Shown here: piece by piece, positions 1-64,000 of the stretch
Layout of the letters: every line of letters begins with the position of its first letter
How positions within the stretch are numbered: the first letter of the stretch is position 1
Assembly (NCBI GenBank): GCA_052246995.1
Contig: JBQPWD010000004.1
Coordinates: forward strand, 115,945-179,944
Origin: Candidatus Bathyarchaeota archaeon
Lineage (GTDB): Archaea > Thermoproteota > Bathyarchaeia > Hecatellales > Hecatellaceae
Direction: 5' to 3'
Length of the DNA stretch: 64,000 nucleotides
The notes under the pieces: model-generated
The model's input: only the letters and a program-made list of their open reading frames with translations
Databases searched by the model: none
Told to the model about the DNA's origin: nothing
Position numbers and translations under genes: made by a program

Positions 1-3
1 ACT

Positions 4-1179
4 TTAAAAAAGTTTTTTCATTCTTTCACAAGCTTCTTTTATTTCCTCTTTTGGTCTTGTTAAGGAAAATCTTACATAGTTTTCTCCATATCTGCCAAAA
101 CCAATTCCAGGTGTTGCTACAACACCAGCCTCTAAAAGTTTTTTTGTAAACTCTATTGAGCTTTGTTTAATATTTACCCAAACATAGAAAGTTGCTTTTG
201 GTTTTTTGCATTTTATTCCTAAGCTTTCTAACCCCTTAACTAAGGTATCTCTCCTTTCTCTGTAAATTTTGTTTAACTCTTCTACATGTTTTGGCTGTTC
301 ACCATTTTCAGGATAGCTTTTTAAGGCTACTGCCGCAGCTTTTTGAATATACTTTGGTGGTCCTGAGTCTATTTGGGTTTTAACTTTAACTAAGCCTTCT
401 ATAAGCTTTCTACTTCCAACGGCAAATCCTATCCTATCCCCAGTCATACAAAATGTTTTTGAGCATGAGTGAAATTCCACTGCAACATCCATAGCCTCAT
501 CAACCTCAAGGATGCTTGGAGCTTTATAACCATCAAAGCTTATCTCGGAGTAGGCGTTATCATAACATATAATTGTGTTATTTTCCTTTGCAACCTCAAC
601 AATCTCTTTAAGAAACTTTTTATCAACAACAGCAGTCGTTGGATTGTTTGGGTAGTTTAAGAACATCATTCTTACATTTTTCTGGGAAGCTAAAAACTCA
701 ACATCAGGTTTAAACTCGTTTTCCTCGGTTAAAGGCATGAAAACAGGTACACCCTCGCTTAAAATTGTTCCACCATAAGCATAAACAGGGTATGCTGGAT
801 CAGGAACTAGCACTTTATCACCAGGGTTAACAAAAGCTCTTGTAATGTTTGCAATACCCTCCTTGGAGCCAATTAAGGCTACAACCTCCTTTTCAGGGTT
901 TAAATCTACTCTAAATCTTCGCTTATACCATTCTGTAACAGCTTCCTTAAATTCTAATTCTCCTTGACTAAAAGAGTATCTATGGTTCTCCGGGTTTTCA
1001 ACTTCCTTTTTTAATGTTTCCACCACAAATTGTGGAGGGGGAAGGTCTGGGTCACCTATACTAAGCGAGATAAGGTTTACACCCTGTCTCTTCTTTTCAA
1101 GAATTATTTTTTCAATTTCGGCAAAAAGGTATGGTGGAAGTTTTTTTATTCTTTCAGCAAAAAATATTTTTTCCTCCAA
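4..1179 (-). CDS. dapL: class I/II PLP aminotransferase, LL-diaminopimelate aminotransferase (DapL)-like
   Basis: 391-aa ORF. Shows 'RIKKLPPYLFAEI' N-terminus, 'NYPNNPT', and the PLP-Lys context 'HSCSKTFCMTGDRIG'. It is the last gene of a same-strand dapA-dapB-lysA-dapF run, which is why I prefer DapL over a generic AspAT. Confidence 0.7.
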   Translation of the reverse strand: MEEKIFFAERIKKLPPYLFAEIEKIILEKKRQGVNLISLSIGDPDLPPPQFVVETLKKEVENPENHRYSFSQGELEFKEAVTEWYKRRFRVDLNPEKEVVALIGSKEGIANITRAFVNPGDKVLVPDPAYPVYAYGGTILSEGVPVFMPLTEENEFKPDVEFLASQKNVRMMFLNYPNNPTTAVVDKKFLKEIVEVAKENNTIICYDNAYSEISFDGYKAPSILEVDEAMDVAVEFHSCSKTFCMTGDRIGFAVGSRKLIEGLVKVKTQIDSGPPKYIQKAAAVALKSYPENGEQPKHVEELNKIYRERRDTLVKGLESLGIKCKKPKATFYVWVNIKQSSIEFTKKLLEAGVVATPGIGFGRYGENYVRFSLTRPKEEIKEACERMKKLF

Positions 1180-1191
1180 GATTATCCGCCT

Positions 1192-2031
1192 CTAAAATAG
1201 TTTACCTTCAAACACTTTTTCAACAGAACCCTCAAGAAAAACTCTTCCAGAGTATTCAACATTTAAGTCTCCACCAACCAGGTGAACAACAACTTTTTTA
1301 CCAACCTTTCCAAGCAGATTTCCAGCAACAACAATAGCACAAGCCCCCGTGCCACATGCAAAAGTTTCACCACAACCTCTTTCCCAAACCCTAGCTTTTA
1401 ATTCTTCAGCATTTAAAACTTTAACAAACTCAACATTAATTTTTTTAGGGAAAAGTTTATGATTTTCTATTAACGGCCCAAACTTTTCAACTGGAAAATT
1501 TTCTACTTCATCCAAGAAAATAACACAATGTGGGTTACCGAGAGAAAGACATGTTATGCTAAATTTTTTATCTTCAACTTTTAACTCTTCGTTTACACAT
1601 AAACCGTCTCCAACCATAGGAATGTATCTTTTTTCAAAAATTGGATAGCCAACATCAACTTTTACAGATTTAACTTCAGTACCACTTAATTTTAACCAAA
1701 CTTTTTTAACTCCAGCTAAGGTTTCAACATCAAACTCCTCTTTTAACACAATATTGTTTTCATAACAATACTTTGCTAGACATCTAATCCCGTTACCACA
1801 CATTTCAGCCTCACTACCATCAGAATTAAAAATCCTCATTTTAACATCAGCCATAGATGAATTTTCAACAAAGATTAATCCGTCAGCTCCAACAGAAAAT
1901 CTTCTTTTACAAAGCTTAGAAGCTAAACTGGGTTTTTCACTTTCACTAACAATGCCTTCCCTGTTATCTACAACTATATAGTCGTTTCCAAGTGCGTGCA
2001 TTTTCCAAAATTTTAAACCAGCTAAAACCAA
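1192..2031 (-). CDS. dapF: diaminopimelate epimerase
   Basis: 279 aa. Has 'KMHALGNDYIVVD' and both catalytic-Cys contexts, 'MCGNGIRC' and 'FACGTGACA'. The first codon of the track ORF is TTG. Confidence 0.9.
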   Translation of the reverse strand: MVLAGLKFWKMHALGNDYIVVDNREGIVSESEKPSLASKLCKRRFSVGADGLIFVENSSMADVKMRIFNSDGSEAEMCGNGIRCLAKYCYENNIVLKEEFDVETLAGVKKVWLKLSGTEVKSVKVDVGYPIFEKRYIPMVGDGLCVNEELKVEDKKFSITCLSLGNPHCVIFLDEVENFPVEKFGPLIENHKLFPKKINVEFVKVLNAEELKARVWERGCGETFACGTGACAIVVAGNLLGKVGKKVVVHLVGGDLNVEYSGRVFLEGSVEKVFEGKLF

Positions 2032-2064
2032 AAATATAGGCCTCCTAAGAAGTTGAGGCTTCTT

Positions 2065-3348
2065 TTAAGTTAACCAGCTGGCAATTTTCTGCCCTAAAAG
2101 TAGGTTTTCAAGGTTTTCAGCCTCCCTAATCAGCTCATGTTTCCCATTCATAACTAAAACTTCAGCTCCCCGTGGTCTTGAGTTATACTGAGAACTCATA
2201 ACATATCCATAAGCACCAGCATCCATAACTGCTAAAAGGTCACCCTCCTCAACTTCAGGTAGCTTTCTATTTTTTCCAAGAAAATCTCCAGATTCACATA
2301 GTGGACCAACAACATCATAAACTTCTTTAGCTTTATGGTTTAACTTGTTAGCTACAACTATATGATGGTAAGAGTTGTACATTACAGGTCTTATAAGCAT
2401 GTTAAAACCAGCGTCAACCCCAACAAACTTTTTGTAGGGGTTAGATTTTATAGTGTTTACCCTTGTAAGAAGAACACCGGCATCACCTACAATATACCTT
2501 CCAGGTTCAATGCATAAAACAGGTTTACCTAAGTCATGCTCTTTAACCATCCTATCTAGGAAGCCAAAAACCTTATCTGAGAAAAGCTTTAAATCCAACT
2601 TTTTCTCCCCGGGTTTGTAGGGTATTCCAAGTCCACCACCAATATCTATAAGGTCAAAGGTTACTCCAACTTTTCTACGAACCTTTTTAGCTATTGTTAA
2701 AAGTTTTTTTACAGCTAAAACAAAAGGTTCAACATTCAAAATGCCAGAACCGATATGCATATGTATACCAAACTTTTTTACACCGGCTTTTAAAGCTATG
2801 CTGTAACCGTCAACAACCTCATTTTCCCAGAAACCAAACTTTGAATTTCTTCCGGCTGTTATACAATGTTGATGATGTCCAGCTTTAACTTGAGGGTTAA
2901 CCCTAAAGGAAAGAAATTCTGGAGTTGTGATTTTTAGAAGCCTTTTAAGCTGAGATGGAGAGTCAACGTTTATGGATACATTTAGCTTTACAAGAAAGTT
3001 AATCTCCTCATCCTTAACATTTGTTCCTGTGAAAAGAATTTTTTCAGGAGGGAAGCCTGCTTTTAAGGCTAGAAAAACTTCACCAGGGCTTACTGTGTCA
3101 ACGTAGGCACCTTCATCTTTAAGAATTTTTAGGACTGATAAGTTTGTGTTTGCTTTTGCAGAGTAGTATATTCTAAAGTTTTTACTGTTAAGGCTTAAAG
3201 CTTTGTAAAGCTGTTTATAGTTTTCCCTGACTTTCTTCTCGCTTAAAACGTATAATGGAGTTCCATATTTTTCAGCTAACTCTAAACTTGAAACTCCATC
3301 AATGTATAAAATACCATTCCTATTTTCAAACACTCCGGCAAGCTCCAT
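2065..3348 (-). CDS. lysA: diaminopimelate decarboxylase
   Basis: 427 aa. PLP-Lys 'YSAKANTN', plus 'IGGGLGIPY', 'IEPGRYIVG' and 'CESGDFL'. Confidence 0.9.
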   Translation of the reverse strand: MELAGVFENRNGILYIDGVSSLELAEKYGTPLYVLSEKKVRENYKQLYKALSLNSKNFRIYYSAKANTNLSVLKILKDEGAYVDTVSPGEVFLALKAGFPPEKILFTGTNVKDEEINFLVKLNVSINVDSPSQLKRLLKITTPEFLSFRVNPQVKAGHHQHCITAGRNSKFGFWENEVVDGYSIALKAGVKKFGIHMHIGSGILNVEPFVLAVKKLLTIAKKVRRKVGVTFDLIDIGGGLGIPYKPGEKKLDLKLFSDKVFGFLDRMVKEHDLGKPVLCIEPGRYIVGDAGVLLTRVNTIKSNPYKKFVGVDAGFNMLIRPVMYNSYHHIVVANKLNHKAKEVYDVVGPLCESGDFLGKNRKLPEVEEGDLLAVMDAGAYGYVMSSQYNSRPRGAEVLVMNGKHELIREAENLENLLLGQKIASWLT

Positions 3349-3370
3349 TCAACCACCAATAAGTTATAGG

Positions 3371-4180
3371 TTAAAGAGGATTTTCAAGCACATCTTCCAT
3401 GGTGTATATTTTAGGCTCACTCTGCCTGTATAACCATTCCGCGGCGTAAAGTGCTCCTTGAGCAAAAACGCTTCTTGAAAAAGCTAGATGCTCAATTTTT
3501 ATCATTTCATAGGGACCTGCAACAATTAACTCATGAATTCCTGGGATACCTCCACCCCTAACCGAGAAAACCTCAATTTCCTCTGGTTTTCTTTTGCTAA
3601 ACCCTGTTCTACCATAAACTTTTTCCTTATACCCTCTGATGGAGGAAACAATGCTTAAAATTTTTTCAGCAGTCCCGCTTGGAGCGTCTACCTTACCCTT
3701 ATGGTGAGCTTCAACAACACTTACATCATATTCTGCTGGAAGAATTTTGCATAGTTGACTTATAACCTTAAAAAGAATGTTTACACCTAAAGAAAAGTTT
3801 GGGGAAAATATTGCTGGAACTTTTCCTTTAACAGCCTCTTCAACAATTTTTCTTTGTTCATCGTTTAAACCTGTTGTTCCCACAACAATTTTTACCCCAT
3901 GTTCAGCAACTACAGGAATGTTTGAAACTTCAGCTTGGGGTGTGGTAAAGCTAATGTATACTTCAGCGTCTTTTAAAGCATCTTTTAGCCTATCGGCACC
4001 AACAACCTTTAAATCTAAGTTTGCAATTCCAAGCTCAAAAAGAGATTTACCTATTGTTTCCTCACCAGGTGCAGCAACCGCACCAACAATTTTAAAGCCT
4101 CCTCTAATTAAAGCCTCCTTTATCAGAGTGCTACCCATTCTTCCAGTAGCGCCGACAACACAAATCTTAATATTCCTCAT
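3371..4180 (-). CDS. dapB: 4-hydroxy-tetrahydrodipicolinate reductase
   Basis: 'VVGATGRMG' dinucleotide fold and signature 'EAHHKGKVDAPSGTA'. The track ORF begins at 4195, but the MRNIKICVVG Met at 4180 fits the family N-terminus better. Confidence 0.9.
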   Translation of the reverse strand: MRNIKICVVGATGRMGSTLIKEALIRGGFKIVGAVAAPGEETIGKSLFELGIANLDLKVVGADRLKDALKDAEVYISFTTPQAEVSNIPVVAEHGVKIVVGTTGLNDEQRKIVEEAVKGKVPAIFSPNFSLGVNILFKVISQLCKILPAEYDVSVVEAHHKGKVDAPSGTAEKILSIVSSIRGYKEKVYGRTGFSKRKPEEIEVFSVRGGGIPGIHELIVAGPYEMIKIEHLAFSRSVFAQGALYAAEWLYRQSEPKIYTMEDVLENPL

Positions 4181-5204
4181 AGTATAAGCCCTCAAGATAC
4201 CTTTTAGCGTTTAACCTTTCTTCAAGTTTAACATCAAAAAAAGATTCTATAGGCTGAAGAATTTCCGGGTTTTCGTTGTATACTTTTTTTACCTGAGTTA
4301 AAACAATGTTTAAGGCTTTTTTAGTAAGTTTACCCAGTGGAGGTCTACATGGTCCCGCTGGCATTCCAAGAATGTTCATTAAAGTTTTATAGGGTAAAGG
4401 ATTCCTAGCTCTACATGAAACAACTCCAAAACTAGTTTCCTCGTCTGTTTTAACAGTAACAATTTGAAATAGGGGGTTGAGTGCTTTTAAAAGCTTGTTA
4501 GCTTTTTCAAGATTTTTGTTTCTTAACGATTCAACAAGCTCTTGAATAGCTTTAGGAACTATGTTTGAAGCTACGGAAATAACTCCACTAGCATTAATTT
4601 CAGGGTCAAGAATCATCTGGTAGGTTTTGTCATCATCACCGGAAAGAATGTCAAAATCAGGTCCACAAAGTTTTCTTGTAAGCTTCATGTTTTCAAAGTT
4701 TCCAGTAGCCTCCTTAACAGCATTAACATTTGGAAGTTTTTTATGTAAAATTGCAAGGTCTTGTGGTAAAAGTTGAGTACCTGTCCTTCCAGGAATAACG
4801 TAGGGGATTATTTGGGCTTCAGGAAAACTTTTTGCTATAGGTTCAATGTATTCTCTTCTTATTTCAAGAGAGCTTGGACCGTTATAGTATGGGTCTACAA
4901 GTAGAAAGTTTTTTACACCAAAATCTAATGAATGTCTTGTAGCCTCCAGTGCTTCTTGAGTACTATTACTTCCAGTTCCGGCTATAGTTACACATCTTCC
5001 ACCAGCATACTCAAAAGCTTTTTCAATAACTTTTTCATGTTCAGCCCATGTTAATGTTGGACTTTCACCCGTTGTTCCCACAATCACAATACCTGAAACT
5101 CTCTCTTCAACTTGAAACTCGACAAGGCTTTTTAGTCCTTCAAAATCTACTTCCATGTTTTTCTTCATGGGGGTTATTATCGCAGTATAGCATCCACTAA
5201 ACAA
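4167..5204 (-). CDS. dapA: 4-hydroxy-tetrahydrodipicolinate synthase
   Basis: 345 aa. Has 'VGTTGESPTL', 'GTGSNST' and the Schiff-base Lys in 'AVKEATG'. The C-terminus looks some tens of residues longer than I expect for DapA. Confidence 0.9.
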   Translation of the reverse strand: MFSGCYTAIITPMKKNMEVDFEGLKSLVEFQVEERVSGIVIVGTTGESPTLTWAEHEKVIEKAFEYAGGRCVTIAGTGSNSTQEALEATRHSLDFGVKNFLLVDPYYNGPSSLEIRREYIEPIAKSFPEAQIIPYVIPGRTGTQLLPQDLAILHKKLPNVNAVKEATGNFENMKLTRKLCGPDFDILSGDDDKTYQMILDPEINASGVISVASNIVPKAIQELVESLRNKNLEKANKLLKALNPLFQIVTVKTDEETSFGVVSCRARNPLPYKTLMNILGMPAGPCRPPLGKLTKKALNIVLTQVKKVYNENPEILQPIESFFDVKLEERLNAKRYLEGLYYEEY

Positions 5205-5316
5205 ATTAAATCACTTCGTAATTTAACCAAACTAACACATTCATATTGGCTTCTCAAATTTATATCTTTATCGAACTGGATCTAATGAGTTAAAAGGCGA
5301 GTTTAAATCCTATAAC

Positions 5317-5412
5317 TGGTGCCGGGGGAGGGTTTTGAACCCTCGGCCTCTGGATTATGAGTCCAGCGCTTTAGCCTGTTTTAGCCCATCTAACCAGCTG
5401 AGCTACCCCGGC
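5317..5412 (-). tRNA. tRNA with CAU anticodon (elongator Met or Ile2), apparent 19-nt intron in the D-arm, encoded CCA
   Basis: The reverse complement reads GCCGGGG TA GCTC AGCTGGTTA GA[TGGGCTAAAACAGGCTAAA]GC G CTGGA CTCATAA TCCAG AGGCC GAGGG TTCAAAA CCCTC CCCCGGC A CCA. Removing the bracketed 19 nt gives a 77-nt cloverleaf. G1-C72 and the anticodon stem argue against an initiator tRNA. Confidence 0.8.
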
Positions 5413-5427
5413 TTTTTGGTAGTTAAT

Positions 5428-5437
5428 TATTTAAATA
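5428..5437. promoter_or_regulatory. palindromic TATA-like element between divergent tRNA(CAU) and pgk
   Basis: Perfect 10-nt palindrome TATTTAAATA. It lies 16-25 nt upstream of the tRNA 5' end and 52 nt upstream of the pgk ATG. Confidence 0.3.
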
Positions 5438-5488
5438 GGGTTGTATTGATTTAAAGTTTAATTTTGATTTTGCTGTGGAAGAGGCGCG

Positions 5489-6733
5489 ATGGCAAATAAC
5501 GAGTTTATGTACTTGGATGATGTTGATGTTAAAGGTTTAAGTGTTTTTGTTAGAGTTGACTTTAATTCTCCAATAAATCCGTCAACAGGCGAAATTCTTG
5601 ATGATTTAAGAATTAAGGCTACAATACCTACGCTTGAGGCTTTAAAAGAGGCTAAGGTTGTTGTTGGATCTCATCAGGGTAGACCTTTACAGGATGATTT
5701 TACAACGTTGGAAGGACATGCTGAAATTTTGGATAAGTATCTTAAAGATGTTTATGTAAAGTTTGTTGATGATGTTATTGGACCTAAAGCTTTAGAGGAA
5801 ATTAAAAAGCTTAAGGCTGGGGAGGTTCTTGTTCTTGACAATTTAAGATTGTGTGCTGAGGAAAATATTGAAGCTTCTGCTCAAAAACTTGTTAATACAA
5901 TTTTTGTTAAAAGGCTTAAACCACTGTTTAACCTTTATGTTAATGATGCGTTCTCGGTTTCTCATCGTTCCCAGGCATCAATTGTGGGTTTGCCTTTAGT
6001 TTTACCTGGTGTTGCGGGAAAGGTGTTAAAGGAGGAAATTAAAGCTTCAGAGTTTATTTTAAACAACAAGAAAAAACCTCACATCTATGTTTTAGGTGGA
6101 TCTAAAGTTGAAGATAAATTTGGGATTATAGAATATGGGTTAAAACACGGGAAAGGGGACCTTTTCCTGCTTGGTGGAGTTTTAGCTGAAGTGTTTCTTA
6201 AAGCTAAAGGATATAGTTTAGGTGTAGAAAACGAGAAAAAGCTTGAAAAATTTGGCTCCTATGTAGAGAAGGCTAAAGAGTGTCTTGAAAAGTATGGTGA
6301 AAAAATTGTTTTACCGTTAGATTTAGCTTTAAAGGTAGGTGGTAAAAGAGTAGAAAAGGATGTTAAAAACCTTCCAGGTTCAGGTGTGATAATGGATTTA
6401 GGTTCTGAAACAATTAAAAATTACAGCAACATTCTTAAAGATGCAGAAATTATAGTGGCTACAGGACCTCTTGGAGTTTTTGAGGAAAAAGGTTTTGAAG
6501 AGGGGACAAAAAGGATGCTTGAAGCTATGGTGAAAAGCAAGGCTTACACGGTAATTGGCGGTGGACATCTTGGAGGGCTAGCAGAAATGCTTGGGTTAAA
6601 AGATAAAATAAGACATATAAGCACGGCTGGAGGAGCAATGTTAGCATACATTCAAGGAAAATCCTTACCAGGAATAGAATCATTAAAAGAATCGGCAAAA
6701 AGATTTAAGGAAGTCGTTAAACATAAAAAATAA
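5489..6733 (+). CDS. pgk: phosphoglycerate kinase
   Basis: 414 aa. Has 'VRVDFNSP', 'GSHQGRP', 'AFSVSHRSQAS' and 'ISTAGGAMLAY'. Confidence 0.9.
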   Translation: MANNEFMYLDDVDVKGLSVFVRVDFNSPINPSTGEILDDLRIKATIPTLEALKEAKVVVGSHQGRPLQDDFTTLEGHAEILDKYLKDVYVKFVDDVIGPKALEEIKKLKAGEVLVLDNLRLCAEENIEASAQKLVNTIFVKRLKPLFNLYVNDAFSVSHRSQASIVGLPLVLPGVAGKVLKEEIKASEFILNNKKKPHIYVLGGSKVEDKFGIIEYGLKHGKGDLFLLGGVLAEVFLKAKGYSLGVENEKKLEKFGSYVEKAKECLEKYGEKIVLPLDLALKVGGKRVEKDVKNLPGSGVIMDLGSETIKNYSNILKDAEIIVATGPLGVFEEKGFEEGTKRMLEAMVKSKAYTVIGGGHLGGLAEMLGLKDKIRHISTAGGAMLAYIQGKSLPGIESLKESAKRFKEVVKHKK

Positions 6734-6770
6734 GAATACGGCTAAAATTTTAGGCAACTACGGGAAGAGA

Positions 6771-6848
6771 GCCCCGGTAGCTAAGCCAGGTTATAGCGGT
6801 GGCCTTGTAAGCCACCGGTCGTGGGTTCAAATCCCACCCGGGGCTCCA
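6771..6848 (+). tRNA. tRNA-Thr (UGU), encoded CCA
   Basis: GCCCCGG TA GCTA AGCCAGGTTA TAGC G GTGGC CTTGTAA GCCAC CGGTC GTGGG TTCAAAT CCCAC CCGGGGC T CCA. Confidence 0.9.
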
Positions 6849-6965
6849 TACTTTACTTAATCTCCAAAAATCTGAGCGGTTAAATCTCATTTTTTAATAA
6901 GTTTTGCAAATTTGTTTACCGAAAAACTTAAGATGGTTTGTCGGTACATACTTATAGGTGTCTTT

Positions 6966-7250
6966 ATGACTAGAAAGAAAAGCAGCATCTACGTTGACGT
7001 TGAACTTTGGCGTAGGCTTAAAAAGCGTGCTATGGAGGATGGGGTAGAGTTAAGCACCCTACTTGAGGAGGTTATTCGTGAGGAGTTTATGGACCATGTG
7101 GATAAAGCCTTAGAGGAGTTAGCAGGCTCTGAATTTTATGGGTTAGAATTTAAGCCTATCAAGCCTAAGCAGGGTGTTGTAAGCGAGATTGTTAGGATGA
7201 TGAGGGATGAACGGGCAAACAACGTATCTAGACACCAGTGTAATAGTTAA
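6966..7250 (+). CDS. vapB: ribbon-helix-helix antitoxin (VapB/CopG-like)
   Basis: The 'SIYVDVELWRRLKKRAMEDGVELSTLLEEVIRE' strand-helix-helix pattern. It overlaps the downstream PIN gene. The start is taken at the MTRKK Met inside the longer track ORF (6912). Confidence 0.6.
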   Translation: MTRKKSSIYVDVELWRRLKKRAMEDGVELSTLLEEVIREEFMDHVDKALEELAGSEFYGLEFKPIKPKQGVVSEIVRMMRDERANNVSRHQCNS

Positions 7251-7662
7251 AAGGTATGTTGAGGAAGCTGGTACTGATAAGGTTAGAGAGCTGTATGTTA
7301 AGGTGTATGCTGGTGATGTAAAGCTTGCTTTTAGCGTATGGAACGTCGGTGAGGTTTTAGGGGTGCTAGATAGAGCCAGACAACTAGACAGAATAAGCGA
7401 GAAGGACTACGTAAAGGCTAGGAAAGCTTTTCTTTCAGAAACAAGAAGGCTTACACGGCTTGGGTTGTTAATACTGATTCCAGTCAAGTCCATTATCCTT
7501 ATACATTCTTGGAGAATATTGGAGAAACGCCACATCTACCAAGCTGATGCACTACAAATAGCCTCAGCTAAACATGCTCATGCAACCCAATTTCTGGCAG
7601 CAGACAAAAAACTCCACGAAGTAGCCTCTAGTGAAGGCCTAAACAGCATCTGCCTAGGATAA
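7207..7662 (+). CDS. vapC: PIN-domain toxin (VapC-like)
   Basis: 151 aa. N-terminal acidic 'YLDTSVIVKRY', a later 'QADALQIASA' and a C-terminal acidic region. Paired with the upstream RHH gene. Confidence 0.7.
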   Translation: MNGQTTYLDTSVIVKRYVEEAGTDKVRELYVKVYAGDVKLAFSVWNVGEVLGVLDRARQLDRISEKDYVKARKAFLSETRRLTRLGLLILIPVKSIILIHSWRILEKRHIYQADALQIASAKHAHATQFLAADKKLHEVASSEGLNSICLG

Positions 7663-7776
7663 CTTCCAACCTTAACCTCATCCCCTTCAACTTTAAAGTT
7701 TTAAAGGATTTTTATAACATTTAACAACAAATTTTTTATACATGGTTTTATCTAAAAAGGTTAGCTGGGTGGATTT

Positions 7777-8457
7777 ATGTCTAATCAGCAGGAGCTTGTT
7801 GCTGGGCTTAAAGGGTTACGTAGAGGTGCCTTACTTGAGCTTGTGGCAACAATACTTGTACTTGTTGGTGTGGCTACAACCTTTATTAGCCTAATATTTA
7901 TGATTCCAACACTGCCCATTACCCCGTCAATAACTAGGATAATAGAAATAGTGGGAATGGTGATTGTAGGGCTAATACCAATAATTGTTGGGGGAGTGGT
8001 TAGTTTAACTGCGATAATAGTATGGTTTACAGCTACAGGACATCTTAAACGTTACAATCCAAGATGGGGGATTGGAAGAATAGGAATGTTTTTCCAGCTT
8101 ATTCCAGTATTAGCAGTTGTTGTAGCAGTTGTGTTAATGTCTATTTTAATAGTAGTCAGTAGGCAAGCTTTTCCTGTAATTTTTGGTGTTGGTATAGGGA
8201 TTCTAGCTATCATGGTTATTTTTGGCATTCTTGGTGTGGTGGGGGTGATACTTTTTACCATCATGCTGATAAGGCTTCCGGAGGATGGTAAGGTAAACCC
8301 TGGGTTTAAAACTGCAGGTATAATCTACCTTGCAGCAACAATACTGTCTCTAATACCCTATGTCAGCTTTATAGGTTTAATATTGGCAATAGTTGCAGTT
8401 ATTCTCGTCTATACTACAGCAGGGGAAAACTTAAAAACAATTCAACCAGCAACCTAA
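7777..8457 (+). CDS. multi-pass membrane protein, function unknown
   Basis: 226 aa with about 5-6 long hydrophobic segments rich in I/V/G. I recognised no catalytic motif. Confidence 0.5.
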   Translation: MSNQQELVAGLKGLRRGALLELVATILVLVGVATTFISLIFMIPTLPITPSITRIIEIVGMVIVGLIPIIVGGVVSLTAIIVWFTATGHLKRYNPRWGIGRIGMFFQLIPVLAVVVAVVLMSILIVVSRQAFPVIFGVGIGILAIMVIFGILGVVGVILFTIMLIRLPEDGKVNPGFKTAGIIYLAATILSLIPYVSFIGLILAIVAVILVYTTAGENLKTIQPAT

Positions 8458-8465
8458 ACTAGTTT

Positions 8466-10067
8466 TTAGCTAACCTGTATTTTTACTCCTAAGAAAACTG
8501 GTCCTTTAACGATTATTTTTTTATTTTTACTTGTTATGTAACGTTCAGCTTGAGGTTTAATTTTAATGTTTACATCACTTGGATGTTTAACAACTTTTAC
8601 ACGTAGGTTAAGTTCACCTACACTGCCTTCTTCAACCATTTTCTCCAATCTTGCGGCAGCCATTGAGGCTATAGCCTCAAGGTAAGTTATTCCTGTCGAG
8701 ACACCTTTCTCTCTGGCTTCTAAAACAAGTTTTTCTTTTTCAAACCCTTTTTCAGGTATTCCTAGGATGTTTCCTTGGTAAACGTAGATGATGTTTAAGG
8801 CTGCTGGGCCTAAAAGTTTAGCGTTAACATCTGACTCGTAAACATAAACTTTGACGTTTCTACCTAGAAGCTTATCTTCATACACCAAAAACTGGCATGG
8901 TCCCTTTTCTTCACCATACCTTAAAAAGGCTTGAACAATGGCATTTTTAACTTTTTCACCTTCAAGGGTTTTAGGTTTTTCGTCAATTTCAACCATTTTT
9001 GCAATTTCCAAGTCGCTATATTCTGGTTGAAGGTAGAAATGCGGGTAGGCTAACCGTCTAATATCATTTTCACCTGTAATTATCATTGCCAATCTTTCAA
9101 TGCCAAAACCAGCATTAAAAACAGGATATTCTACACCGTAGTTTGCAAGTGCAACAGGTGAGTATAGTCCTTCATCTCCAACTTCAACCCATTCACCATT
9201 AAACTTGATGAACACTTCAGCTTCGGTTTGAGGTGCATAATACTTGCTTGTAGCTTTTTTAATAATAAACTTGACATCGTTAAAACCAAGTTTAGATAGG
9301 ACAATTTTTGTAAGCTCCATACCGTCTTCCAAACTTATATTTTCAGCCATAACAACAAGAGAAGCAACATGGGATTCGTAGAGGTGTAAAAAGTCTAAAC
9401 TTTGTTCTCTTCTAAACTTTAAACCTATGGAAAAAAGTTTTACTGGAAGTTCAAGTTTATCTTTAATGTTTGCTAAAACAGGAAACCATAAAGCAGTCAT
9501 GTGAGACCTTAAAATAAGCTTTGACGATAATGGTTTAAGCTGTAAAAATTCTGGGAAAATTTTTAAAATTGATGTTGCAGTTTCAGGTTTAACTGAAAGC
9601 TTATCCACAATTTCTTCAACAAGATTGTCGCTTTCAATTTTTCCTTCCTTGTACTCCCTAAATATTTTTTTAAGTACAGTAACATTGTCCTCGTTAAACT
9701 CGGGTATTAAACTTTTGATTTTACCAATCTTCTCTTTACTTATACCTATATCCGGCCTTGGAAGGGTTGCAAGATAAAAACATCTATCCAGAATTATTGG
9801 AGCTTCAGGACCATACTGCCTGTAAACCTCACCCTCCTCAACAATGCTTGGATTTAAAACTTCATCAAAACCAAGTGAAAGAAGTGTTTCTCTAAATTTT
9901 AAAGCTAAATCTATGACTGGATGAGTTTTGCCTTTACCTTCAACCCAGTTTATGTTTCTGCCTTCAATCTTAACAAGCTTACCAGTTTCAATCCAAGCTT
10001 TTTCAAAATCTTCTTCAGCCATTTTTCTAATCTCTTTAACGTTAAACTTGGCCAAGCTTAAAATCAC
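8466..10067 (-). CDS. sepS: O-phosphoseryl-tRNA(Cys) ligase (SepRS)
   Basis: 533 aa, colinear by eye with methanogen SepRS. Matching segments are 'DFEKAW', 'THPV', 'YRQYGPEAPIILDRCFYLATLPRPDIG', 'LRSHMT', 'FRREQ' and 'GFGIERLAMI'. The start codon is GTG. Confidence 0.9.
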   Translation of the reverse strand: MILSLAKFNVKEIRKMAEEDFEKAWIETGKLVKIEGRNINWVEGKGKTHPVIDLALKFRETLLSLGFDEVLNPSIVEEGEVYRQYGPEAPIILDRCFYLATLPRPDIGISKEKIGKIKSLIPEFNEDNVTVLKKIFREYKEGKIESDNLVEEIVDKLSVKPETATSILKIFPEFLQLKPLSSKLILRSHMTALWFPVLANIKDKLELPVKLFSIGLKFRREQSLDFLHLYESHVASLVVMAENISLEDGMELTKIVLSKLGFNDVKFIIKKATSKYYAPQTEAEVFIKFNGEWVEVGDEGLYSPVALANYGVEYPVFNAGFGIERLAMIITGENDIRRLAYPHFYLQPEYSDLEIAKMVEIDEKPKTLEGEKVKNAIVQAFLRYGEEKGPCQFLVYEDKLLGRNVKVYVYESDVNAKLLGPAALNIIYVYQGNILGIPEKGFEKEKLVLEAREKGVSTGITYLEAIASMAAARLEKMVEEGSVGELNLRVKVVKHPSDVNIKIKPQAERYITSKNKKIIVKGPVFLGVKIQVS

Positions 10068-10701
10068 CAGTCTTAACTCTTTTCCTGTCTAAAAGCTTTA
10101 AATACTCCTCTAAACCTTTTCTTCTTTTTTCAAGTAAAAGTTCACTTCCAGCTGACTCTACAAGGTGTCTTGTAACATCACATTTTCTTCTTAGTAGAGG
10201 TACAACCAGAAAAACATGTTCATTTAAGGCTGAAAGCATTTTGTAAATGTCTTCCATATGTTTAAAGTAGTGTTCAGCTTTTTTTACATCTCCAATTCTA
10301 AGACACTCTGAAACTTTACGTTTAAGTTCGCCAACAACATCAGCAAGACCTAAAACGTAAGCTGAGGAGGAAACGCCAACCTCTTCAGGTGTTGGATATA
10401 ATCCAACCTTTTCAATACAGAAGAAGATTGAGGCTTCAGCATATTCTTGACTTGCAGTAAACAATGCACCGCTGGTTTGAAGTTCAGGTGCATTTTTTAA
10501 AAAATCTGTTGTAAGGTTTAACAGCTTTCTAGCTTCATCTAAAGTTTTTTCAGCTTTTTCAAGCTTGTTTTGATGTAAAAGCAGAATTGTTTTTTTGGAT
10601 TTTTGGGTTATCTTTCTAGAGTTTAAAAGCATTTTTTCTCTTAAACTGCTTTTAATTTTTAACTCTTTTTTAACATTTTTAAGAATTCTCTTAAGAGACA
10701 T
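10042..10701 (-). CDS. translin/TRAX-family protein (putative RNA-binding protein or RNase)
   Basis: 219-aa all-helical protein. 'YVLGLADVVGELKRK' and the overall length match my recollection of archaeal translin-family proteins. Confidence 0.55.
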   Translation of the reverse strand: MSLKRILKNVKKELKIKSSLREKMLLNSRKITQKSKKTILLLHQNKLEKAEKTLDEARKLLNLTTDFLKNAPELQTSGALFTASQEYAEASIFFCIEKVGLYPTPEEVGVSSSAYVLGLADVVGELKRKVSECLRIGDVKKAEHYFKHMEDIYKMLSALNEHVFLVVPLLRRKCDVTRHLVESAGSELLLEKRRKGLEEYLKLLDRKRVKTGDFKLGQV

Positions 10702-10707
10702 GCTTTT

Positions 10708-11664
10708 TTACCTTAACTTTAAAGGTTTTCCCACTCTACTTAAAAGTACAACTCTACTATCCCGGGCTTCATCAACAATCTTGTACCCTGTTAGCTTGGT
10801 TAAATTTTCAGCAAACATTTTAACATCCTCGTGGGAAGGCATATCTTCGTATGTTAATCTTTTTCTTGAGAAACCGACATACATGTAGGATTTAACTTCA
10901 ACATAGCTACTTTCAGCTTTAGATATAAGTTTAACATAATCCTCAGTATAACCCATGTTTAAGCTTTTTGTAAGAGTTATTCTTAAAACGGTTGGACAGT
11001 TAAAGTTTTTAAGCAAACTTAAAGACTCGTTTAACCTTTCCCATGCATCAGGAATCCTAGGTCTACATATCCTGTTAAAAACTTCTTTATTGGGTGCATG
11101 AATTGAAATGTAAAGTTGGCTTGGTTGATGGTTTAAGTTTTCAAGAGCTTTAGGGTTTGTTCCGTTGGTTACAAGAAATGTTGTCATGTTTCTTTTATGA
11201 AATTCTTCTATAAGTTCTCCAATTAAAGGGTAGAGTGTTGGTTCTCCTGTAAGGCTTATGGCTGCATGGTTGGGGTTTAAGGCTTCCTCCCATTTTGACC
11301 TTTCAACTTTAGGATGGGGTTTGTAGCCTGTTAAAATTCTTCTTTGAGCTTTAATACACTCGTCAATAATAAGTTCAGGTAGGTCAGGTTTAACGTTAAA
11401 CATCGCTTCGTCAAAGCTTAAGCCTAAATCTTCAGGTTGAACACGCCAGCAGAAAAGACAACGTAAAGTACAGAAGTATAGGGAAGGTGTCATTTGGAGA
11501 CAACGGTGGGATGGGATGCCATAAAATTTTTGTTTATAGCAAACCCTACCATAAACAAGGCTTTGATGAAGCCAACTACACTTTTTAACAGCAGAATGTC
11601 TACCAACAATCTGGTATTTTTCACGTTTAAGTCTTAAATTAAGCTGCTCTAAAAACATTCTCAC
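10708..11664 (-). CDS. taw1: tRNA 4-demethylwyosine synthase (radical SAM, Taw1/TYW1)
   Basis: 318 aa. Has 'YGIPSHRCLQMTP', the radical-SAM CxxxCxxC in 'FCTLRCLFCWR', and N-terminal extra Cys residues. Confidence 0.85.
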   Translation of the reverse strand: MRMFLEQLNLRLKREKYQIVGRHSAVKKCSWLHQSLVYGRVCYKQKFYGIPSHRCLQMTPSLYFCTLRCLFCWRVQPEDLGLSFDEAMFNVKPDLPELIIDECIKAQRRILTGYKPHPKVERSKWEEALNPNHAAISLTGEPTLYPLIGELIEEFHKRNMTTFLVTNGTNPKALENLNHQPSQLYISIHAPNKEVFNRICRPRIPDAWERLNESLSLLKNFNCPTVLRITLTKSLNMGYTEDYVKLISKAESSYVEVKSYMYVGFSRKRLTYEDMPSHEDVKMFAENLTKLTGYKIVDEARDSRVVLLSRVGKPLKLR

Positions 11665-11878
11665 CCTCCAAAACTGTCAACCTTTATATGCAACCAAACT
11701 AAACAAACAATATTCTCTTGAAGGGGGAGAAGAGGTAAATGTAAGTATTACTTCTGTACGATGAAACATTTATAAGACCTTACCTATCAAGTGGATAAAG
11801 GGTTATATTTAAGCCTTAAATTATAACTTAAATAATAAAAGTTTATATCAACCTTGAAGTTCTGAAACAACTAGAAAA

Positions 11879-11954
11879 GCTCCGGTAGTATAGCCCGGTT
11901 AAGTATACCGGCCTTTCGAGCCGGTGGTCGCGGGTTCAAATCCCGCCCGGAGCA
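11879..11954 (+). tRNA. tRNA-Glu (UUC), no encoded CCA
   Basis: GCTCCGG ... CCGGC CTTTCGA GCCGG TGGTC GCGGG TTCAAAT CCCGC CCGGAGC A. A TTTATAT box lies about 30 nt upstream. Confidence 0.85.
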
Positions 11955-11970
11955 CTCCAAATTTGAAAAC

Positions 11971-11994
11971 AAGCCCGAAAAAGGCTTATTTTCT
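11971..11994 (+). terminator. short hairpin plus T-run after tRNA-Glu
   Basis: AAGCC-CGAAAAA-GGCTT followed by ATTTTCT. Confidence 0.3.
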
Positions 11995-12023
11995 GGGACA
12001 GTTTGGGACAGTCCTAGGACAGT
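11995..12023. repeat. three helically phased direct repeats GGGACAGT / GGGACAGT / AGGACAGT
   Basis: Copies lie at 11995-12002, 12005-12012 and 12016-12023, with 10- and 11-nt spacing. They sit between tRNA-Glu and the repeat-protein gene. Confidence 0.8.
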
Positions 12024-12182
12024 TCCAGGTGGAATATTTGCCCTTGGATAAGGCTGATTAAGGTATTTTTCTGAGATTTTTGAAATATTTAAGCCACCCA
12101 CTTTTTAGTCCTGAACTAAAATGCCAATCCTTAAATATTCTTGTTTTCTAATGACTAGGTAGGTTTAAGAGCTGTCTTCATA

Positions 12183-12875
12183 ATGAAGTCTTTAAAGAAA
12201 GAGTTCCTAGAACTGTTAGACAAGGACCTAGAATTCCGTTATGCTGTAGCTGGCTATCTAGGGTTATCTGAAATACTGAAGAGGCTTGACGCCTTAGCCG
12301 AAGAACAGACGAAAATATGGGCTGAGATTGCTGGGCTTAGAGAAGAGCAGACAAGAATATGGGCTGAGATAAAAGCGCTAAGAGAAGAACAGACGAAAAT
12401 ATGGGTTGAGATTGCTGGGCTTAGAGAGGACTTCAATAAGATGAGGGAAGATTTCAATAGAGTGTATAGGCAGTTGGACATTAGGCTTACCAGGGTTGAG
12501 CGTACACTAGAGAAGATAACGCTAGATATCGAGGAGGAGGCTAGAATAATAGTTAAATATAGGCTTAGAGAGATGGGCTACGAAGTCGAAATAGGTTCGT
12601 TAATACTGCCAGAAGTCGAAATAAATATTTACGGCGTCTCAGATGAAATATGCATTATAGGTGAAGCATCCGTCAGAGCACCAGTAAACATAATCGACAA
12701 AATAAACAGTAACCTCGAGAAACTAAAAACACTATACCCAGACAAGCTGAAACCAAAAATACTGAAAGTCGTTTATACAAGCCTAGCTATGCCAGACCTA
12801 GTTGAAAAAGCCGAAAAAGAGGGTATATGGGTTCTAAAGGCAACAGGCGATATAGTTAAACCTAAGGACTTATAG
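12183..12875 (+). CDS. coiled-coil repeat protein with C-terminal alpha/beta domain (possible nuclease-like fold), function unknown
   Basis: 230 aa. The N-terminal half has three tandem 14-aa repeats, EEQT(K/R)IW(A/V)EI(A/K)(G/A)LR. The C-terminal half has an 'EVEINIYGVSDEICIIGEASVR' E..D..E pattern reminiscent of PD-(D/E)xK folds, but without an obvious Lys. Confidence 0.6.
   Translation: MKSLKKEFLELLDKDLEFRYAVAGYLGLSEILKRLDALAEEQTKIWAEIAGLREEQTRIWAEIKALREEQTKIWVEIAGLREDFNKMREDFNRVYRQLDIRLTRVERTLEKITLDIEEEARIIVKYRLREMGYEVEIGSLILPEVEINIYGVSDEICIIGEASVRAPVNIIDKINSNLEKLKTLYPDKLKPKILKVVYTSLAMPDLVEKAEKEGIWVLKATGDIVKPKDL
12300..12425 (+). repeat. in-frame 42-bp tandem repeat x3 inside the CDS
   Basis: GAAGAACAGACGAAAATATGGGCTGAGATTGCTGGGCTTAGA and two near-identical copies follow each other directly. 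Confidence 0.9.
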
Positions 12876-13327
12876 TCAAACCAACCATTATCTTCTCGCT
12901 TCTCTCCAATACCTTATCACCACCAGCCTCCCACTTCAAGGTGAAGACATTGTTTTTCTTGTTGGCTTTGATGTATGCGTTTTGTCTTCCCGGCGGAAAC
13001 GTTGACGGAGGAGGTTGTTGAAAAACTTAAGAAAAAACCTAACCTCACATGTAAATTTGTAAAATTGGAAAAAGTTGGAAGAAGAATTGGCAATTCCAAA
13101 GGTTTTCTGGAAAATTTTTGACGAAAAAACACTCCAACACCTAGCAAAAATACAAAACCAACCTCTCATTTAAGGCCATATGATGCCTTATACGGTTTCA
13201 TTTTAGCTTTAAAATGAAAAAGGTTATTAGACACAATTAATTATCAATTTTTTATTTGTAACATAACAACCATGGCCAATTAAACAAATCAACCAAAAAT
13301 TATGGGTAAAGAGTAAAGGGGAAAACA

Positions 13328-14419
13328 ATGAGCAACCAAAACTTGGCACCATCAATGTTTATTGGGCTTCGTGGAAAAGGGTTAATCTCTTTTGGTTCAG
13401 GACAACCTGACTTACCTCCACCTCCAAACATTAAAAAAGCTTATTCTCGTTTTAAGGTTTTTAAGTACGGCCTAATCCAAGGAGAATTAAAGTTAAGAAG
13501 GGCTTTAGCAAAAGAATATCCACGTTCAAGCCATGAAAACTTTGTAATAACCAACGGTGCATCTGAAGCCTTAGATTTAACTTTGAGGGCAATATCATCA
13601 ATAAACAAAAACAATAATAAGAAAAACAAGGTTTTACTGCCAAGACCATACTACTACACCTATCCAAGACTGGTTAAACTAGCTGGAATGGAACCTGTTT
13701 TCACCAACCTTGTAGATGGAAGAATCGATTTTAAAGATTTTGAGGAAAAAGTTGTAGACTGTAAGGCTGTACTGATAAATTCACCTTCAAACCCTACTGG
13801 AAGGGTAGAATCTATGACAACTTTAAAGAAAATTGAAAAGTTAACAAGCGATTTAGGTGTATACGTAATATCAGACGAAGTTTACAAGGACCTAATTTAT
13901 GTAAGAGAAAACTATTTAATAAAAGGTCCTCACGTGATAACAGTAAATTCTTTTTCAAAAACATATGCACTTTGCGGTTTAAGAATAGGATACCTATGGT
14001 CACTAGACCAAGACATAGTAAAAAAAGTTATTGAAATAAAAAATTCAACCTCAATGAACACAAACATTCTAGCACAAGAAATGGCTTTTGAAGCTTTAAA
14101 AGCACCAAAAAGTTTTGTTGAAAAACAGGTTGAAATTTTTAAGAAAAGAAGAGACCTAATCTACAGCCGCCTAAAAGACATGGGTTTAGAGCTTTGGAAA
14201 CCTGAAGGGGCATTTTACGTTTTTCCAAAGATTAAAAAATCAGAAGAGTTTGTGTGGAACATGTTTAAAAAGTACAAGGTAATCACCTACCCTGGAGAAT
14301 GGTTTGGAATAGAAAACCATGTTAGATTTTCATACGCATTAAACATGGAAGAAATTGAGGAGGGATTAGAAAGAGTGGAAAAATACTTAAAAAATGAGGG
14401 AAAAATCCACCTAGAATAA
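13328..14419 (+). CDS. class I/II PLP aminotransferase (aspartate/aromatic type)
   Basis: 363 aa. Has 'NSPSNPTGR' and the PLP-Lys context 'SFSKTYALCGLRIGY'. Carries an Asn/Lys-rich insert 'NKNNNKKNK'. Confidence 0.8.
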   Translation: MSNQNLAPSMFIGLRGKGLISFGSGQPDLPPPPNIKKAYSRFKVFKYGLIQGELKLRRALAKEYPRSSHENFVITNGASEALDLTLRAISSINKNNNKKNKVLLPRPYYYTYPRLVKLAGMEPVFTNLVDGRIDFKDFEEKVVDCKAVLINSPSNPTGRVESMTTLKKIEKLTSDLGVYVISDEVYKDLIYVRENYLIKGPHVITVNSFSKTYALCGLRIGYLWSLDQDIVKKVIEIKNSTSMNTNILAQEMAFEALKAPKSFVEKQVEIFKKRRDLIYSRLKDMGLELWKPEGAFYVFPKIKKSEEFVWNMFKKYKVITYPGEWFGIENHVRFSYALNMEEIEEGLERVEKYLKNEGKIHLE

Positions 14420-14427
14420 ACCTTTTA

Positions 14428-16296
14428 CTACATAATCAACCCAAACCTGGAGACTAAAAATTTTTGATGTTTAGAAACAACCATAAGACATTCTTTAAGA
14501 ATATTTTCTTCAAACTTTGTCAACTCACTAGGTTTAATATAGTTATCCGGCTCTTCACCCTTTAAAGTTTGGGTTAGCTGATGTTTAAGCCTTAAAGTTA
14601 AAATAAACTTGTAGGTTTCCTTTAACTCTTCACCTTCTTTTTTTGTTAAAACTCCTTTACTAACCAAAAAATCTATTCTTTCAAGTGTATTGGTAATAGG
14701 AGATTTAACCTCAACTATAAGTGATTTTACACCTGTTACTATTGGAAATAAACCAAAATGTTTTATGTCTAAACCTTTTTCACCATACTTTATCCCGCCA
14801 AAAAAACTTATTGGAGAAGCTATACTCGCACTTACCTCAGCTAGAGACCTAGCACAATCCATAGTAATCCTACTCAAAACATACGTGTTTAAGGCTTGAG
14901 CTAAACTTTCATCTCCATAAACAGGTCTAAGGTCTAAAAAGAGAGCCAAACGTAGGAGGTTATCACCGTCTGGAAAACCAATCCACACGTCAAAATATTT
15001 TTTCCATTCCTTCAAGCTTTTTCTCCACTGCGGGTTTGAAGCCATATAATTAGCTTTACATTTAGGTACACCTAACTCTACAAGACCCTCATTGGCTAAG
15101 TTTGCCAATTCCTCCAAAAATTTCTCACCTTTCTCATCAACAACATCATCATAGATTATAGCGTTATCTTGGTCTGTACGTAATACTTGTTCTCTCCTAC
15201 CGCTACTTCCCGCAACAACCCAAACATATCTAACAGGTTTCCATAAACTTTCATTCATCAACCTTTTTTCCATAATTTCTAAAATTCTTCTTGTAAACAT
15301 ATCATTAATTACAGTAAAAAGCTCAGCCATTTCAACAAAGCCAACACCACGGTTAAGCAAAGAGTTGATGGCGTTTAATGCTTGTTTATAAATTTTCTTA
15401 AGCTCTTCAATTTTATCCGCTTTAACTATCCTTTTTGAAAGAATGGAAAGGGAGTAGGTTGGCTCCATTGCAACCATTAAATCCTTGGAGGTTACAATAC
15501 CCTTTACCCTGCTTGTAGCGTTAACAACAACCAAGTGGTTTAGGGATTTTGAGATTTGAAGAAGATAAGCTTCATAAAGTGCACGGTCCTCATCAATACA
15601 CACAACGGGAAAACTCATAACTTTTGAGATAGATTGAGAAACATCTATTTTTTCGGCAATTATTTTTCTAAGGTCTCTTGCGGTTATAATACCCACAGGC
15701 CGTTTTTCCTCATCTATAACCACAACAGAACCAACTTTTTCTCTGTACATAAGGTTAACAGCATCCTGAATTGTTGTGGTTGAAGAACATACAACCGGAT
15801 CTCTTGTAACAATATCTCCAACTCTACTAATAACCGGATATCTTTCAGGAGCTCTAACAAGCTCTTTCTCATAAAGCTTGTAGAGGGTTGTAAGTCTTCT
15901 TTCAAGCAGACTTATGTAATAGGCTGAAAAGTTTTTATTTAAATTAAACACTTTTTTAAAATCTTCACATGGAATCAAAATACATGTTGAATCTTCCTCG
16001 GCAACAGCATCTACCTTAACAGGTGCCCCAGAAATTGCGGACACAACACCAAAAGCTTCTCCAGGCTTTATATGTTCAACAATCTGTGAGTCTGTAAGAA
16101 GAAAAACTAGCCCATCATAAAGCACATACAAGTATTTTACTGGAGATTCACCAGCATAAAAAATTGTTTCTCCACGTTTAAACTTTCGTACAACAGCATT
16201 TTGAATAAGTATTTTTAATTCTTCTTCTTTAAGGAGGAAAAATGGAATATAATTTACAAGAAATTTTTGGATTTTTTCTTTTTCCATCTTCACCAA
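14428..16296 (-). CDS. cNMP-binding + tandem CBS + nucleotidyltransferase-domain signal protein (COG2905-type architecture)
   Basis: 622 aa. N-terminal cNMP-barrel-like 'FKRGETIFYAGE', a CBS pair ('VGIITARDL', 'KGIVTSKDL'), then 'VAGSSGRREQVLRTDQDNAII' (a GS...DxD nucleotidyltransferase motif) and a helical C-domain. Confidence 0.75.
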   Translation of the reverse strand: MVKMEKEKIQKFLVNYIPFFLLKEEELKILIQNAVVRKFKRGETIFYAGESPVKYLYVLYDGLVFLLTDSQIVEHIKPGEAFGVVSAISGAPVKVDAVAEEDSTCILIPCEDFKKVFNLNKNFSAYYISLLERRLTTLYKLYEKELVRAPERYPVISRVGDIVTRDPVVCSSTTTIQDAVNLMYREKVGSVVVIDEEKRPVGIITARDLRKIIAEKIDVSQSISKVMSFPVVCIDEDRALYEAYLLQISKSLNHLVVVNATSRVKGIVTSKDLMVAMEPTYSLSILSKRIVKADKIEELKKIYKQALNAINSLLNRGVGFVEMAELFTVINDMFTRRILEIMEKRLMNESLWKPVRYVWVVAGSSGRREQVLRTDQDNAIIYDDVVDEKGEKFLEELANLANEGLVELGVPKCKANYMASNPQWRKSLKEWKKYFDVWIGFPDGDNLLRLALFLDLRPVYGDESLAQALNTYVLSRITMDCARSLAEVSASIASPISFFGGIKYGEKGLDIKHFGLFPIVTGVKSLIVEVKSPITNTLERIDFLVSKGVLTKKEGEELKETYKFILTLRLKHQLTQTLKGEEPDNYIKPSELTKFEENILKECLMVVSKHQKFLVSRFGLIM

Positions 16297-16379
16297 AAGA
16301 ATTCTCTATCATTCTTAAATACCTTTTCTAAAAAGAAAATCTCTTAACCAAAAACTTTAAGAATGGTTTTCTAAAATCT

Positions 16380-17456
16380 TTATTTAGTTGTTGATACTTC
16401 CCTTTTACTATAAAGAACTATCTTACTTGGTTTTTCAAGATACCTATTTACGGTTATATGGGCTATTGAAGCACCATAATCAGAAATCCTTTCAAAAACT
16501 TGGCTTATACATGCAATGCTAACTGCAACTTTTGTTTCTATATTTGTTTCCAGTATTTTACCGAGAAATTTCTCATTTTCAAACTCAAACTTTTTCTTTT
16601 TTTCGATAGAATTACTTGCTTTTTTTAATTCATTTGTAATAAGACTTTCAAAAGCATCGGTGTAGATGCCTAAAGCTTTCTCGCCCATTTGATGTAAATC
16701 CTTAACTATAGATTTGTCGAGGTTACTACCATGTCCGTCAACCAGTTTAAGAATATGTTTTGCAGCAATTTCAAGGTAGTCAGCTACACTCTCCAAACAT
16801 TTGGAAATAACTCTATATCCAAGCAGATTACGAGGGTCTTCTATACCAATTTTTTCCGCTATGTTATGGTTAAGCTGCGCACATAATATGGCACGTACAA
16901 TTAGCCAGTATAGCATATCTGCCTCAGACTCTCTGTTTATAACCTCTTTTAGTAGGGTTGGGTCTAAGCTTAAAAGTCCGTCTAAAACTTCCGTAAACAT
17001 TGTTATGGTTAGGGTAAAAAGCCTTCTTAGCATTGTTGTAAGGGTTATGCTTGAAACATCCATAGAACATTGAAGGGTAACTTTATGAGATTCTTCCTCC
17101 ATTATGCTTAAACCTATCAACTTAAAAGTAATGTTTCTTATAGTGGAAAGCCATTCACCACAAATTTTGTTTTGAGAGGATGATATTGTTATAGTTTGGC
17201 ATCCTATAATGTAGCATCCCACAATAATTCTTTCTAAAAGTTTAGGATTATCACACAAATCTAGGTTAACTACCACATGATTAGAATCTTCTTTAGACTT
17301 AACCATGTTTATAGGCGCCAATTTAAGCGAACCGTCTTCTTCCTGAGAGTAAATGATAACATCTCCTTTTTTTAACCTGTTTTGTTTAATCCACTTTGCT
17401 GGTAAAGAAATTGTAAAAGTTGAGTAGCCAACTTTTTGAAGTTTTCTTCCTTCCAT
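16380..17456 (-). CDS. AbrB/SpoVT-like DNA-binding domain fused to PhoU-like repeats
   Basis: 358 aa. 'YSTFTISLPAKWIKQNRLKKGDVIIY' swapped-hairpin N-terminus, followed by two helical PhoU-like halves. Confidence 0.7.
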   Translation of the reverse strand: MEGRKLQKVGYSTFTISLPAKWIKQNRLKKGDVIIYSQEEDGSLKLAPINMVKSKEDSNHVVVNLDLCDNPKLLERIIVGCYIIGCQTITISSSQNKICGEWLSTIRNITFKLIGLSIMEEESHKVTLQCSMDVSSITLTTMLRRLFTLTITMFTEVLDGLLSLDPTLLKEVINRESEADMLYWLIVRAILCAQLNHNIAEKIGIEDPRNLLGYRVISKCLESVADYLEIAAKHILKLVDGHGSNLDKSIVKDLHQMGEKALGIYTDAFESLITNELKKASNSIEKKKKFEFENEKFLGKILETNIETKVAVSIACISQVFERISDYGASIAHITVNRYLEKPSKIVLYSKREVSTTK

Positions 17457-17558
17457 GTTTCTCTCTAGTATACTTAAAGTATATACTAGAATTTATAATT
17501 TAAGCTAAATAATTATTTTCTTTTTTACATATTTTACTACCGTGGTAGTGATATATAC

Positions 17559-18248
17559 ATGGAATATTTAGAAATAAAGCCTTTAGAAGACAAAAAACTT
17601 GTTATCTACCTTCTTCAAAAAGAGTATGAAGAGGAATGGGGATTTCAAAAAGTTAAGCCTTCACCACTTAACATTTACTCAAAAAGATATTGTGAATTTG
17701 TAAAAAAGGTTGTAGCACAATGTAAACCAGACTTTATAGTTGAGGAGTTGGGAGTACGCTCAGAAAAAGACTACTACGAAAAAGACCAGTTATCTCAGTA
17801 TCTTTCTACACAGGTTGTTCCAGTGGATATACCTGAAGATATTAGAAACTACATTGAGTCGGCAATTGAAGCTAAAATCTCTTTGTTAAACCAGATTAAA
17901 TCTAGACTTAGTATTCTTTACGACATCAACTTTAAGCAGATAGAAAATGACTGGGAACAAAAAATTTTGGAGTGGGGAAGATACCTTGAAGATGAAATTA
18001 AAAGGGAAGAAGAGGATGTTAAAACTTCTATAAGAGAGGCTTGGATGGTTAAAAAAATAACAGAACATGCTAAAAAAATCGATAAAAAAGAGGTTAAATG
18101 CTTATTCATCTGCAGCCTTTACCACTTTAAGGGTATAACTAAGCTTTTCAGCAAATATGGAGTTATGGTTTATCCAATAAAGCTAGAGAAAAGTTTCAAA
18201 GAAAAACCTCCCATGGAAGACTTAAGACCAATAAAACTCGTGACTTAA
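17559..18248 (+). CDS. hypothetical protein with faint TraB/PrgY-like pattern
   Basis: 229 aa. 'FIVEELG', 'REAWMVKKI' and 'LFICSLYHFKGI' loosely recall TraB-family motifs. The N-terminal GTAHV-type motif is absent. Confidence 0.4.
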   Translation: MEYLEIKPLEDKKLVIYLLQKEYEEEWGFQKVKPSPLNIYSKRYCEFVKKVVAQCKPDFIVEELGVRSEKDYYEKDQLSQYLSTQVVPVDIPEDIRNYIESAIEAKISLLNQIKSRLSILYDINFKQIENDWEQKILEWGRYLEDEIKREEEDVKTSIREAWMVKKITEHAKKIDKKEVKCLFICSLYHFKGITKLFSKYGVMVYPIKLEKSFKEKPPMEDLRPIKLVT

Positions 18249-18712
18249 AGAAAAGCCGTATAAATGTAAGGAATACATGCAAAAAATTTGGAAAAAGAAC
18301 CAATATTAGAAACTTTAACCGTTAAAAAAACATAACATAATTATTGTAGAAAAGGAGCACAGCGAAACATTCTTCATTAGCATTAAAAGATAAAAATCTT
18401 TTACTCAATTTCTTACCAAAGCTATTAAGCATAAGCCATAAAGTACTCGATTTTTCTCTGAAATGGCTAAAGAGGAGGTATACACGCATCTATAAGCAGC
18501 CTAAGCCTTATAGAAAAAGGTTGCGACTTTAGCAATCAGGGTCTGATAGAATGGTTACATCAACCCTTTACGCTAAACTTTATAAAATTTTGGCTACAAG
18601 TGTTGTTAGTATAATGTTAAAGCTAAATGAAGTATGCAAAATTATTTTTATATTTTGCTAAAACTTTATTAAGGAGAAGTATATTTTTCCACTGCCCAGC
18701 ATACGAAGCTTT

Positions 18713-19708
18713 GTGAGCAGCATGACCCTTACATTAACTAAAGCGAAAGAAAACCCATTAATTATGCCTAGGGATGAAAACGATTGGGAATGTTCACAAA
18801 CGTTCAATCCTGGGGTTATACTACTTAACGGAAGAGTTCATTTTATCTATAGGGCTATTGGAAAAGATGGAATATCCCGTTTTGGCTATGCAAATTCGGA
18901 AGACGGTTTTCATGTAAGTGAGAGGCTTTCTAACCCGGTTTATGAACATAAAGCTGACCACGACCCTTTCTACATCTATTCTCTCGCCTCAGGTGGAAGT
19001 TTTGGTGGTGCAGAAGATCCGCGGATTGTGCAAGTAGAGGGAGAACCTATCTTATATGTGACTTATACTGCTTGTGATGAGGGGTTAAGGTTGGCGTTAA
19101 CCTCCATAACGGTAGAAGATTTTTTAAGTCAAAAGTGGAGGTGGAAAACTCCTACACTAATTTCCCCTCCAGGTAGAATACACAAAAATTGGGTAATTTT
19201 TCCAGAAAAGATTAATGGTAAATACGCAATCTTGCACGGTATAAGCCCAAAAATTCAGATTAGCTTACTTGACAATCTAGAGATTACCAAACCAATTACC
19301 ATAAACAGCTACCATAATGGAATACCTTCAGATGGTTGGAGAGGAGGCTGGGAAGGCTTTATTAGGGGTGTAGGCCCACCACCAATAAAAACAGAACATG
19401 GTTGGCTAGTTTTTTACCATGCACACTCTAAAGATGATTTTACAAAGTATAAGTTGGGAGCTATGCTTTTAGACGTTAAAAACCCAACAAGAATACTATG
19501 TAGAGGAAGAAAACCTGTTCTAGAGCCTGTTAGCTTTTATGAAAATTACGGTTTTAAACCTGGCATAGTCTACGCCACTGGTGCAGTAGTTAAAGACGGT
19601 CTTATCATAGTTTACTATGGTGGTGCAGACAGTTACGTGTGTGCTGCATACGCAGATTTAAAAGAGTTTCTACAGGCTTTAATAGAGGAAGGCATTACTT
19701 CTAATTGA
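18713..19708 (+). CDS. glycoside hydrolase family 130 (beta-mannoside phosphorylase/hydrolase-like, formerly DUF377)
   Basis: 331 aa. Has 'NPGVILLNGRVHFIYRA', 'GYANSEDG', 'GAEDPRIV', 'YVTYTA' and 'YYGGAD'. The start is either GTG 18713 or ATG 18722. Confidence 0.8.
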   Translation: MSSMTLTLTKAKENPLIMPRDENDWECSQTFNPGVILLNGRVHFIYRAIGKDGISRFGYANSEDGFHVSERLSNPVYEHKADHDPFYIYSLASGGSFGGAEDPRIVQVEGEPILYVTYTACDEGLRLALTSITVEDFLSQKWRWKTPTLISPPGRIHKNWVIFPEKINGKYAILHGISPKIQISLLDNLEITKPITINSYHNGIPSDGWRGGWEGFIRGVGPPPIKTEHGWLVFYHAHSKDDFTKYKLGAMLLDVKNPTRILCRGRKPVLEPVSFYENYGFKPGIVYATGAVVKDGLIIVYYGGADSYVCAAYADLKEFLQALIEEGITSN

Positions 19709-19933
19709 AGTTTAAAAGCTTGAAAAATATGTATAAGGCTTTGTTTCATCTATTAACGTGCAGGTTACGTATATTGTTAAATAGCTAAATTACATTCTTA
19801 TTTCATTAACATCCACCCATGCCGAGAGGCTGGAAAAAGTTAAATTTAAACTTTCATATCCATCCTCTAACTGGAGATAGTTTTCTTTAAAAATCCTTAA
19901 TAAAATAAGCTAAACAGGAAAAAGGTGTTTGGA

Positions 19934-21871
19934 ATGTTAGTTAAAAGGTATGAAAGAAACCCTATACTAAAACCTAAAAGCATTCACTCTTGGGAAGCAC
20001 AGGCGGTATTTAACGGTTGTCCCGTTAAGGTTGACGGAAAAATAAGGCTTGTCTACCGAGCCATCTCACTACCACATTATAAAAGAGAGGCGGATAAAGT
20101 ACTGGCAATCTCCAACATAGGTATCACCGCTCCAAGCAAAAATGGTGTAGATTTTCATGACCGAAGAATTCTAATCGCCCCAGAGGAACCTTGGGAAAAG
20201 TTTGGCTGCGAAGACCCAAGAATAACTAAGCTAGATGGTAAATACTTTATCTTTTACACCGCACTTTCAACATATCCACCTTCTCATGAAGGAATAAGAG
20301 TAGGGTTGGCTATTAGTGATGATTTAGAAACAATCCGTGAAAGACATTTAGTTACACCTTTTAATGCAAAAGCTATGACACTTTTCCCAGAAAGGATAGA
20401 TGGAAAAATATGGGCTATATTAAGTGTACACACCGATATACCTCCTACCAGCATATGCATAACGTCATTTGATAATGAGGAGGAGATATGGGATGAGATA
20501 TACTGGAAGAAATTTCATGAAAATTTTGACAAATACTGCTTACCGTTGAGACGTAGCCCTCTCGACCATTTTGAAGTAGGTGCTCCGCCTTTAAAGACAA
20601 AGTACGGGTGGCTTCTTCTTTACTCATACATTCAAGGCTACTTTACACCTAACCGGCTTTTCACGGTGGAGGCTGCTCTTTTAGACTTAAACAATCCGTT
20701 AAAGTTAATCGCTAGGACAAGATGGCCTTTAATGACTCCTGAAGAATATTATGAAAGGGTAGGTCTCGTGCCAAACGCCATCTTTCCTTCAGGAGCTCTT
20801 CTCAGAGGAAATCAAATTTACCTTTACTATGGTGCTGCTGACACGGTTTGCTGCCTTGCATACATACACTTGCCAAGTCTGATTAAGAAGCTATTATGGA
20901 AGGCTGAACCTCCAAAATTTATCCGTGCCACACGTAATCCAATAATAACTCCACGTGGAAACCATTCTTGGGAGGCAAAAGCAACCTTTAACCCAGCTGC
21001 AATCTATCTTGGAGGTAAGGTGCACATAGTGTACCGTGCTATGTCTCAAGATAACACGTCTGTTCTTGGCTACGCATACAGTAAGGATGGAATAAACATC
21101 GACTATCGCTCTCCTGAACCTATTTATGTTCCAAGGGAATCTTTTGAGCAGAAGCTTGTGCCAGGTGGGAATTCAGGATGTGAGGATCCGCGGCTTACTG
21201 TTATTGGTGACAGAATCTACATGTGTTATACAGCGTTTAACGGTAAGGATCCGCCTAGGGTAGCTCTTACATGGATAAAGGTGGATGATTTTCTACAGCA
21301 AAAATGGAATTGGGCTAAACCTGTTCTAATTTCAGCACCCTACATGGATGATAAGGATGCTTACATCTTCCCAGAAAAAGTTAAGGATCCTGGAACAGGT
21401 GAGGAGAAGTATCTTATTGTTCACAGATACAGTAATGATATAGATTCCGCCTTAGTTTCAAGTCTTGATTTTGATGGAAAAACATGGCTTGACGAGTATA
21501 GATGGATATATCCTAGAAAGGGATGGTGGGACAGCGTAAAAGTTGGCGCCGCCTCACCTCCAATAAAAACAGATGAAGGATGGATACTGCTCTACCATGG
21601 AGTTTCTGAAGACCGTGTCTACCGTGTTGGAGCAGTACTTTTAGACCCTAAAAACCCGTTAAAAATTATTGCTCGTACAGATGAACCTATCTTTGAACCT
21701 GAAACAGATTACGAAAAAGTTGGCCAAGTTAATAATGTTGTTTTTCCCTGTGGAACAGTTGTAATAGGGGATGAAATATTCATGTATTATGGAGGGGCTG
21801 ACCAGGTAGTAGGAGTTGCAACCATTAAAGTTAAAAAATTACTTAGATACCTTAAATCATGCAAAATATAG
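19934..21871 (+). CDS. tandem double GH130-domain protein
   Basis: Two complete GH130-like halves. Half 1 has 'FNGCPVKVDGKIRLVYRA' and 'GCEDPRITK'. Half 2 has 'FNPAAIYLGGKVHIVYRA', 'GCEDPRLTV' and 'YYGGAD'. The ATG at 19934 is preceded by AAAGGTG. Confidence 0.8.
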   Translation: MLVKRYERNPILKPKSIHSWEAQAVFNGCPVKVDGKIRLVYRAISLPHYKREADKVLAISNIGITAPSKNGVDFHDRRILIAPEEPWEKFGCEDPRITKLDGKYFIFYTALSTYPPSHEGIRVGLAISDDLETIRERHLVTPFNAKAMTLFPERIDGKIWAILSVHTDIPPTSICITSFDNEEEIWDEIYWKKFHENFDKYCLPLRRSPLDHFEVGAPPLKTKYGWLLLYSYIQGYFTPNRLFTVEAALLDLNNPLKLIARTRWPLMTPEEYYERVGLVPNAIFPSGALLRGNQIYLYYGAADTVCCLAYIHLPSLIKKLLWKAEPPKFIRATRNPIITPRGNHSWEAKATFNPAAIYLGGKVHIVYRAMSQDNTSVLGYAYSKDGINIDYRSPEPIYVPRESFEQKLVPGGNSGCEDPRLTVIGDRIYMCYTAFNGKDPPRVALTWIKVDDFLQQKWNWAKPVLISAPYMDDKDAYIFPEKVKDPGTGEEKYLIVHRYSNDIDSALVSSLDFDGKTWLDEYRWIYPRKGWWDSVKVGAASPPIKTDEGWILLYHGVSEDRVYRVGAVLLDPKNPLKIIARTDEPIFEPETDYEKVGQVNNVVFPCGTVVIGDEIFMYYGGADQVVGVATIKVKKLLRYLKSCKI

Positions 21872-22088
21872 GTAAAATTAAGATTTAACAACACTTCCTA
21901 CCTTTTTTACCTATAGAACCTTATACTCTGTAAAATGACAAGTAGTTACGTTTACATCTGCATACCATGTGGATGTTAAACATTGAGAATACCAATTCCA
22001 ACCTACTTGTTGGCTCACTTAACGCTAAATCATTAAAATCAGGGAGCTTTTACTGTTTTACATTACTCAGCACCAATCCTATTCTACA

Positions 22089-23429
22089 CTAACCTGTAAG
22101 AGGAACCCAGACAAGAATTGTGAGAAAATAACAAATAACTAAAGAGATAAAAACATAGGGAACGGTGTAGCTAAAGAATTCTTTTACAGAAATTTTACTT
22201 TTTGTTTCACGTTCACAGACACTTAAAACTACGTAGAGAGCAGGGGCCCCTGCTACCGTTAAATTGCTACCCAACGTTCCAGCCCAAACTAAAGCCCACC
22301 ATAAAGGCCAAGGGTCAACACTATACTGGGCAAGGTCTCGAATTACGTAAAGAAATGTAAGAATGTAGGCATCATGTTCAACTATCCCTACAATAAAAGC
22401 TGTAACCCAGTAAAGCAGGGTTACGCCTAGAAATAAATTTGTCTTAAACCATGGTGCAAAAGAGTCAGCCACAATTTTAAGAATACCTGCATGGTCAAGC
22501 CCTCCTACTAGCATGAAAAGAGCTATGTAGAAAAATATAGCTCTCCAATCTAGCGAAGAGAGAACTTCTTCAAAACTTGGACTGTTAACCCTGCTTTTAG
22601 CAACCTCAAGGATGATGATAAGGGTTAAAGCTCCAATTAAGGCTATAAAGCCAAGACGTAAACCTATAAATTGTCTTAAAGAGAGAGCAAGAATAGTACA
22701 AATAAAGACACCAACTACTATGAATATAAACCGTTTATCCTTTAAATACTGCTTTGCGTTAACGTCTACAAGTAGTTTAGAGTTTTCTAAATCTAAACTT
22801 AGAGTTCTTTTAAGCTTTACGTGATAAAAGACCAGAACAGTAAGGAGAAATGTGCATGTAAGTATGGGGAAAGAAGAAGGTTTTCCATGAAACCAAATAA
22901 ATTCGGGAAACTCGATTCCGGATACGCTATGAAGCATTTGGGGTGGAAGGTCTCCAAGAAGAAGAGCTGTTCCCATAAAGTTTGCACATAAACCTACACA
23001 TATTAGAGCAGGGAAGGGGTTAACTTTTAACTGCTTAGTTACGTGAAGAATTATTGGAGCCATAATTAAAACAACAACTACATTATCCAGAAACATGGAT
23101 ACAAACCCAGCCAAGATTCCAAGTAAGGATGCAAATATAGGCAAACTATTCCTTGAAAATTTTACCATTAAAACTGAAATGTACTCCGGTAACCCTGTAT
23201 GGTTAAAATAACCTGCAATAATCCATACACTTATAAGAAGAACTATCACATTCCAATCAACAGAAAAAAAAGCTTCAACCTCACTCATTACTCCAGTTAA
23301 AACCATGAGAACAACACCAATAAGGGCTACAGTGGCCCTGTCAACCTTACCTACAATCACTAAAATAATGGTTCCAAGAAATATGGTAAGAGCAATAAGC
23401 TGCATAACTTCCAAAGACTGCTTAACCAC
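22089..23429 (-). CDS. anion permease of the ArsB/NhaD/CitMHS-like superfamily
   Basis: 446 aa with at least 10 hydrophobic helices in two similar halves. Assigned on architecture only. Confidence 0.5.
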   Translation of the reverse strand: MVKQSLEVMQLIALTIFLGTIILVIVGKVDRATVALIGVVLMVLTGVMSEVEAFFSVDWNVIVLLISVWIIAGYFNHTGLPEYISVLMVKFSRNSLPIFASLLGILAGFVSMFLDNVVVVLIMAPIILHVTKQLKVNPFPALICVGLCANFMGTALLLGDLPPQMLHSVSGIEFPEFIWFHGKPSSFPILTCTFLLTVLVFYHVKLKRTLSLDLENSKLLVDVNAKQYLKDKRFIFIVVGVFICTILALSLRQFIGLRLGFIALIGALTLIIILEVAKSRVNSPSFEEVLSSLDWRAIFFYIALFMLVGGLDHAGILKIVADSFAPWFKTNLFLGVTLLYWVTAFIVGIVEHDAYILTFLYVIRDLAQYSVDPWPLWWALVWAGTLGSNLTVAGAPALYVVLSVCERETKSKISVKEFFSYTVPYVFISLVICYFLTILVWVPLTG

Positions 23430-23707
23430 CCAACTTTAACCACAACTTTTAACTCAAGTTAAAGTTACGATTAATTTAAAAATTTTTCACTTTTTCATTA
23501 TCATAACCATGTAAATTCTGTTATACTGATGGTTGCCAATTACAGTTATTGTTTTAAAAGAAAGATAAGGAAAATGAATAAAGCAACAACTACCGCAAGA
23601 GGTTTACAGCTTTTTAAGCTATTCCTAAAAATTAGGAAAGATTAAGAAAAAAATAGCCAATTTTATCTTTGTAATAGTTTTTATGGACAGGTTTATTTGA
23701 TAAGATT

Positions 23708-24448
23708 TTATTTTCTAAATTTTTGAAGCCTCTTTAAAAGTTCAATATCACCTTCATAGTCTCCAGCACATGTTGCAATTATCCCATCAACAACCCCATC
23801 CAGCCTTGCCGCAAACTCTTCAACACGATCCATGGTTGTTGTAGTTGGCCAGCCTATTCTTTTTACCATTTCAGCATTTTTAGGCGTTTCCACTAGAAAG
23901 TATGAGTATATAGGTTTGTTTAGGCGTCTACATTCGTTAGCTAATTGTTTTAATGCAGGCAATGATGCCTCTTCAAGCCTCATAAAGAAGATAAAGTCCC
24001 ATGCCTCCCTTGCTCTAGCAATAACCTCTTCAACAGAACGTCGCGCAGAAAGTAAACAACCCAGCTTTAAATTTTTTATACGCACTGTTGCCCGTAAAAA
24101 ATCACGAGCCTCTTCAGAAGACTTTAACATTTTTATAGGTTCTCCGTACTTAGGTATATCTCCCATTGTAAGCACAATACCGTCAAGACCCACGACATCG
24201 GCGGCTAAAGCCAAACCTCCAACTTCAACAGGACCTTTATAGTGAAGTATGAATATTGGTATTACAATCTTATTAGGATACTTTGTTTTAAGAATACAAC
24301 CTATAGTTGTACCACTAGGTGCTGGAAAACCTGCAGCACTATCAGTAACGTTCCACCCATCTACTAAATCCTTTGTTTCTTCAGCAAGCTTAAGAAATTT
24401 ACGTGTTGGGACAAATTCATGCAGTATCTTCATGATAACGCCTCCCAT
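23708..24448 (-). CDS. methylenetetrahydrofolate-reductase-like TIM-barrel protein (short form)
   Basis: 246 aa. 'HEFVPTR', 'NVTDSAAG', 'PIFILHY' and 'IVLTMGDIP' parallel MetF 'FEFFPPR', 'SVTYGA', 'PHLTC' and 'ALRGD'. Confidence 0.45.
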   Translation of the reverse strand: MGGVIMKILHEFVPTRKFLKLAEETKDLVDGWNVTDSAAGFPAPSGTTIGCILKTKYPNKIVIPIFILHYKGPVEVGGLALAADVVGLDGIVLTMGDIPKYGEPIKMLKSSEEARDFLRATVRIKNLKLGCLLSARRSVEEVIARAREAWDFIFFMRLEEASLPALKQLANECRRLNKPIYSYFLVETPKNAEMVKRIGWPTTTTMDRVEEFAARLDGVVDGIIATCAGDYEGDIELLKRLQKFRK

Positions 24449-24544
24449 AAAAATGGTGAAATTCTGGTCGGTCTTAAGTAAGATTATAAAATTATATAAT
24501 TATAAATTCTTCGCTTTTAAATCGCTAAATTCATCAGTAAGCCT

Positions 24545-25345
24545 TCATTCTGAGTTTAATATTTTTGATAATTCTTCTAAGGTTAAAGGTTCGTTTTCAA
24601 ATCTTAGTTTAAGCAGCTTTATAGCTTGAAATACTATTGGAGGCTGCATGTCTGCAAGTTCAAGTAAAGATTTATTGACTAGTACAGACCTAGTATCTGA
24701 TCCTCCTAAGGTTAAACCGTTGTTAAGAATGTAAACACGGTCGGCAACCTTTGCAACAAACTCTATGTCATGAGAAGCTACAACAACAGCTTTACCAGTA
24801 TCTTTTGCTTCAACCACAACTTTTCCCACTTCTTCCACAGATTTTATGCTTAAATTTGCAGTAGGCTCATCAAGCAACAATACTTCAGGATTATAGGCAA
24901 GTATAGAGGCTAAGGTTACCATACGTTTTTCTCCAATGCTAAGCTTGTAGGGAGGCTTATTTAAAAGATTATTCAACTTAAACCTTTCTGCCACTTCAAC
25001 AACTTTTTTATCAACTTCTTCTGCAGGTAAAATTTGACGAAGCGTAAAAGCTATTTCATCATATACTGTTGAATTAAAAAGCTGGTCATCTGGGTCTTGG
25101 AAGACTAAACCTATTCTTCTTCTAGCTTCAGGTAGCTGATTTTTTAGGGGTTTATCATCAAGCAAGACTACACCTTTACTTGGATTAAGTAGTCCAGCGG
25201 CAACCGTAAGAAGTGTTGTTTTACCACTCCCATTTGAACCTATTATGGCTATTACCTCGCCTCTGTTGACAAAAAAACTTGCCCCTTTTAAAACGTCTAC
25301 ACCACCAGGATACCTAAAATATACGTCTTCAACTTTTAGCAACAT
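24545..25345 (-). CDS. cbiO: ECF/cobalt-nickel transporter ATPase
   Basis: Walker A 'GSNGSGKTT', signature 'LSIGEKRM', Walker B 'LLLDEPT'. Confidence 0.85.
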   Translation of the reverse strand: MLLKVEDVYFRYPGGVDVLKGASFFVNRGEVIAIIGSNGSGKTTLLTVAAGLLNPSKGVVLLDDKPLKNQLPEARRRIGLVFQDPDDQLFNSTVYDEIAFTLRQILPAEEVDKKVVEVAERFKLNNLLNKPPYKLSIGEKRMVTLASILAYNPEVLLLDEPTANLSIKSVEEVGKVVVEAKDTGKAVVVASHDIEFVAKVADRVYILNNGLTLGGSDTRSVLVNKSLLELADMQPPIVFQAIKLLKLRFENEPLTLEELSKILNSE

Positions 25346-25348
25346 AAC

Positions 25349-26152
25349 TCATAACCTGATAAAGGACACTAAAACACAAGTAAAAAGTAGTAACAGTAAC
25401 ATTAGCTCGTTCCTATTAATACTTACCTTTACAGAACTTTTAAAGTGTAAATCTGAGGATGTTAAACTTCTAGCCTTGATAGCCTTTTCAACTCTCCATG
25501 AGTGTTCATGAGTTTTCAGTAAAATATCTCCAATTACAGTTGACAGCATCCACCATACTTGTCTAAACTTAACTTTTTTTATTATACGAGCCTCTCTAGC
25601 CGACAGCATTTTGGATATTTCCCTTAAGAATAAGGGTATGTGTATTATAGAAAGCATTAGAAAGAATATTACCTCATACGGTACTCCTAGACCTTTTAAA
25701 CCTTCCATAGTTTTTTTCCAACCAAGTATTAGAATGAAAGAGGTAAAAATAGCTGTTGCAGACACAACTCTAACAATAAAACTTATCATTAAATTTAATC
25801 CTTCAAAGCTAACTTTCAAGGTTGTTAGCAGCATTGACAGTTCTATTAAAGGTTTTCCTGATGTTATAAACGGTAAAGGTATGGATACAAGAAAAACCCA
25901 AAAAAAGGTGAAGATTACTACTCTAATCCATGAGTACATGGGTATTCGTGTTAACACAACTAAAAAAACACTTACAACTAAAACCAGTAAAGGAGCCTTA
26001 AAATCAATGGTAAATGCCGCTAAACTGGTAAATACTAAAGCTGAAAGTATAGTTATTGTTGGGTTAAAAGGTGGATTGACAACTTCACGATTCAAAGTAT
26101 TGATAGTTTCAGCCAAACCTTCCAAGAAACGTTGAGTTAGCTTTTCCAACAT
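25349..26152 (-). CDS. cbiQ: ECF transporter transmembrane (T) component
   Basis: 267 aa, multi-TM, with Ala-Arg coupling motifs ('SAREAR', 'KARS'). Sits between the CbiN-like gene and the ATPase. Confidence 0.75.
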   Translation of the reverse strand: MLEKLTQRFLEGLAETINTLNREVVNPPFNPTITILSALVFTSLAAFTIDFKAPLLVLVVSVFLVVLTRIPMYSWIRVVIFTFFWVFLVSIPLPFITSGKPLIELSMLLTTLKVSFEGLNLMISFIVRVVSATAIFTSFILILGWKKTMEGLKGLGVPYEVIFFLMLSIIHIPLFLREISKMLSAREARIIKKVKFRQVWWMLSTVIGDILLKTHEHSWRVEKAIKARSLTSSDLHFKSSVKVSINRNELMLLLLLFTCVLVSFIRL

Positions 26153-26460
26153 TAGCGACCTTTTAATAGTTTATTAAGTGTAAAACCTAAAGCTAAGATT
26201 ACACCAACACCTATAAAACCTGTAAAAATGTAACCTAACTCAGCAGGTAGCCCGGGTATTGAGTAGTCTAAAAAAGGTGTCCAGTTGATTTTTTCCGTTA
26301 AGTCCTGAAGGTTAAGTGTTTCTGCAGCAACATCCAAAGGTTCGTGGTATCCAACAATATCTGCTAAAATTACACCAAAAACTGGGCTAATAAAAACAAG
26401 AGTTATAATTATGATTAAGACTTTTTTAAAAGTTAAAAACCAACTTTTTTGGCTTTTCAA
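26152..26460 (-). CDS. small two-TM accessory component (CbiN/PDGLE-like)
   Basis: 102 aa with N- and C-terminal TM helices flanking a 'YHEPLDVAAE' loop. It occupies the N slot of an M-N-Q-O order. Confidence 0.5.
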   Translation of the reverse strand: MKSQKSWFLTFKKVLIIIITLVFISPVFGVILADIVGYHEPLDVAAETLNLQDLTEKINWTPFLDYSIPGLPAELGYIFTGFIGVGVILALGFTLNKLLKGR

Positions 26461-27110
26461 CTACTACCACCCTTTTCTGAAAGTATAAGGTGAGGAGCTC
26501 TACCAGCCAAGTAGGTAACAACCAATGCGGTGATTACACCTTCAATAACCCCGAGAATGGCATGCCATCCAACCATTACAGGAACTGTTATTACAACACC
26601 ATAAGGAAATGATTGTGAATAGCCTATTTCTAAGCCGCATGCCAATCCTGCAAGTGTTATTCCCAGCCAGCCGCCGAGGAAAGCAGATAAAGTTCTTACA
26701 GAATTTTTAGCTCCAAACAGCTTAATGAAACCAGTATAAATTAAATATCCAACCAGAACATCTACAATCGCCATGTTAAGAGTATTTGCACCAAGAGCGG
26801 TTATTCCTCCATCATGAAAAACAATACATTGAATAAGTAGAACTAGAAACATTGTTAAAAATCCAAGCCATGGGCCAAGCATAATTCCAGCCAAAGCACC
26901 GCCAACAAGGTGTAAACTGGTTCCTCCGGGCAAAGGCCAGTTAAGCATTTGAGCAACAAAAATAGCGGCCGCAACAATGGATACTAGCGAAACTTGTTCA
27001 GAATACAACGTTTTTCTAGCCTTTTTAAGGGCAAAACCACTATAACCAATGAAAATGGCATACGTAAAAATCACGGTGAAGATATCTAGAAAACCGTCAG
27101 GAATATGCAC
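26457..27110 (-). CDS. cbiM: cobalt/nickel ECF substrate-capture component
   Basis: The diagnostic N-terminus 'MHIPDGFL'. 217 aa, about 6 TM. Confidence 0.85.
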   Translation of the reverse strand: MHIPDGFLDIFTVIFTYAIFIGYSGFALKKARKTLYSEQVSLVSIVAAAIFVAQMLNWPLPGGTSLHLVGGALAGIMLGPWLGFLTMFLVLLIQCIVFHDGGITALGANTLNMAIVDVLVGYLIYTGFIKLFGAKNSVRTLSAFLGGWLGITLAGLACGLEIGYSQSFPYGVVITVPVMVGWHAILGVIEGVITALVVTYLAGRAPHLILSEKGGSS

Positions 27111-27307
27111 ACCAAACCACCATTTAAGGTTTTAATTAATTTTTAATAACCTCAGGTAAATATAAATATTACCATTATGAAAAATAGTAATATTTAATAA
27201 GCAAGCCATGTTTACACTCTCTAAAACAATTTCTATTTAAAGATGATAGAAACACGCTTTGAGAAGGCTATCTGGTACTTTAAAAAGGAAGGATAAAAGA
27301 ATAAAAT

Positions 27308-28648
27308 TTAGCGAGTAATCATCTGGCTTGGTAGCCAAAGAGCTAACTGTGGGAAGAAGTATAGTATGATTATGGTTATAAACATCATAATTATGAATGG
27401 TATAGATCCTCTTAAAACATCAGATATTGGAATATCAGGAGCAATACGTTTAATGATATAGAGGTTTAACCCTACAGGAGGGGTAATGCAGCCTGCCTCC
27501 ATGTTGATTGTAACAACAACACCAAACCATATCGGGTCAAATCCCGCAGCCAATATGATTGGATAAAGAATTGGACAAACAATAAGTATGATGGCAACCG
27601 GGGGCATAAAACATCCAAGTAAAAGTAGAAATAGATTTATAACTAGCATTAAACTCCATGGTGGAAGATTCAAGGCTATAATGGTGTTTGCTATAGTTTG
27701 AGAAATGTAAAGTTTGCTTAAAACTACACCAAAAAGATAGCCTGTGGCAATTATCATCATAATCATAACACTATCTTTTACAGCATCTTCAAGGATAGTT
27801 GTGTAGTCTTTTTTAGATGGACGGTAAATTAAGCTAACAATGAGTAAAGCTGCAATAGCTCCAACAGCGGCACATTCACTAGGAGTAGCCCAACCTAGGT
27901 AGAGAGAACCCATAATGAGGAGTATTATAACTACGAAGGGTATAACTTTAGGAAGTGCAATAAATTTCTCCTTCCAAGTGTAACCTTTAAACGAGGTTTC
28001 AACAACATGAGGCATTTTAAACGCAGCTTTTTTAGATTCACTGTATTGACAAAAAACAGTCCAAATAGCAAATAAACCTGTTAACAGCAATCCTGGAATA
28101 ATCCCTGCAATAAAAAGTTTACCTATAGAGGTTTGTGTAGAAATACCGTAAACTATCATGGTAACACTTGGAGGTATAAGAATTCCAAGAGTACCACCTG
28201 CAGCAATTATACCAGTAGCAAGAGTATTAGAATATCCTCTTTTCCTCATCTCAGGAATACCCATCTTCCCTATAGCTGCCGCTGTAGCTGGACTTGAGCC
28301 ACAAAGTGCCGCAAAAATCGCACAACAAACAATGTTTGTTACACCAATACCTCCTGGAAGCCGATAAAGCCACCTGTGAACAGCCTCATAAAGATCTTCA
28401 TTTGCTCTAGAACCGCCAATAACCGCACCAAGCAGTATAAATAGAGGTATAGCAAGTAAACTAAAGTCATTAAGACCTTCAAACACCCTTAAAGAAACAA
28501 GGTTAAGCTCGGCAGAACCAAGCATAAAAGCAATAAAAAGCAGGGAAACAAAACCTAAAGCAAAAGCAATAGGCATACCACTTAAAAGAAAGATTAATGC
28601 AACAAGGAAAACTATAATCCCTAATATAAGTAAGTCCATCTTTTCCAC
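27308..28648 (-). CDS. dctM: TRAP transporter large permease
   Basis: 446-aa polytopic protein, last in a P-Q-M order. Confidence 0.8.
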   Translation of the reverse strand: MEKMDLLILGIIVFLVALIFLLSGMPIAFALGFVSLLFIAFMLGSAELNLVSLRVFEGLNDFSLLAIPLFILLGAVIGGSRANEDLYEAVHRWLYRLPGGIGVTNIVCCAIFAALCGSSPATAAAIGKMGIPEMRKRGYSNTLATGIIAAGGTLGILIPPSVTMIVYGISTQTSIGKLFIAGIIPGLLLTGLFAIWTVFCQYSESKKAAFKMPHVVETSFKGYTWKEKFIALPKVIPFVVIILLIMGSLYLGWATPSECAAVGAIAALLIVSLIYRPSKKDYTTILEDAVKDSVMIMMIIATGYLFGVVLSKLYISQTIANTIIALNLPPWSLMLVINLFLLLLGCFMPPVAIILIVCPILYPIILAAGFDPIWFGVVVTINMEAGCITPPVGLNLYIIKRIAPDIPISDVLRGSIPFIIMMFITIIILYFFPQLALWLPSQMITR

Positions 28649-28658
28649 CTCACCTACA

Positions 28659-29225
28659 CTACTTTACATCCTTCACCTCTGAGAATTGTTCTTTAACAAC
28701 TTCTTCAGGCTTTTTAGAAATTAACTCAGCAATATAAACTATGTATTGTAACGATAGAAGAATCATTCCAAGGGGTATAAACGCGTATGGAATTGCCAAC
28801 GGAGGATTAAAGAGAGTCCCGGTTCTCCAACCTAAGCTGTAGGCAGTCCACCACAACACTAAACCTCTCCATGCAACAAAAATAGCAAAAGTTAGAGACA
28901 ATATAGAGCCGACTATTAAAAGCCAATGCCTAACTTTAGGTGGTAAAAGCCTTATTACCAAGTCTACGTTTATGTGGGCATTATGCTTTAACCCGTAACC
29001 AGCGCCAACAAGAGTAACAAACATAATTAGATAAATTGAGGTTTCTATCTCCCAAACGGTTGGAATTCTAAAGATATATCTAACCAAAACCTCGTAAACT
29101 AGAATAACACCAGAAGCAACTATAAAAATGAAGCATATCCTACCAACAGTTTCATTTATCCAATCTATGACACGGAAAAACATGTTTTTACCATTTTTTC
29201 TGTTTCTACTCATAGGTAACATCAC
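28659..29225 (-). CDS. dctQ: TRAP transporter small permease
   Basis: About 4 TM. May start at the MFFRVIDW Met (29183). Confidence 0.7.
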   Translation of the reverse strand: MMLPMSRNRKNGKNMFFRVIDWINETVGRICFIFIVASGVILVYEVLVRYIFRIPTVWEIETSIYLIMFVTLVGAGYGLKHNAHINVDLVIRLLPPKVRHWLLIVGSILSLTFAIFVAWRGLVLWWTAYSLGWRTGTLFNPPLAIPYAFIPLGMILLSLQYIVYIAELISKKPEEVVKEQFSEVKDVK

Positions 29226-29323
29226 TAACAGTAGTTTCGCTCCTGAATAGCCCAGGACTTTTGTGTAAAGAAAGTTATGTATACAAAAGACGTATATAAA
29301 ATTTTTTAAAAAAAAGGTTTTGG

Positions 29324-30394
29324 TTATGGTTTTACTTTTAACATTAACTCTATAAGCTCTTTACCACCCGGAACAGTTTCTGAGAAAGTCTTCCACGAGG
29401 TATTTTCTGCAACCTTAGCCCAAGCATTCCATTCATCCATAGTCATATCATGAACTTTTAAACCCTTCTCCTCAAAGAAGTTTGCAGTTTTTATATCGCT
29501 TGCCTTCAGCTCCTGAGCCAGCCAGCTTTCAAGTTCACCTGAAACCTTTAAAACAGCCTTCTGCTGTTCAGGTGTTAAGCTATTCCATGTGGGCATACCC
29601 ATTACAAGAGGTTCCAACATAAACCATATACAATAACCCTTTCTTGGAGAGGTGTAGTAGTTTAGCACCTCGTAAAGCCTGTAAGAGTAAAATGACTCAG
29701 AAGATGTTAAACATGCATCTAAAACCTTTGTTTGCAATGCTTGATAAAGCTCTGATGAAGGCATGCTTGTAATAGCCGCACCACATGCATTTAACATAGT
29801 CTCAAACATCCTACCCGCAGCCCTCATTTTCAAACCTTTAACATCTTCAGGCAAAATTATTGGACGTGGAACACTTCCAATACCGCCACCAAACCAAGCA
29901 CCATACCATACAAGCAATTTTATCCCATTTTTTTCACATATTTCTTGAAGCTTTTTACCTATTTCAGCGTCTTTCCACTTCATTCCATGGTCAATGTTTG
30001 TAATACTACAAGGCATGAGGGTTATTGATAACTGTGGAACCTTACCTGAAGCATAATCTAACGGATAAACTGATAAGTCAAGTGCACCTGCAACTAAAGC
30101 ATCATATTGTTCCGCAGCCTTATAAAGAGATTGAGCAGGATAAATTTCAAATTTTAATGTACCACCAGTTTCCTCCTCAACCCTCTTAGCAAATTTCTCG
30201 CAAAGAACATGTCTAAGGTCAGCACTTGCCCATTGGTGGGATATTTTTAAAGTTCTTGGTGTAGGTTTTGTTGGAGGCTTTTGAGTAGCTTGCCAGGCAG
30301 CATATCCGCCAACACCAACAACAGCAGCGGCAACAATTGCAGCAACTCCATACTTTAGAAACTTTCTACGTGATGTATCAACACCACTAGACAT
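29324..30394 (-). CDS. dctP: TRAP DctP-type solute-binding protein with twin-arginine leader
   Basis: 356 aa. 'TSRRKFLKYGVAAIVAAAVVGVGG' leader followed by a DctP-like body ('FEIYPAQSLYKA', 'GALDLS'). Confidence 0.8.
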   Translation of the reverse strand: MSSGVDTSRRKFLKYGVAAIVAAAVVGVGGYAAWQATQKPPTKPTPRTLKISHQWASADLRHVLCEKFAKRVEEETGGTLKFEIYPAQSLYKAAEQYDALVAGALDLSVYPLDYASGKVPQLSITLMPCSITNIDHGMKWKDAEIGKKLQEICEKNGIKLLVWYGAWFGGGIGSVPRPIILPEDVKGLKMRAAGRMFETMLNACGAAITSMPSSELYQALQTKVLDACLTSSESFYSYRLYEVLNYYTSPRKGYCIWFMLEPLVMGMPTWNSLTPEQQKAVLKVSGELESWLAQELKASDIKTANFFEEKGLKVHDMTMDEWNAWAKVAENTSWKTFSETVPGGKELIELMLKVKP

Positions 30395-30513
30395 AGAAAA
30401 CCCCCTAAGTTAACTTAATCTTTAACTAACAAATGGAAAACTACTATTATTTAATTTTTTCGTACTAACTAACTTCTTATTTTAGCTAAAAATTAACTTA
30501 GAAGGTAGACTTA

Positions 30514-30816
30514 TTACTGAAGCTTTTTAATTATCTCAGCTCTAAGCTCGTCATTTGTTTTTCCTTCAGGGTCTATTCCAAGCTCTTTGGCAACTTTAAC
30601 AAGTTTTTCTCTTGTTTCTAAATCTATAGTTTTTGATTGCGGTTTTGACTTATCTGTAGATTCCCCTTTCAGCTCTTTTTCAATATCCATTTTTCCACGT
30701 TCAAACTCCATCCTAGCTCTTCCAAGAGCTCTTGCAAGTTCAGGTATCTTTTTTGCTCCAAAAATCAATATTAGTGCAAGAAAAATTAGGATAAGCCATT
30801 CCTGACCAATAACCAA
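30514..30816 (-). CDS. tatA: Sec-independent translocase TatA/E
   Basis: 100 aa. A TM helix followed by 'FGAKKIPELARALG'. Confidence 0.8.
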   Translation of the reverse strand: MVIGQEWLILIFLALILIFGAKKIPELARALGRARMEFERGKMDIEKELKGESTDKSKPQSKTIDLETREKLVKVAKELGIDPEGKTNDELRAEIIKKLQ

Positions 30817-30876
30817 AATTTATCACCAATTAAGATTGAGACAATTTTAGTTAATATATAGTAGTATTTTAACTTT

Positions 30877-31707
30877 TTAACTTAAACTTTTCTTTACTTC
30901 TTCCCTTGGAAGAAAGCCAAAACCTTTTACTGAGAGGATGTATCCAAGCAGATATAGTATGATAAGAGGGAAAGCAACAATGCACATCGTAATACCACTA
31001 CCGTCAGGGGTAATAACAGCGCCGAAGACAAAAAAAGCAAAAACAGCTATTCTAAAATACTCTCTCCAAGTTTTTGGCTCAATAACACCTAAAGATGAAA
31101 GGGTAACCATAATTATAGGTAATTGAAAAGCTAAGCCAAAACTTACAAGAAAAAGTGTAACAAAAGAAATAAAACTCTCAATTGTAATGAATGTTGCCAC
31201 TTGAAGAGCAAAACCGTATCTATAAAGGAAGAAGATGATAAAGGGTATAAGAGCATAATATGAGAAAATACATCCGCTAATAAAGAGTATTGTTGATGGA
31301 ACTATAAGCCTAGCTATAAGCTTTTTTTCATGAGGATATAAACCTGGAGCAACAAAGCCCATAACTTCATGAATTATTACAGGCATACCAAACAATATGC
31401 CAAGAAAAATTGAAACATAAAGTGTAGCGGTTATTGCTTCTGCAGGTGTTGTTTGAATAAGTCTTACACCTTCGGGAAGCAAATCTTGCTGAATCTTCCT
31501 TAAAAGGTCAGCGGCGGTACTGTTAAATATTGCAGGGTAGGGGTAATAGTAGGTAATGTTGTTGGAAAATTCTGCCTTCTGAATTTTAAACATAAAGAAA
31601 AAAAACGTTAAAAAACCAACAACTATAAATACACGTAGTAATCTCGTCCGCAATTCGTCAAGGTGTTCTAAAAAGCTTCTTTCCCTACCACTTCCAGCCT
31701 CAACCAA
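30877..31707 (-). CDS. tatC: Sec-independent translocase TatC
   Basis: 276 aa, 6 TM, with N-terminal 'FLEHLDELRTRL'. Confidence 0.85.
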   Translation of the reverse strand: MVEAGSGRERSFLEHLDELRTRLLRVFIVVGFLTFFFFMFKIQKAEFSNNITYYYPYPAIFNSTAADLLRKIQQDLLPEGVRLIQTTPAEAITATLYVSIFLGILFGMPVIIHEVMGFVAPGLYPHEKKLIARLIVPSTILFISGCIFSYYALIPFIIFFLYRYGFALQVATFITIESFISFVTLFLVSFGLAFQLPIIMVTLSSLGVIEPKTWREYFRIAVFAFFVFGAVITPDGSGITMCIVAFPLIILYLLGYILSVKGFGFLPREEVKKSLS

Positions 31708-31920
31708 TCTTCCACCATCAACAAGAAGCTAACATATGCACTTTAAACATTTAATAGGAAGCCCAATTTTTAAACTAAACTACTGAAAATGTTAACAATT
31801 TTTATAATCTGATACGAAAACTCAATTATACGATGCGTATCCAAAATACTTAGTTCACTCGCAACTCTAAAATTTCTAGGAAAAATGCTATTCTTCCCCA
31901 ACAGCCTACAAACCTTTAAA

Positions 31921-32388
31921 TTAACCGTGTATAAGTTTTCTTGCTTCCCCTCTGGGTATGTAGCGGAGAGCTCCTGTTGTACAAAACTTAACACACCACG
32001 GGTCTCCTTCACATAAGTCACATTTGTAGGAAACTTTAAGTGTAGAATCATAGTGTGGTATGCTTATTGGGCATGCAAAATTGCATGACCTACATCCGAT
32101 ACACTGTGTAGTGTTAATTTTGACAATCCCCTTTTCATCCTTTCTTATAGCATTAACAGGACATGATGATTCACATGCTGGATATTCGCAGTGGGCACAG
32201 TGTGCTGAAATAAAGTATGCAAATTTATCAGGGTTTGGAAAAACTTTTACATGAGATTTGTCCTCAGATATGACCTTGAAGTGTTTAAAAGAACATACAA
32301 CCATACAAAGTAGACAACCACTACACTTTTCAGGGGTATAGTAGAGAACTCCTTGCTCTTCAGGTTTAACTATTTTTTGAAAACTCAT
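31921..32388 (-). CDS. HycB/DmsB-like poly-ferredoxin (four Cys-cluster motifs)
   Basis: Four motifs: 'CSGCLLCMVVC', 'CAHCEYPACESSCP', 'CIGCRSCNFACP' and 'CDLCEGDPWCVKFC'. Confidence 0.75.
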   Translation of the reverse strand: MSFQKIVKPEEQGVLYYTPEKCSGCLLCMVVCSFKHFKVISEDKSHVKVFPNPDKFAYFISAHCAHCEYPACESSCPVNAIRKDEKGIVKINTTQCIGCRSCNFACPISIPHYDSTLKVSYKCDLCEGDPWCVKFCTTGALRYIPRGEARKLIHG

Positions 32389-32390
32389 TT

Positions 32391-32636
32391 TTAACCCCTC
32401 CCCAGAAGTGTTTTAAACTCTTCATGTACTTTTACAAGCCTTTCGGCTAAAGCCTTCTCTTCTTCACTACCAACTTTGGAGAAAAAATCTTTAACCAGCT
32501 TCTCAAGTTCTTCAAGGTTTTTTGCTTCACTAAAAAGTTTTAAATAAAGATTTACAATTTTTGTTCTTAAATGGTATCCTACGTAAAGTTTTGCTATTCT
32601 CCTTAAATTATCCTTAACTAGGTAGGTTACCTCCAA
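32391..32636 (-). CDS. small helical protein, unknown (hydrogenase operon member)
   Basis: 81 aa, no Cys. It fits exactly between the small-subunit and ferredoxin genes, with gaps of 19 and 2 nt. Confidence 0.45.
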   Translation of the reverse strand: MEVTYLVKDNLRRIAKLYVGYHLRTKIVNLYLKLFSEAKNLEELEKLVKDFFSKVGSEEEKALAERLVKVHEEFKTLLGRG

Positions 32637-32655
32637 CCTTTTTCCACCAACCTAA

Positions 32656-33096
32656 CTAGACTTTTTCTTTTAACTTTTGAATTGCCAACGCTATTCCATG
32701 AATAATTGCTTCAGGTTTAGGTGGACATCCTGGAACATAAACATCAACAGGGATAATTTTGTTTACAGGACCTCCAAACCCATAGCTTACATAATCACCT
32801 TCACCATAAAACACCCCTCCTGTTAATGCGCAAGAACCTACAGCAACAACAACCTTCGGGTTTGGAATCTGTTCATAAACTCTTTTTAAAGCTTTTGTTA
32901 TATGTTTTGAAACTTGGCCTGCAACAACAAGGATATCCGCCTGTCTAGGAGTACCTGTAAGCCTTATACCAAGTCTTTCAACATCATATCTTGGAGTTAA
33001 ACATGCAACAATCTCTATGTGGCAACCGTTACATCCGCCACATGGTGTAAACATTATCCAAGGAGACTTGGCTCTTGACCAGGCTTTTAAACCCAA
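32656..33096 (-). CDS. group-4 [NiFe] hydrogenase small subunit (NuoB/HycG-like)
   Basis: 146 aa. Has 'CGGCNGCHIEIVAC', 'GSCALTGG' and 'VPGCPP'. Confidence 0.85.
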   Translation of the reverse strand: MGLKAWSRAKSPWIMFTPCGGCNGCHIEIVACLTPRYDVERLGIRLTGTPRQADILVVAGQVSKHITKALKRVYEQIPNPKVVVAVGSCALTGGVFYGEGDYVSYGFGGPVNKIIPVDVYVPGCPPKPEAIIHGIALAIQKLKEKV

Positions 33097-33109
33097 AATG
33101 GTAAACCCC

Positions 33110-33658
33110 TTAATAATACTTTCTTGGATGGTAATTAAGTCTAAAACTAAGCTGCTTTCTACACGTTGAACAATATTTAGAGTAAACTTGGAAGTCTTTT
33201 TCTATGGTTTCTTTTTGAGAAACGTTAATTTTACTTAAACCCCTATCTCTAACCTTTAAAATTTGAGGTTCTGGAGCAAAATACCGTCCACAGTTTTCAC
33301 ACACAGCTTGGTTTACCTCAACAACCTCCTTGGCCTGATTTAAATCATAAACTGCAAGCTCAAACTTACTTGTAAGCATGATAGCGTCTTCAGGGCATAC
33401 TTCTTGACAGGTTGCACAGTAAAGACATTTTCCAAGGTTAACTTCTATTTTTCTTTTACCGTTTTCTTCTACTATTGTTATAGCTTCAGGGGGGCAGCAA
33501 TTAAAACATCCACCACAACCAACACACTTTTCTCTGTCAAACTCAGGTTTACCACGCAAACCTTCAGGTAAGTAAGCAGGTGGACCGAAAGGATACTTTA
33601 TTGTTACACATCGAGCTAAGCTTTTAAATGCCTCAACCAAAACTTTTAGATTAACCAT
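33110..33658 (-). CDS. 2x[4Fe-4S] subunit (NuoI/HycF-like)
   Basis: 'CVGCGGCFNCCP' and 'CLYCATCQEVCP', plus a C-terminal CxxC...CxxC. Confidence 0.8.
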   Translation of the reverse strand: MVNLKVLVEAFKSLARCVTIKYPFGPPAYLPEGLRGKPEFDREKCVGCGGCFNCCPPEAITIVEENGKRKIEVNLGKCLYCATCQEVCPEDAIMLTSKFELAVYDLNQAKEVVEVNQAVCENCGRYFAPEPQILKVRDRGLSKINVSQKETIEKDFQVYSKYCSTCRKQLSFRLNYHPRKYY

Positions 33659-35402
33659 TTTCCACTCGCCTCGACTTAAGTCTTGATTTTTCAGCTAGCA
33701 TACTAAAGCTAACAGGTTTAACCTTTTTTTCTTTAATATCCTCCAAAACTATCATTATGGAGCGGTCGGTACATGCCAAGCAGGGATCTATGCTTGCAAT
33801 AATTATAGGTGCATCAGCAATTGTTTGGTCTCTAAGCATGTAAAGTGTTGATGGGTTGTTTAGGAAAGATGGTGTTCTAATTCTAACTCTATCAGGAATA
33901 TGGGTTCCGTTAGACCTAATGTAATATGTTAATTCACCTCTTGGGGCTTCAACCCTGCCAATAGCTTCCTTTCCTTCTGGAAATTCTTTGGGAATTTCAG
34001 ATTGAATCGGTCCACTTGTTTTTTGTAGGAAGTCTAAACATTGCCTGCATATACTTATACTCTGTAAAAGTTCTAAAAGTCTAACTATAACCTTTGCGTA
34101 CACATCCCCATCAGATTGTGTGATCACATCCCATGAAGTTTCCCTGTAAGCTAGATACGGGTCGTCTTTTCGAACATCAATTCTTACGTTTGAACCCCTA
34201 GCGGTAGGCCCAACAACACCAACTTCTTTTGCCGCATCTTTTGTTAAAACACCAATTCCAATTGTTCTTTTACGGATTAACGGTTCGCTTGTTGCAATAT
34301 CAATATACTTTTTAGTTGCTTTTTCTAACACGTCAAGCGTTTTCTCGATTTTTGGTATCATATCACGGGTTATATCTCTACGAACACCACCAATAGTGTT
34401 CATTGCGTGATTTACCCTGTTACCGGAAACCATTTCAAAAATATCTAAAACATGTTCCCTGTCTCTCCAGAACCACATAAAAGCTGTTTTATAACCTATC
34501 AAATCCATGCCTACACCAGCCCATAAAAGGTGGCTGTGGATTCTTTCAAGCTCTTTAATCAACGTTCTAACATACCTTCCCCTGTCCGGCAGTTCTATGT
34601 CTCCAAGCATTTCAACAGTTCTACAGTATGCTGAAGTGTGTGCATGTGAACAAATTCCACAAACACGCTCCGAGATGTATATGTTTCTCCAGTAGCTTCT
34701 TTTTTCCATAAGCTTCATTATACCTCTATGGTTAAAGCCTGGCTTCATATCTGCCTCAACAATTTTTTCACCATCAACTTTTAACCTAAAATACCAAGCT
34801 TCAACTAGAAGTGGATGGAAAGGTCCTATTGGAACAATCGACAACTCAGGCTTACCCTCAACATCAACCGGTAAAGGTATCCACTTTCCAACTTTTTTAC
34901 GCTGTTCTTCTGCAGAATGTTCCATTACTTTTTCTACTTTTACCTCCTCAACTTCACCTGGCCACTCATAAGGTAAAACAAAGTGACGAGGATCTATCAG
35001 TTCTTCAAACGTTATACCGTTAAGCTCACCCATCTCTCTTTCAGCATAAACTGCTGAGTAGTAAATGGGTGAAACTGAGTCTACACTAGGTGTTTCGCGT
35101 GAAAGTGTTGTTTTAACGGTTAAGGTTAAGCTTTCATCAAAGGTTTTGTCCTTGTAGTCAAATGCGTAATGGTAAAGCACCTCAAAACCCTTAAAGTCAA
35201 GGTCGTTTACAGATATGGTTACAAGCCTAGCATCAAACTCTCCTTTTAAAAGCTCGGCTACTGGTTTAACAGCATTATTCTTAACATTAACATAAACCCT
35301 TTTTTCCCTTCCCACATACTCGCCAAGGTAATCTTCTTTTAACTTTTCCCTTAACCTTGAGATAACTGCTTCTAAAAGTGTACCTTCTTTTTGTTTTTCC
35401 AT
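33651..35402 (-). CDS. group-4 [NiFe] hydrogenase large subunit, NuoC-NuoD fusion (HycE/HyfG-like)
   Basis: 583 aa. NuoC-like N-domain, Ni-Fe ligand motifs 'RVCGICSHAH' and 'DPCLACTDR', and about 35 residues after the C-terminal motif. Confidence 0.9.
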   Translation of the reverse strand: MEKQKEGTLLEAVISRLREKLKEDYLGEYVGREKRVYVNVKNNAVKPVAELLKGEFDARLVTISVNDLDFKGFEVLYHYAFDYKDKTFDESLTLTVKTTLSRETPSVDSVSPIYYSAVYAEREMGELNGITFEELIDPRHFVLPYEWPGEVEEVKVEKVMEHSAEEQRKKVGKWIPLPVDVEGKPELSIVPIGPFHPLLVEAWYFRLKVDGEKIVEADMKPGFNHRGIMKLMEKRSYWRNIYISERVCGICSHAHTSAYCRTVEMLGDIELPDRGRYVRTLIKELERIHSHLLWAGVGMDLIGYKTAFMWFWRDREHVLDIFEMVSGNRVNHAMNTIGGVRRDITRDMIPKIEKTLDVLEKATKKYIDIATSEPLIRKRTIGIGVLTKDAAKEVGVVGPTARGSNVRIDVRKDDPYLAYRETSWDVITQSDGDVYAKVIVRLLELLQSISICRQCLDFLQKTSGPIQSEIPKEFPEGKEAIGRVEAPRGELTYYIRSNGTHIPDRVRIRTPSFLNNPSTLYMLRDQTIADAPIIIASIDPCLACTDRSIMIVLEDIKEKKVKPVSFSMLAEKSRLKSRRVENG

Positions 35403-35406
35403 TTTT

Positions 35407-35997
35407 TTACCACCTTAAAAGCATAAGCTTACGAACATCCAAACTTTTTGTTCGTTTATACAAAAGAAGTGCTAAACCCATAACCAGAATAATGGTCGCT
35501 GTTTTTATTATAACTAAGCTAATCTCAACACTAACTGGAAACTCTACTCCTAGCATTAGAGTGTGAGTTGCGTTATTTAGGAGGGTTAAACCGAGTCCAA
35601 GCTTTACTAGGTCAGCTTTAGCAAGCATTGTATAAATTCCAATAACAAATAAAGGAATAGCCGTTAACATCCTAGGGTCGGTAAAGTTTAGAAAAGCATA
35701 AACCGTGAAGACACCAATTAAGAAGAGCAGAATTGAAGACGATGTTAATCCGTCTATAAAAGGCTCCTCTGAGAGGCTTTTAGTCTTTCTAATTGTTAGG
35801 TAAATAACTAGTGGAAATACTATAATGAGAGAAATAACTGAAAGAAGAAAACTCTGAGTTGAAAGCTCCTGATAGAAAACTGAAACCAAGAGAATACCTT
35901 GAACAAGAAGACAAGTTGTTGATACATACAGGTTTCTATGTTCACATATAGCCATACCAAGAACGGTTGCAACAATAATTACAGGGGTTAAATCCAT
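35407..35997 (-). CDS. small polytopic membrane subunit (HyfE/NuoK-like)
   Basis: 196 aa, about 6 TM. Its position between the NuoH-like and large-subunit genes matches the hyf order. Confidence 0.5.
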   Translation of the reverse strand: MDLTPVIIVATVLGMAICEHRNLYVSTTCLLVQGILLVSVFYQELSTQSFLLSVISLIIVFPLVIYLTIRKTKSLSEEPFIDGLTSSSILLFLIGVFTVYAFLNFTDPRMLTAIPLFVIGIYTMLAKADLVKLGLGLTLLNNATHTLMLGVEFPVSVEISLVIIKTATIILVMGLALLLYKRTKSLDVRKLMLLRW

Positions 35998-36007
35998 AAT
36001 TTCCCAC

Positions 36008-36952
36008 CTAAACCATAATTACAGCCAATATTAAGCCTGCAAGAGACAAACCTAAAATTCCAGTTAAATACCATTTAAAAGCCTGGTCAATTCGAAAACG
36101 TGGATTTGCAGTATGAACTATAACCATTAAAACAACAACAAAAGTCATTTTTGCCAGAAACCATAAAACATTCCACGGGAAGGGTAAACCATCTCCACCA
36201 CCAAGAAAGAGGTTTGTAAACAAAGCGCTAAAAACCACCCATTTAACAAAGATTGAAAGTCTAAAAACTCCATAGAGAGGTCCACCGTATTCAACATATG
36301 GGCCAGCAATAATTTCTTGTTCAGCTTCAGATACATCAAAAGGTCTGAGAGCAAGTTTTGCAAGCAAACAGATAAATAAGACTACAGCTGCAAACGGGTT
36401 TAAAACTAAGAACCATGTATTCCTAATTTGATAATTTACAATTTCCCAGAGACTTAACGACTTCACCACGATTGCTGGAGCTAAAACTGCTAAAACAAAT
36501 GGAAGCTCTTCAGCTATAAGAAGACTTACTTCCCTACTTGCTCCAACAGCACCATACGGAGAACTTGACGAACCTCCAGCTATAACCAATGCTATTGAAG
36601 GTATTATAAGAAAGTACGCTATGACAATTACATCCCCAGCAAAGCCTACTGGAGAGGGTAAACCAAAAGGTATAAGGGTTACAGCACAAAGAAGAGAAGC
36701 TAAACTTAAAAGTGGAGCTATAACCATGTACGGCTTATAGGCAGTTATAGGGATTATCTGCTCCTTAAAGAAGAGTTTGAAAACATCTGCAAACGACTGG
36801 TAAAACGGTGGCCCCCTCCTTGATTGAATTCTGGCTTCAAGCTTTCTTTTTAACCAATCATACATTCCTCCAAGCAGAAAAGAAAACATGAGACCTGGAT
36901 ACACGATAAAACTAAAAATGCTTATTCCTATAAGCTCGTACACAATAATCAC
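36008..36952 (-). CDS. NuoH/HycD-like membrane subunit
   Basis: 314 aa, about 8 TM. Has 'RRGPPFYQSFADVFKL' (the NuoH-type RxGP...Q.faD.~Kl motif). Confidence 0.8.
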   Translation of the reverse strand: MIIVYELIGISIFSFIVYPGLMFSFLLGGMYDWLKRKLEARIQSRRGPPFYQSFADVFKLFFKEQIIPITAYKPYMVIAPLLSLASLLCAVTLIPFGLPSPVGFAGDVIVIAYFLIIPSIALVIAGGSSSSPYGAVGASREVSLLIAEELPFVLAVLAPAIVVKSLSLWEIVNYQIRNTWFLVLNPFAAVVLFICLLAKLALRPFDVSEAEQEIIAGPYVEYGGPLYGVFRLSIFVKWVVFSALFTNLFLGGGDGLPFPWNVLWFLAKMTFVVVLMVIVHTANPRFRIDQAFKWYLTGILGLSLAGLILAVIMV

Positions 36953-36953
36953 C

Positions 36954-38717
36954 TTAAACCATGGTAAACGTAAACAACATCATTAAAGTTAAAACCACTA
37001 TATACAACAAGTAGTGAGGTAGGAAGCCTGTATGGATTGCTCTAACAACCCTTAAAAAAGGATATGCTGCAAAGCTGAAGGGTGATGAAGAAACCTTTGC
37101 TTCCTCAACCTTTAGGTATGGTGGTGTAACCAATCCACCAGTAAACGGCAAAAACTTGTCAGATGTAGGAGGATATTTAAGAGGCTTTGCCGTTAGCTTG
37201 TAAATAGCAAAGATTACCACAACTCCAAAAAATAGTAGAAATGCCCCCCACGCAGCATACCAAGACCCAACATCCGTAACAAGGAAGAATAAACTTGCAA
37301 CCAACTGCACCTCGCCCCTAACAAGCATGGTTGTTGCTGGAACAATAAGATAAGAAAGCGGAAATCCTGGAACAACGCCAAAGAGAATGCATAGTGATGC
37401 TAGTATCACCATTGGAATGTACATAAGCGGAGAAACTTCTTTTACATTAGAGAGTTTTCCCGGTAGAGAAAGAAAGATGGAATGTATAACCTTCATGAAC
37501 GATATGAGCGTAAGTGCACTTACAAGCATCCCAACTCCTGCAAGTAAAGGTGCACCAGCCTGAATACATGCCTCATAGATTATCCACTTACTGCTAAACC
37601 CGCTAAACGGAGGAATTCCTGAGATTGAAAGTGAAGCAATTGTCATAGTTACGGCGGTTATAGGCATATGTCTAGCTAAACCACCTAACCTGTCCAGGTT
37701 TGTTTCACCAGTTGCATGTTCAACAGAGCCTGCACATAGATACAGTAATCCTTTATAGATTGCATGATTTAGCGAATGGAATAAACCTCCTATTATACCC
37801 AGCGGGGTTCCCAGCGAAACACCCATAACCATATACCCCATTTGGCTTATAATGTGATAGGAAAGGAGTCTCTTAACATCGCGTTGGAGAAGAGCCATGA
37901 AAACTCCAACAAGCATTGCACCTGCGCCAATCCAGGCCAAAAAATGGTTAACAGGGCTAAGTACACCATACGCATGGTAAACTATCCTAATTAGAGGAAT
38001 TAAGACAACATAAGGGCTTAGCTTAATGGTTGAAACCGCAAGCAACGCCCCCACTGGGGATGGTGCCTCGGAAAAAGCATCGGGAAGCCATGTATGTAGA
38101 AGTATTAATGGAACTTTAACCCCAAAGCCTATTACAATCAGCGCTAAGGCAGTTTTGAACAGCATTCCTTGAAGTTGCGTGTTGTACAGGCATGATAAAT
38201 ACAACGTTCCTGTTTGTAAATATAAAATGAGAATGCCGGCTAACGCGATAAAGCCCGCCAATGTACATTGAAAAATGTATTTTAACGCTGCCTCCAAAGA
38301 AGAGTTTCTTCTATAATATAGTATAAGAACTGCCGAGGAAATTGTTGTTAACTCGATAAAGATATAAAGCCATAAAAGATCCCATGAAACTGCAACACCA
38401 ACCATGCTGCCAGTAAACAGTAAGCTAAAACAATAATATTCACCAGCTTTTTCCTTTGTAAACTCTAGTGAATATATAAGTACCAAGAAACTCATAAACG
38501 CAGGAACCAGAGCTACAAACATTGTTAAATCATTAATGGAGAAAGAGAAGACTGAAGCTAACCTAACATTTCCACTAAAATTAGCAAGTATAAGTATAAA
38601 CGAGGTTAGCGAAACAAGTATAGAAAAAATTCCTGAGACTTTTCCACTTACCTTGCCTACATAATAAGCAACAGGTGCACCAACGAACAAAAGTGTCAAA
38701 GCAAGTAATAGTAACAT
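36954..38717 (-). CDS. NuoL/HycC/HyfB-like antiporter-type membrane subunit
   Basis: 587 aa, at least 14 TM. Has 'LHTWLPDAFSEAPSPVGALL' (the Mrp/NuoL motif). Confidence 0.8.
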   Translation of the reverse strand: MLLLLALTLLFVGAPVAYYVGKVSGKVSGIFSILVSLTSFILILANFSGNVRLASVFSFSINDLTMFVALVPAFMSFLVLIYSLEFTKEKAGEYYCFSLLFTGSMVGVAVSWDLLWLYIFIELTTISSAVLILYYRRNSSLEAALKYIFQCTLAGFIALAGILILYLQTGTLYLSCLYNTQLQGMLFKTALALIVIGFGVKVPLILLHTWLPDAFSEAPSPVGALLAVSTIKLSPYVVLIPLIRIVYHAYGVLSPVNHFLAWIGAGAMLVGVFMALLQRDVKRLLSYHIISQMGYMVMGVSLGTPLGIIGGLFHSLNHAIYKGLLYLCAGSVEHATGETNLDRLGGLARHMPITAVTMTIASLSISGIPPFSGFSSKWIIYEACIQAGAPLLAGVGMLVSALTLISFMKVIHSIFLSLPGKLSNVKEVSPLMYIPMVILASLCILFGVVPGFPLSYLIVPATTMLVRGEVQLVASLFFLVTDVGSWYAAWGAFLLFFGVVVIFAIYKLTAKPLKYPPTSDKFLPFTGGLVTPPYLKVEEAKVSSSPFSFAAYPFLRVVRAIHTGFLPHYLLYIVVLTLMMLFTFTMV

Positions 38718-39596
38718 TTATCCTTTCCCCTCCAGCTTGTTTAAAAGTCTTGTTGCACGAATCCTCCTAAAAATAGAGCCTAGGGATGTAGCTGAAAATC
38801 CTTGAGCTAAAGCTACAAGTTCAAGCAGGTTCATACATGGAATATCATAAACGTAGCCTTTTTCTCTAAGGAATAGTTGAGCCATTTCAAGGAAGTTGAG
38901 ACATGCAGGACATATAAGGGCTATACAGTCAGCCTCAACCTTTTTAACCTCGTCAAGCTTAACCTTAGCCCGTTCATTATAAGCGTAATCTAGGTTTAGA
39001 AAGCTTGTTGGGAAACCGCAACAGATCCTCTCACTTTCGTAAGGCAAAATCTGGCAGCCTATTACTTCGGCTATTTTTTTAAGCTTTTTCTGTAGGTTTA
39101 ACTCTTCATCAAACTTTCTAAGCTTACAACCAGGTTGAAGACAAACTTTAATGTTTGTTAAAGGCTTAACCACGGTATTTTCCAACCTTTTTAATCCTAC
39201 ATCGTCGTATAAAACTTCCAGTATGTTTTTAACATTAACTTTACCAATATATTCTAAACCATAATTTGAAAGTATTCGATTAACCTTTTCATTTACCTCC
39301 TTATCCTTCTCTAAAATTTTTTTAGCCTCAAACAAAGTTTCAAAACAACCGTTACAAACAGTAAAAACATCATAACCAAGCTTCTCAGCCAAAGCTAAGT
39401 TTCTAGCGGCCAAGGTAATCCACATCAACTCATCAACAACCCTTGGAATATCTGTTGGAGGACAGCAAGAAGCACCTTCAACATCATAAACTACAACACC
39501 AAGTTTTTCAAGAACTTTTCTGGTGGCAGATTCAACATAAGGTTGGAGCGATGGAATAAAACATCCAAGAAAAAATGAATATTCCAACCTTTTCAT
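38718..39596 (-). CDS. hdrB: heterodisulfide-reductase subunit B-like protein (two CCG domains)
   Basis: 292 aa. 'YSFFLGC...GASCCPP...VCNGCF' and 'QPGC...RICCGFP...ICPAC' give two C..CC..CxxC CCG motifs. Its stop codon abuts the start of the NuoL-like gene. Confidence 0.8.
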   Translation of the reverse strand: MKRLEYSFFLGCFIPSLQPYVESATRKVLEKLGVVVYDVEGASCCPPTDIPRVVDELMWITLAARNLALAEKLGYDVFTVCNGCFETLFEAKKILEKDKEVNEKVNRILSNYGLEYIGKVNVKNILEVLYDDVGLKRLENTVVKPLTNIKVCLQPGCKLRKFDEELNLQKKLKKIAEVIGCQILPYESERICCGFPTSFLNLDYAYNERAKVKLDEVKKVEADCIALICPACLNFLEMAQLFLREKGYVYDIPCMNLLELVALAQGFSATSLGSIFRRIRATRLLNKLEGKG

Positions 39597-39601
39597 CTTC
39601 G

Positions 39602-39892
39602 CTAATATCTTAACTTTCCTTTCTCCAAGTCAAAACCAATTTTTTCATCAAACATTAACTTTTTAGCAATATCCTGAATTTGCTTAGTTGCAAAAGTATG
39701 TTTGTATGCTGTTGGGGGGATATCAGGCAATCCAAGCTTAACCCGCCTACCTTTCCAAACCTCAAGGAATTCTTGAACATGCCCTGTTAAGAGGATATTA
39801 GATACAGGAAATCTGAATTGATGTGGAAGAAAACCCTTAATATCCTTTCTTAAAGGGTATAATCGCAAGTTTTCCTCTAAACTATTTCCCAT
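39602..39892 (-). CDS. cysteine-free 96-aa protein, possibly related to the C-terminal tail of HdrC
   Basis: First ORF of the operon, 5 nt upstream of hdrB. The pattern '..TGH..(20)..LGLPDIPPT..(25)..GFDLEKGKL' resembles, from memory, the Cys-free C-terminal extension of HdrC. There is no ferredoxin domain. Confidence 0.4.
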   Translation of the reverse strand: MGNSLEENLRLYPLRKDIKGFLPHQFRFPVSNILLTGHVQEFLEVWKGRRVKLGLPDIPPTAYKHTFATKQIQDIAKKLMFDEKIGFDLEKGKLRY

Positions 39893-39954
39893 GTTTTATC
39901 CTACACCACAAGAAGGCATAGAAGCATTTTCAAACTACTACTTTATCCTAAAAT

Positions 39955-39966
39955 TTTTATATAAAA
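39955..39966. promoter_or_regulatory. palindromic TATA-like element in the divergent intergenic region
   Basis: Perfect 12-nt palindrome TTTTATATAAAA, 63 nt upstream of the 96-aa ORF. A second CATATAAAAG follows. Confidence 0.3.
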
Positions 39967-40104
39967 TTTTTCATATAAAAGAAGTTGACATACAACATTC
40001 ACAAAACCAAAAACTGGTTAGGAGATAAAAGAACAAAATATTTTTTAGTCTTAACAATAGCAATATTATGTGATTGGCGGTTAAAAACGTGTGAGGGGAT
40101 ATAA

Positions 40105-40554
40105 ATGGTTGTTTTAGATGGCTATGAGTTTCCTGAAGACTTATACTATACACCTGAAGATGGTGTTGGAAATTCATGGGCAAGGATTGAAGCTGATGGA
40201 AGTGTAACAGTAGGGATTGATGATTTCTTCCAAAAGACAGCTAAAAGCATAAGGTACGTTGACCTTCCATTTGAGGGAGACAAAGTTGAGCAAGGTAAGG
40301 CTTTTGCAACTGTTGAGTCTGAAAAATGGGTTGGTCAAGTAACAGCCCCAGTTTCCGGTGAGGTTTTAGCTGTAAACAACAAGGTTCTTGAGAAGCCTAA
40401 ACTTGTAAATGAAGATCCCTACAGGGATGGTTGGCTTATAAAAGTTAAACCCGAAAAACTTAATGAAGAAATTAAAAACCTTGTTCATGGTGTAGACGGT
40501 ATTAAACAGCTTTACCGTAAAAGCGTGGAGAAGTATCTTAAAAAGAAGGGGTGA
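40105..40554 (+). CDS. gcvH: GcvH-like lipoyl-carrier protein
   Basis: 149 aa. 'ATVESEKWVGQVTAPVSGEVLAVNNKVLEKPKLVNEDPYRDGWLIKV' retains the lipoyl-Lys context ES-x-K...PVSGEV...DPY..GW. Confidence 0.8.
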   Translation: MVVLDGYEFPEDLYYTPEDGVGNSWARIEADGSVTVGIDDFFQKTAKSIRYVDLPFEGDKVEQGKAFATVESEKWVGQVTAPVSGEVLAVNNKVLEKPKLVNEDPYRDGWLIKVKPEKLNEEIKNLVHGVDGIKQLYRKSVEKYLKKKG

Positions 40555-40560
40555 GGTTTT

Positions 40561-41289
40561 TTGAGAATTCTTTTCTGGAGTGGCTGTCTTGCCAAAAGAA
40601 GAATGCCTGAGTCTGTTAATGCTGCATTAAAAATACTGGAAAAATTGGGATACGAGGTTGTAAAACTTGGTAATGAAGGGTGTTGTGGGGATCCGTTGAT
40701 GTTAGCAGGATACACGCAATATGCACTAGAAAATGCTAAAAAAGTTGCTGAAATGGTAAATGGTGCTAATGTTGACCTTATTGTTACAGGTTGTGCTGGA
40801 TGTTATAGAGGTTTTAACGAGTATGAGGATTACGGTGTAGAAATTCCTAAACCCAAACACATGGTTCACATTGTTGCTGAAAACCTTAATAAAATAAAGT
40901 TTAAGCAAACAGAAAAGGAAAAAATTGTATACCACGACCCTTGCGAGCTTGGACGTTGGAGTGGTGTTTACGAGGAGCCTAGAAAAGTTTTACGTAGTAT
41001 TGCTGATGTTGTTGAACCTTTGCTTTCAAAGGATGAGGCTCGTTGTTGTGGTGGAGGAGGAGGAATGCTTACAATAAAGGCTGATTTAAGTATTAGAGTT
41101 GGAGAGATAAGGATTGAAAGAGACATAGAGCCTACAGGTGTCAAAAAAATTGTTACAGCTTGTCCAGCCTGCTATTCAACTTTAAGTCTTGCTGCAGGTA
41201 AAAGATGGGTTGCAACTGGAAGAAAAAAAGATGAAAGAATAGAGGTTTTTGATTTTTCGCAGTATGTTCTCTCAAAAATGGAGGTGTAA
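40561..41289 (+). CDS. LutA/GlpC/HdrB-type CCG-domain Fe-S oxidoreductase
   Basis: 242 aa. 'WSGC...EGCCGDP...GCAGCY' and 'HDPC...ARCCGGGGG...ACPACY'. TTG start 6 nt after GGGGTGAGG. Confidence 0.75.
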   Translation: MRILFWSGCLAKRRMPESVNAALKILEKLGYEVVKLGNEGCCGDPLMLAGYTQYALENAKKVAEMVNGANVDLIVTGCAGCYRGFNEYEDYGVEIPKPKHMVHIVAENLNKIKFKQTEKEKIVYHDPCELGRWSGVYEEPRKVLRSIADVVEPLLSKDEARCCGGGGGMLTIKADLSIRVGEIRIERDIEPTGVKKIVTACPACYSTLSLAAGKRWVATGRKKDERIEVFDFSQYVLSKMEV

Positions 41290-41292
41290 AAA

Positions 41293-42570
41293 TTGAGTGT
41301 TAAAGTTAATTTTGATAAATATTTTGACGATCTTACCCAAAAATCTTATGAGGCTTTCTTGCAGAGAGCCATTGTCCGTGCAAGAACAGCATACTGGGAT
41401 AGACGTCGTGTGAACTTTCCAAAGCTTAAGTATGTTGAAAAATGGTGTGAGGAGCTTAAAGGTATTAGAAGGGTTGCTCTTGACAAGTTTCTAGACTATG
41501 TAAAGATGGCTAGAGACTGGATGGAGTCAAGAGATATTAGAACTCATTGGGCTAAAGATGCGGCTGAAGCAAACAAGATAATTTATGAATTGTTTAGTAG
41601 CTGGAGGGCTAAAAAGGTTTTTAAGGTTAAAAGCATTGCAAGCGAAGAAATTGGAATGAATGAGTATTTAGAGGAACGGGGAATTAAAGCTTGGGAAACT
41701 GATGTTGGTGCTGTTATTCTCCAGTTAATGCATGGAAAAGCTATGCATCCAACAGGTGTTTCTATTGCTGTTGCTAGGGAGGTTGCAAAAGAATATCTTT
41801 CCAAGTTTCTTGGGAAAGACCTGCCAGCGGATCCGGCAGCTTTAACTAAAGCCACTTGTGATTGGGTTAAAAAAGCAGTTCCTGAGGCAGACGCGGTGTT
41901 TTCCGGTGCTAATGCTATTGTTGCTGAAACAGGTGAAATCTGGGTTCTGGAAAATGAAGCTAATGGCAGGCTTGTACTTGCCCAACCAAAGCCCTATGTT
42001 TGTTTAGCTGGAATTGAAAAGGTTTATCCGACGAGATATGCTGCTTTGCTTTACGCATCAATTATGCCTGTCTATGTAACTGGTGCCGCAGCCATAGACA
42101 ATATAACCATTATTGGCGGTAAAAGTGCATCAAACGATATTGAAAGAGTTAGAGTTTCACCAGCAACTGGACATGAAGAAATACATGTTGTCTTCCTTGA
42201 TAATGGAAGAACAGCAATGCTTAAAGATCCAGACTTCCAGGTAATGCTTACATGTTTAAAATGTGGTGCATGCTTAATGGATTGTCCAATGTGGAATACT
42301 GTTGCAGGATACTTTGGTGAACATGTATACATGGGGGCTTTTGGGATTGTATGGACAGCATTTACCAGAAGCTTAGAGGATGCAGCACCTCAAGCATATA
42401 CATGTGTACTTTGTGGTAGATGTAAGGATATGTGCCCAATGGGTATAGACCTTCCGAGGTTAATTAAAAGGTTACGTCAAAAACTTGTTGAAAAAGGGAT
42501 AGTTCCGCAACAGCTTCAGGTAATGTCTGAAAACATATTGAAGTATGGTTCACCTTACGGCTTAACATAA
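41293..42570 (+). CDS. LutB-like LUD-domain protein with C-terminal 2x[4Fe-4S] (HdrC-type) domain
   Basis: 425 aa, colinear by eye with B. subtilis LutB. Has 'ETDVGAVILQL', 'NAIVAETGEIWVLENEANGRL', 'VVFLDNGR', 'CLKCGACLMDCP' and 'CVLCGRCKDMCP'. TTG start after GGAGGTG. Confidence 0.8.
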   Translation: MSVKVNFDKYFDDLTQKSYEAFLQRAIVRARTAYWDRRRVNFPKLKYVEKWCEELKGIRRVALDKFLDYVKMARDWMESRDIRTHWAKDAAEANKIIYELFSSWRAKKVFKVKSIASEEIGMNEYLEERGIKAWETDVGAVILQLMHGKAMHPTGVSIAVAREVAKEYLSKFLGKDLPADPAALTKATCDWVKKAVPEADAVFSGANAIVAETGEIWVLENEANGRLVLAQPKPYVCLAGIEKVYPTRYAALLYASIMPVYVTGAAAIDNITIIGGKSASNDIERVRVSPATGHEEIHVVFLDNGRTAMLKDPDFQVMLTCLKCGACLMDCPMWNTVAGYFGEHVYMGAFGIVWTAFTRSLEDAAPQAYTCVLCGRCKDMCPMGIDLPRLIKRLRQKLVEKGIVPQQLQVMSENILKYGSPYGLT

Positions 42571-42665
42571 AGCTTCCAATTTTCCAACTTTCTTTTTTCT
42601 AATAAGAAATTTTCTTTATTGTTATCATTATTTTTTGTTTAAAGCCAATTGGAAGGTTAAATTTA

Positions 42666-43922
42666 TCAGATGCTTAGCTTTGCTATGGAAAACTCATCTT
42701 TAAACATTTCCTCTATTCTTATTAACTCATTCAACTTTGCTGTTCTTTCTCCGCCTACAACTCCAGTCTTAATTATTGGACAGCTAAAAGCTATTGAAAG
42801 GTGGGCTAAGTGCGTGTCAACGGTTTCACCAGACCTGTGAGATAAAACTGGAATATAGCCTGCAGATTTTGCAAGCTTTACTGTTTCCAACGTATCGGTT
42901 AATGTTCCAACCTGGTTAGGTTTAATTATCAAGGAGTTTGCAGCTTTAAAGTTTACACCAATTTTAAGCCTATCTTTGTTTGTAACAAAAATGTCGTCTC
43001 CACATATTAAACAATTTTTTGCCTTTCTTGTAAGTTCAGCAAAACCTTCAAAATCATCCTCATGAAGAGGATCTTCAACATATACTAGATTAAATCTATC
43101 AATAAGCTCCAAAACATACTCTATCTGTTCATCCTTACTTCTACGCTTACCCTCGCCAACATAGTTGTAACATTTAAGCTTAGAATCCCATAATGATGAA
43201 GATGCAACATCTAAGCCAACTCTAACTTCAACACCAGTTTCACTTCCAACCTCTCTAGTAGCTTCAAAAACAACTTCAAGAGCCTTCTCATTTTTTAGTG
43301 GAGGAGCCCATGCACCCTCATCACCCCTGCCACCAGTAAATACTGGGACATTTTTTTCTAAAAACTCACCAATTTTTCTATAAACCTTAATGTTTGCGTG
43401 GTAAGCCTCAAAAAAAGTTTTGGCACCAACAGGCAAAACAAGAAATTCCTGAATGTCAGGCGCACCCTTTCCAGCGTGTTTACCGCCACCTACCACGTTT
43501 CCAAGCGGAAGAGGAAGAAATGTTTCTTTAAAGCATTTAAGCGAAGAAAATAAAGGTTGCTTTAAGGTTGAAGACGCGGCTTCAGCTACAGCTAAAGAAA
43601 CAGCATATGCTGTGTTTCCACCTATAAAGCTAAAATTGCTTGTACCATCAACCTCATGTAGAGTTTTATCTACAAGTTCTTGGTTGTTCGCATCCAATCC
43701 AACAATTTTAGGTTTTATGATGCTGTAAACTCTTTCAACAGCCTTTTTCACGCTGTCCTCAGGAAAGGCTACAACTTCGTGTATTCCCTTACTTTTTCCA
43801 GCTGGAGCAGCTGCCCTACCAAAACCACCTAAAGTTTTAACCTCAACTTCTATTGTTTCTTCACCACGACTGTTAAAAATCCTTCTAGCTCTAATGTCGT
43901 TTATAATTGTCTGAGAATTCAA
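42666..43922 (-). CDS. eno: enolase
   Basis: 418 aa. Has 'ARRIFNSRGEETIEVEV', 'SHRSGET' and 'IKTG'. Confidence 0.9.
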   Translation of the reverse strand: MNSQTIINDIRARRIFNSRGEETIEVEVKTLGGFGRAAAPAGKSKGIHEVVAFPEDSVKKAVERVYSIIKPKIVGLDANNQELVDKTLHEVDGTSNFSFIGGNTAYAVSLAVAEAASSTLKQPLFSSLKCFKETFLPLPLGNVVGGGKHAGKGAPDIQEFLVLPVGAKTFFEAYHANIKVYRKIGEFLEKNVPVFTGGRGDEGAWAPPLKNEKALEVVFEATREVGSETGVEVRVGLDVASSSLWDSKLKCYNYVGEGKRRSKDEQIEYVLELIDRFNLVYVEDPLHEDDFEGFAELTRKAKNCLICGDDIFVTNKDRLKIGVNFKAANSLIIKPNQVGTLTDTLETVKLAKSAGYIPVLSHRSGETVDTHLAHLSIAFSCPIIKTGVVGGERTAKLNELIRIEEMFKDEFSIAKLSI

Positions 43923-43985
43923 AACTGCCCACCTACATGTACTAAGTAAATGATAAAAAATAAGATTTAAGGTAAACGACTATTT

Positions 43986-44204
43986 TTAAACTTCACCAGT
44001 TTTACGTATACCACTTGAAAACTTTAAAACTTCATCAATAATTTCAACGTGGGATATAAGCATCCTACGACAACAGTATCTTTTAACTCCAAGTTCATCT
44101 AAAACTTTTGCTGGGTCCTCTCCAGCCTTAACACGGCTGTTAAATTCTTCCCACTTATCCCCAACTACAGCACCACAACTAAAACATCTAATAGGGATGA
44201 TCAA
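43986..44204 (-). CDS. rpoN: DNA-directed RNA polymerase subunit N (Rpo10)
   Basis: 72 aa. '[10 protein letters not shown]...RYCCRRM'. TTG start. Confidence 0.9.
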
Positions 44205-44458
44205 GATAACCCATTCCTATTTTTAGGTAAGAGTTGAGGAGAGATATAAACTTAAGGTTTAACCTCAAATTCACGCCAACTTCTTAACAAGTTATATCAA
44301 ATAGCTCATTAGCTAATTAAAATACAACAATCAAAGAGTATTCGCTTGTAACCCTAAAAGCTAGACAGGATATAAGGCTAAATTTGATAACCAGGTTGTA
44401 AAGAAACGAAAAAATTATTCTCCTAGATGGTGAAATTTACAAAGAAAATTGATAAAAA

Positions 44459-44869
44459 CTACCTATAAGATTTTTGTCTTCTTCTTCTTGCACCAGGTCC
44501 GCCAAACTTTTTCATTTCTCTTCTTCGCGGGTCTCCTGTGACCATCGACCTGTCATAACTTGTAAACAACTTTTTAAGCCTAGAACTTCTAAACCATTCA
44601 ACAAGCCCCTTGGCAATACTCATTCTGACAGCTTCAGCTTGACCCATAAAACCTCCACCTTTAACTTTTACGTCAATATCAACCTGCTTCCACAGGTCTC
44701 CACTAAGCAGTAAAGGTTCCATAATTTTCCATCTTACAATTTCAGGTGTGCAGACCTCTAGCGGTATCCTGTTTATCGTTATCCTTCCACTTCCAGGCTT
44801 AACTACAGCTTTAGCTATTGCTGTCTTTCTTTTACCAACTGTAACTATTGGAAGCTTTCTAGTGGACAT
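44459..44869 (-). CDS. rps9: ribosomal protein uS9
   Basis: 136 aa. 'GKRKTAIA', '[10 protein letters not shown]', and a C-terminal 'RRRQKSYR'. Confidence 0.9.
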
Positions 44870-44878
44870 TTTTTACAC

Positions 44879-45331
44879 CTAAACTTCTTTCCAGCCTATC
44901 TCCTTTGCAATTAATCCTAAGTGTACATACTTACCTTTAAGCTTTGAGATTGAAACTTCAGGTATTGTTTCAATTTTTCTACCAGAAACTTCAGGCGGGA
45001 TGTTGATATAAACTTTTAAACGTTTAAATGCTTCACGTCCTTTAGCTTTATCCATAGGAAGCATTCCACGTACAACTCTTCTAAGTATGCCATCAGGTCT
45101 ACGTGGATGAATAGGTCCATATTTTGGGTTAACAACACTACCAATTTCAAGGAACTTTTTAAACTCCCTAACTATGCTTCTTTTTTCACCTGAAATTACA
45201 GCTTTTTCAGCATTCACTATGGCTATTTTTTCACCATTTAAAAGCCTTTTGGCAACTATACTTGCAAGTCTACCCATAATTAAGCCTGAGGCGTCTATTA
45301 TTGTTGCATCATGAGGGATTTTTGAAACCGT
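44879..45331 (-). CDS. rpl13: ribosomal protein uL13 (5' end uncertain, see finding)
   Basis: 'GRLASIVAKRLLNGEKIAIVNAEKAVISG'. The first ATG is at 45277, but the conserved 'IIDASGLI' is encoded in frame upstream. I extend the gene to the ACG codon 7 nt after GAGGTGAGG. Confidence 0.8.
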   Translation of the reverse strand, partial: TVSKIPHDATIIDASGLIMGRLASIVAKRLLNGEKIAIVNAEKAVISGEKRSIVREFKKFLEIGSVVNPKYGPIHPRRPDGILRRVVRGMLPMDKAKGREAFKRLKVYINIPPEVSGRKIETIPEVSISKLKGKYVHLGLIAKEIGWKEV

Positions 45332-45345
45332 AAATGCCTCACCTC

Positions 45346-45705
45346 TTACGCTATAACCTTGACATGAGAACCTTTAGGGTTAGATTCAACAAGTTCCCTA
45401 ATAGTTAAACATTTACCTCCAACACTTTCAATTTTTTCCTTAGCTTTTCTTGAAAAAGCATAAGCTGCAACAGTAACTGGATGGTCAAGTAAACCTGAGC
45501 TTAAAGTTTTTCCAGGAACAACCACAACATCATCCTTTTCAGTATACCTATTTATCCTACTTAGGTTAATAGAAACTCTTCTTCTTTTAGCTTTTTCAAG
45601 CAACTCTGCCACGCTTAACCAGACTTTAGCGTTATTTTCTTTAGCTTTTTTTCTTAAAAACTTTACAAGATTTCTTCTTTCAATGTTTTGAGGTGGAAGC
45701 TTCAA
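45346..45705 (-). CDS. rpl18e: ribosomal protein eL18 (L18e)
   Basis: 119 aa. 'RRRVSINLSRINRY' and 'VVVPGKTLSSG'. Confidence 0.85.
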   Translation of the reverse strand: MKLPPQNIERRNLVKFLRKKAKENNAKVWLSVAELLEKAKRRRVSINLSRINRYTEKDDVVVVPGKTLSSGLLDHPVTVAAYAFSRKAKEKIESVGGKCLTIRELVESNPKGSHVKVIA

Positions 45706-45711
45706 CTAAAC

Positions 45712-46524
45712 CTACCTTAAACTTTTTAACTGCCTTGATAATTCTACAGCCTTATTTTTAAGAATTTCTCCAGCCTTAAGAAGAATTTCCTTTACAGGTA
45801 AACATCCAGTAGATTCAACAGTAAATATAAATTCATCCTCTTTCCAAGTAACTTCCAACGCTGAGGGTTGTTTAGGGCAGACTTTAACACATTCACAGCA
45901 AAGATTACATAAAAGTAAGTTTAAAACTTTAAGTTTACCATCTTCAAGCCCTAAAACATTTTTTGGGCATGCTTCAACACAAACCCCACAACCATCACAT
46001 TTAGCCGAGTTGATATTTATAACTGGCATGTGTTTGTATGCACAAACAGAAACAGGTTGCCATTTTGCATGATACTTACCTAGGCCAAGCCTAGCATACA
46101 CCTCAAGTTTAAGCTTTTGTCCTACTTCAAGTTTAACTATTGGAATTTTATCCGAAACAGGATGAATACTAGGATCTTCAAACTTTAAATCTCCAGAGTA
46201 AACTGTAACACTTGAACCTGAAGCTTCTACATTAATAGAACCTACAACCCTACATTTCATACAGCCCATTTCACTTTTACATTTACACTCCTCAGGTAAA
46301 ACATATGTTTGTAGGTCCGTTTTTAGCGGCACAAGTCCAAGTCTATGAGCAATCATTTCATCAGTTAATACAGATGAATTCTCATAAAAGAAGACATCAT
46401 CTATAGCCATACATGGAAGTTCGCTAATCATTATACGTCTAAGTGCATTTGCAAATGCTGTAGAGCATCCTGACAAAATAAACCTTACACTATTTTCCGT
46501 TAACTCTAAAATTTTAACCTTCAT
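45712..46524 (-). CDS. rpoD: DNA-directed RNA polymerase subunit D (Rpo3) with ferredoxin-like insert
   Basis: 'FANALRRIMISELP', 'DEMIAHRLGLVPL', and two CxxCxxCxxxCP motifs. Likely starts at the MKVKILE Met. Confidence 0.9.
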   Translation of the reverse strand: MKVKILELTENSVRFILSGCSTAFANALRRIMISELPCMAIDDVFFYENSSVLTDEMIAHRLGLVPLKTDLQTYVLPEECKCKSEMGCMKCRVVGSINVEASGSSVTVYSGDLKFEDPSIHPVSDKIPIVKLEVGQKLKLEVYARLGLGKYHAKWQPVSVCAYKHMPVININSAKCDGCGVCVEACPKNVLGLEDGKLKVLNLLLCNLCCECVKVCPKQPSALEVTWKEDEFIFTVESTGCLPVKEILLKAGEILKNKAVELSRQLKSLR

Positions 46525-46593
46525 TATCCCAAACCTAAAAAGCATCTTTAAAAATGATTTCCAAAGATTAAAAAGTTTTTCTTCTATTATTCA

Positions 46594-47538
46594 CTATAAA
46601 CGTACAAGTTTTCTTATCAAATTCTGGGTTTCTTCTGGATGTTTAACGGTGTTGATGAGGTGAACGTTAACTCTTTTAAAAAGTTCATAAAAGAAGCTGT
46701 TACGAAGTTTACGTTTAAAGTCATTTTTTACAAGTAAATGTGGGTTAAAATAGTTTTGAGATTCAACATAGTTTAAAGCTTCCTCTAAACCTAAAACCCT
46801 ATGAATACTATTGTCTAAGGTGTCACGCTTAAGAATAAAAATATCTTTTAAGGTTGTAACAGGGATAATTCGACCCTTACCAATAACCCATCTAAGGTCC
46901 ACTATTGCTCTACCTTGATTATCAAGCTCTGCTTTTTCTACAAGGTCTTTAAACTCGCCCCAGGTTTTTGCTAAATCAGCTCTAATGTAAAAGTTTTTTT
47001 CTGAACTGTAGGCTAAAGCATCCTTACCAAATATTCTTACAAAAAACCAGTCATCCGAGACAACACGTACATCCCCAACTCTTAGTAAACCATAAGCATG
47101 CGTAGTTTTCCCCGATCCGCTTGTGCCCATAAAACAGAGACCTCGACCATCATAATCCAAGCAGGCACCATGAACAGAGTAAATATCATGTTCATCTTCA
47201 AGAACGTCACCAGCCACACTTAAAGCTATGGATTTAATCCAACCGTAATATTCAAAGTTTATCAGAAAAGCTGTTTTAGATTGAGGGTCATAGTAAACTT
47301 CAGTAGGCTTACTTTTATCTTCAGTAACAATTAAACGTCCATGAGAACGAATGTTTGCAGACATTGCATAAAAGTTTTCCTCCCACCTTTCCTTAACTTT
47401 TCTATCGTTTGTTAAAAGCTTAATACAACACCCATAGATATCAGATTTAACCTCGTACAGGAAACTTCTACCGTATCTATCCATCAACTTTTCCTTGTCT
47501 TCAATACTTATAAGTTGTATAGGATAAGCTTGAGACAT
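46594..47538 (-). CDS. HPr-kinase/PEPCK-like P-loop protein, function unknown
   Basis: 314 aa. 'SVHGACLDYDGRGLCFMGTSGSGKTTHAYGLLRVGDVRVVSDDWF' follows the HprK C-domain pattern HG..(G.G)..G.SG.GK[ST]...L...G..L[IV].DD. Confidence 0.55.
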   Translation of the reverse strand: MSQAYPIQLISIEDKEKLMDRYGRSFLYEVKSDIYGCCIKLLTNDRKVKERWEENFYAMSANIRSHGRLIVTEDKSKPTEVYYDPQSKTAFLINFEYYGWIKSIALSVAGDVLEDEHDIYSVHGACLDYDGRGLCFMGTSGSGKTTHAYGLLRVGDVRVVSDDWFFVRIFGKDALAYSSEKNFYIRADLAKTWGEFKDLVEKAELDNQGRAIVDLRWVIGKGRIIPVTTLKDIFILKRDTLDNSIHRVLGLEEALNYVESQNYFNPHLLVKNDFKRKLRNSFFYELFKRVNVHLINTVKHPEETQNLIRKLVRL

Positions 47539-47581
47539 AAAAACACCAGTTCCAGCTTTAGAAGGTGGAGTTGAAAGTTAA

Positions 47582-47989
47582 CTAAACTCTACGTCCCCTA
47601 CGACCACCAGGTCTTCGGGTAGTATCATGGGGAATTGGGGTAACATCTTCAATCTTACCAATCTTTAAACCTGACCTTGCAAGAGCTCTAATGGCAGGTT
47701 GAGCTCCTGGGCCAGGTGTTTTATGAAAATGTCCTCCTGGAGCCCTAACCTTAATATGTACACCAACAATACCCTTATCTTTTGCTATCTGTGCAGCTTT
47801 TGATGCAGCTTGCATTGCCGCATAGGGGGATGATTCAAGCCTATCAGCTTTAACAACCTGTCCACCTGAAGAAAGTGCTATTGTTTCAGCTCCGGATAGG
47901 TCTGTTATATGAACTATCGTATTGTTAAATGAACTGTAGATATGAGCTACCCCCCATTTTTCAAGTTTTGAGCTACCACCACTACTCAA
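47582..47989 (-). CDS. rps11: ribosomal protein uS11
   Basis: 135 aa. '[18 protein letters not shown]' and '[19 protein letters not shown]'. Confidence 0.9.
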
Positions 47990-48007
47990 AATAATATTTC
48001 ACCTCTA

Positions 48008-48538
48008 TTAGCTTCCTGCAGAAGTTAAGAGTAGTCGTAATGGATGATTACTATCATTTAAAGGACTGTCAAGACTGTAAGATATTTGCGATTCCTCACC
48101 ACGCTGAACAAGGTAGCCTGGTGAAGTCATTCTTCTACCTCCAACTGATATATGTCCATGTGTTATAAGCTGCCTTGCTTGAGTGGGAGTTTTTGCTAAA
48201 CCAAGCCGGTAGACAAATGTTTGAAGTCTACGCTCAAGTATATCTTCAACCTTTAAATCTAAAATATCAAGACACGTTGCCTCCTTTTCAACCAAACCAA
48301 GTCTGTAAAGCTTTGAAACAAGTTCAGATTCAAGTTTTACTCTTTCTTCCAGAGGTTTGCCTACAAGGTTTCGGGCAAGATGCCTATACTTACTTAACAT
48401 TGTTTTTGCCATCCAAAGCTCCCTCTTATTTCTTAGCCCATAAAGACCAATAAGTTTAAGCTCTTCAGCTAAGACATCAACCTGCCATGGATGCCTAGGT
48501 GTTTTATACTTTTTTCTCTGCCTTTTAGGGTCACCCAA
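48008..48538 (-). CDS. rps4: ribosomal protein uS4
   Basis: 'GDPKRQRKKYKTPRHPW'. The TTG at 48538 sits 7 nt after GGAGGT and gives the family-typical MGDPKR N-terminus. The track ORF starts at 48553. Confidence 0.9.
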   Translation of the reverse strand: MGDPKRQRKKYKTPRHPWQVDVLAEELKLIGLYGLRNKRELWMAKTMLSKYRHLARNLVGKPLEERVKLESELVSKLYRLGLVEKEATCLDILDLKVEDILERRLQTFVYRLGLAKTPTQARQLITHGHISVGGRRMTSPGYLVQRGEESQISYSLDSPLNDSNHPLRLLLTSAGS

Positions 48539-48561
48539 GTTTTTAACCTCCAATCTTTATT

Positions 48562-49017
48562 TTATGCTGTTCTTTTTCTACGCACACCAACGGTTGTTCC
48601 CTTTCTTCCAGTTGTTCTTGTTCTTTGACCCCTAACCTTTAAACCTAAACTATGACGTATACCACGCCAACATTTAATAGATTTTAAGAAATCTATATCC
48701 ATCTTCCACCTTATAGCTAGGTCTGAGCCATGTAAGTGCCTATTCAAACCTGTTTCAAAGTCTTTTTGACGGTTAAAAAGGAAGCTAGGTATTCCAAGTT
48801 TTTCAGGCTTATTAACAGCTTCTTCAATTTTTTTAACATCATCATCTGTAAGTAAGCCAACTCTCATATTTGGGTCGAAACCTAAAGCTTTAGCAATAAT
48901 GTAGGCAAAATTTATTCCAACACCGGCAATCTTAGCTAACCCATACATAATCTTTTTTGACCCGTCAATATCAGTTCCGCAAATACGAACTATATGCCTG
49001 AAGCCCTCTGAAGCCAT
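48562..49017 (-). CDS. rps13: ribosomal protein uS13
   Basis: 'FRHIVRICGTDIDG' and 'RGQRTRTTGR'. Likely starts at the MASEGF Met. Confidence 0.9.
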   Translation of the reverse strand: MASEGFRHIVRICGTDIDGSKKIMYGLAKIAGVGINFAYIIAKALGFDPNMRVGLLTDDDVKKIEEAVNKPEKLGIPSFLFNRQKDFETGLNRHLHGSDLAIRWKMDIDFLKSIKCWRGIRHSLGLKVRGQRTRTTGRKGTTVGVRRKRTA

Positions 49018-49245
49018 AAACCCTAAGCCACCAGTAAAATCTGAAAAAACTCGCAATATTTTAAACTTTTCCCTTTTGGCTTGATTACTAATGTGAAAGT
49101 GTTATAACACAAACATCAACAAATGAATATTTATGATAAAAAATACCCTAGCGTTAAACTTTTAAACATTCCAATGCCCATTAATTAAAGTAAAGTATTG
49201 TAGACGTACATAACTGTGGTTTAGAACTTTTTAGGTTAAAAGGGG

Positions 49246-50112
49246 TTGAGGTGTAATGACCCGCCAATTTTAAAAATTGGTAGGAAAGTTAAGGTTGCAT
49301 ACCTTGGACCAAAGGGTACATTCAGTGAAATAGCAGCTAAACACTACTTTTCAAATGTAAGTAGTGCAGAATATATTGAAGTTCAAACAATACCTGATGT
49401 TTTTAGGCTTGTTGAAGATGGTAAGGTAAATTATGGTGTTGTCCCAGCTGAAAATTCCATTGAAGGGTCAGTAAATATAACTTTAGATATGCTCTATAGT
49501 TCATCAAAAGCTAAAATTACAGGAGAAGTCATAGAAAACATTCAACATAACCTTATAGCCAAGTCAAGGATAAAAATAAAAAATTTGAAGGTCATTCTGT
49601 CTCATCCACATGCCTTAGCTCAATGTAGAAGGTTCATAGCTAAAAATTTTCCAAACGTCAAACTTTTAGAGGTTGAAAGTACCGCTCAAGCTGTTAAAAA
49701 GCTTAAAAACATAAGTAATGCTGCAGCAATAGCTTCAGAGTATGCTGCAAAAATCTACGGAATGAAAGTTGTGGCTAGAAACATAGGAGATTACACTGTC
49801 AACTATACAAGGTTTCTTGTTTTGAGCAGGAAAGATAGCAAACCTACGGGAAGGGATAAAACATTTTTAATCTTCTCGTTAAAAGATAAACCTGGCGCAT
49901 TATTTAACTTTCTAAAGCCGTTTGCAAACAGGGGTATAAACTTAACAAAAATAGAGTCAAGACCATCCAAAGTTAAACCTTGGGAATATATTTTCTTTAT
50001 GGAGCTTGAGGGACATAGAAAAAATAAAAAATGTATAGAAGCTTTAAGAGAAGCTAAAGATTTATGCGAAAACCTAAAAATTTTAGGTTCGTATCCGGCT
50101 TTTAAAAATTAA
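49246..50112 (+). CDS. pheA: prephenate dehydratase (PDT + ACT domains)
   Basis: 'VAYLGPKGTFSE', 'NYTRFLVL', 'DKPGALF' and 'ESRPS'. TTG start. Confidence 0.85.
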   Translation: MRCNDPPILKIGRKVKVAYLGPKGTFSEIAAKHYFSNVSSAEYIEVQTIPDVFRLVEDGKVNYGVVPAENSIEGSVNITLDMLYSSSKAKITGEVIENIQHNLIAKSRIKIKNLKVILSHPHALAQCRRFIAKNFPNVKLLEVESTAQAVKKLKNISNAAAIASEYAAKIYGMKVVARNIGDYTVNYTRFLVLSRKDSKPTGRDKTFLIFSLKDKPGALFNFLKPFANRGINLTKIESRPSKVKPWEYIFFMELEGHRKNKKCIEALREAKDLCENLKILGSYPAFKN

Positions 50113-50999
50113 CCTATAAAACTTAAAACTTCATAAACTTTCTTATACGCATCCTTAAATTTTGAATCTTTTAAAACGTAACTTTTAGATTTATTGAAGA
50201 TTTTAAGAAAAGCTTTTTCATCACCTTTTAAAAGAATGTTTTTAAATTTTTCAATGTTTTCTGCCAGCATCTTAACTATAGCTAGGGAAAACTTATTATT
50301 AAGCTGGATAGATGCGTACAAACTTGGATCCTCAGCTAAAACTGCTTCAGCAAGAGTTAATTGAAGGTTAAAGGTTGTTCCACCGAACACTTTAACTCTA
50401 TTTATGTTAATATTTGAAGAGACCAGCGTTCTAGCAAAAAGAATGTTTAAGACATGTGGTAGGCTTAAAGTGTAAGCCATAAGCCTATCATGAGTTTCAG
50501 CATTTTTAACAAAGACAATGTTCGCACCTTCCTCGTGGAAGGGTTTTAAAATAAAGTTTAGAACATCTCTCCGCCTGGTAACAGGAATTACCAAAATATT
50601 TTTTCCTTGAAGGTTGTTAGCACCAGGGCCAAACATTGGATGAAGACTTAAAGTGTGCATACCAAGTTTTTGGGCTTTTTTAAGCATAGGTAAAACTTCC
50701 TGTTTAACCGACGCCACATCAAAAATTATTGTCCCCCTTTTCACGTAGTTTACAACTTCCTCAATAATTGTTGGTGTAGCTTTTATTGGAACTGAAACCA
50801 TAACAACGTCAGCAAAACTTCTAACAGTATTTAGGGATGAGGTAAAATTTACATCAAGCTCTTCTGCAACTTTCATAGTTTTCTCTTTACTTCTTCCGAA
50901 AATTGTAACGTTAAAACCTTTATTCTTAAAAAATTTGGCAAACCATTTACCCATCTTACCTGTACCACCAACAATCAAAATTTTTTTATTAAATTCCAC
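50109..50999 (-). CDS. tyrA: prephenate dehydrogenase
   Basis: 296 aa. 'ILIVGGTGKMGKWF', 'SLHPMFGP' and 'HDRLMAYTLSLPH'. Confidence 0.8.
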   Translation of the reverse strand: MEFNKKILIVGGTGKMGKWFAKFFKNKGFNVTIFGRSKEKTMKVAEELDVNFTSSLNTVRSFADVVMVSVPIKATPTIIEEVVNYVKRGTIIFDVASVKQEVLPMLKKAQKLGMHTLSLHPMFGPGANNLQGKNILVIPVTRRRDVLNFILKPFHEEGANIVFVKNAETHDRLMAYTLSLPHVLNILFARTLVSSNININRVKVFGGTTFNLQLTLAEAVLAEDPSLYASIQLNNKFSLAIVKMLAENIEKFKNILLKGDEKAFLKIFNKSKSYVLKDSKFKDAYKKVYEVLSFIG

Positions 51000-51297
51000 C
51001 TAAATCACCTATTTTTCTTTCCAAATCTCATAAACTAAAAGTTTTAAATTTTTTCTGTAAAATCGTTAACAGCATGAAGGTTTAACTTTAAACTTGTTAT
51101 ACTATCAACAACTAGAAAAACGCTATGTTGTAAACGCACTTAAAATTAAAGTTAAATTTATCGACAAGTAATTTTTAATTTCATTGTAAATTTGGGCAAC
51201 TACACAAACTCTTTTACTGCTCTCATAAATCTTATCCTTCAACCCTTAACCCAGGAAATAAAAAAATAAAAATAATAAAAATCTGAACTTAACAGGT

Positions 51298-52494
51298 CTA
51301 GAAGTATTTTGCTATTTCTCTTCCAAACATTATACGTGTAATGGCGTTTTTTTGTATTTCTTTTGTTCCTTCAACAAGCTCAAGCATTTTTGCAAACTTG
51401 TACCATCTTGAGGTGTCTTCTTCTGAGAAGTATCCTAACCCCCCTAGGACGTCTACTGCTAGGTCGCATGCTTCAACAGCCAGTCTTCCACAGTACCATT
51501 TACACATGGATGCTATTTTTACAGACTCCTCCATGAGTGCAGGTTCTTTTCTTGCTTTTTCTGTAAGCCATGCCCCTTTAAAGCATAGTGCTTTGGCTGC
51601 TTCAACCTTTGTTGCCATTTCTACCATTCTAAAAGTTAAACCTTGAAATGCTGCAATCTTTCTTCCAAAAGCCTCCCTTTCCTTGGAGTATGTTATTGCA
51701 CGTTCAAGTGCAGCCTCAGCAGTCGCTATAGCTTGTATTGCAACTGCAAGCCTTGTTGCGTCGAGAAACATTAAACCCAGGTAGAATCCTCTGTTAAGGT
51801 TTACAGGTCCACCAACAATTTCGTTGTCTGTTACACGAACATCGCTAAATGAAACTTCACCTGTTGGTGAAACATGCCATCCAAGCTTTCCTGTAAGGGG
51901 TGTTGTATCAACACCTGGACCCCTTTCTATGATAAACTCTGTCTGACCACGGTATGGTGGTTGGGCAGCCATGTTTGTTTGCACCAATGTTACAAAAATT
52001 GTTGCTGTTGTTGCATTTGTTATAAAAGTTTTTGTTCCGTTAATAATCCAGTATTCACCCTGTTTAACAGCTTTAGTATCTAAAACCCTTGCAATGTCAC
52101 TTCCACCAGCAGGCTCCGTAAAACATCCTGCAGAGGTAATTTCACCCTTAGCAAGCCTAGGAAGCCACTTAGCCTTCTGCTCATGAGTACCAAAGGAGGC
52201 AATAATGTCAGAACCAAAAGTTCCAGCCATGATTGCTGACGCAATAACAGGTTCAACCTTTACAAGTTCGTATGCAACTATCATACTATCCACAAAGCTT
52301 AAACCTTGCCCACCATACTCCTCAGGCCAGGTCATACCCACATAACCCTGCTGAGCACACTTTCTGTACAAATCCCATGGAAACTCACCCTTCTGCTCAT
52401 ACTCAACAGCCTTCTCCTTAGTAAACTCCTTCAAAGCAAACTCACGAGCAGAAACCTGAAGAAGCTTCTGCTCCTCACTCAACTCAAAATCCAA
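51298..52494 (-). CDS. acyl-CoA dehydrogenase
   Basis: 'DFELSEEQKLLQVSAREFA', 'ITSAGCFTEPAGGSD' and 'GGLGYFSEE'. The TTG at 52494, 9 nt after GGTGAG, gives the typical MDFELSEEQ N-terminus. The track ORF begins at ATG 52584. Confidence 0.85.
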   Translation of the reverse strand: MDFELSEEQKLLQVSAREFALKEFTKEKAVEYEQKGEFPWDLYRKCAQQGYVGMTWPEEYGGQGLSFVDSMIVAYELVKVEPVIASAIMAGTFGSDIIASFGTHEQKAKWLPRLAKGEITSAGCFTEPAGGSDIARVLDTKAVKQGEYWIINGTKTFITNATTATIFVTLVQTNMAAQPPYRGQTEFIIERGPGVDTTPLTGKLGWHVSPTGEVSFSDVRVTDNEIVGGPVNLNRGFYLGLMFLDATRLAVAIQAIATAEAALERAITYSKEREAFGRKIAAFQGLTFRMVEMATKVEAAKALCFKGAWLTEKARKEPALMEESVKIASMCKWYCGRLAVEACDLAVDVLGGLGYFSEEDTSRWYKFAKMLELVEGTKEIQKNAITRIMFGREIAKYF

Positions 52495-52581
52495 AGGCAA
52501 AATCTCACCTACCAAATAAATAAATCCAGAAAAGTGGTATTTATAAATTCCTATGCGAAATTGAGGTGTTAATTTTTTGGT

Positions 52582-52602
52582 CATTTTGACGTTATTCTAT
52601 TT
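52582..52602. repeat. copy A of a 21-nt direct repeat (20/21 identical to 52881-52901)
   Basis: CATTTTGACGTTATTCTATTT, compared with CATTTTGACGTTAATCTATTT in copy B. Confidence 0.85.
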
Positions 52603-52782
52603 TACTTTACACATGACAATCGTTCCAGAACATGTAAAGGCTTGCCAAGAAACCGTTAGGCCATTATACTATTTTACAGACAAGTTGAAGACTGTCGTAT
52701 ATACCTAAAAGTTTGGCAAGGTCTAAAAGTAGTTTTGGATTTTTATTTGTATGTCAATGATAAAATGGTGCCATAAACGTTA

Positions 52783-52873
52783 TGGCGGGCCCGACGGGAA
52801 TTGAACCCGCGACCCCCGGGTTTCTTTGCTTTCTTAAAAGCCCGGTGCTCTATCCTGGCTGAGCTACGGGCCC
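52783..52873 (-). tRNA. tRNA-Lys (UUU) with 13-nt anticodon-loop intron, encoded CCA
   Basis: The reverse complement reads GGGCCCG TA GCTC AGCCAGGATA GAGC A CCGGG CTTTTA[AGAAAGCAAAGAA]A CCCGG GGGTC GCGGG TTCAATT CCCGT CGGGCCC G CCA. Confidence 0.85.
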
Positions 52874-52880
52874 ACCGGTG

Positions 52881-52901
52881 CATTTTGACGTTAATCTATT
52901 T
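52881..52901. repeat. copy B of the 21-nt direct repeat, 8-28 nt upstream of the tRNA-Lys 5' end (probable promoter)
   Basis: See copy A. On the transcribed strand it reads AAATAGATTAACGTCAAAATG. Confidence 0.85.
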
Positions 52902-52924
52902 CTATGGAATTTTAAAAGGTTTAG

Positions 52925-53800
52925 TTAAAGTTTTCCTTCTATTTTTTTCTGTAGGTTGGAGGCTTCTAGTGAAGCTTTAGCTATTAGTAGTGGTAACACT
53001 TCCTTCTCAAAGAGAGATGCATTAATTGCAAGGTTTTTTGCTTCGAGTAATGCTTTTCCTAGCAGGAGTGGCAACGTTTCACGTGTTGGGTAGCCTATGT
53101 TGAGTGAAAGGTTGTAGGCTTTAGTTGCCGCATCTTTAAGTTCATTAAACCATTCTTCAACAGTTTTGCTTAAAATGTCTGCAGTATATATAACACCATT
53201 TTCATATGCAACATCCAGTTTTAAGCATGCTTCAACAGGCTTTATTCCAAGTCTAGAGAGGATGCTTGCAGCTTTATCCGAGATAACTTCACCCTTTCTT
53301 ACAACAACAGTATCTTTGGTAATCCATATGCTTCCAGCTTCAATTTTTGTTGGAATTTTTAAACTGCTAAATTCGCTTATTATTGGACCTGGAGGAATAC
53401 CAGTGTTTCCCTCGTTTACAATTATATCTTTAGGCGCAACCTCCCCAGCCTTAGCCGTAAGATTAACTTTAGATTTTTCAAGCATGATGGAAAGCTTGGA
53501 TGGGTTTAGGTTTGTAAGAACAAGCATGACTGAACCTTTTAAATACTCTTCAAGCTTCTCTATTCCTACTCTTTTTTCTGCAAGCCTCTTTAAAGCAAGT
53601 TTTACAAGGTTTTTTCTTGCAACTCTAAAGGTAACTTGACCTCTAGACCTTCTTCTAAGCTCATTAACTAAGAATGACTGAACTTTGTACATTCTTGCTA
53701 AACCTATAACACTATATTTCTCCATAAGTTTTGTGAGTTCTTCAACCTCCCTTTTTTTCCACTCTGGAACCTTAACCTTTTTTTCAAGCTGTAAACTCAT
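52925..53800 (-). CDS. rpl10: ribosomal stalk protein uL10 (P0), short form
   Basis: 291 aa. 'PEWKKREVEEL', 'VQSFLVNELRR' and 'GNTGIPPGPIISEF'. It ends '...EASNLQKKIEGKL' with no acidic tail. Confidence 0.85.
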   Translation of the reverse strand: MSLQLEKKVKVPEWKKREVEELTKLMEKYSVIGLARMYKVQSFLVNELRRRSRGQVTFRVARKNLVKLALKRLAEKRVGIEKLEEYLKGSVMLVLTNLNPSKLSIMLEKSKVNLTAKAGEVAPKDIIVNEGNTGIPPGPIISEFSSLKIPTKIEAGSIWITKDTVVVRKGEVISDKAASILSRLGIKPVEACLKLDVAYENGVIYTADILSKTVEEWFNELKDAATKAYNLSLNIGYPTRETLPLLLGKALLEAKNLAINASLFEKEVLPLLIAKASLEASNLQKKIEGKL

Positions 53801-54462
53801 CTTCCCTTTCCAACCTCAATTTTTACAGGTTTTCCCATGGTTGTTTTAACAATGAGGCTTGAAACATACTTACTGAGGGAGCCAAATTTCTCCTCAATCC
53901 TTCTTAAAATTGTTAGAATGTTTTCAGCAATCTTTTCACTACCCATATTTTCAACGCCAACCCTACACTGGATAGTTGGCTGGTCTTTAACTCTTATTCT
54001 TACAAGCTTTTTATGTCTATCTAAGACTTCACTTAAAGATGCGCTGGGTGAAACTGGGGTGGGCATTTTACCTCTAGGTCCAAGCATAGAACCCAAAGTT
54101 TTACCAACAAGAGGCATTAAAGGTGCTTCTGCTATAAAAAAGTCGTAGCTTTGGGCAAGCTTTCTAGCCATTTTCTTGTTTTTAGTTAAAGCTTCCAGCT
54201 CTTCACGCTCAACAACCCTATCCACGTTCAGTTTTTTTGCTTCTAAAGCAAATTGTCCTGAACCTATTACGCAAACTTTAACATCCTTGCTAACAGGATT
54301 TGGAAGCTCAACAAGCTCAAGCATCCTATGTTCAGGCTTTTTAGGGTCAATATCTTTAAGGTTAACTATTAAATCTACGGATTGAGTAAAATTTGCTTTC
54401 TTACCGGCATTCTTAGCTTTTTCAACGCACTCAATAAGTCTTTTAAGGTCTACGGAAGACAA
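53797..54462 (-). CDS. rpl1: ribosomal protein uL1
   Basis: 221 aa. 'FTQSVDLIVNLK', 'DFFIAEAPLMPLVGKTLG' and 'GPRGKMP'. It overlaps the P0 start by 4 nt. Confidence 0.9.
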   Translation of the reverse strand: MSSVDLKRLIECVEKAKNAGKKANFTQSVDLIVNLKDIDPKKPEHRMLELVELPNPVSKDVKVCVIGSGQFALEAKKLNVDRVVEREELEALTKNKKMARKLAQSYDFFIAEAPLMPLVGKTLGSMLGPRGKMPTPVSPSASLSEVLDRHKKLVRIRVKDQPTIQCRVGVENMGSEKIAENILTILRRIEEKFGSLSKYVSSLIVKTTMGKPVKIEVGKGR

Positions 54463-54636
54463 GGTAAACCCATCCTACCCCAGTAAGCTTAAACGTAAAA
54501 GTAACAGTAAATAAGATATATAAAAAAGTTTATGGAAAAATTAAAACTTTTTTCATAGTTCTGCCTTTAAACTTATCTTATAGTGTTACCTATAATATTA
54601 ATATTCCCAATAAACTACCTATATAAGGGTTCTCTT

Positions 54637-54996
54637 ATGGTTAAGATTGACAATTTAAGTTTTGGCTCTATTGTTATCGACGGCAAAAAGTACAAGCATG
54701 ATGTTATAATCTATCCTAACGGGGTAGTTAAACGTAGAAAGGGAGGTTTTCTCCTGTTTGGAAGACATACCATTAAGATTGATGGAATTGAAGAACTTTA
54801 CAACAGCAACCCTGAAATTCTCATTGTGGGTACAGGTACAAGCGGTAAAGCTAAACTTTCTGAGGAAAGTAGTAATTTTCTTAAGAACAAAGGTTTAGAG
54901 GTTTTTACAGCCTCATCCTATGAAGCTGTAAAAAAGTTTAATGAGTTAACAGGTCTAGGTAAGAAGGTTGGAGCAATCTTTCATGTAACATGTTAA
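54637..54996 (+). CDS. Mth938-like (DUF498) small protein
   Basis: 'FGSIVIDGKKYKHDVIIYPNG' and 'ILIVGTGTSGK'. Start taken at MVKIDN. Confidence 0.5.
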   Translation: MVKIDNLSFGSIVIDGKKYKHDVIIYPNGVVKRRKGGFLLFGRHTIKIDGIEELYNSNPEILIVGTGTSGKAKLSEESSNFLKNKGLEVFTASSYEAVKKFNELTGLGKKVGAIFHVTC

Positions 54997-55011
54997 CGGT
55001 GTAGTTAAACA

Positions 55012-56430
55012 TTGAGCAGTAGCAGTTTAAACGTATTTTTTTATCCTAGAAATGTTGCTGTTGTTGGGGCTTCAAACAATCCTTTAAAATTTGGTTACCA
55101 GGTGGTAAAAAATCTCTTAGATTTGAGGTTTGAAGGAAAAATTTATCCTGTAAACCCGAGATATGACAACATCCAAGGGTTAAAAGCTTATAAATCCATC
55201 TTAGAAATTCCAGAGGATAGTATTGATGTTGCAACAATAATTGTACCAAACGTAGCCGTACCTGACATTATGGTTGACTGTGCTAAGAAGGGTGTAAAAG
55301 GAGTTGTCGTTACAAGTTCAGGATTTAAAGAAACAGGCTTTGAGGGTAAAAAGCTTGAAGATGAAATTATCAAAATCGCTAGAGAAGCTGGAATGAGGGT
55401 TGTTGGACCAAACACAACAGGCACACTTAACATGTCAAATGGTTTTACAACAACATTCACTGTTGTACCTGAAAGAAAGGTGGGACCCTTATCCTTTATT
55501 GCTCAAACAGGGTTATTTGCAGGAGTAACCTTAAACTGGTTTTTAACATCCCAAAAATACGGCTTAGCCAAAGTTTTTGGTTTAGGAAACATGTGTGACG
55601 TTAATGAAACTGAAGCATTAGAATACCTAGCTCAAGATCCTGAAACAAAAATTATAGCACTCTATCTTGAAGGTCTGGGCGGGGAGAAAAGGTTTTTTGA
55701 TGTCGCAAAAAAAGTTTCAAGAAAAAAGCCTATAATAGTTTTAAAGTCAGGCAGAACACAAATAGGTGCAGAAGCAGCCAAATCTCATACAGGTTCACTA
55801 GCTGTAAGAGATGATATTTTTGATTGTGCATGTAGACAAGCAGGAATTATACGGGTAGATGATTTTGAAGAAATGTTTGACGTTATAAAAATGCTTGTGT
55901 TTCAACCTTTACCTGAAAAGTTAAATGTTGGAGTTGTAAGCATGACTGGAGCTGGAGGAGTATTAGCTATTGATTCATGTACTCGCTATGGTGTTAATGT
56001 TTCAAGATTTTCACAAAAAACAGTAGAGTATATTCAGTCATTAATGCCTGAATGGGGAAGAGTTGGGGTTTTTATAGATGTAGAACCGTTAGTTGAAAAG
56101 CTTTTTGACAAAGGTTATAAGGTTGCTTTTGAATCGGCAATAGATGACCAAAACATCACCTGTGTTCTACTTATTTTTCTAATTCTTCCGAATATAATGG
56201 TTACAGAGGATTTTGTTAAACAAATGGTTGAAAACATATTTGTTGAAGGTTTAAGAAGGAACCCAGGTAAAGCTGCTATACTACACACATTAGGAGAAAA
56301 AAAGGTACTAGAATTTATCAATGAATTTTTGGAGGAAAAATTAAGACTTCCAACGTATCCAGGCATAGAGAGGTGTGTAAAAGTTTTAGCCAAGCTTAAA
56401 AACTATATTAGGTATTTAAAAACCTGTTAA
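55012..56430 (+). CDS. ADP-forming acyl-/acetyl-CoA synthetase, alpha-type subunit
   Basis: 472 aa. 'FYPRNVAVVGASNNP', 'VVGPNTTG', 'FIAQTG' and the phospho-His context 'AAKSHTGSLAV'. TTG start. Confidence 0.8.
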   Translation: MSSSSLNVFFYPRNVAVVGASNNPLKFGYQVVKNLLDLRFEGKIYPVNPRYDNIQGLKAYKSILEIPEDSIDVATIIVPNVAVPDIMVDCAKKGVKGVVVTSSGFKETGFEGKKLEDEIIKIAREAGMRVVGPNTTGTLNMSNGFTTTFTVVPERKVGPLSFIAQTGLFAGVTLNWFLTSQKYGLAKVFGLGNMCDVNETEALEYLAQDPETKIIALYLEGLGGEKRFFDVAKKVSRKKPIIVLKSGRTQIGAEAAKSHTGSLAVRDDIFDCACRQAGIIRVDDFEEMFDVIKMLVFQPLPEKLNVGVVSMTGAGGVLAIDSCTRYGVNVSRFSQKTVEYIQSLMPEWGRVGVFIDVEPLVEKLFDKGYKVAFESAIDDQNITCVLLIFLILPNIMVTEDFVKQMVENIFVEGLRRNPGKAAILHTLGEKKVLEFINEFLEEKLRLPTYPGIERCVKVLAKLKNYIRYLKTC

Positions 56431-56473
56431 AATGCTTCTCCACTTTAAAACTGGTCTTTATCTCGACCAGTTT

Positions 56474-56962
56474 TTACCCCATGTAAAACTGCTTTATTAT
56501 TTCATCTTTTTCAACCAAGACATTACAATAGTGGCAACGTAAAACTATCGGATCCTCGTTTTCCACGTAAAAAAGTTGTTTAACTGGTTCTTGACTGTTG
56601 GTTACGCATCTTTGATTTGGACATTTAATAATATCTTTAACAATAGCTGGAAGTTTAACCTTTTCCTTTTTTATAACGTTAAAATCTCTAATAATGTTTA
56701 TTGTTGCCTTTGGTGAGACTAAAGCTATCTCAGCAACCTCTTTAGGGCTGATTTCTCTTCCTTCAATTTTAACAATATCCTTCTTTCCAAGTTTTTTGCT
56801 TGGAACGTTCATTAGAATGCTTACAATAAAGCCTTCACGCCCTGAAATGTTAAGAATTCTTAAGACTGCTAAAGCTGTTCCGCTTGTAATATGGTCTATA
56901 ACTGTACCTTCACGGATTTTTTCTACACGTAGTTGTCTTCCACTTTCAGGTTCTGTCATCAT
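56474..56962 (-). CDS. pyrI: aspartate carbamoyltransferase regulatory chain
   Basis: 162 aa. 'LRVEKIREGTVIDH' and the Zn site 'CPNQRC...CHYC'. Confidence 0.9.
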   Translation of the reverse strand: MMTEPESGRQLRVEKIREGTVIDHITSGTALAVLRILNISGREGFIVSILMNVPSKKLGKKDIVKIEGREISPKEVAEIALVSPKATINIIRDFNVIKKEKVKLPAIVKDIIKCPNQRCVTNSQEPVKQLFYVENEDPIVLRCHYCNVLVEKDEIIKQFYMG

Positions 56963-57011
56963 AAAAATATATTTAGTTTAACTAGATTTAACTGTAATGA
57001 TGGTTAAGTAA

Positions 57012-57941
<930 letters not shown>

Positions 57942-58049
57942 AACAAGTTAAAGCAAGCATAAATAACTAGTTGTTGCACCATCGAATTTGTAACTAATTA
58001 TGGGGTTAAATACAACCTCAATCCTCATTAACTTAACGAGGAATGTAAG

Positions 58050-58286
58050 TTGGAAAAAAGCCTTAAAAATAGGAAAACATGTTTAAAATGCAAATTTTAC
58101 AGTATGATTGGAGATGATGAAAGAAATAGGTTATCACTAGATTTATGCTTAAAAAAAGGACCCTTACCTGCAGCTTATACTTTTAGCGACTTATGCTGCG
58201 GTGGAAGTTCATGTATGTTTATCCTAACTCTTAAATGTTTGGAGGAAATTGCTGAGAAATGTGAGCATTACGAGGAAAAAGATTAA
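58050..58286 (+). CDS. possible small Cys-rich protein (doubtful)
   Basis: 78-aa ORF with a TTG start, 'CLKCK' and 'CCGGSSC'. I recognised no family, and it overlaps the long version of the next ORF. Confidence 0.2.
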   Translation: MEKSLKNRKTCLKCKFYSMIGDDERNRLSLDLCLKKGPLPAAYTFSDLCCGGSSCMFILTLKCLEEIAEKCEHYEEKD

Positions 58287-58299
58287 AATAAAAGGTGTA

Positions 58300-59850
58300 A
58301 TGCAAAAGTTGAAAGTTAAATATATAAGTGTGGTAAATGCTATGTATTCTTCAAAGCATATTCAAAAAAGTCAAGGAGAAAAAATAAACCAAGTGTGGTG
58401 GAGAAAATTGGTTGATATTTTAGCTTATGGTGCATACATTCCACTTTGGAGAATTAGCAGAGATGAAATTGCTAGAGGAGCAGGAGTTGCGTCTGCTGGT
58501 GGTGAAAAAGCTGTTGCTTCATGGGATGAGGATAGCTTATCAATGGCTGTTGAAGCAGGAGTTGACTGTCTAGGTGAACAGTTAAACCCTAAGGAAATTG
58601 ATGCCTTGTTTTTTGCATCCACAACCTCACCATTTAGGGAAAAACATGCAGCCTCAATAATAGCTTCAGCATTAGACCTTAGAAGGGATGTAACAACTAT
58701 AGATTTTGCGGATACGACAAAAGCTGGCACTACAGCAATAAAAGCTGCAGTTGACGCTGTTAAAGCTGGTTCAGCAAAAAAGGTTTTAGTTATAGCTGGA
58801 GAATGTATGGTTTTAACCCCGTCAACAGATTTTGAACAAATTTGTGGTGATGCTGCAGCGGCAATCTTAGTTGGTGAGGGGGAAGGTATAGCTAAGATAG
58901 GTGACTTTGTATCTACAGTAGAACCTATACCTGGACCTTGGAGGCGAAGTACAGATTTACTTCCACAAAGATTTGAGGCTAAACTTGATTTAAGATACGG
59001 TTTTATCAACTCAACCGTTAACACCATTCAAAACCTTCTTAAAAAGACTAACCTCTCAATCAAAGATTTCTCTAAGCTTGCTTTTAACGCTCCAGACCCT
59101 AGAGGCTATTTTGACGTCTTAAGAGGTATAGGAGCAGATATTAAGCAAATTCAAGATCCTCTATTTACAAATGTGGGGATAACTGGCGCAGCACATCCCC
59201 TACTTTTGCTTGTTGCCGCCTTAGAAAATGCAAAAGCTGACGAAAAAATTTTATGTGCAGGTTATGGAGATGGTTGTGACGCTTTTTATGTTGAAACAAG
59301 AAAAAAGGTTGAAGAGTTTAAGGGTAGTAGAAGAGCAACAACTGTTTACGTAAAATCTAAGCGTATGCTTACAACCTACGAGGAGTACTTAGATTTTAGA
59401 AAACTCCGTGAAAGAGCACAACCAGAATATCATAGAGCCTCAATTGTAAAGTATTGGAGGGATGAAAAGGCTCTTCTTCCATTTTATGGTATGAAGTGTA
59501 AGAACTGTGGTTCTGTAACCTATCCTATAAGCAGATGTTGTATTGTATGTGGTGCAAGGGATAACTATGAAGAAGTTAAAATTGCAAAACGTGGAAAAAT
59601 TTACACCTTTACTTTTGACTACCTATGTGGCCCTGGAAATGCTGTTGGAGAGTATGCTGCGCTTAACCCCGCAATAAGAGTTGTTGCGGATATGGAGGAT
59701 GGTTGTAGACTTTTCCTTGAACTTACAGACTGTAAACCTTCGCCCGAAGAAATATATATAGACATGCCTGTAGAATTAACATTTAGGTTGATGAGTGAGA
59801 AAACAAACTTTAGGTTTTATAGTTGGAGGGGGCGACCCGTAAGAGGTTAA
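58300..59850 (+). CDS. HMG-CoA-synthase-like domain fused to a DUF35 Zn-ribbon/OB-fold domain
   Basis: The N-part is colinear with archaeal HMGCS ('ILAYGAYIPLWRI', 'WDEDSLSMAVEAG', 'KAGTTA', 'YGDGCDAF'). The C-part is DUF35-like ('KCKNCGSVTYPISRCCIVCG' followed by an OB-like segment). The true start is uncertain: ATG 58300, GTG 58393 or TTG 58408. Confidence 0.75.
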   Translation: MQKLKVKYISVVNAMYSSKHIQKSQGEKINQVWWRKLVDILAYGAYIPLWRISRDEIARGAGVASAGGEKAVASWDEDSLSMAVEAGVDCLGEQLNPKEIDALFFASTTSPFREKHAASIIASALDLRRDVTTIDFADTTKAGTTAIKAAVDAVKAGSAKKVLVIAGECMVLTPSTDFEQICGDAAAAILVGEGEGIAKIGDFVSTVEPIPGPWRRSTDLLPQRFEAKLDLRYGFINSTVNTIQNLLKKTNLSIKDFSKLAFNAPDPRGYFDVLRGIGADIKQIQDPLFTNVGITGAAHPLLLLVAALENAKADEKILCAGYGDGCDAFYVETRKKVEEFKGSRRATTVYVKSKRMLTTYEEYLDFRKLRERAQPEYHRASIVKYWRDEKALLPFYGMKCKNCGSVTYPISRCCIVCGARDNYEEVKIAKRGKIYTFTFDYLCGPGNAVGEYAALNPAIRVVADMEDGCRLFLELTDCKPSPEEIYIDMPVELTFRLMSEKTNFRFYSWRGRPVRG

Positions 59851-59868
59851 GTGTGGAGGTGGAAAGGT

Positions 59869-61035
59869 ATGGGAAGTATAAAGGATAGAGTTGCGATAAT
59901 AGGGACAGGAGTTACAAGGTTTGGGGAGTTATGGGAAAAAGACCAAGAAGATTTGCTTGTAGAGGCTGTTTACGAAGCCGTTAATGAAGCAAATGTAGAC
60001 CTTAAAAGAGATGTTGAAGCTATATGGGTTGCAAACCAATATCATTTTACAGGAATGTCAGGTGCAACTTTTTCAGATTCGCTAAAAGTTTTCGGCAAAC
60101 CTGTTACAAGAGTTGAAAACTTTTGTGCTTCAGGTATGGATGCTGTTAGAAATGCTGCTTATGCCGTTGCATCAGGAGTATATGACATTGTAATCGCTTG
60201 TGGTGTTGAGAAGATTTTAGATTATGGTGGAAGAGGATTACCCTCAACTGGCGGCGAACTTCATCCAGTAATGGGTTTATCATCTGCACCTGCAATGTTT
60301 GCTTTAGCTGCAAACAGGGCTTTTAAGGTTTGGGGGTGGACTAGGGAGGACCTTGCACGAGTTGCTGTTAAAAACCATTATAATGGTGCACGACACCCTA
60401 AAGCTCACTTTAGAAGAGAAATAAACATTGAAACAGCTTTAAGAGCACCTATGATAGCTTACCCATTAGGCTTGTATGACTGTTGTGCAATGTCTGATGG
60501 GGCTGCTGCTGTTATTTTAACTAGACCTGAAATAGCTAAAAAATACGTTGGAGATAATTATGCAGTAATTAAAGCTTTAGGTATGGCTGTTGAAACCCTA
60601 GGGCCATGGTACAGGCCTGGTGAAAGCTTCTTAAGCTTTCCTGCAAATGTGAAGGCTGCTACTGCAGCATATAAGGAAGCGGGTATAGAAGATCCACGTA
60701 AAGAATTAGATTTTGGAATTGTTCATGATTGCTTTACCATTACTGAGCTTATAAATTATCAAGATATGAAGTTGTGCAAACTTGGTGAGGCTGCAAGCCT
60801 TATACGTGAGGGGGTTACAGCAATAGATGGAGATTTTCCGATAAATCCTGATGGAGGCTTAAAATGTTTTGGTCACCCTATTGGGGCTACTGGTTGTAGA
60901 ATGACTGTTGAACTTACAAGACAGGTGCTTGGTAGAGCTGAAGGGTTACAGGTTAAAAATGCTGAAGCGGGATTTGCTCATAACCTTGGTGGAGCATACA
61001 CTGTGGCAACAGTACTTATTGTTGGAAGAAGATAA
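59869..61035 (+). CDS. thiolase (archaeal/SCP-x-type acetyl-CoA C-acyltransferase)
   Basis: 'RVAIIGTG', nucleophile 'NFCASGMDA', 'GHPIGATGCR' and 'HNLGG'. The ATG is preceded by GGAGGTGG. Confidence 0.85.
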   Translation: MGSIKDRVAIIGTGVTRFGELWEKDQEDLLVEAVYEAVNEANVDLKRDVEAIWVANQYHFTGMSGATFSDSLKVFGKPVTRVENFCASGMDAVRNAAYAVASGVYDIVIACGVEKILDYGGRGLPSTGGELHPVMGLSSAPAMFALAANRAFKVWGWTREDLARVAVKNHYNGARHPKAHFRREINIETALRAPMIAYPLGLYDCCAMSDGAAAVILTRPEIAKKYVGDNYAVIKALGMAVETLGPWYRPGESFLSFPANVKAATAAYKEAGIEDPRKELDFGIVHDCFTITELINYQDMKLCKLGEAASLIREGVTAIDGDFPINPDGGLKCFGHPIGATGCRMTVELTRQVLGRAEGLQVKNAEAGFAHNLGGAYTVATVLIVGRR

Positions 61036-61136
61036 ACTTTTTAATTTAAACCCTAATTTTTTATTAGACTTCATCTACGTTATACTTACATGCAGGTTTA
61101 TTAAATTTTGGCTTAATCTGTGGAGGTTTTAATTTT

Positions 61137-61892
61137 TTGCTTCAACTGGAAGACCTAACAGTCAGTGTTAATGGTAAGGTTTTGATTAAAGACTTTAGCT
61201 TACATATTGAGAAAGGAGAAGTTCATGTGATTTTTGGACCTAACGGTGTTGGTAAAAGTACAATTGTTTATGCTATTCTTGGCTTTCCAGGTTATAAGAT
61301 TGTTAAGGGTAGGATTATTTTTAAGGATAAAGATATAACAAACATTCCAACCTATGAACGTGTAAAAATGGGGATTGGTGTTGCATTTCAACATCCACCA
61401 AAAATTAAAGGATTAAAGCTTGTAGACATGGTAAACATCTGTGCCAATAAGATTGGTGAGGAGGTTGATGAAAACATCTTAAGGCTTGTTGATGAATTAA
61501 AAATTCCTAGAGTTTTTCTTCAAAGGGATTTTAATGTTGGCTTTTCTGGTGGGGAAATAAAGAAAAATGAGATTTTACAGTTAGTGATTCAAAACCCTGA
61601 TTTTATAATTCTTGATGAACCTGATTCTGGTGTTGATATTGAAAATATAGGTTTAATTGGGGGAATAATAAGCAAACTGCTTGAAAGAAACTTGATACCA
61701 AGTTTAAGAAGAAAAGCTGGATTACTAATAACCCATTCTGGGCATATTTTAAGGTTTGTCAAAGTTGATAGAGCTCATGTTCTACTTAATGGTAGAAAAG
61801 CTTGTTCTGGAGAACCTGAAGAAATACTAAAAAACATTATGGAAAGAGGCTATGAAGAGTGTGTAAAAAAATGCCAGATAGAGGAAAGTTAA
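61137..61892 (+). CDS. sufC: Fe-S cluster assembly ATPase SufC
   Basis: 'GPNGVGKST', 'FSGGEIKKNEILQL' and 'IILDEPDSGVD'. Confidence 0.85.
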   Translation: MLQLEDLTVSVNGKVLIKDFSLHIEKGEVHVIFGPNGVGKSTIVYAILGFPGYKIVKGRIIFKDKDITNIPTYERVKMGIGVAFQHPPKIKGLKLVDMVNICANKIGEEVDENILRLVDELKIPRVFLQRDFNVGFSGGEIKKNEILQLVIQNPDFIILDEPDSGVDIENIGLIGGIISKLLERNLIPSLRRKAGLLITHSGHILRFVKVDRAHVLLNGRKACSGEPEEILKNIMERGYEECVKKCQIEES

Positions 61893-63034
61893 GGAACAAT
61901 ACGGAAAGTAGAAAAGATGATTCTGCATCCTCGTTAAAGGATATACCTGAGCAGTTTAAAGATAAACTTAAATCTGTTGGTTTTAGTTTTAATGAGGATG
62001 AAAGGTCAGGGTCTTATGTTCAATTTGACCATACACCTCTATTTTCAAGGTCAAAAATTGGTGGTGTTGAAGTTTTAAGCATAACTGAAGCTTTAGAAAG
62101 GTATGAGGGACTTAAAGATTATTGGTGGAAAGTTTTACCTTCAAATTTGGATGAATATACACGTCTAGCTGATGAAAAGTTAACCCATGGATACTTTATA
62201 AGGGTTAAGCCAAAAACGAGAATAATACTTCCAGTTCAAGCATGCCTTTTCATATCTAAACCTAAAATTTCTCAGCATGTCCACAACATAATAATAGCTG
62301 AAGAGGGGTCAGAGCTTCACATAATCACAGGATGCGCCACAGCTACCCATGTAACGTCAGCTTTGCATGTAGGTGTTTCAGAGTTTTACATTAAAAAAGG
62401 TGCAAAAGTAACTTTTACAATGGTTCACAACTGGGGTAAAGAGGTTGAAGTTAGACCTAGAACAGGAGTGCTGGTAGAGGATGATTCGTCATTTATAAGT
62501 AATTATGTTTGCTTAGGACCTGTAAAAAGTCTTCAAACATATCCTACAGCCTATTGTGTTGGAGAAAATGGTAAGATAACATTTCAATCTGTACTTTTAG
62601 CTTCAGAAAACTCTGTTATGGATGTTGGTTCAAGAGTTTATCTTAAAGCCAGAAATAGTAGAGCAAACATAATTTCCAGAGCTGTTGCAAAAGGTTATGG
62701 TGAAATTTATGCTAGGGGACATCTTATAGGGGAAAGTTCTGGTGTTAAGGGACATTTAGAATGTAGAGGAATAATACTTTCAGATACGGCAAAAATTCAT
62801 GCAATACCTGAGCTTGAAGCAAAAGCTAAAGATGTAAACTTAACACATGAAGCCGCTGTTGGAAAGATTGCTGAAGAAGAAATACTGTACCTTACAGCTA
62901 GGGGATTAACTCCTGACGAAGCCACAACGGTTCTTATAGGCGGGTTTTTAAGACTTAACCTTGAAGATTTACCTCAAGAGTTAAGATTTGAAGTTTCGGG
63001 AATGATGAAAACCCTTATTGAAAAAGCTTTCTAA
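61871..63034 (+). CDS. sufB: Fe-S cluster assembly scaffold SufB/SufD family
   Basis: About 387 aa. A beta-helix-type repeat region and a C-terminal 'HEAAVGKIAEEEILYLTARGL'. It overlaps the end of sufC. Confidence 0.8.
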   Translation: MPDRGKLRNNTESRKDDSASSLKDIPEQFKDKLKSVGFSFNEDERSGSYVQFDHTPLFSRSKIGGVEVLSITEALERYEGLKDYWWKVLPSNLDEYTRLADEKLTHGYFIRVKPKTRIILPVQACLFISKPKISQHVHNIIIAEEGSELHIITGCATATHVTSALHVGVSEFYIKKGAKVTFTMVHNWGKEVEVRPRTGVLVEDDSSFISNYVCLGPVKSLQTYPTAYCVGENGKITFQSVLLASENSVMDVGSRVYLKARNSRANIISRAVAKGYGEIYARGHLIGESSGVKGHLECRGIILSDTAKIHAIPELEAKAKDVNLTHEAAVGKIAEEEILYLTARGLTPDEATTVLIGGFLRLNLEDLPQELRFEVSGMMKTLIEKAF

Positions 63035-63042
63035 AACTTACT

Positions 63043-64000
63043 TTATGTAGTTTGTCTAAATTTACGTTTCCAATAATCTACAAGCCTTTTTAAAGCCTTT
63101 GCAGCTCTATCAGGTGTTGGAAAAACCGGTATACCTTCTTCCACCAGTTTTCTTCTAAACTTACCAATACTTTTCCACTTCCATCTTTTAAGTTCATCTT
63201 CATCAACTTCACCTACACCAACAACCGCAATAACTGGTTTACCATCTCTTTTTAACTTTATGATGTCTTTAACATGTTCCCCAGCCCATAAATCCCAAAT
63301 CTCACCAGGTAAAGGGTCGTCTTCAGTTAGGTTGGCAACATACAAATCAGCTTTACAAGCTTCGCCAGCGATTTTTAATAGTTCAAAAGGAGATATTGGA
63401 GAATCTTGAAGAATTGAAACATCTATGGGATTTTTAAGCCAATTCCAGATGATTGGTGCAATTTTTTTAAGTTTTTCTCTAACCTGTAAAGGTAGGTCTG
63501 GAAGCTCAAAACCTTCCTCCTCCCATATATCTGCTGAAAGCACGCTTTTACCTCCACCACCGCCAGCAATAAAGACTTTTTTACCTGTTACTGGTGGGAG
63601 AAAGCTGAAGGCAACAACCTGGTCTACAAGCTCATGAAGAGTTTGAACTTCAACAACGTTATATTGTTTAAAAATAGCTCTCCAGATACTCATTGAGCCG
63701 GCGATTGAGGCGGTGTGAGATAGAGTTGATAATGTTCCTGCTTTACTTCTACCACCTTTAAGCACAACAATAGGCTTTCTTCTTGCGGCGTAAGCTAAAG
63801 CATCTATAAACTTTTTTCCGTTTTTAACTCCTTCAACATAAAAGGCAATAATTTTTGTTTTAGGGTCTTGTGCAAAGTAATATAAAAGTTCAGACTCATC
63901 TATATCTAACGCGTTACCGTAACTTACAACCTTGGTAAAGCGTAATCCTCTTAAAGCACCATAACGTACAAACTCGCTTGATGCTCCACCACTCTGAAAA
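63043..64000 (-). CDS. second ADP-forming acyl-CoA synthetase alpha-type paralog (5' end beyond the window)
   Basis: I translated the frame by hand and it stays open to position 63999 ('FQSGGASSEF...RKPIVVLKGGRSKAG...SHTASIAGS'). The track ORF (63765) is only the part after an internal GTG. Confidence 0.75.
   Translation of the reverse strand, partial: FQSGGASSEFVRYGALRGLRFTKVVSYGNALDIDESELLYYFAQDPKTKIIAFYVEGVKNGKKFIDALAYAARRKPIVVLKGGRSKAGTLSTLSHTASIAGSMSIWRAIFKQYNVVEVQTLHELVDQVVAFSFLPPVTGKKVFIAGGGGGKSVLSADIWEEEGFELPDLPLQVREKLKKIAPIIWNWLKNPIDVSILQDSPISPFELLKIAGEACKADLYVANLTEDDPLPGEIWDLWAGEHVKDIIKLKRDGKPVIAVVGVGEVDEDELKRWKWKSIGKFRRKLVEEGIPVFPTPDRAAKALKRLVDYWKRKFRQTT

What the first reader, a model, noticed from the sequence alone, without database searches (positions are those of the whole stretch)
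31921..39892. Hyc/Hyf-like group-4 [NiFe] hydrogenase operon headed by an HdrB-type CCG protein instead of a formate/CO-oxidising module
Seen: ten minus-strand ORFs run from 39892 to 31921 with abutting or overlapping boundaries. The 96-aa ORF and hdrB are 5 nt apart, 38718/38717 abut, 36954/36952 are 1 nt apart, 35407/35402 are 4 nt apart, and 33651-33658 overlap. The gene order is:
1. 96-aa Cys-free ORF
2. HdrB-like protein with two CCG motifs
3. NuoL-like subunit
4. NuoH-like subunit
5. HyfE-like subunit
6. NuoC+D fused large subunit with intact RVCGICSHAH and DPCLACTDR
7. 2x[4Fe-4S] subunit
8. NuoB-like small subunit
9. 81-aa ORF
10. HycB-like poly-ferredoxin

Known: the core mirrors E. 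coli hycCDEFG/hyf, whose electron-input partner is formate dehydrogenase. HdrB CCG clusters are the disulfide-reducing site of heterodisulfide reductase.

Inference: no fdh, CODH or hdrA is present. HdrB may therefore be the peripheral catalytic module of a membrane-bound, possibly ion-translocating H2:disulfide (or thiol:proton) oxidoreductase.
Basis: partly seen in the sequence, partly recalled or inferred. Interest (0 to 1): 0.8.

Follow-up and report, generated by a model that had tools for sequence, protein, structure and literature searches.

The report
HdrB-coupled membrane hydrogenase operon (Ehd-type)
This is a real ten-gene operon for a membrane-bound nickel-iron hydrogenase wired to a disulfide-reducing HdrB module, a kind already predicted from other archaeal genomes but never tested biochemically; its neighbours suggest the disulfide it acts on is the lipoyl arm of an adjacent GcvH-like protein.

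Summary
Ten tightly packed minus-strand genes (39892-31921) encode a complete group-4 [NiFe] hydrogenase plus HdrB, and the window has no fdh, CODH or hdrA.

- The 96-aa "Cys-free ORF" is the C-terminal arm of HdrC, without its ferredoxin domain.
- In about 60 related loci this arm is fused to the hydrogenase's NuoC domain.
- In 79 of 80 related genome loci, hdrB sits beside a group-4 large subunit. A HycB-like polyferredoxin accompanies it wherever the upstream flank is present.
- Hydrogenase-linked HdrBs form one clade that includes the published Ehd of Methanosuratincola.

The arrangement is not new. Drh (2015), Ehd (2019), and Ehe, Ehg and a Bathyarchaeia "Ehd-like" clade (2022) describe HdrB-interacting group-4 hydrogenases. 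All are predicted from genomes only. This cluster is a new member of that kind.

What this analysis adds:
- The divergently transcribed GcvH-like protein keeps its lipoyl lysine.
- It belongs to an E[ST]xKWVG subfamily. In metagenomes, 40 of 56 loci of at least 4 kb have a CCG-domain protein within 3 kb.
- A lipoyl-lysine GcvH-like gene lies within about 3.5 kb of roughly half the membrane-type clusters, across several phyla.

A lipoyl protein is therefore my preferred substrate. This is inferred, not shown.

The parts
39893..40104 (.). AT-rich divergent intergenic region between the hydrogenase operon and the gcvH-lutA-lutB-like operon. It carries TATA-like TTTATATA elements and is the likely promoter region for both.
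   Evidence: Sequence read. The function is inferred; no archaeal promoter model was run.
39602..39892 (-). HdrC C-terminal arm. 96 aa, no Cys, no ferredoxin domain.
   Evidence: TIGR03290 HdrC positions 78-144, E 1e-6. phmmer against PDB HdrC: 8rvu_c residues 110-184 of 185, E 2e-5; 5odc_C residues 115-183. Stand-alone or NuoC-fused homologues lie directly upstream of hdrB in nearly all related loci.
38718..39596 (-). HdrB-type subunit with two CCG domains. It carries ten conserved Cys for two non-cubane [4Fe-4S] clusters and is the proposed dithiol/disulfide site.
   Evidence: Pfam CCG x2, E 2e-25. TIGR03288 230 bits. PDB HdrB 8rvu_b 203 bits and 5odc_B 194 bits, full length. C12, C44, C45, C81, C84, C157, C192, C193, C229 and C232 are invariant in alignment A1. 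It falls in the hydrogenase-linked HdrB clade.
36954..38717 (-). Antiporter-like membrane subunit (MbhH/NuoL/MrpD type) with about 12 TM segments.
   Evidence: Proton_antipo_M, E 8e-63. Best PDB hit is MbhH 6cfw_H at 197 bits, with the TM5 Glu, TM7 Lys, TM8 His/Lys and TM12 Lys aligned and conserved. TM count.
36008..36952 (-). NuoH/HycD-like membrane subunit with about 8 TM segments.
   Evidence: Pfam NADHdh, E 1.6e-75. TM count.
35407..35997 (-). HyfE-like / NuoK-like small membrane subunit with about 6 TM segments.
   Evidence: NF008556 hydrogenase 4 membrane subunit, E 2e-8; Oxidored_q2, E 7e-7. TM count.
33651..35402 (-). [NiFe] large subunit, a NuoC-NuoD fusion (HycE-like). L1 motif RVCGICSHAH (34638-34667), L2 motif DPCLACTDR (33762-33788), and a 36-residue C-terminal extension.
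   Evidence: Complex1_30kDa + NiFeSe_Hases + Complex1_49kDa. Best PDB hits are E. coli HycE 7z0s_E at 289 bits and MbhL 6cfw_L at 257 bits. Motif positions.
33110..33658 (-). HycF/HyfH-like 2x[4Fe-4S] subunit (NuoI type).
   Evidence: NF009053 formate hydrogenlyase iron-sulfur subunit, E 6e-34. Two CxxCxxCxxxC motifs.
32656..33096 (-). NuoB-like small subunit carrying the proximal [4Fe-4S] cluster. It has no twin-arginine signal, so it faces the cytoplasm.
   Evidence: Oxidored_q6, E 3e-34. NF005012 at 149.5 bits, above its cut-off of 116. Cys19, 22, 89 and 124 lie in the CxxC...GxC...GCPP pattern.
32391..32636 (-). 81-aa charged helical protein of unknown role.
   Evidence: No Pfam or NCBIfam hit. 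Among the loci searched it is found only in the 80%-identical relative L007, at 129 bits.
31921..32388 (-). HycB-like polyferredoxin with 16 Cys, enough for 4x[4Fe-4S]. It is the proposed electron wire between HycF and HdrB, replacing the missing ferredoxin domain of HdrC.
   Evidence: Fer4_11, E 1.7e-16. Cys pattern. It co-occurs with hydrogenase-linked hdrB in nearly all of the 80 loci, wherever the upstream flank is present.
40105..40554 (+). GcvH-like lipoyl-carrier protein of the E[ST]xKWVG subfamily. The lipoyl Lys74 is at 40324-40326. It is the candidate dithiol/disulfide substrate of HdrB.
   Evidence: GCV_H, E 4e-35. NF002270 at 124 bits, above its cut-off of 117, but below the TIGR00527 equivalog cut-off. 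The Lys column is conserved in cluster-adjacent homologues. The subfamily neighbours CCG proteins in 40 of 56 metagenome loci of at least 4 kb.
40561..41289 (+). LutA-like protein with two CCG domains, co-transcribed with the GcvH-like gene.
   Evidence: CCG x2, E 1.2e-30. It matches the C-terminal halves of TfrB and LdhH.
41293..42570 (+). LutB/LldF-like protein (LUD domain plus 2x[4Fe-4S]). No LutC is present.
   Evidence: LUD_dom + Fer4_8. TIGR00273 at 283 bits, below its cut-off of 445.

Best explanation

**Shown by sequence:**
- An intact NiFe large subunit (a NuoC-NuoD fusion).
- A NuoB-type small subunit and a HycF-type 2x[4Fe-4S] subunit.
- A 16-Cys HycB-type polyferredoxin.
- Three membrane subunits (NuoH-like, MbhH/NuoL-like, HyfE-like).
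- A full HdrB with both CCG cluster sites.
- The HdrB-clasping C-terminal arm of HdrC, without HdrC's own Fe-S domain.

**Inferred mechanism:**
- Electrons pass NiFe site <-> NuoB cluster <-> HycF clusters <-> polyferredoxin <-> the two non-cubane clusters of HdrB. At HdrB a disulfide is reduced, or a dithiol oxidised.
- The HdrC arm anchors HdrB on the NuoC domain.
- The NuoH/antiporter-like arm couples the reaction to ion translocation.
- Thermodynamics favours H2 oxidation with disulfide reduction. For lipoamide, E0' is -290 mV against -414 mV for H2, about -24 kJ/mol, enough for roughly one ion. At low H2, or driven by the ion gradient, the complex could instead evolve H2 from a dithiol.

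**Most likely substrate in this non-Ehd-methanogen context (inferred from neighbourhoods only):** the lipoyl group of the divergently encoded GcvH-like protein. That protein would shuttle reducing equivalents between HdrB and other CCG or disulfide enzymes: LutA/LutB here, and GlcD/GlcF, a pyridine-nucleotide disulfide oxidoreductase, or the 2-oxoacid dehydrogenase E1/E2/E3 in relatives.
For: **Operon structure.** Gaps run from -8 to 19 nt; SD-like motifs precede eight of the nine downstream genes.

**Domain content.**. NiFe motifs intact. The closest solved relatives are HycE and MbhL and MbhH, with the ion-path residues kept.

**HdrB identity.** HdrB scores 203 bits to solved HdrB, and all 10 Cys are invariant. 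The 96-aa protein corresponds to HdrC residues about 110-184.

**Conservation of the linkage.**
- 79 of 80 genome loci found with the HdrB profile carry a group-4 large subunit beside hdrB, in five gene orders and several phyla. A Fer4_11 protein is present too wherever the upstream flank is held.
- NuoC::HdrC-arm fusions occur in about 60 loci.
- Hydrogenase-linked HdrBs form one NJ clade that includes the Methanosuratincola Ehd and Odin/Hermodarchaeota clusters.

**Published precedent for the concept.** PMC9723716, PMC12700198, PMC6046458.

**Lipoyl link.**
- A GcvH-like gene with a conserved Lys lies within about 3.5 kb of roughly half of the membrane-type clusters, in three different relative positions.
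- The E[ST]xKWVG subfamily sits within 3 kb of a CCG protein in 40 of 56 metagenome loci of at least 4 kb.
- In L001 and L009 the cluster lies beside 2-oxoacid dehydrogenase genes and a true Lpd with the CLNKGC motif: E1a, E1b and E2 in L001, E1b in the shorter L009 contig.
- The sHdr-LbpA system is a genetically proven precedent for an Hdr-like complex that depends on a lipoyl protein (PMC6067878).
Against: - No biochemical, transcript or structural data exist for this cluster or for any Ehd/Ehe/Drh complex.
- GcvH linkage is absent from about half of the membrane-type clusters. It is also absent from nearly all of the roughly 45 five-gene clusters that lack membrane subunits, where the nearby GcvH-like protein has Met instead of Lys.
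- Several relatives carry a CoADR/Nox-type single-Cys oxidoreductase instead of, or as well as, GcvH. This points to a low-molecular-weight thiol.
- A relative with 55% large-subunit identity lacks hdrB altogether, so the core can work without it.
- The window's GcvH-like protein lacks the two Cys typical of bacterial LbpA.
- The HdrB tree is NJ without bootstrap support.
- The direction of catalysis is unknown.
Confidence: 0.65

Rival explanations
1. Same complex, different substrate. HdrB reduces a low-molecular-weight disulfide or persulfide, such as CoA disulfide, polysulfide/persulfide, an unknown thiol cofactor, or CoM-S-S-CoB. The neighbouring GcvH-like protein would belong to the LutA/LutB system only.
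For: - In Methanosuratincola, the published Ehd sits next to mtaBC with no GcvH nearby. This is consistent with CoM-S-S-CoB as substrate there (PMC9723716).
- CoADR/Nox/NSR-type oxidoreductases with the YSRC[AG]LP[FY] motif abut the clusters in Methanomethylicia, Nezhaarchaeales and Hermodarchaeota.
- A rhodanese lies next to GcvH in L001 and L009.
- GcvH linkage is missing from about half of the membrane-type loci.
Against: - The window HdrB lacks the CCPAPG and CCGAGGG signatures that all six methanogen HdrB references share.
- No CoADR-like gene, rhodanese or sulfur-carrier gene was found near the cluster in the window.
- GcvH is the gene that recurs with this clade in types A, B and C.
Confidence: 0.25
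2. The CCG protein is not a disulfide reductase here. It would be an electron-entry module for an organic substrate, as with LutA, GlcF, SdhE or TfrB. The complex would then be, for example, a 2-hydroxyacid:proton or succinate:proton oxidoreductase that evolves H2.
For: - CCG domains occur in LutA, GlcF, GlpC, SdhE and TfrB, and SdhE is the second-best NCBIfam hit at 132 bits.
- LutA/LutB-like genes are divergently adjacent in the window, and GlcD/GlcF follow GcvH in type C loci.
- Kohtz et al. raised succinate or CO as donors for Ehe.
Against: - The protein is full-length HdrB-like: 230 bits to TIGR03288 and 203 bits to solved HdrB.
- It retains the HdrC arm specific to Hdr.
- It has no flavin or substrate-binding domain of its own.
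- Lactate or succinate oxidation to H2 is strongly endergonic (established thermodynamics).
Confidence: 0.07
3. The hydrogenase is essentially a ferredoxin-dependent Mbh/Ech-like proton reducer that takes electrons through the polyferredoxin. HdrB would be a dispensable or regulatory add-on.
For: - L088, with 55% large-subunit identity, keeps the core and Fer4_11 but has no hdrB or HdrC arm.
- The nearest solved relatives are the FHL and MBH complexes.
Against: - hdrB, the HdrC arm and Fer4_11 are retained together in nearly all of the 80 loci, across phyla and gene orders.
- The HdrC arm is covalently fused to NuoC in about 60 loci.
- All 10 cluster Cys are invariant.
Confidence: 0.05

Closest known systems
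Ehd / "Ehd-like" HdrB-associated group-4 [NiFe] hydrogenase. Described in Methanomethylicia by Borrel et al. 2019, cited here via PMC9723716. The Bathyarchaeia "Ehd-like" clade is from Kohtz et al. 2022.
   Same: - The subunit set matches that of the Methanosuratincola cluster (L091): antiporter-like, Fer4_11, a small protein at the HdrC-arm position, HdrB, NuoCD, NuoH, HycF and NuoB.
- The window HdrB falls in the same NJ clade.
- The proposed function is the same: H2:disulfide oxidoreduction coupled to ion translocation.
   Different: - The gene order differs. Here hdrC-arm and hdrB come first and the polyferredoxin comes last.
- The window cluster has an extra HyfE-like subunit and an extra 81-aa gene.
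- The large subunit is only 43% identical.
- The host is a Bathyarchaeia MAG, and the window shows no methyltransferase or methanogenesis context.
- A GcvH-like/LutAB operon is adjacent, whereas the paper says Ehd-like clusters lack GcvH.
Ehe of Culexarchaeia (Kohtz et al. 2022, PMC9723716)
   Same: - It is an HdrB-linked membrane group-4 hydrogenase in a non-methanogen.
- GcvH is encoded in the cluster.
- The authors already suggested that the GcvH lipoyl disulfide could be HdrB's partner.
   Different: - Ehe is co-located with SdhA, CdhA and HdrA2B2C2, none of which is in this window.
- No Culexarchaeia sequence was compared directly here.
Drh, the "disulfide-reducing hydrogenase" of Methanocellales (Lyu & Lu 2015, cited here via PMC6046458 and PMC9723716)
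   Same: - The core is a group-4-type NiFe hydrogenase plus HdrB.
- It is transcriptionally up-regulated in syntrophic coculture.
   Different: - Drh lacks the antiporter-like subunit, which this cluster has.
- Its host is a methanogen that uses CoM-S-S-CoB.
E. coli formate hydrogenlyase (Hyc/Hyf, group 4a; PDB 7Z0S)
   Same: - HycE is the best solved match for the large subunit, at 289 bits.
- HycF-like, HycB-like, HycD/NuoH-like and HyfE-like subunits are all present.
   Different: - There is no FdhH. HdrB plus the HdrC arm occupy the peripheral position.
- The antiporter-like subunit is closer to MbhH than to any other solved antiporter-like subunit.
HdrABC-MvhAGD heterodisulfide reductase (PDB 5ODC, 8RVU)
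   Same: - HdrB is full-length, with both non-cubane cluster sites.
- The HdrC C-terminal arm is retained.
   Different: - There is no HdrA, so no flavin-based bifurcation.
- There is no HdrC ferredoxin domain.
- The electron partner is a membrane group-4 hydrogenase, not the soluble group-3c Mvh.
- The sequence context of the CCG motifs differs: CCPPTD and CCGFPTS here, against CCPAPG and CCGAGGG.
sHdr-LbpA sulfur-oxidising system (Cao et al. 2018, PMC6067878)
   Same: - An HdrB-type CCG enzyme is genetically linked to a GcvH-like lipoyl protein.
- Reduction of the lipoamide by Hdr has been proposed.
- Metagenomic neighbourhoods of the KWVG subfamily (HdrA, HdrB/HdrD-like proteins, tandem GcvH copies, rhodanese) resemble shdr-lbpA clusters.
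   Different: - There are no sHdr HdrA/C1/C2 genes.
- No DsrE, TusA or lipS/slpl genes were seen in the window.
- The GcvH-like protein has no Cys, whereas bacterial LbpA has two conserved Cys.
- The redox partner is a hydrogenase.

Membership tests
Group 4 membrane-bound [NiFe] hydrogenase | Large subunit with the L1 (RxCGxCxxxH) and L2 (DPCxxCxxR/H) NiFe-binding motifs | tested here: met
   RVCGICSHAH at aa 246-255 and DPCLACTDR at aa 539-547. The NiFeSe_Hases and Complex1_49kDa domains are present.
Group 4 membrane-bound [NiFe] hydrogenase | NuoB-type small subunit with four Cys for the proximal [4Fe-4S] cluster, plus a NuoI/HycF-type subunit | tested here: met
   Oxidored_q6, E 3e-34, with C19, C22, C89 and C124. 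HycF-like subunit with two CxxCxxCxxxC motifs.
Group 4 membrane-bound [NiFe] hydrogenase | NuoH-like and antiporter-like membrane subunits encoded with the catalytic subunits | tested here: met
   NADHdh, E 1.6e-75, and Proton_antipo_M, E 8e-63. About 8 and 12 TM segments respectively. The MbhH alignment keeps the charged residues.
Group 4 membrane-bound [NiFe] hydrogenase | H2 oxidation or evolution activity | not testable with these tools
   This needs enzyme assays.
Ehd-type HdrB-interacting group-4 hydrogenase (Ehd/Ehe/Drh/Ehd-like) | hdrB, with an hdrC remnant, encoded inside the hydrogenase operon | tested here: met
   The gap from hdrB to the antiporter-like gene is 0 nt and the gap from the HdrC arm to hdrB is 5 nt. 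The same set is present in the Methanosuratincola Ehd locus L091.
Ehd-type HdrB-interacting group-4 hydrogenase (Ehd/Ehe/Drh/Ehd-like) | Subunits cluster phylogenetically with those of described members | tested here: inconclusive
   The HdrB NJ tree places the window sequence in one clade with L091 (Ehd) and all other hydrogenase-linked HdrBs, apart from methanogen HdrB. The tree has no bootstrap support. No maximum-likelihood large-subunit tree against HydDB, Ehe or Drh references could be run.
Ehd-type HdrB-interacting group-4 hydrogenase (Ehd/Ehe/Drh/Ehd-like) | Antiporter-like subunit present (this distinguishes Ehd and Ehe from Drh) | tested here: met
   The gene at 36954-38717.
Formate hydrogenlyase (group 4a, Hyc/Hyf) | Formate dehydrogenase H as the electron-input subunit | tested here: not met
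   No molybdopterin or Fdh protein is present in the cluster or among the annotated window ORFs.
HdrABC-type heterodisulfide reductase | HdrB with two CCG motifs (10 Cys) for two non-cubane [4Fe-4S] clusters | tested here: met
   The ten Cys are invariant across 16 sequences, including M. maripaludis HdrB. The full-length match to 8rvu_b and 5odc_B is about 200 bits. The score of 230 is below the TIGR03288 equivalog cut-off of 345.
HdrABC-type heterodisulfide reductase | HdrC ferredoxin domain (2x[4Fe-4S]) and the bifurcating flavoprotein HdrA | tested here: not met
   Only the Cys-free C-terminal arm of HdrC is encoded. No HdrA is present in the window.
LbpA (Hdr-associated lipoate-binding protein) | Conserved lipoyl-lysine, and genetic linkage to hdr-like CCG genes | tested here: met
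   Lys74 lies in the ESEKWVG motif and aligns with the E. coli GcvH lipoyl Lys. The gene is divergently adjacent to hdrB and co-transcribed with a CCG protein. In metagenomes, 40 of 56 subfamily loci have a CCG protein within 3 kb.
LbpA (Hdr-associated lipoate-binding protein) | Two conserved Cys that are absent from GcvH (Cao et al. 2018 note exceptions among archaeal LbpAs) | tested here: not met
   The window GcvH-like protein contains no Cys. The criterion comes from PMC6067878.
LbpA (Hdr-associated lipoate-binding protein) | Dedicated sLpl(AB)/LipS1/LipS2 lipoylation genes nearby | not tested
   None was noticed among the annotated window genes. Not every ORF was scanned and the rest of the genome was not examined.
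Canonical glycine-cleavage H protein | Meets the GcvH equivalog model and is linked to gcvP/gcvT | tested here: not met
   TIGR00527 scores 103.5, below its cut-off of 115.85. Only the broader subfamily model NF002270 passes, at 124 against 117. No gcvP or gcvT is near it.
LutABC lactate-utilisation system | LutA, LutB and LutC all present | tested here: not met
   LutA-like and LutB-like genes are present. There is no second LUD-domain (LutC) gene in the operon, and enolase follows on the opposite strand.

The most novel reading that the evidence does not exclude
The physiological "disulfide" of this hydrogenase, and of its non-methanogen relatives, is the protein-bound lipoyl group of a dedicated GcvH-like carrier of the E[ST]xKWVG subfamily. 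The complex would then be an ion-translocating H2:lipoyl-protein oxidoreductase. Lipoyl-GcvH would act as a general low-potential dithiol electron shuttle between CCG-domain enzymes in anaerobic archaea. Those enzymes are HdrB-hydrogenase, LutAB, GlcDF and Hdr-like complexes, together with pyridine-nucleotide disulfide oxidoreductases or 2-oxoacid dehydrogenases.
Probability: 0.35. Interest if true: 0.75.

Novelty: new member of a known kind. Interest (0 to 1): 0.45.

Why it matters
HdrB-coupled group-4 hydrogenases are spread across Bathyarchaeia, Hadarchaeia, Methanomethylicia, Nezhaarchaeia, Baldrarchaeota and Asgard archaea. Yet none has been purified. Their substrate in non-methanogens is an open question, stated as such in the literature (PMC9723716).

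This cluster is a clean, complete example in a non-methanogenic context. A candidate substrate protein is encoded next door. That makes a concrete experiment possible: test H2-dependent reduction of a lipoylated GcvH-like protein.

If the lipoyl-carrier idea holds, it would add a new energy-conserving reaction, and a new role for lipoate, to anaerobic archaeal metabolism. If it does not, the cluster is simply one more Ehd-type operon.

Tried and rejected
- **Fpo/Nuo-like complex without hydrogenase activity.** A Bathyarchaeia paper annotated a related operon as fpo with hdrB2 (PMC8407382). Rejected: both NiFe motifs are intact.
- **CCG protein as SdhE, GlpC or LutA rather than HdrB.** Rejected on scores and on the presence of the HdrC arm.
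- **HdrC N-terminal half hidden as a pseudogene upstream of 39892.** The 212-nt AT-rich spacer holds only a 70-aa ORF with no Pfam hit. Arm-only HdrC is the rule in relatives.
- **The "Lpd-like" neighbours in Methanomethylicia, Nezhaarchaeales and Hermodarchaeota as dihydrolipoamide dehydrogenase.** Rejected: they have the single-Cys CoADR/Nox motif. A true Lpd (CLNKGC) occurs only in L001 and L009.
- **The 200-aa GcvH-like proteins near the five-gene clusters lacking membrane subunits as lipoyl carriers.** Rejected: they have Met at the Lys position.
- **Bacterial-type promoter and terminator scan.** It gave nothing above chance, and it is not appropriate for an archaeon anyway.
- **A look-up of window ORF 51298-52584.** It failed because of a start-codon mismatch.
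- **Borrel et al. 2019.** The paper is not in the held library. Ehd details are therefore second-hand, from PMC9723716.
- **HydDB classification, a maximum-likelihood phylogeny and multimer structure prediction.** None was available.
- Sequence matches to solved HdrB, HdrC, HycE and MbhH were already unambiguous.

Full report
**1. The observation**

The ten minus-strand ORFs are at exactly the coordinates given. Successive gaps are 5, 0, 1, 10, 4, -8, 13, 19 and 2 nt. Eight of the nine downstream genes have a GGTG/GGAGG-type ribosome-binding motif just upstream; the NuoH-like gene does not.

- a protein with two CCG domains, whose best curated model is HdrB (TIGR03288, 230 bits; next is SdhE at 132 bits);
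- an antiporter-like subunit;
- NuoH-like and HyfE-like subunits;
- a NuoC-NuoD fused large subunit;
- a HycF-like subunit, a NuoB-like subunit and a Fer4_11 polyferredoxin.

The NiFe motifs RVCGICSHAH and DPCLACTDR are present, as are the CCP and CCG motifs of HdrB.

No formate dehydrogenase, CODH or HdrA is encoded among the annotated window genes. The flanks are housekeeping genes: TatC/TatA, a TRAP transporter, enolase, ribosomal proteins, SepRS and others. A bacterial-type promoter and terminator scan finds nothing above the shuffle expectation inside the cluster.

The window comes from a 202-kb contig of a metagenome-assembled genome, GCA_052246975.1. Its closest relatives are Bathyarchaeia.

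**2.

*The 96-aa "Cys-free ORF" is the C-terminal arm of HdrC.*
- It matches positions 78-144 of the HdrC model.
- It matches residues about 110-184 of the solved 185-residue HdrC chains 8rvu_c and 5odc_C.
- The ferredoxin domain of HdrC, with its two [4Fe-4S] clusters, is absent.
- From memory of the HdrABC-Mvh structure (Wagner et al. 2017), this arm wraps around HdrB. I could not re-read that paper.

*The gene divergently transcribed from the same 212-nt AT-rich spacer is a GcvH-like lipoyl carrier* (GCV_H, E 4e-35).
- Its lipoyl lysine is intact, in the motif ESEKWVG.
- It is followed by LutA-like (two CCG domains) and LutB-like genes.

**3. HdrB is a genuine HdrB**

- The protein aligns over its full length with solved HdrB chains (203 bits to 8rvu_b, 194 bits to 5odc_B).
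- It is 35% identical to M. maripaludis HdrB.
- The ten cysteines that bind the two non-cubane clusters are invariant in a 16-sequence alignment.
- It differs from methanogen HdrB around the motifs: CCPPTD and CCGFPTS here, against CCPAPG and CCGAGGG. This is weak evidence for a different substrate pocket.

**4. The linkage is conserved and physical**

A profile of the HdrB relatives scanned against one genome per species found 296 relatives. I analysed the best 80 loci. Searching their six-frame ORFs with the window proteins shows a group-4 large subunit beside hdrB in 79 of 80 loci. A Fer4_11 polyferredoxin is present too wherever the upstream flank is held.

Five gene orders occur:

| Type | Loci | Order |
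|---|---|---|
| A | window, L007 | GcvH< \| HdrC-arm, HdrB, antiporter-like, NuoH, HyfE, NuoCD, HycF, NuoB, orf81, Fer4_11 |
| B | L001, L009 | as A but without the antiporter-like gene |
| C | L004, L020, L033, L035 and others | Fer4_11, HdrC-arm, HdrB, antiporter-like, NuoCD, NuoH, HycF, NuoB, then GcvH |
| D | about 45 loci: Bathyarchaeia, Hadarchaeia, a Hodarchaeaceae MAG | Fer4_11, NuoC::HdrC-arm, HdrB, NuoD, NuoB::HycF; no membrane subunits within 8-10 kb |
| E | Methanomethylicia, Baldrarchaeum, Nezhaarchaeales, some Bathyarchaeia | Fer4_11, long antiporter-like, NuoC::HdrC-arm, HdrB, NuoD, NuoH, HycF, NuoB |

In types D and E, the ORF just upstream of hdrB is a fusion. A NuoC-like domain (matching residues about 10-155 of the window large subunit) is joined to the HdrC arm (matching residues 12-96 of the window's 96-aa protein). 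This occurs in about 60 loci. Such a fusion is strong evidence that the HdrC arm, and with it HdrB, docks on the NuoC domain of the hydrogenase.

Starting instead from the large subunit, I sampled four relatives:
- An Odinarchaeia relative has the HdrC-arm/HdrB/Fer4_11 set.
- A Hermodarchaeota relative has it.
- A Methanosuratincola relative has HdrB and Fer4_11, with an unmatched 117-aa ORF in the arm's position.
- One Bathyarchaeia relative with 55% identity keeps Fer4_11 but has no hdrB or arm.

A neighbour-joining tree of 119 HdrB homologues places all hydrogenase-linked HdrBs in one clade. That clade includes the window and the Methanosuratincola cluster. It is separate from methanogen HdrB references and from Hdr-like copies. 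The tree has no bootstrap support.

**5. How it most likely works**

*Shown:* all cofactor-binding motifs for a chain NiFe site, NuoB cluster, two HycF clusters, four polyferredoxin clusters (16 Cys) and two HdrB clusters.

*Also shown:*
- About 26 TM segments lie in three membrane subunits.
- The antiporter-like subunit aligns best with MbhH of the Pyrococcus MBH (197 bits).
- It keeps the TM5 Glu, TM7 Lys, TM8 His/Lys and TM12 Lys.

*Inferred:*
- The polyferredoxin replaces the lost ferredoxin domain of HdrC and wires HdrB to HycF.
- The complex interconverts H2 with a dithiol/disulfide at HdrB and couples this to ion translocation.

With lipoamide, E0' is -0.29 V (as quoted in PMC6067878) against -0.414 V for H2. 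H2 oxidation is therefore exergonic by about 24 kJ/mol. The reverse reaction would need low H2 or the ion gradient. The direction of catalysis cannot be decided from sequence.

**6. Which disulfide?**

*Linkage to the clusters.*
- A GcvH-like gene with a conserved lysine lies within about 3.5 kb of roughly half of the membrane-type clusters.
- It takes three different relative positions: divergent upstream, same strand downstream, and same strand upstream.
- The hosts include Bathyarchaeia, a Thermoprotei MAG, Methanomethylicia, Nezhaarchaeales and Odinarchaeia.

*Its companions are redox enzymes that handle dithiols or carry CCG domains*:
- LutA/LutB in the window;
- GlcD plus a GlcF/HdrD-like protein in type C;
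- a pyridine-nucleotide disulfide oxidoreductase in type E;
- in L001, the E1, E2 and E3 genes of a 2-oxoacid dehydrogenase complex and a rhodanese.

*The reverse test.* I scanned metagenome contigs with the E[ST]xKWVG subfamily of GcvH-like proteins. Among the 56 loci of at least 4 kb:
- 40 have an HdrB-, GlcF- or LutA-like CCG protein within 3 kb;
- 19 have HdrA;
- 25 have tandem GcvH copies.

These neighbourhoods resemble the sHdr-LbpA clusters of sulfur oxidisers. There, a GcvH-like lipoyl protein is genetically essential, and reduction of its lipoamide by the Hdr-like complex has been proposed (PMC6067878; PMC10332631).

I therefore favour the lipoyl group of the GcvH-like protein as HdrB's substrate here.

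*Evidence that tempers this:*
- Half of the membrane-type clusters lack the linkage, as do nearly all of the five-gene type D clusters.
- The type D-associated 200-aa GcvH-like proteins have Met in place of Lys.
- The oxidoreductases next to type E and Asgard clusters are CoADR/Nox-type single-Cys enzymes, not Lpd. This fits a low-molecular-weight thiol equally well.
- The window protein lacks the two Cys of bacterial LbpA.

**7. Comparison with what is known**

The arrangement is already described from genomes.
- Lyu and Lu (2015) named a "disulfide-reducing hydrogenase" (Drh) in Methanocellales. It is up-regulated in syntrophic coculture (PMC6046458).
- Borrel et al. (2019) defined Ehd in Methanomethylicia.
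- Kohtz et al. (2022) wrote a section on "HdrB-interacting hydrogenases" (PMC9723716). It covers Ehd, Ehe (Culexarchaeia, with GcvH), Drh, Ehg and an "Ehd-like" clade containing Bathyarchaeia. They suggested that GcvH might present the disulfide.
- Ehg is expressed in a cultured Methanonezhaarchaeia strain (PMC12700198).
- hdrB inside a Bathyarchaeia "fpo" operon was noted in 2021 (PMC8407382).

No member has been characterised biochemically in any paper I could find.

The window cluster has nearly the same subunit set as the Methanosuratincola Ehd locus. It differs in gene order, in the extra HyfE-like and 81-aa genes, and in its GcvH/LutAB neighbour.

**8. Verdict**

But the cluster is a new member of a known, predicted-only kind, not a new kind.

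The elements I could not find stated in the held literature are leads, not established facts:
- "HdrC" is only the Cys-free arm.
- The arm is fused to NuoC in most relatives.
- Hydrogenase-linked HdrBs appear to form one clade.
- Five-gene versions without membrane subunits are abundant.
- A distinct GcvH subfamily is a general neighbour of CCG enzymes.

Interest is moderate. The cluster's main value is as a well-defined test case for identifying the substrate of HdrB-coupled hydrogenases in non-methanogens.

Noticed in passing
L012-L066 and others (e.g. L013:8810-12914): About 45 of the 80 related genome loci carry a compact five-gene version: Fer4_11, a NuoC::HdrC-arm fusion, HdrB, NuoD, and a NuoB::HycF fusion. 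The hosts are Bathyarchaeia, Hadarchaeia and a Hodarchaeaceae MAG. No NuoH-like or antiporter-like gene lies within 8-10 kb. This looks like a soluble HdrB hydrogenase derived from group 4.
   Followed up: partly
L013:14986-20873; also L024, L037, L038, L043, L046: A conserved block lies 2-5 kb downstream of the five-gene clusters: a 200-aa GcvH-like protein, a GltD-like flavoprotein (Fer4_20 + Pyr_redox_2 + Fer4), MvhD (FlpD) and an HdrA-like protein. The GcvH-like protein has Met instead of the lipoyl Lys (ETWMFMFD), so it cannot be lipoylated.
   Followed up: partly
L050:4821-6161, L075:2893-4275, L076:16479-17852, L090:14678-16048: A pyridine-nucleotide disulfide oxidoreductase lies directly next to the HdrB-hydrogenase clusters of Methanomethylicia, Nezhaarchaeales and Hermodarchaeota. 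It has the single-Cys motif YSRC[AG]LP[FY] of the CoADR/Nox/NSR type, not the Lpd type. In L050 and L075 it directly follows a Lys-bearing GcvH-like gene.
   Followed up: partly
L088:375-7164: A Bathyarchaeia relative whose large subunit is 55% identical keeps Fer4_11 and the whole hydrogenase core. It has no hdrB and no HdrC arm, and tblastn is negative. Short hydrophobic ORFs occupy the gap. This suggests modular loss or replacement of the HdrB module.
   Followed up: partly
L092-L171 (e.g. L098, L133, L136, L139: HdrA, GlcF-like, GlcF-like, GcvH, GcvH, Fer4_11): In metagenomes, E[ST]xKWVG-type GcvH-like genes often occur as tandem copies beside HdrA, HdrB and HdrD/GlcF-like genes, and sometimes beside rhodanese. 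These neighbourhoods resemble sHdr-LbpA clusters. Their host taxa and functions were not determined.
   Followed up: partly
L001:5154-9597 and 16803-17960; L009: In two Bathyarchaeia MAGs the HdrB-hydrogenase cluster (no antiporter-like subunit) lies beside 2-oxoacid dehydrogenase genes. In L001 these are E1 alpha, E1 beta, a true Lpd (CLNKGC), a rhodanese and GcvH upstream, with E2 downstream. The shorter L009 contig shows E1 beta, Lpd, rhodanese and GcvH.
   Followed up: partly
window 40561-42570 (+): LutA-like and LutB-like genes are co-transcribed with the GcvH-like gene, and no LutC is present. Together they resemble a split LdhH (L-lactate dehydrogenase large subunit). Their substrate and their relation to the hydrogenase are unknown.
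   Followed up: partly
window 32391-32636 (-): An 81-aa charged, helical ORF lies between the small subunit and the polyferredoxin. It has no family match and a homologue only in the closest relative, L007. Other architectures have unrelated 99-121-aa ORFs at comparable positions.
   Followed up: no
window 33651-33761 (-): The large subunit carries a 36-residue extension after the DPCLACTDR motif, as in HycE, which needs a HycI-type endopeptidase. No maturation protease or hyp gene was identified in the window.
   Followed up: no
window 27308-31707 (-): TatC and TatA genes follow the operon after a 213-nt gap that contains a T5 run. They are followed by a TRAP transporter whose DctP has a weak twin-arginine signal match. 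These are probably separate transcription units, and the hydrogenase small subunit has no Tat signal.
   Followed up: no
window 8466-10067 (-): An O-phosphoseryl-tRNA synthetase (SepRS) gene is present. This implies tRNA-dependent cysteine synthesis in this archaeon.
   Followed up: no
L049, L072: Two of the 80 HdrB-relative loci are labelled as bacterial MAGs. L049 (Krumholzibacteriaceae) carries a full five-gene cluster. L072 (Deltaproteobacteria) is a 3.5-kb contig with hdrB only. Binning contamination or horizontal transfer was not resolved.
   Followed up: no

Follow-up and report, generated by a model that had tools for sequence, protein, structure and literature searches.

A GcvH-like lipoyl carrier gene is co-transcribed with LutAB-like genes in a Bathyarchaeon and may encode a disulfide partner for CCG enzymes

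Gene content and transcription of the locus

The window analyzed here is a 64,000-nucleotide stretch of the genome of a Candidatus Bathyarchaeota archaeon, a hot-spring organism. Positions 40105-42570 encode three genes, all on the plus strand: a GcvH-like lipoyl carrier (gene 1, gcvH; 40105..40554; 149 amino acids, ATG start), a LutA/HdrB-like protein with two CCG motifs (gene 2, lutA; 40561..41289; 242 amino acids, TTG start), and a LutB-like protein (gene 3, lutB; 41293..42570; 425 amino acids, TTG start). The intergenic gaps are 6 nt (genes 1/2) and 3 nt (genes 2/3). The Shine-Dalgarno-like motif GGGGTGAGG overlaps the stop of gene 1, 6 nt upstream of the gene 2 TTG, while another, GGAGGTG, sits 5' of the gene 2 stop, ahead of the gene 3 TTG. 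Both the ORF map and the sequence agree with an initial annotation of this DNA, which had described these gaps and TTG starts preceded by motifs inside the ends of the upstream genes.

Upstream of the trio, an A+T-rich divergent intergenic region with TATA-like boxes (39893..40104; sequence reading and ORF map) is shared with a minus-strand operon for a membrane-bound hydrogenase. Profile and Pfam matches place two genes at the head of that operon (38718..39892), encoding a 96-aa HdrC C-terminal-tail protein (TIGR03290 tail) and an HdrB-type CCG protein (TIGR03288, 230 bits). Genes for NuoL-like and NuoH-like subunits follow downstream of hdrB (36008-38717, minus strand; Pfam Proton_antipo_M and NADHdh). 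On the other side of the trio, a T-rich convergent spacer (42571..42665), read from the sequence, runs from the lutB stop to the stop of a minus-strand enolase gene (42666-43922; ORF map and domain search) and is likely the operon end.

In one environmental RNA-Seq run, contigs at 40376-40995 and 41020-41451 bridge the two junctions of the trio, and their depth is 9-26 on the trio versus 2-7 on the hydrogenase side. We show that gcvH-lutA-lutB is an operon transcribed in situ: the 6-nt coupling and the junction-spanning RNA put gcvH on the same transcript as lutAB. Two runs with a metatranscriptomic label (X1 and X2) were rejected as expression evidence; their contigs are 34-53 kb long and were therefore handled as DNA-like.

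The gene 1 product matches the GCV_H family (PF01597, 4e-35; Pfam profile search) and H proteins in the PDB (1e-21). Its lipoyl-lysine context, TVESEKWVGQVTAPVSGEVL, is intact, as first noted, and the predicted lipoyl-lysine codon (40324..40326) specifies Lys74 (ESEK74W), aligned to the lipoyl-lysine position of the family model. The protein scores 103.5 against TIGR00527, under the equivalog cut-off of 115.85, and 124 bits against the NF002270 subfamily model, slightly above the 117-bit cut-off. It contains no cysteine, and its pI is 5.18, compared with 4.1-4.9 in gcvP-adjacent H proteins. Whole-protein pI values of GcvH and of LutA/LutB are complementary, which we regard as a weak hint.

The two CCG motifs reported for gene 2 were both located, and the product matches PF02754 twice (1e-30; Pfam profile search). 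The first motif (C9-X31-C41C42-X35-C78xxC81; 40585..40803) has the same spacing as in the divergent HdrB, and the second, read in the translation, is C128-X33-C162C163-X37-C201xxC204 (40942..41172). Together they conform to the HdrB-type pattern of two CX31-39CCX35-37CXXC motifs (residues 9-81 and 128-204), known as ligands of non-cubane [4Fe-4S] clusters, and all 10 CCG cysteines are invariant in an alignment of 30 homologues. The AF2 model (pLDDT 94.5) has a predicted LutA/HdrB fold, with TM scores of 0.74 to the Bacillus subtilis LutA model (9a6l) and 0.75-0.79 to HdrB chains; the second-best structural match is Mycobacterium smegmatis EtfD (9ojn; TM 0.84). CCG domains also serve quinones, and EtfD is one that uses quinone.

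Gene 3 encodes a LUD domain (PF02589, 3e-27; residues 74-302) followed by an HdrC-like part (Fer4_8, 3.5e-12; Pfam) that matches HdrC 5odc_C. This part contains two CxxCxxCxxxCP [4Fe-4S] motifs (C321-C331 and C371-C381; 42253..42438), whose eight cysteines are invariant in the alignment (A1). The colinearity with LutB that had been proposed is evident in the TIGR00273 alignment (residues 22-407 against profile positions 5-381 of 432), at a score of 283 bits, below the 445-bit cut-off. The N-terminal half of LdhH also matches the gene 3 product (275 bits). The absence of LutC, originally noted for the window, extends to the whole 100%-complete genome: no free-standing LutC was found, and the only LUD proteins are the LutB-like protein and a fused LdhH-like protein of 684 amino acids. 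No experimental LutABC structure was found in the PDB.

Phylogeny and neighborhoods of GcvH-like proteins

Neither gcvT (PF01571) nor gcvP (PF02347) had a match anywhere in the 1.53-Mb, 100%-complete genome, while control genomes were matched; thus, the lack of both genes, first remarked on for the window, holds genome-wide. There are four biotinyl/lipoyl-type domains in the genome, comprising two biotin carriers and two H-like proteins, and no E2 lipoyl domain was found in it. The absence of T, P, and E2 supports a place outside glycine cleavage for the GcvH-like protein.

Two sets of LipS/Lpl lipoylation genes are nevertheless present, assigned by homology to Pfam-checked Ignisphaera genes. 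One is a cluster on contig C6 (107717-111004) with the order LipS1-LipS2-gcvH2-Lpl, so that the second H-like paralogue (gcvH2) lies within it; the other is an Lpl-LipS2 pair on contig C3. Carrying lipoate on Lys74, loaded by LipS1/LipS2/Lpl, would be the sole plausible role of the H-protein paralogue at our locus.

We show by phylogeny that the gene 1 product (GcvH_w) is separated from H proteins of glycine cleavage. In trees that did not include reference LbpA sequences, its clade is supported at 97/82 in one and by an SH-aLRT of 96 in another. This clade holds 25 of the 26 CCG-adjacent H proteins, and the other clade holds 19 of the 20 that are gcvT/P-adjacent. One "GcvP" neighbor (at locus L135) is probably a false phmmer match, because PF02347 has no match in that genome.

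We also show that the GcvH_w clade is strongly enriched beside CCG genes. In a census of 80 H-like genes from 51 genomes, with a CCG gene counted if it lay within 3 kb, 29/60 non-glycine-cleavage copies had such a neighbor versus 0/20 glycine-cleavage copies (Fisher test, P = 3e-5); the random expectation, crudely estimated, is ~3%. These CCG-domain neighbors are HdrB, HdrD, LutA, and GlcD-CCG proteins. The clade is strongly enriched beside lipoylation genes as well. The pairing of H proteins with CCG proteins reaches Bathyarchaeia, relatives of Methanomethylicia, Ignisphaera, Asgard archaea, Cloacimonadota, and Thermodesulfobacteriota, extending the association well past sulfur oxidizers. This enrichment is consistent with use of the lipoyl arm as a substrate by CCG sites.

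The linkage of gcvH with lutAB is itself sporadic, an outcome that the initial annotation had named as one that would refute its proposal. We find gcvH adjacent at 6 of 78 LutB-centered loci, limited to two genera of one Bathyarchaeia family (g1 and g4) and four Ignisphaera genomes. In the latter the order is lutA-lutB-gcvH, followed by an Lpl ligase gene and two LipS-like radical-SAM genes; neither GcvP nor McrA was found in these four genomes. The Ignisphaera linkage arose independently of that in Bathyarchaeia, and two independent gcvH-lutAB adjacencies in ~40 lineages would be only modestly unlikely by chance (P ~0.007-0.02). No gcvH lies within 6-8 kb of LutAB orthologues with 43-61% identity, some of which are arranged lutB-lutA. 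Conversely, GcvH_w orthologues (71-73% identity) occur without lutAB, adjoining an Ldh_1 gene and HdrD or hydrogenase genes; therefore, LutAB is not the constant partner of the H protein. Its conserved neighbors are divergent HdrB or HdrD modules.

Other arrangements were also found. Three genomes labeled Methanomethylicia or Nezhaarchaeales or related have gcvH next to genes for GlcD-Fer4 and a LutA-like CCG protein, the latter scoring 187-193 bits to the LutA-like protein described here. In a Syntrophobacterales genome, a fused GlcD-Fer4-CCG protein and Lpl are encoded beside gcvH, and there are gcvH-CCG and gcvH-hdrCBA arrangements as well. Co-occurrence of LutAB and GcvH (49/50 genomes) was rejected as evidence; it is uninformative because a GcvH-family gene is present in 235/251 genomes of the class. 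An E3-like identity was rejected for a 446-aa flavoprotein encoded after gcvH in three Ehd operons (three genomes labeled Methanomethylicia, Nezhaarchaeales, or related). It belongs to the CoA-disulfide-reductase/Nox family and is set apart from Lpd by its NCBIfam scores and single-Cys motif.

Possible roles of the lipoyl carrier

To our knowledge, HdrB-like CCG proteins are widespread among anaerobes other than methanogens, and few have an established physiological disulfide; we likewise know of no solved mechanism for LutABC-type lactate dehydrogenases. Protein-bound lipoate is a candidate disulfide partner of HdrB-like enzymes, because the carrier described here is co-transcribed with a LutAB-type oxidoreductase in a genome without glycine-cleavage or 2-oxoacid dehydrogenase enzymes. 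Our preferred reading, to which we assign a probability of roughly 0.45, is that lipoyl-GcvH acts as a protein-bound dithiol/disulfide shuttle served by the CCG site of the LutA-like protein. The original suggestion that the lipoyl arm is the thiol/disulfide substrate of the CCG clusters is supported in part, by an H protein outside glycine cleavage and a CCG-enriched clade; the sporadic lutAB linkage speaks against it.

Under this reading, the expressed three-gene operon would encode a lipoyl-protein-dependent LutAB-type oxidoreductase. Gene 1 would supply the H-protein paralogue lipoylated on Lys74 via LipS1/LipS2/Lpl, and genes 2 and 3 a LutC-free complex of the LutA/LutB type. The LUD domain would act on a small substrate, most likely a lactate/pyruvate-type pair of 2-hydroxy acid and 2-oxo acid. 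Electrons would pass through the two [4Fe-4S] clusters of the LutB-like subunit and reach the LutA-like subunit at its two HdrB-type cluster sites; the CCG site there would reduce or oxidize the dithiolane of lipoyl-GcvH. Lipoyl-GcvH would thus serve as a protein-bound "heterodisulfide", a two-electron shuttle between the cytoplasmic LutAB-type enzyme and other CCG enzymes, the first of which would be HdrB of the membrane [NiFe] hydrogenase that is encoded divergently. Within this scheme we infer the lipoylation, the contact between GcvH and LutA, the LUD substrate, and the direction of electron flow. The lactate/pyruvate couple has a textbook potential of about -190 mV. Since that of lipoamide is -290 mV (PMC6067878), transfer from lactate to lipoamide is uphill, which counts against this reading.

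If this reading is correct, lipoate is also an electron carrier of energy metabolism, in organisms where every classical lipoate enzyme is missing. With its three proteins, the operon is compact and expressible, and it allows lipoyl-GcvH to be tested directly as a CCG substrate. A broader proposal, which we consider speculative and rather unlikely, is that CCG enzymes (including HdrB, HdrD, LutA, and GlcD-linked CCG proteins) of anaerobic archaea and bacteria have a general electron carrier, a protein-bound "heterodisulfide", in lipoylated GcvH-like proteins. LutAB-type and GlcD-CCG-type 2-hydroxyacid dehydrogenases would then fill or drain the lipoyl pool, and HdrB-coupled membrane hydrogenases would link it to H2 and an ion gradient. 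If true, lipoyl-GcvH would be the thiol/disulfide couple that is missing for Hdr-like enzymes outside methanogens, with a hint at the working of flavin-free LutAB enzymes.

The alternative that survives best, although we think it unlikely, is that the LutAB-like proteins are a self-contained 2-hydroxyacid (lactate-type) dehydrogenase whose electron acceptor is CoM-S-S-CoB, a quinone-like carrier, or ferredoxin. Here gcvH would be a mere upstream neighbor, because lutAB would have been inserted between gcvH and the enolase gene. Sister genomes have gcvH at the same site, by enolase and rpoN, with Ldh_1 in the position of lutAB. Neither Ldh_1 nor Ldh_2 was found in the genome studied here, which suggests that one lactate/malate dehydrogenase was swapped for another. 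Close LutB orthologues are confined to two genera; LutAB pairs elsewhere adjoin malic enzyme, Ldh_2, or acyl-CoA dehydrogenase genes without gcvH; and genus g6, in the same family as g1 and g4, encodes a CCG-LutB-like pair and lacks an H protein altogether. The resemblance of the LutA-like model to EtfD points the same way. The real partners of the H protein would then be the divergent HdrB-hydrogenase or HdrD modules.

The electron acceptor bears on this alternative too. We had assumed a host without CoM-S-S-CoB, and a check for mcrA in its genome overturned this: it carries a canonical mcrBGA operon (McrA, 969 bits), and CoM-S-S-CoB may therefore serve CCG sites there. McrA occurs in only 1 of 50 LutAB-bearing genomes, so this disulfide is unavailable to most LutAB-type CCG proteins. 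Three observations count against a self-contained enzyme: the coupling and junction-spanning RNA that put gcvH on the lutAB transcript, the independent recurrence of the trio beside lipoylation genes in Ignisphaera genomes that lack Mcr, and the adjacency of gcvH to GlcD-type dehydrogenases that also have LutA-like CCG partners.

It is improbable that the H-like protein is mere lipoyl relay or storage, or a thiol antioxidant, with no specific redox partner in the operon. GcvH is a lipoyl relay in Bacillus and humans (PMC9723716, its reference 90), and the second paralogue does lie inside a lipoylation cluster. However, the genome has no downstream acceptor (no E2 and no other lipoyl domain), and relay leaves the enrichment beside CCG genes unexplained.

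A sulfur carrier of the LbpA type, in which dihydrolipoyl-GcvH binds sulfane sulfur and offers it to CCG sites as proposed for the sHdr sulfur-oxidation system, seems slightly less probable still. The gene 1 product is homologous to the LbpA/GcvH family, and the lipoylation pathway that goes with LbpA (LipS1/LipS2/Lpl; PMC10332631) is present in the genome. GcvH proteins have a reported pI of 4.5, below that of the gene 1 product, and LbpA is less acidic; but LbpA has two conserved cysteines (bioRxiv 10.64898/2026.10.01.755906), both of which are missing here. Moreover, the partners at the locus are LutAB and the hydrogenase, and neither a hdrC1B1AHC2B2-type sHdr cluster nor DsrE/TusA genes were found among the locus neighbors (lutA, lutB, and the hdrC-tail/hdrB/hydrogenase genes). 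The host, an anaerobic archaeon with Mcr, does not belong to the sulfur oxidizers.

Finally, an ordinary glycine-cleavage H protein, favored by the NF002270 score, is refuted by the missing GcvT and GcvP, the TIGR00527 score, and the position outside the gcvT/P-linked clade, unless T and P lie in unassembled DNA.

Comparison with known systems

The sHdr-LbpA system is known from the sulfur oxidizers Hyphomicrobium denitrificans, Thioalkalivibrio, Aquifex, and Sulfolobales (Cao et al. 2018, PMC6067878; Tanabe et al. 2023, PMC10332631). Like it, the locus described here has a GcvH homologue outside glycine cleavage that is genetically tied to HdrB-type CCG proteins and Lpl-LipS1/LipS2. The partner differs, being a LutA/LutB-type pair and a hydrogenase-bound HdrB rather than HdrC1B1AHC2B2, as do the carrier, which lacks the two LbpA cysteines, and the host, an anaerobic Mcr-bearing Bathyarchaeon. 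A lipoyl-GcvH served by a LutA-type CCG site would add a variation to the sHdr-LbpA theme.

The Ehe hydrogenase/HdrB cluster of Culexarchaeia includes GcvH, which was speculated to be a disulfide carrier for HdrB (Kohtz et al. 2022, PMC9723716). The general idea has thus been raised before, in a paper without phylogeny, census, or expression data. Both loci have GcvH beside an HdrB-linked membrane [NiFe] hydrogenase; the LutAB module is missing from the Ehe cluster. Literature searches found no paper pairing GcvH with LutB, or a lipoate-binding protein with a LUD domain, in keeping with the initial impression that such a unit had not been described.

The two CCG motifs with five cysteines each, and the fold (TM 0.75-0.79), are shared with HdrB of methanogenic HdrABC (5odc; Wagner et al. 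2017). The LutA-like protein is 50 residues shorter, and its electron input is via a LUD-ferredoxin fusion, not HdrC/HdrA.

Among lactate enzymes, a two-CCG LutA-like protein followed by a LutB-like LUD and 2x[4Fe-4S] protein recalls LutABC (LldEFG), the L-lactate utilization complex of B. subtilis and Shewanella (9a6l, TM 0.74). It differs in that LutC is absent genome-wide here, the LutB-like protein scores 283 rather than 445 bits, and an H protein is co-transcribed. The LdhH/LdhL quinone-type L-lactate dehydrogenase of Desulfovibrio (NCBIfam NF045670) has LutB-like and CCG modules as well: gene 3 matches the N-terminal half of LdhH (275 bits) and gene 2 the C-terminal half (108 bits). LdhH is a single fused polypeptide with a LutC-like small subunit, whereas the modules here are split, in reversed order, and accompanied by an H protein. 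A fused LdhH-like gene (684 aa) is present elsewhere in the same genome.

The gcvH-lutA-lutB operon and its expression

Three plus-strand genes encode a 149-aa GcvH-like protein (GcvH_w; 40105-40554), a 242-aa LutA-like protein (40561-41289), and a 425-aa LutB-like protein (41293-42570), the latter two from TTG starts. The gaps between them are 6 nt and 3 nt, with GGGGTGAGG overlapping the stop codon of gene 1 and GGAGGTG ahead of that of gene 2. Upstream, a 212-bp A+T-rich gap leads to a divergent minus-strand operon comprising a 96-aa HdrC-tail protein, an HdrB-type protein, and then membrane hydrogenase subunits; downstream, the enolase gene is convergent. The 96-aa open reading frame (ORF; 39602-39892, minus strand) aligns solely with the HdrC C-terminal tail (TIGR03290 positions 78-144) and lacks a ferredoxin domain. 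At locus L137, HdrB likewise has a short ORF of this kind ahead of it.

GcvH_w has a GCV_H domain match (4e-35), the lipoyl-lysine context ESEK74W...PVSGEV, no cysteines, and a pI of 5.18. Gene 2 encodes two CCG domains (PF02754, the HdrB-type cysteine-rich domain; 1e-30), and all ten of its cysteines, arranged as two motifs of HdrB spacing, are invariant across 30 homologues. Its AlphaFold2 model (pLDDT 94.5) aligns with Mycobacterium smegmatis EtfD (TM 0.84), HdrB chains (TM 0.75-0.79), and the integrative model of Bacillus subtilis LutA (9a6l; TM 0.74). Gene 3 combines a LUD domain (3e-27) with two CxxCxxCxxxCP motifs; it is colinear with LutB/LldF TIGR00273 (283 bits, below the 445-bit cut-off), and its ferredoxin part matches HdrC. 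Genes 3 and 2 match the N- and C-terminal halves, respectively, of the fused Desulfovibrio-type LdhH. The gene layout, gaps, motifs, and domains described in the initial annotation were all borne out by these ORF, domain, and motif checks.

In one environmental RNA-Seq run (X3), near-identical contigs span 40376-40995, 41020-41451, and 41732-42567, crossing both gene junctions, with a depth of 9-26 on the operon versus 2-7 on the hydrogenase side. This is consistent with gcvH-lutA-lutB forming one transcript; DNA carry-over in this run is possible. Two other public runs (X1 and X2) are metatranscriptomic by label, yet behave like DNA libraries, with 34-53 kb contigs and flat depth over 36000-45000.

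Genomic background

The source genome (1.53 Mb in 17 contigs, 36% G+C) is rated 100% complete, and its closest public relatives are labelled uncultured Bathyarchaeia. A whole-genome search found neither GcvT nor GcvP. There are only four biotinyl/lipoyl-type domains, two being biotin carriers of a decarboxylase cluster and two H-like (GcvH family) proteins, and the genome thus has no E2. This leaves the two H-like proteins as the sole candidates for lipoylation, and they are unable to serve glycine cleavage. Lpl-like genes occur at two loci: a lipoylation cluster (C6:107717-111004) encoding LipS1-like, LipS2-like, GcvH2, and Lpl-like proteins, and an Lpl-like/LipS2-like pair (C3:126090-127888). 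No H-like gene was detected at this second locus, which is about 7 kb away from a group of HdrA-HdrC-HdrB genes (C3:113079-119124).

A genome-wide LUD search found no free-standing LutC, the sole other LUD protein being a fused 684-aa LdhH-like protein adjoining malic enzyme. The initial annotation had described the unit as lacking LutC and gcvT/gcvP; this extends to the complete assembly, and no glycine cleavage genes neighbour the operon. Homologues of Ldh_1 and Ldh_2 are also absent from this genome.

The genome unexpectedly carries a canonical mcrBGA operon with mcrC (C1:242548-248733; McrA scores 969 bits against the 768-bit cut-off of TIGR03256), and CoM-S-S-CoB probably exists in the source organism. 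Further Hdr modules comprise two HdrA, two more HdrBC, four HdrD-like, and three GlcD-like proteins. A flavoprotein gene of the CoA-disulfide-reductase/Nox family, encoding a single-Cys motif (VPCAIPF), follows just downstream of the mcr genes. No McrA is shown in two relatives (G001 and G002); matching coordinates and contig numbers suggest that these are the assemblies G061 and G073 and, if so, a same-genus and a same-family genome of 97% and 95% completeness. McrA occurs in only one (ANME-1) of 50 LutAB-bearing genomes.

Gene neighbourhoods of LutB and H proteins

Searching reference genomes with a profile built on the LutB orthologue group yielded 80 loci. In nearly all of them, archaeal and bacterial alike, LutB directly adjoins a CCG gene, mostly with no LutC, which makes LutAB the core that is conserved. 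Only six loci have gcvH adjacent to LutB. Two belong to close relatives, with LutB at 87-91% identity and gcvH upstream; the other four are from Ignisphaera genomes (36-38% identity; gcvH immediately downstream), where the genes after gcvH encode a ligase of the LplA type and two radical-SAM proteins resembling LipS1 and LipS2. No gcvH lies within 6-8 kb of LutB orthologues at 43-61% identity, which come from metagenome contigs and genomes labelled Methanomethylicia, Nezhaarchaeales, Atabeyarchaeia, Brockarchaeota, and ANME-1; in some, lutB precedes lutA. Neighbours of gcvH-less LutAB include malic enzyme, acyl-CoA dehydrogenase, Ldh_2, amidohydrolase, and a ribbon-helix-helix (CopG) regulator. 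In the nearest gcvH-less orthologue group, the CopG gene (66-74 aa) is directly upstream of lutA-lutB (L009:7039-7239, L010, and L090:5006-5224) and may serve this pair as a dedicated regulator.

Across the class (251 genomes), close orthologues of LutB are limited to two genera (g1 and g4), a second g4 genome having gcvH-lutA at a contig end. A third genus of the same family (g6) has a CCG-LutB-like pair and entirely lacks H proteins. The trio is therefore sporadic, an outcome that the initial annotation had named as counting against its reading. The probability that two independent origins among ~40 lineages would arise by chance is roughly estimated at 0.007-0.02. This sporadic linkage, the g6 genomes, and the quinone-reducing role of the EtfD homologue favour the main rival explanation, that LutAB acts alone, or, as this genome bears Mcr, with CoM-S-S-CoB, and that gcvH is merely an inherited neighbour. 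The apparently tight co-transcription of gcvH with lutAB and the independent Ignisphaera cluster argue against it.

We also surveyed every strong GcvH-family match in the 50 LutAB-bearing genomes and the source genome, yielding 80 distinct H-like genes. Neighbours were labelled by phmmer with Pfam-checked queries; outside checked examples, labels rest on our own queries and simple ORF calling. Within 3 kb, 20 of the 80 had gcvT or gcvP, 29 a CCG-domain gene, 9 lipoylation genes only, and 22 none of these. No gene had both glycine cleavage and CCG neighbours (Fisher test, p = 3e-5; the lineages are non-independent, and selecting genomes for LutAB brings one CCG gene into each). GcvP is absent from 14 of the 50 genomes, including all in which gcvH abuts lutAB.

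In trees built without reference LbpA sequences, 25 of 26 CCG-adjacent H proteins, GcvH_w among them, group in one clade (support 97/82 in a careful build; SH-aLRT 96 in a larger, quicker one). GcvH_w thus stands apart from bona fide GcvH, as 19 of 20 gcvT/P-adjacent proteins fall in the opposite clade. The CCG-adjacent clade also includes Ignisphaera copies; copies beside GlcD-Fer4 and LutA-like CCG genes (three genomes that bear the label Methanomethylicia or Nezhaarchaeales or a related one); H proteins from gcvH-CCG and gcvH-hdrCBA arrangements; Bathyarchaeia copies accompanied by HdrD, UbiA, and a membrane protein; and bacterial copies beside GlcD-CCG (Cloacimonadota) or fused GlcD-Fer4-CCG and Lpl (Syntrophobacterales).

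GcvH_w orthologues in other Bathyarchaeia (61-73% identical) lie in the equivalent position close to enolase and rpoN, with an Ldh_1-family dehydrogenase next in place of lutAB. This lactate/malate dehydrogenase lies between gcvH and enolase (L096:7492-8415, L097:7509-8447, L142, and L192). Facing these gcvH genes are either a multi-TM protein, HdrD-like, UbiA, HdrA2, Lpl, and radical-SAM genes, or hydrogenase maturation genes.

A putative lipoyl carrier for CCG enzymes

On the best-supported reading of these data, GcvH_w would carry a lipoyl group whose dithiolane serves CCG sites as substrate. In the operon, the LutA-like subunit would act on lipoyl-GcvH_w, fed from a LUD-bound substrate via the LutB-like subunit's two [4Fe-4S] clusters. 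Homology to LutB/LdhH, parallel GlcD-CCG-gcvH clusters, and Ldh_1 at the syntenic site in relatives of a genome lacking Ldh_1 and Ldh_2 suggest a 2-hydroxy/2-oxo-acid as this substrate. The lactate/pyruvate couple lies near -190 mV and H+/H2 at -414 mV. Lipoamide lies at -290 mV (PMC6067878). Lactate oxidation to dihydrolipoyl or H2 would therefore need ion-gradient coupling via the membrane hydrogenase. The path from H2 via lipoyl to a 2-oxoacid would run downhill; either direction is possible.

Of the known systems, the one that comes closest is sHdr-LbpA in sulfur oxidisers (PMC6067878, PMC10332631); it shares a carrier, a CCG partner, and a lipoylation pathway, but differs in its partner enzymes and host metabolic genes. 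Furthermore, GcvH_w lacks the two LbpA cysteines (bioRxiv 10.64898/2026.10.01.755906). GcvH in the Culexarchaeia Ehe cluster has been speculated to be a disulfide carrier for HdrB (Kohtz et al. 2022, PMC9723716). The literature searched contained no paper pairing GcvH with LutB, or a lipoate-binding protein with a LUD domain, in keeping with the initial impression of an undescribed unit.

A further GcvH paralogue and a CoA-disulfide-reductase-like flavoprotein head an HdrB-linked membrane hydrogenase operon in three genomes without McrA or GcvP (labelled Methanomethylicia, Nezhaarchaeales, or related), with Lpl, LipS1, and an HdrD-like gene alongside (L131, L133, and L136 in G005, G004, and G010). 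Elsewhere, a GlcD-type FAD oxidase with 2x[4Fe-4S], whose LutA-like CCG module is either separate or fused, adjoins a GcvH-like gene, in Archaea, Cloacimonadota, and Syntrophobacterales (L130:8078-11136, L132, L134; L141:3905-8619; L165, L168, L170). The GlcD-type head is a second dehydrogenase head on the CCG/H-protein theme. Finally, several GcvH-like matches from Bathyarchaeia carry a single in-frame TGA (genus g20; e.g., G123, G168, and G264) or TAG (genus g23; e.g., G070, G230, and G287), consistently within each genus, which could reflect alignment read-through past the gene end or recoding.

Follow-up and report, generated by a model that had tools for sequence, protein, structure and literature searches.

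The closest described system is the fused P. fluorescens complex PfACAT/HMGS-DUF35, which forms neither HMG-CoA nor acetoacetyl-CoA and instead cleaves acetoacetyl-CoA, an activity lost upon mutation of the His of its HDxF motif (Liao et al., Nat Commun 2026;17:2196, PMC12960953). The same study reported roughly 1,000 'minimal' bacterial HMGS-ACAT-DUF35 loci and treated them as bacterial 'evolutionary intermediates' without a pathway (PMC12960953). In the acyltransferases PhlACB (PpATase, 5M3K/5MG5) and MucABC (SmaATase, 9VBO), a thiolase-fold enzyme bears the sole active Cys; in PpATase only PhlC residues act, and PhlA and PhlB are needed for functional assembly (PMC6392133). DUF35 is also the obligate partner of SCP2-type thiolase-fold enzymes in the BbsAB benzoylsuccinyl-CoA thiolase (7PXP), the Ltp2-ChsH2(DUF35) steroid aldolase (6OK1) and the S. 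acidocaldarius KT/DUF35 complex, for which substrates (aromatic, steroid) or direction (synthesis) have been defined. The last of these is a fatty-acid-synthase complex working in the condensing direction (bioRxiv 10.1101/2024.07.05.601840).

Here we analyzed an archaeal gene pair encoding an HMG-CoA-synthase (HMGCS)-like::DUF35 fusion and a thiolase. It lies in a 64,000-nucleotide stretch (the window) of contig JBQPWD010000004.1 of a Candidatus Bathyarchaeota archaeon. The pairing of a dead HMGCS-DUF35 with a live thiolase is already known and widespread, with a bacterial representative characterized by assay in 2026. Judged by described features, the window pair resembles PfACAT/HMGS-DUF35 in having an HMGS-like domain followed by DUF35 in a single polypeptide, in having lost the E-C-H-N tetrad, in the intact Cys (CxS), HDxF and GHx motifs of a neighboring ACAT, and in the lack of PKS or NRPS neighbors. 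It differs in being archaeal, in its gene order of fusion then thiolase, and in co-existing with an HMGCS/thiolase/DUF35 operon with a tetrad-bearing HMGCS. By analogy, it also appears to share with PhlACB and MucABC a tetrad-less HMGS-like protein and DUF35 as non-catalytic partners. Unlike the window pair, however, those enzymes comprise three separate subunits encoded in polyketide or NRPS clusters, and their thiolase lacks HDxF and has a remodelled acceptor pocket. BbsAB, Ltp2-ChsH2 and KT/DUF35 differ from it in having no HMGCS-fold domain.

Organization of the locus

The features of the locus are as follows.

58249 to 58407, plus strand: in-frame 5' extension (TTG at 58249, ATG at 58300), most likely a non-coding, untranslated leader
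58408 to 59850 including stop, plus strand: HMG-CoA-synthase-like::DUF35 fusion gene, 480 aa, likely TTG start
58408 to 59412, plus strand: HMGCS-fold domain without the E-C-H-N tetrad, residues 1-335 (Foldseek, tetrad columns)
58621-58623, 58717-58719, 59086-59088 and 59179-59181, plus strand: tetrad replacements T72, T104, N227 and I258, in that order
59413 to 59481, plus strand: low-confidence linker between the two modules, residues 336-358 (pLDDT <50)
59482 to 59847, plus strand: DUF35 module, rubredoxin-like zinc ribbon and OB fold (Pfam, 6esq_E)
59497-59550, plus strand: zinc-ribbon Cys364, Cys367, Cys378 and Cys381
59851 to 59868, plus strand: 18-nt spacer carrying GGAGGTGG, ahead of the thiolase ATG (sequence read)
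59869 to 61035, plus strand: archaeal/SCP2-type thiolase gene, 388 aa, catalytic residues intact (NF004810, PDB matches)
60124-60126, 60724-60735 and 60871-60876, plus strand: thiolase catalytic codons for Cys86, His286-Asp287-x-Phe289 and Gly335-His336, in that order (codons verified)

The fusion ORF is real, and a pseudogene reading was rejected. Before correction of the start, its frame comprised 533 residues, and a reading made earlier from the sequence alone had opened it at 58300. We rejected both 58249 and 58300, and the start is most likely TTG 58408 on four grounds: homologs of 470-483 aa begin at the equivalent position, a GGTGGAG motif lies 5 nt upstream of this TTG, near-identical hot-spring contigs (runs X1 and X2) lack 1 nt at 58380, within the supposed extension, and the RNA contig of run X3 matches the window only from 58399. 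The 466-nt upstream spacer gave no Rfam match. For the thiolase, ATG 59869 is the most likely start codon, preceded by GGAGGTGG; as read from the sequence, the short spacer carrying it suggests a bicistronic, possibly translationally coupled unit. The pair is transcribed, as RNA contigs from a sediment metatranscriptome span 58399-61026 at a word depth of 9-42, versus 0-5 in the flanks. Although labelled metatranscriptomic, runs X1 and X2 yield 34-53 kb contigs of flat depth; they were treated as DNA and excluded from the expression evidence.

An HMGCS-fold domain without its catalytic tetrad

Pfam assigned ACP_syn_III, zf-ChsH2 and OB_ChsH2_C to the fusion. The NCBIfam equivalogs of archaeal HMGCS (NF003274 / TIGR00748) match residues 55-385 of the 533-aa frame and, in contrast to HMGCS of the archaeal thiolase/HMGCS/DUF35 complex, the fusion falls below both cut-offs (201 versus 244 bits and 152 versus 353 bits). 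In a phmmer search against the PDB, its alignment with HMGCS from the M. thermolithotrophicus complex (6esq_I, E 3.6e-26) ran end to end, and its C-terminus aligned with the DUF35 chain of that complex (6esq_E, E 7.9e-13); the DUF35 module also matched BbsA, PhlB and ChsH2-DUF35. The two 6esq alignments are separated by ~15 residues, and the linker of the fusion is roughly 20 residues long. The AlphaFold2 model has a mean pLDDT of 76, mostly >85 in the thiolase-fold core. Foldseek matched it best to HMGCS from the archaeal complex (6et9_I, E 1.4e-29, TM 0.90 on target, rmsd 2.3), followed by PhlA and MucA. The sequence-only reading of an HMGCS-like 5' two-thirds and a C-terminal DUF35 zinc-ribbon/OB module thus holds, with all four ribbon Cys present. 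The archaeal complex is the closest solved relative of both modules, from which the window protein differs in the fusion of HMGCS and DUF35.

All four catalytic columns of archaeal HMGCS are replaced in the fusion. Alignment to 6esq and MAFFT alignments bore out the three substitutions first noticed by eye: GSESHPY reads ASTTSPF (Glu to Thr, T72), EFACKAGT reads ADTTKAGT (Cys to Thr, T104) and FHQPN reads FNAPD (His to Asn, N227); neither restored Glu, Cys or His at these columns. The fourth tetrad residue is lost as well, with GNTYS reading GITGA (Asn to Ile, I258). These columns were validated by PhlA, which reads C/G/Q/D, equal to the mut4 substitutions reported in PMC12960953. Furthermore, the first three columns are devoid of Glu, Cys and His across 190 family members: the Glu column holds mainly Thr or Val (T121/V58), the Cys column Leu or Thr (L134/T30) and the His column Tyr, Pro, Ser or Asn (Y122/P21/S16/N8). 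Across the family the four positions vary as T/V, L/T, Y/P/S/N and I/N/V/D; their entropy is average (32nd-75th percentile) and the fillers are mostly hydrophobic. The four zinc-ribbon Cys are invariant in the 190 sequences, and so are the HMGCS-core residues YxPxxR, DED, Asp99, Glu143, Trp178 and Tyr324 in the family. The invariance of so many non-catalytic residues may mean that the dead domain does more than hold a complex together.

An intact partner thiolase

As the sequence-only reading had it, the next gene encodes an intact thiolase. It matches NF004810 (acetyl-CoA acetyltransferase, PRK06157 type) with 532 bits against a cut-off of 403, and carries Cys86-Ala-Ser, His286-Asp-Cys-Phe and Gly335-His336-Pro. 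Its PDB matches are 7yvy, 4yzo, 6esq_A and BbsB (7pxp_C), the archaeal complex coming third after 7yvy and 4yzo; like that complex, the window pair retains the thiolase catalytic motifs and the zinc ribbon. The Cys, HDxF and GHP motifs are kept in all 53 partner thiolases, and in 54 of 71 related loci the fusion is followed immediately by a same-strand thiolase gene. The thiolase is more conserved than the fusion in every one of 52 pairs, with a mean identity to the window proteins of 48% versus 39%.

Distribution and genomic context

The fusion family comprises thousands of proteins from bacteria and archaea and forms one clade (support 99). Proteobacterial homologs of the same architecture (Azoarcus, Variovorax and Sphingobium) are 25-30% identical over 97-100% of the length; tblastn among plasmids found no Pseudomonas copy of the fusion, and no Pseudomonas homolog was present in the best 120 matches listed with the Azoarcus protein as query. 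Its archaeal distribution is rare and patchy: only 6 of 41 relatives and 8 of 301 phylum genomes have the fusion. In the tree, some of the archaeal copies branch from among bacterial sequences.

Neighbors in related loci are of the beta-oxidation type, i.e. ACAD (17 loci), family-III CoA-transferase (12), acyl-CoA ligase (9) and enoyl-CoA hydratase (9) along with SDR and MaoC, and such neighbors also occur on Azoarcus and Rhodococcus catabolic plasmids. In the window and the closest archaeal relatives (Alkanophaga, a Bathyarchaeota MAG and Archaeoglobaceae), however, the pair sits among housekeeping genes and not in a beta-oxidation operon; its window neighbors are pyrI, pyrB, sufC, sufB/D and ACD-alpha-like genes, and no PKS or NRPS gene was found near it in the window. 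The catabolic context is thus borrowed mostly from bacteria. Together with the S. acidocaldarius complex, however, the SDR and MaoC neighbors of some loci show that DUF35-bound thiolases are also able to work in the condensing direction.

These observations add modestly to the 2026 study. The fused tetrad-less module is also archaeal, where it occurs beside an HMGCS/thiolase/DUF35 operon with a tetrad-bearing HMGCS, and its archaeal occurrence is rare and patchy, with some copies nested among bacterial ones. The bacterial and plasmid loci surveyed here are mostly beta-oxidation-like clusters, which argues for a working catabolic thiolase as opposed to an orphan 'evolutionary intermediate'.

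Proposed function

We propose that the pair probably forms one enzyme complex of the ACAT/HMGS-DUF35 type, in which the thiolase is the sole catalyst, running in the thiolytic direction, and the dead partner serves as a platform. Lacking the catalytic Glu, Cys and His, the fusion is predicted to be incapable of HMG-CoA synthesis. The thiolase (59869-61035) would be the only catalytic subunit: the acyl-enzyme would form on Cys86, with the His residues of HDxF and GHP playing the parts they have in archaeal and SCP2-type thiolases. Its 480-aa partner would be non-catalytic, its zinc-ribbon/OB module holding the thiolase and HMGCS-fold dimers together in the manner of archaeal thiolase/HMGCS/DUF35, PhlACB and MucABC, and its HMGCS-fold domain completing a shared chamber and the CoA site beside the thiolase active site. 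Compared with the archaeal complex, the loss of the tetrad predicts neither HMG-CoA synthesis nor any pull on condensation. Given no live synthase pulling the unfavorable condensation, the favored direction is most likely thiolytic cleavage of acetoacetyl-CoA or other 3-ketoacyl-CoAs. Such a role fits the very large acyl-CoA catabolic apparatus of this archaeon, which encodes 10 ACAD, 7 CoA-transferase, ~13 acyl-CoA ligase, 8 ECH and 4 HCDH in 1.53 Mb. The earlier suggestion of a paralogous complex with a dead HMGCS-DUF35 scaffold and a live thiolase, serving acyl-CoA metabolism and not mevalonate synthesis, is supported: it agrees with the present evidence as a whole and with the P. fluorescens biochemistry (PMC12960953).

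A rival reading is that the thiolase on its dead scaffold works biosynthetically, condensing acetyl-CoA to acetoacetyl-CoA for the mevalonate pathway or for an ACP-independent archaeal fatty-acid synthesis resembling that of S. acidocaldarius. The genome has an HMGCS with the full tetrad (515 bits), so the fusion is not its sole HMGCS homolog; this HMGCS lies on another contig in an HMGCS-thiolase-DUF35 operon. The thiolase of that operon reads VEAG[D]ASG and HDSS, with Asp for the catalytic Cys, a Cys also lost in 20 of the 24 class relatives checked; this speaks for a biosynthetic role, as do the housekeeping neighbors in the archaeal subclade and the condensation driven by thiolase/DUF35 in the Sulfolobus FAS complex (bioRxiv 10.1101/2024.07.05.601840). 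However, the Asp thiolase occurs without the fusion module in at least four near-complete genomes from the same family, and the sparse distribution given above speaks the same way. Two other Cys/HDCF/GHP thiolases are present in the genome, and its four HCDH and eight ECH genes are able to yield acetoacetyl-CoA from 3-hydroxybutyryl-CoA. Moreover, a dead synthase gives no thermodynamic pull, and the assayed bacterial complex made no acetoacetyl-CoA (PMC12960953). We therefore regard a biosynthetic role as unlikely. An obligate pairing of the fusion with the Cys-less mevalonate-operon thiolase is not supported by the 24 relatives and the at least four fusion-free genomes. A more speculative idea, which we hold to be decidedly improbable, is duplication and reciprocal inactivation of the ancestral channelling complex in this Bathyarchaeia lineage, or a milder form in which the former HMGCS pocket is a substrate-holding module. 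In the former, the mevalonate-operon copy (live HMGCS, Asp thiolase and DUF35) and the window copy (live thiolase and dead HMGCS-DUF35) may be two half-dead complexes that jointly supply the mevalonate pathway, perhaps even exchanging subunits; in the latter, a hydrophobically re-lined pocket (T/V, L, Y, I) may set the chain-length specificity of a widespread anaerobe thiolase class.

Two further readings assign chemistry beyond thiolysis to the locus, and both were rejected. That the HMGCS-like domain is a re-wired enzyme, catalyzing a different, non-Claisen reaction with other residues, was the alternative offered by the sequence-only reading. Clear purifying selection on the family, with its many invariant HMGCS-core residues, and the continuity of the PhlA cavity with the PhlC active site (PMC6392133) would suit such an enzyme. 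Yet the columns of the former active site show average variability across the family, are mostly hydrophobic and offer no family-wide alternative nucleophile; with the substrates tried, the P. fluorescens complex showed thiolysis and no other activity (PMC12960953), and PhlC residues alone contact the substrate in PpATase (PMC6392133), leaving this reading very improbable. Hardly any weight falls to a Friedel-Crafts C-acyltransferase of the PhlACB/MucABC kind that would act in secondary metabolism with a small molecule as acetyl acceptor. In its favor, PhlA and MucA rank next to archaeal HMGCS as matches in both sequence and fold, and the tetrad-less proteins all lie on the same side of one tree branch (SH-aLRT 94), but the window thiolase keeps the HDxF motif lost from PhlC and MucB, and scores 197-234 bits against archaeal ACAT and BbsB versus 92-99 bits against PhlC. 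In addition, DUF35 is fused here and not separate, and PKS/NRPS genes are absent nearby.

The practical value of the proposed thiolase-platform assignment lies in the correct annotation of HMGCS-like::DUF35 fusions. Their automatic labels include 'hydroxymethylglutaryl-CoA synthase', '3-oxoacyl-ACP synthase III C-terminal domain protein' and 'OB-fold protein', and through such mislabelling pathway reconstructions could come to include a spurious second entry into the mevalonate pathway or a spurious FabH.

Results and discussion

The two genes lie head to tail on the forward strand.

58249–59850, + strand: fusion ORF as called, directly followed by the thiolase ORF ending at 61035
58408–59850, + strand: HMGCS-like::DUF35 fusion gene (480 aa), TTG start chosen
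59869–61035, + strand: thiolase gene, with its ATG 18 nt past the fusion stop and preceded by GGAGGTGG

Homologs of the fusion protein are 470–483 aa long, with an N-terminus equivalent to the TTG at 58408; the motif GGTGGAG lies 5 nt upstream of this codon, and the RNA contig match at the 5' end of the gene starts at 58399. In near-identical contigs from hot springs, an A-run carries two differences from the window, A>T at 58379 and a 1-nt deletion at 58380, and the deletion falls inside the putative N-terminal extension of the ORF. We thus placed the gene at 58408–59850, instead of starting it at 58300 as in the sequence-only reading. An Rfam search of the 466-nt gap between pyrB and the fusion gene (57942–58407) gave no match.

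The fusion protein matches the Pfam families ACP_syn_III, zf-ChsH2 and OB_ChsH2_C. NCBIfam equivalogs of archaeal HMGCS span its whole first two-thirds but remain below threshold (201 versus 244 and 152 versus 353 bits). Searching the PDB with phmmer aligned it best to 6esq_I (E 3.6e-26), the HMGCS chain of the thiolase/HMGCS/DUF35 complex from Methanothermococcus thermolithotrophicus, followed by the HMGS-like subunits PhlA and MucA; its C-terminal 120 residues match that complex's DUF35 chain. The AlphaFold2 model (mean pLDDT 76; core >85; linker 336–358 <50) has its best structural match in the HMGCS of the archaeal complex (TM 0.90 on target, rmsd 2.3 Å), with PhlA and MucA next.

The HMGCS of 6esq keeps the catalytic tetrad E-C-H-N, whereas phmmer and independent MAFFT alignments place T72, T104, N227 and I258 at these columns of the fusion protein. 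The columns are trustworthy, because PhlA shows C/G/Q/D, the substitutions given for the "mut4" variant (PMC12960953), and because 6esq_I and 12 of 13 HMGCS-type comparators show E-C-H-N, the exception being an unfused protein of the relative G017. These comparators are the non-fused set of the relatives (three-gene-operon, N-terminal-DUF35 and long forms), including that of the own genome, G000.

Residues at the tetrad columns in 190 fused-family members (number of proteins)
Glu column: T 121, V 58
Cys column: L 134, T 30
His column: Y 122, P 21, S 16, N 8
Asn column: I 68, N 54, V 20, D 16

None of the 190 members has Glu, Cys or His at the first three columns. The tetrad columns are of average variability (32nd to 75th percentile of column entropy), and all four zinc-ribbon cysteines are invariant. 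The partner thiolase carries Thiolase_N and Thiolase_C_1, exceeds the NF004810 "acetyl-CoA acetyltransferase" cut-off (532 versus 403 bits) and contains Cys86, His286-Asp-Cys-Phe289 and Gly335-His336-Pro. The substituted Glu, Cys and His, the C-terminal DUF35 and the adjacent intact thiolase, all proposed from the sequence alone, were thus borne out.

Relatives within Bathyarchaeia encode further HMGCS-like forms.

L097:853-2400, L104:737-2290, L098:729-2291, − strand: N-terminal DUF35-HMGCS fusions of 515–520 aa (genomes G017, G030, G035)
L096:634-1782, − strand: unfused tetrad-less HMGS-like gene with T/S/Y/D at the tetrad columns (G017)
G017:C2:147517-147915: stand-alone DUF35 gene adjoining L096

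In the first three, a zinc ribbon and OB fold precede an HMGCS with intact E-C-H-N, the reverse fusion order; a DUF35-HMGCS fusion is therefore in itself no sign of inactivation. In the thiolase-fold genes adjoining them, Ser takes the place of the Cys. G017 also encodes the fused dead form beside its active N-DUF35-HMGCS. Longer paralogs that retain the tetrad and extend further at the C-terminus (L100, L099 and L105, 508–515 aa; L101, 477 aa) occur in several relatives of the class, in some as the only HMGCS homolog found.

The canonical HMGCS sought elsewhere in G000 was found on another contig, in an HMGCS-thiolase-DUF35 operon (515 bits; GSESKPY, EFACKGG, FHQPN). This makes the window protein a paralog rather than the HMG-CoA synthase of the organism.

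G000:C5:136829-137983 (= L001:2584-3738): mevalonate-operon thiolase, VEAG[D]ASG with Asp at the nucleophile position, HDSS replacing HDxF

In G000, the live HMGCS thus sits beside a Cys-less thiolase, and the dead HMGCS beside a live thiolase. At the Cys position of the operon thiolase, 20 of 24 Bathyarchaeia operons, that of G000 included (relatives' loci L092, L106–L125), encode D, Q, S or A, and only G014, G019, G024 and G039 keep the Cys, which puts the acetoacetyl-CoA source of these Bathyarchaeia in question. Obligate complementation between the two complexes is unsupported, since four genomes of the same family with the Asp thiolase (G005, G006, G007, G009; 90–96% complete) have no fusion module and G000 has two more intact thiolases; complementation between them is of low probability.

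According to PMC12960953, DUF35 bridges HMGCS and thiolase dimers of the archaeal complex, with a CoA site common to both enzymes. Liao et al. described 1,030 bacterial HMGS-ACAT-DUF35 loci, 1,001 of them without secondary-metabolism neighbours, and assayed a Pseudomonas fluorescens representative in which a tetrad-less HMGS fused to DUF35 accompanies an ACAT keeping Cys, HDxF and GHx (PMC12960953). This complex cleaved acetoacetyl-CoA and formed neither HMG-CoA nor acetoacetyl-CoA; its HDxF His mutant was almost inactive (PMC12960953). The window pair shares every sequence-level feature of this type and, judged by these features, is an archaeal member of an arrangement already described and assayed in bacteria (January 2026).

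We thus favor an active thiolase that would probably sit on a non-catalytic HMGCS-fold/DUF35 platform. The complex would probably run mainly in thiolysis, because no live synthase is there to draw the unfavourable condensation forward. The match to the P. fluorescens type and the separate HMGCS support the scaffold role outside mevalonate synthesis suggested by the sequence-only reading; its alternative of a non-Claisen enzyme, or a re-wired active site, is improbable, given that the former active-site pocket columns vary within the family. A condensing role has a precedent in the Sulfolobus thiolase/DUF35 fatty-acid-synthase complex, and we consider it a less likely alternative here. In the Friedel-Crafts acyltransferase PpATase (PhlACB), all three subunits are required, only PhlC residues act, and PhlA lacks Cys and Glu (PMC6392133). 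The window thiolase is distant from PhlC and nearest to archaeal ACATs (7yvy, 6esq_A) and BbsB; its retained HDxF and the absence of PKS/NRPS genes rule out such an acylase. The catalytic residues are kept in all 53 thiolases directly 3' of a fusion gene, and in 52/52 pairs the thiolase is nearer to its window counterpart than the fusion is (mean 48% versus 39%), a pattern consistent with a catalytic subunit under tighter constraint than its partner.

A same-strand thiolase follows the fusion gene at 54 of 71 loci, most others ending at contig edges. The commonest Pfam-verified neighbours are acyl-CoA dehydrogenase (ACAD; 17 loci), family-III CoA-transferase (12) and AMP-forming acyl-CoA ligase (9); enoyl-CoA hydratase (9), SDR (7), MaoC hydratases (7 and 4), NMO-type enzymes and ACD-alpha-like proteins are also frequent, and RefSeq-annotated plasmid loci give the same picture. 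The window pair instead lies amid housekeeping genes (pyrI/pyrB, sufCB), as do the three closest archaeal loci (ribosomal proteins, PheRS, beta-CASP); one ACAD and two ACD-alpha genes are found within 7 kb of the window pair. The 1.53-Mb genome encodes 10 ACAD, 7 family-III CoA-transferases, about 13 AMP-forming ligases, 10 ACD-alpha-like proteins, 8 enoyl-CoA hydratases (ECH), 4 3-hydroxyacyl-CoA dehydrogenases (HCDH) and 6 thiolase-fold genes, only 3 of the last with a full catalytic set; this expansion of acyl-CoA enzymes in a small genome is unusual.

In the sediment metatranscriptome X3, RNA contigs span 58399–61026 at word depth 9–42, versus 0–5 for the flanking pyrB/suf genes. Co-transcription of the pair is only likely, because contig depth is a rough expression measure and the listed contigs leave a 95-nt junction gap unbridged. 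Within its 6-kb region, the pair ranks among the better-covered stretches in X3. Two other runs labelled metatranscriptomic (X1, X2) are genomic-DNA-like, with 34–53-kb contigs and flat depth.

More than 1,800 of the 8,000 candidates scored in the first homolog search were hits, including proteins of Hecatellales (76% identity), Syntropharchaeia, Alkanophagales, Deferribacterota and Thermodesulfobacteriota. Scanning one genome per species revealed at least 559 relatives, with 2–4 copies in several genomes; the best 80 are mostly from Dehalococcoidia and Desulfobacterota, and include Binatia, Sporomusa, Methylomirabilis, Actinomycetes, Archaeoglobaceae, Bathyarchaeota and Alkanophaga. More than 6,500 further proteins come from a proteobacterial branch (Azoarcus, Aromatoleum, Variovorax, Sphingobium, Rhodococcus plasmids). 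The module is rare in the phylum to which the window belongs (6/41 close relatives; 8/301 sampled genomes). Given this distribution and the tree below, we read the pair as a putative mobile accessory module with inter-domain transfer in one direction or the other. In a quick maximum-likelihood tree, all fused proteins form one clade (support 99), and all tetrad-less proteins, PhlA and one unfused archaeal form among them, fall on one side of a branch whose support of 94 is not decisive; the unfused L096 protein branches between PhlA and the fused family. The window protein clusters with Alkanophaga, a Bathyarchaeota MAG, Archaeoglobaceae and one Binatia (support 95), and a further two copies from Bathyarchaeia branch within Chloroflexota.
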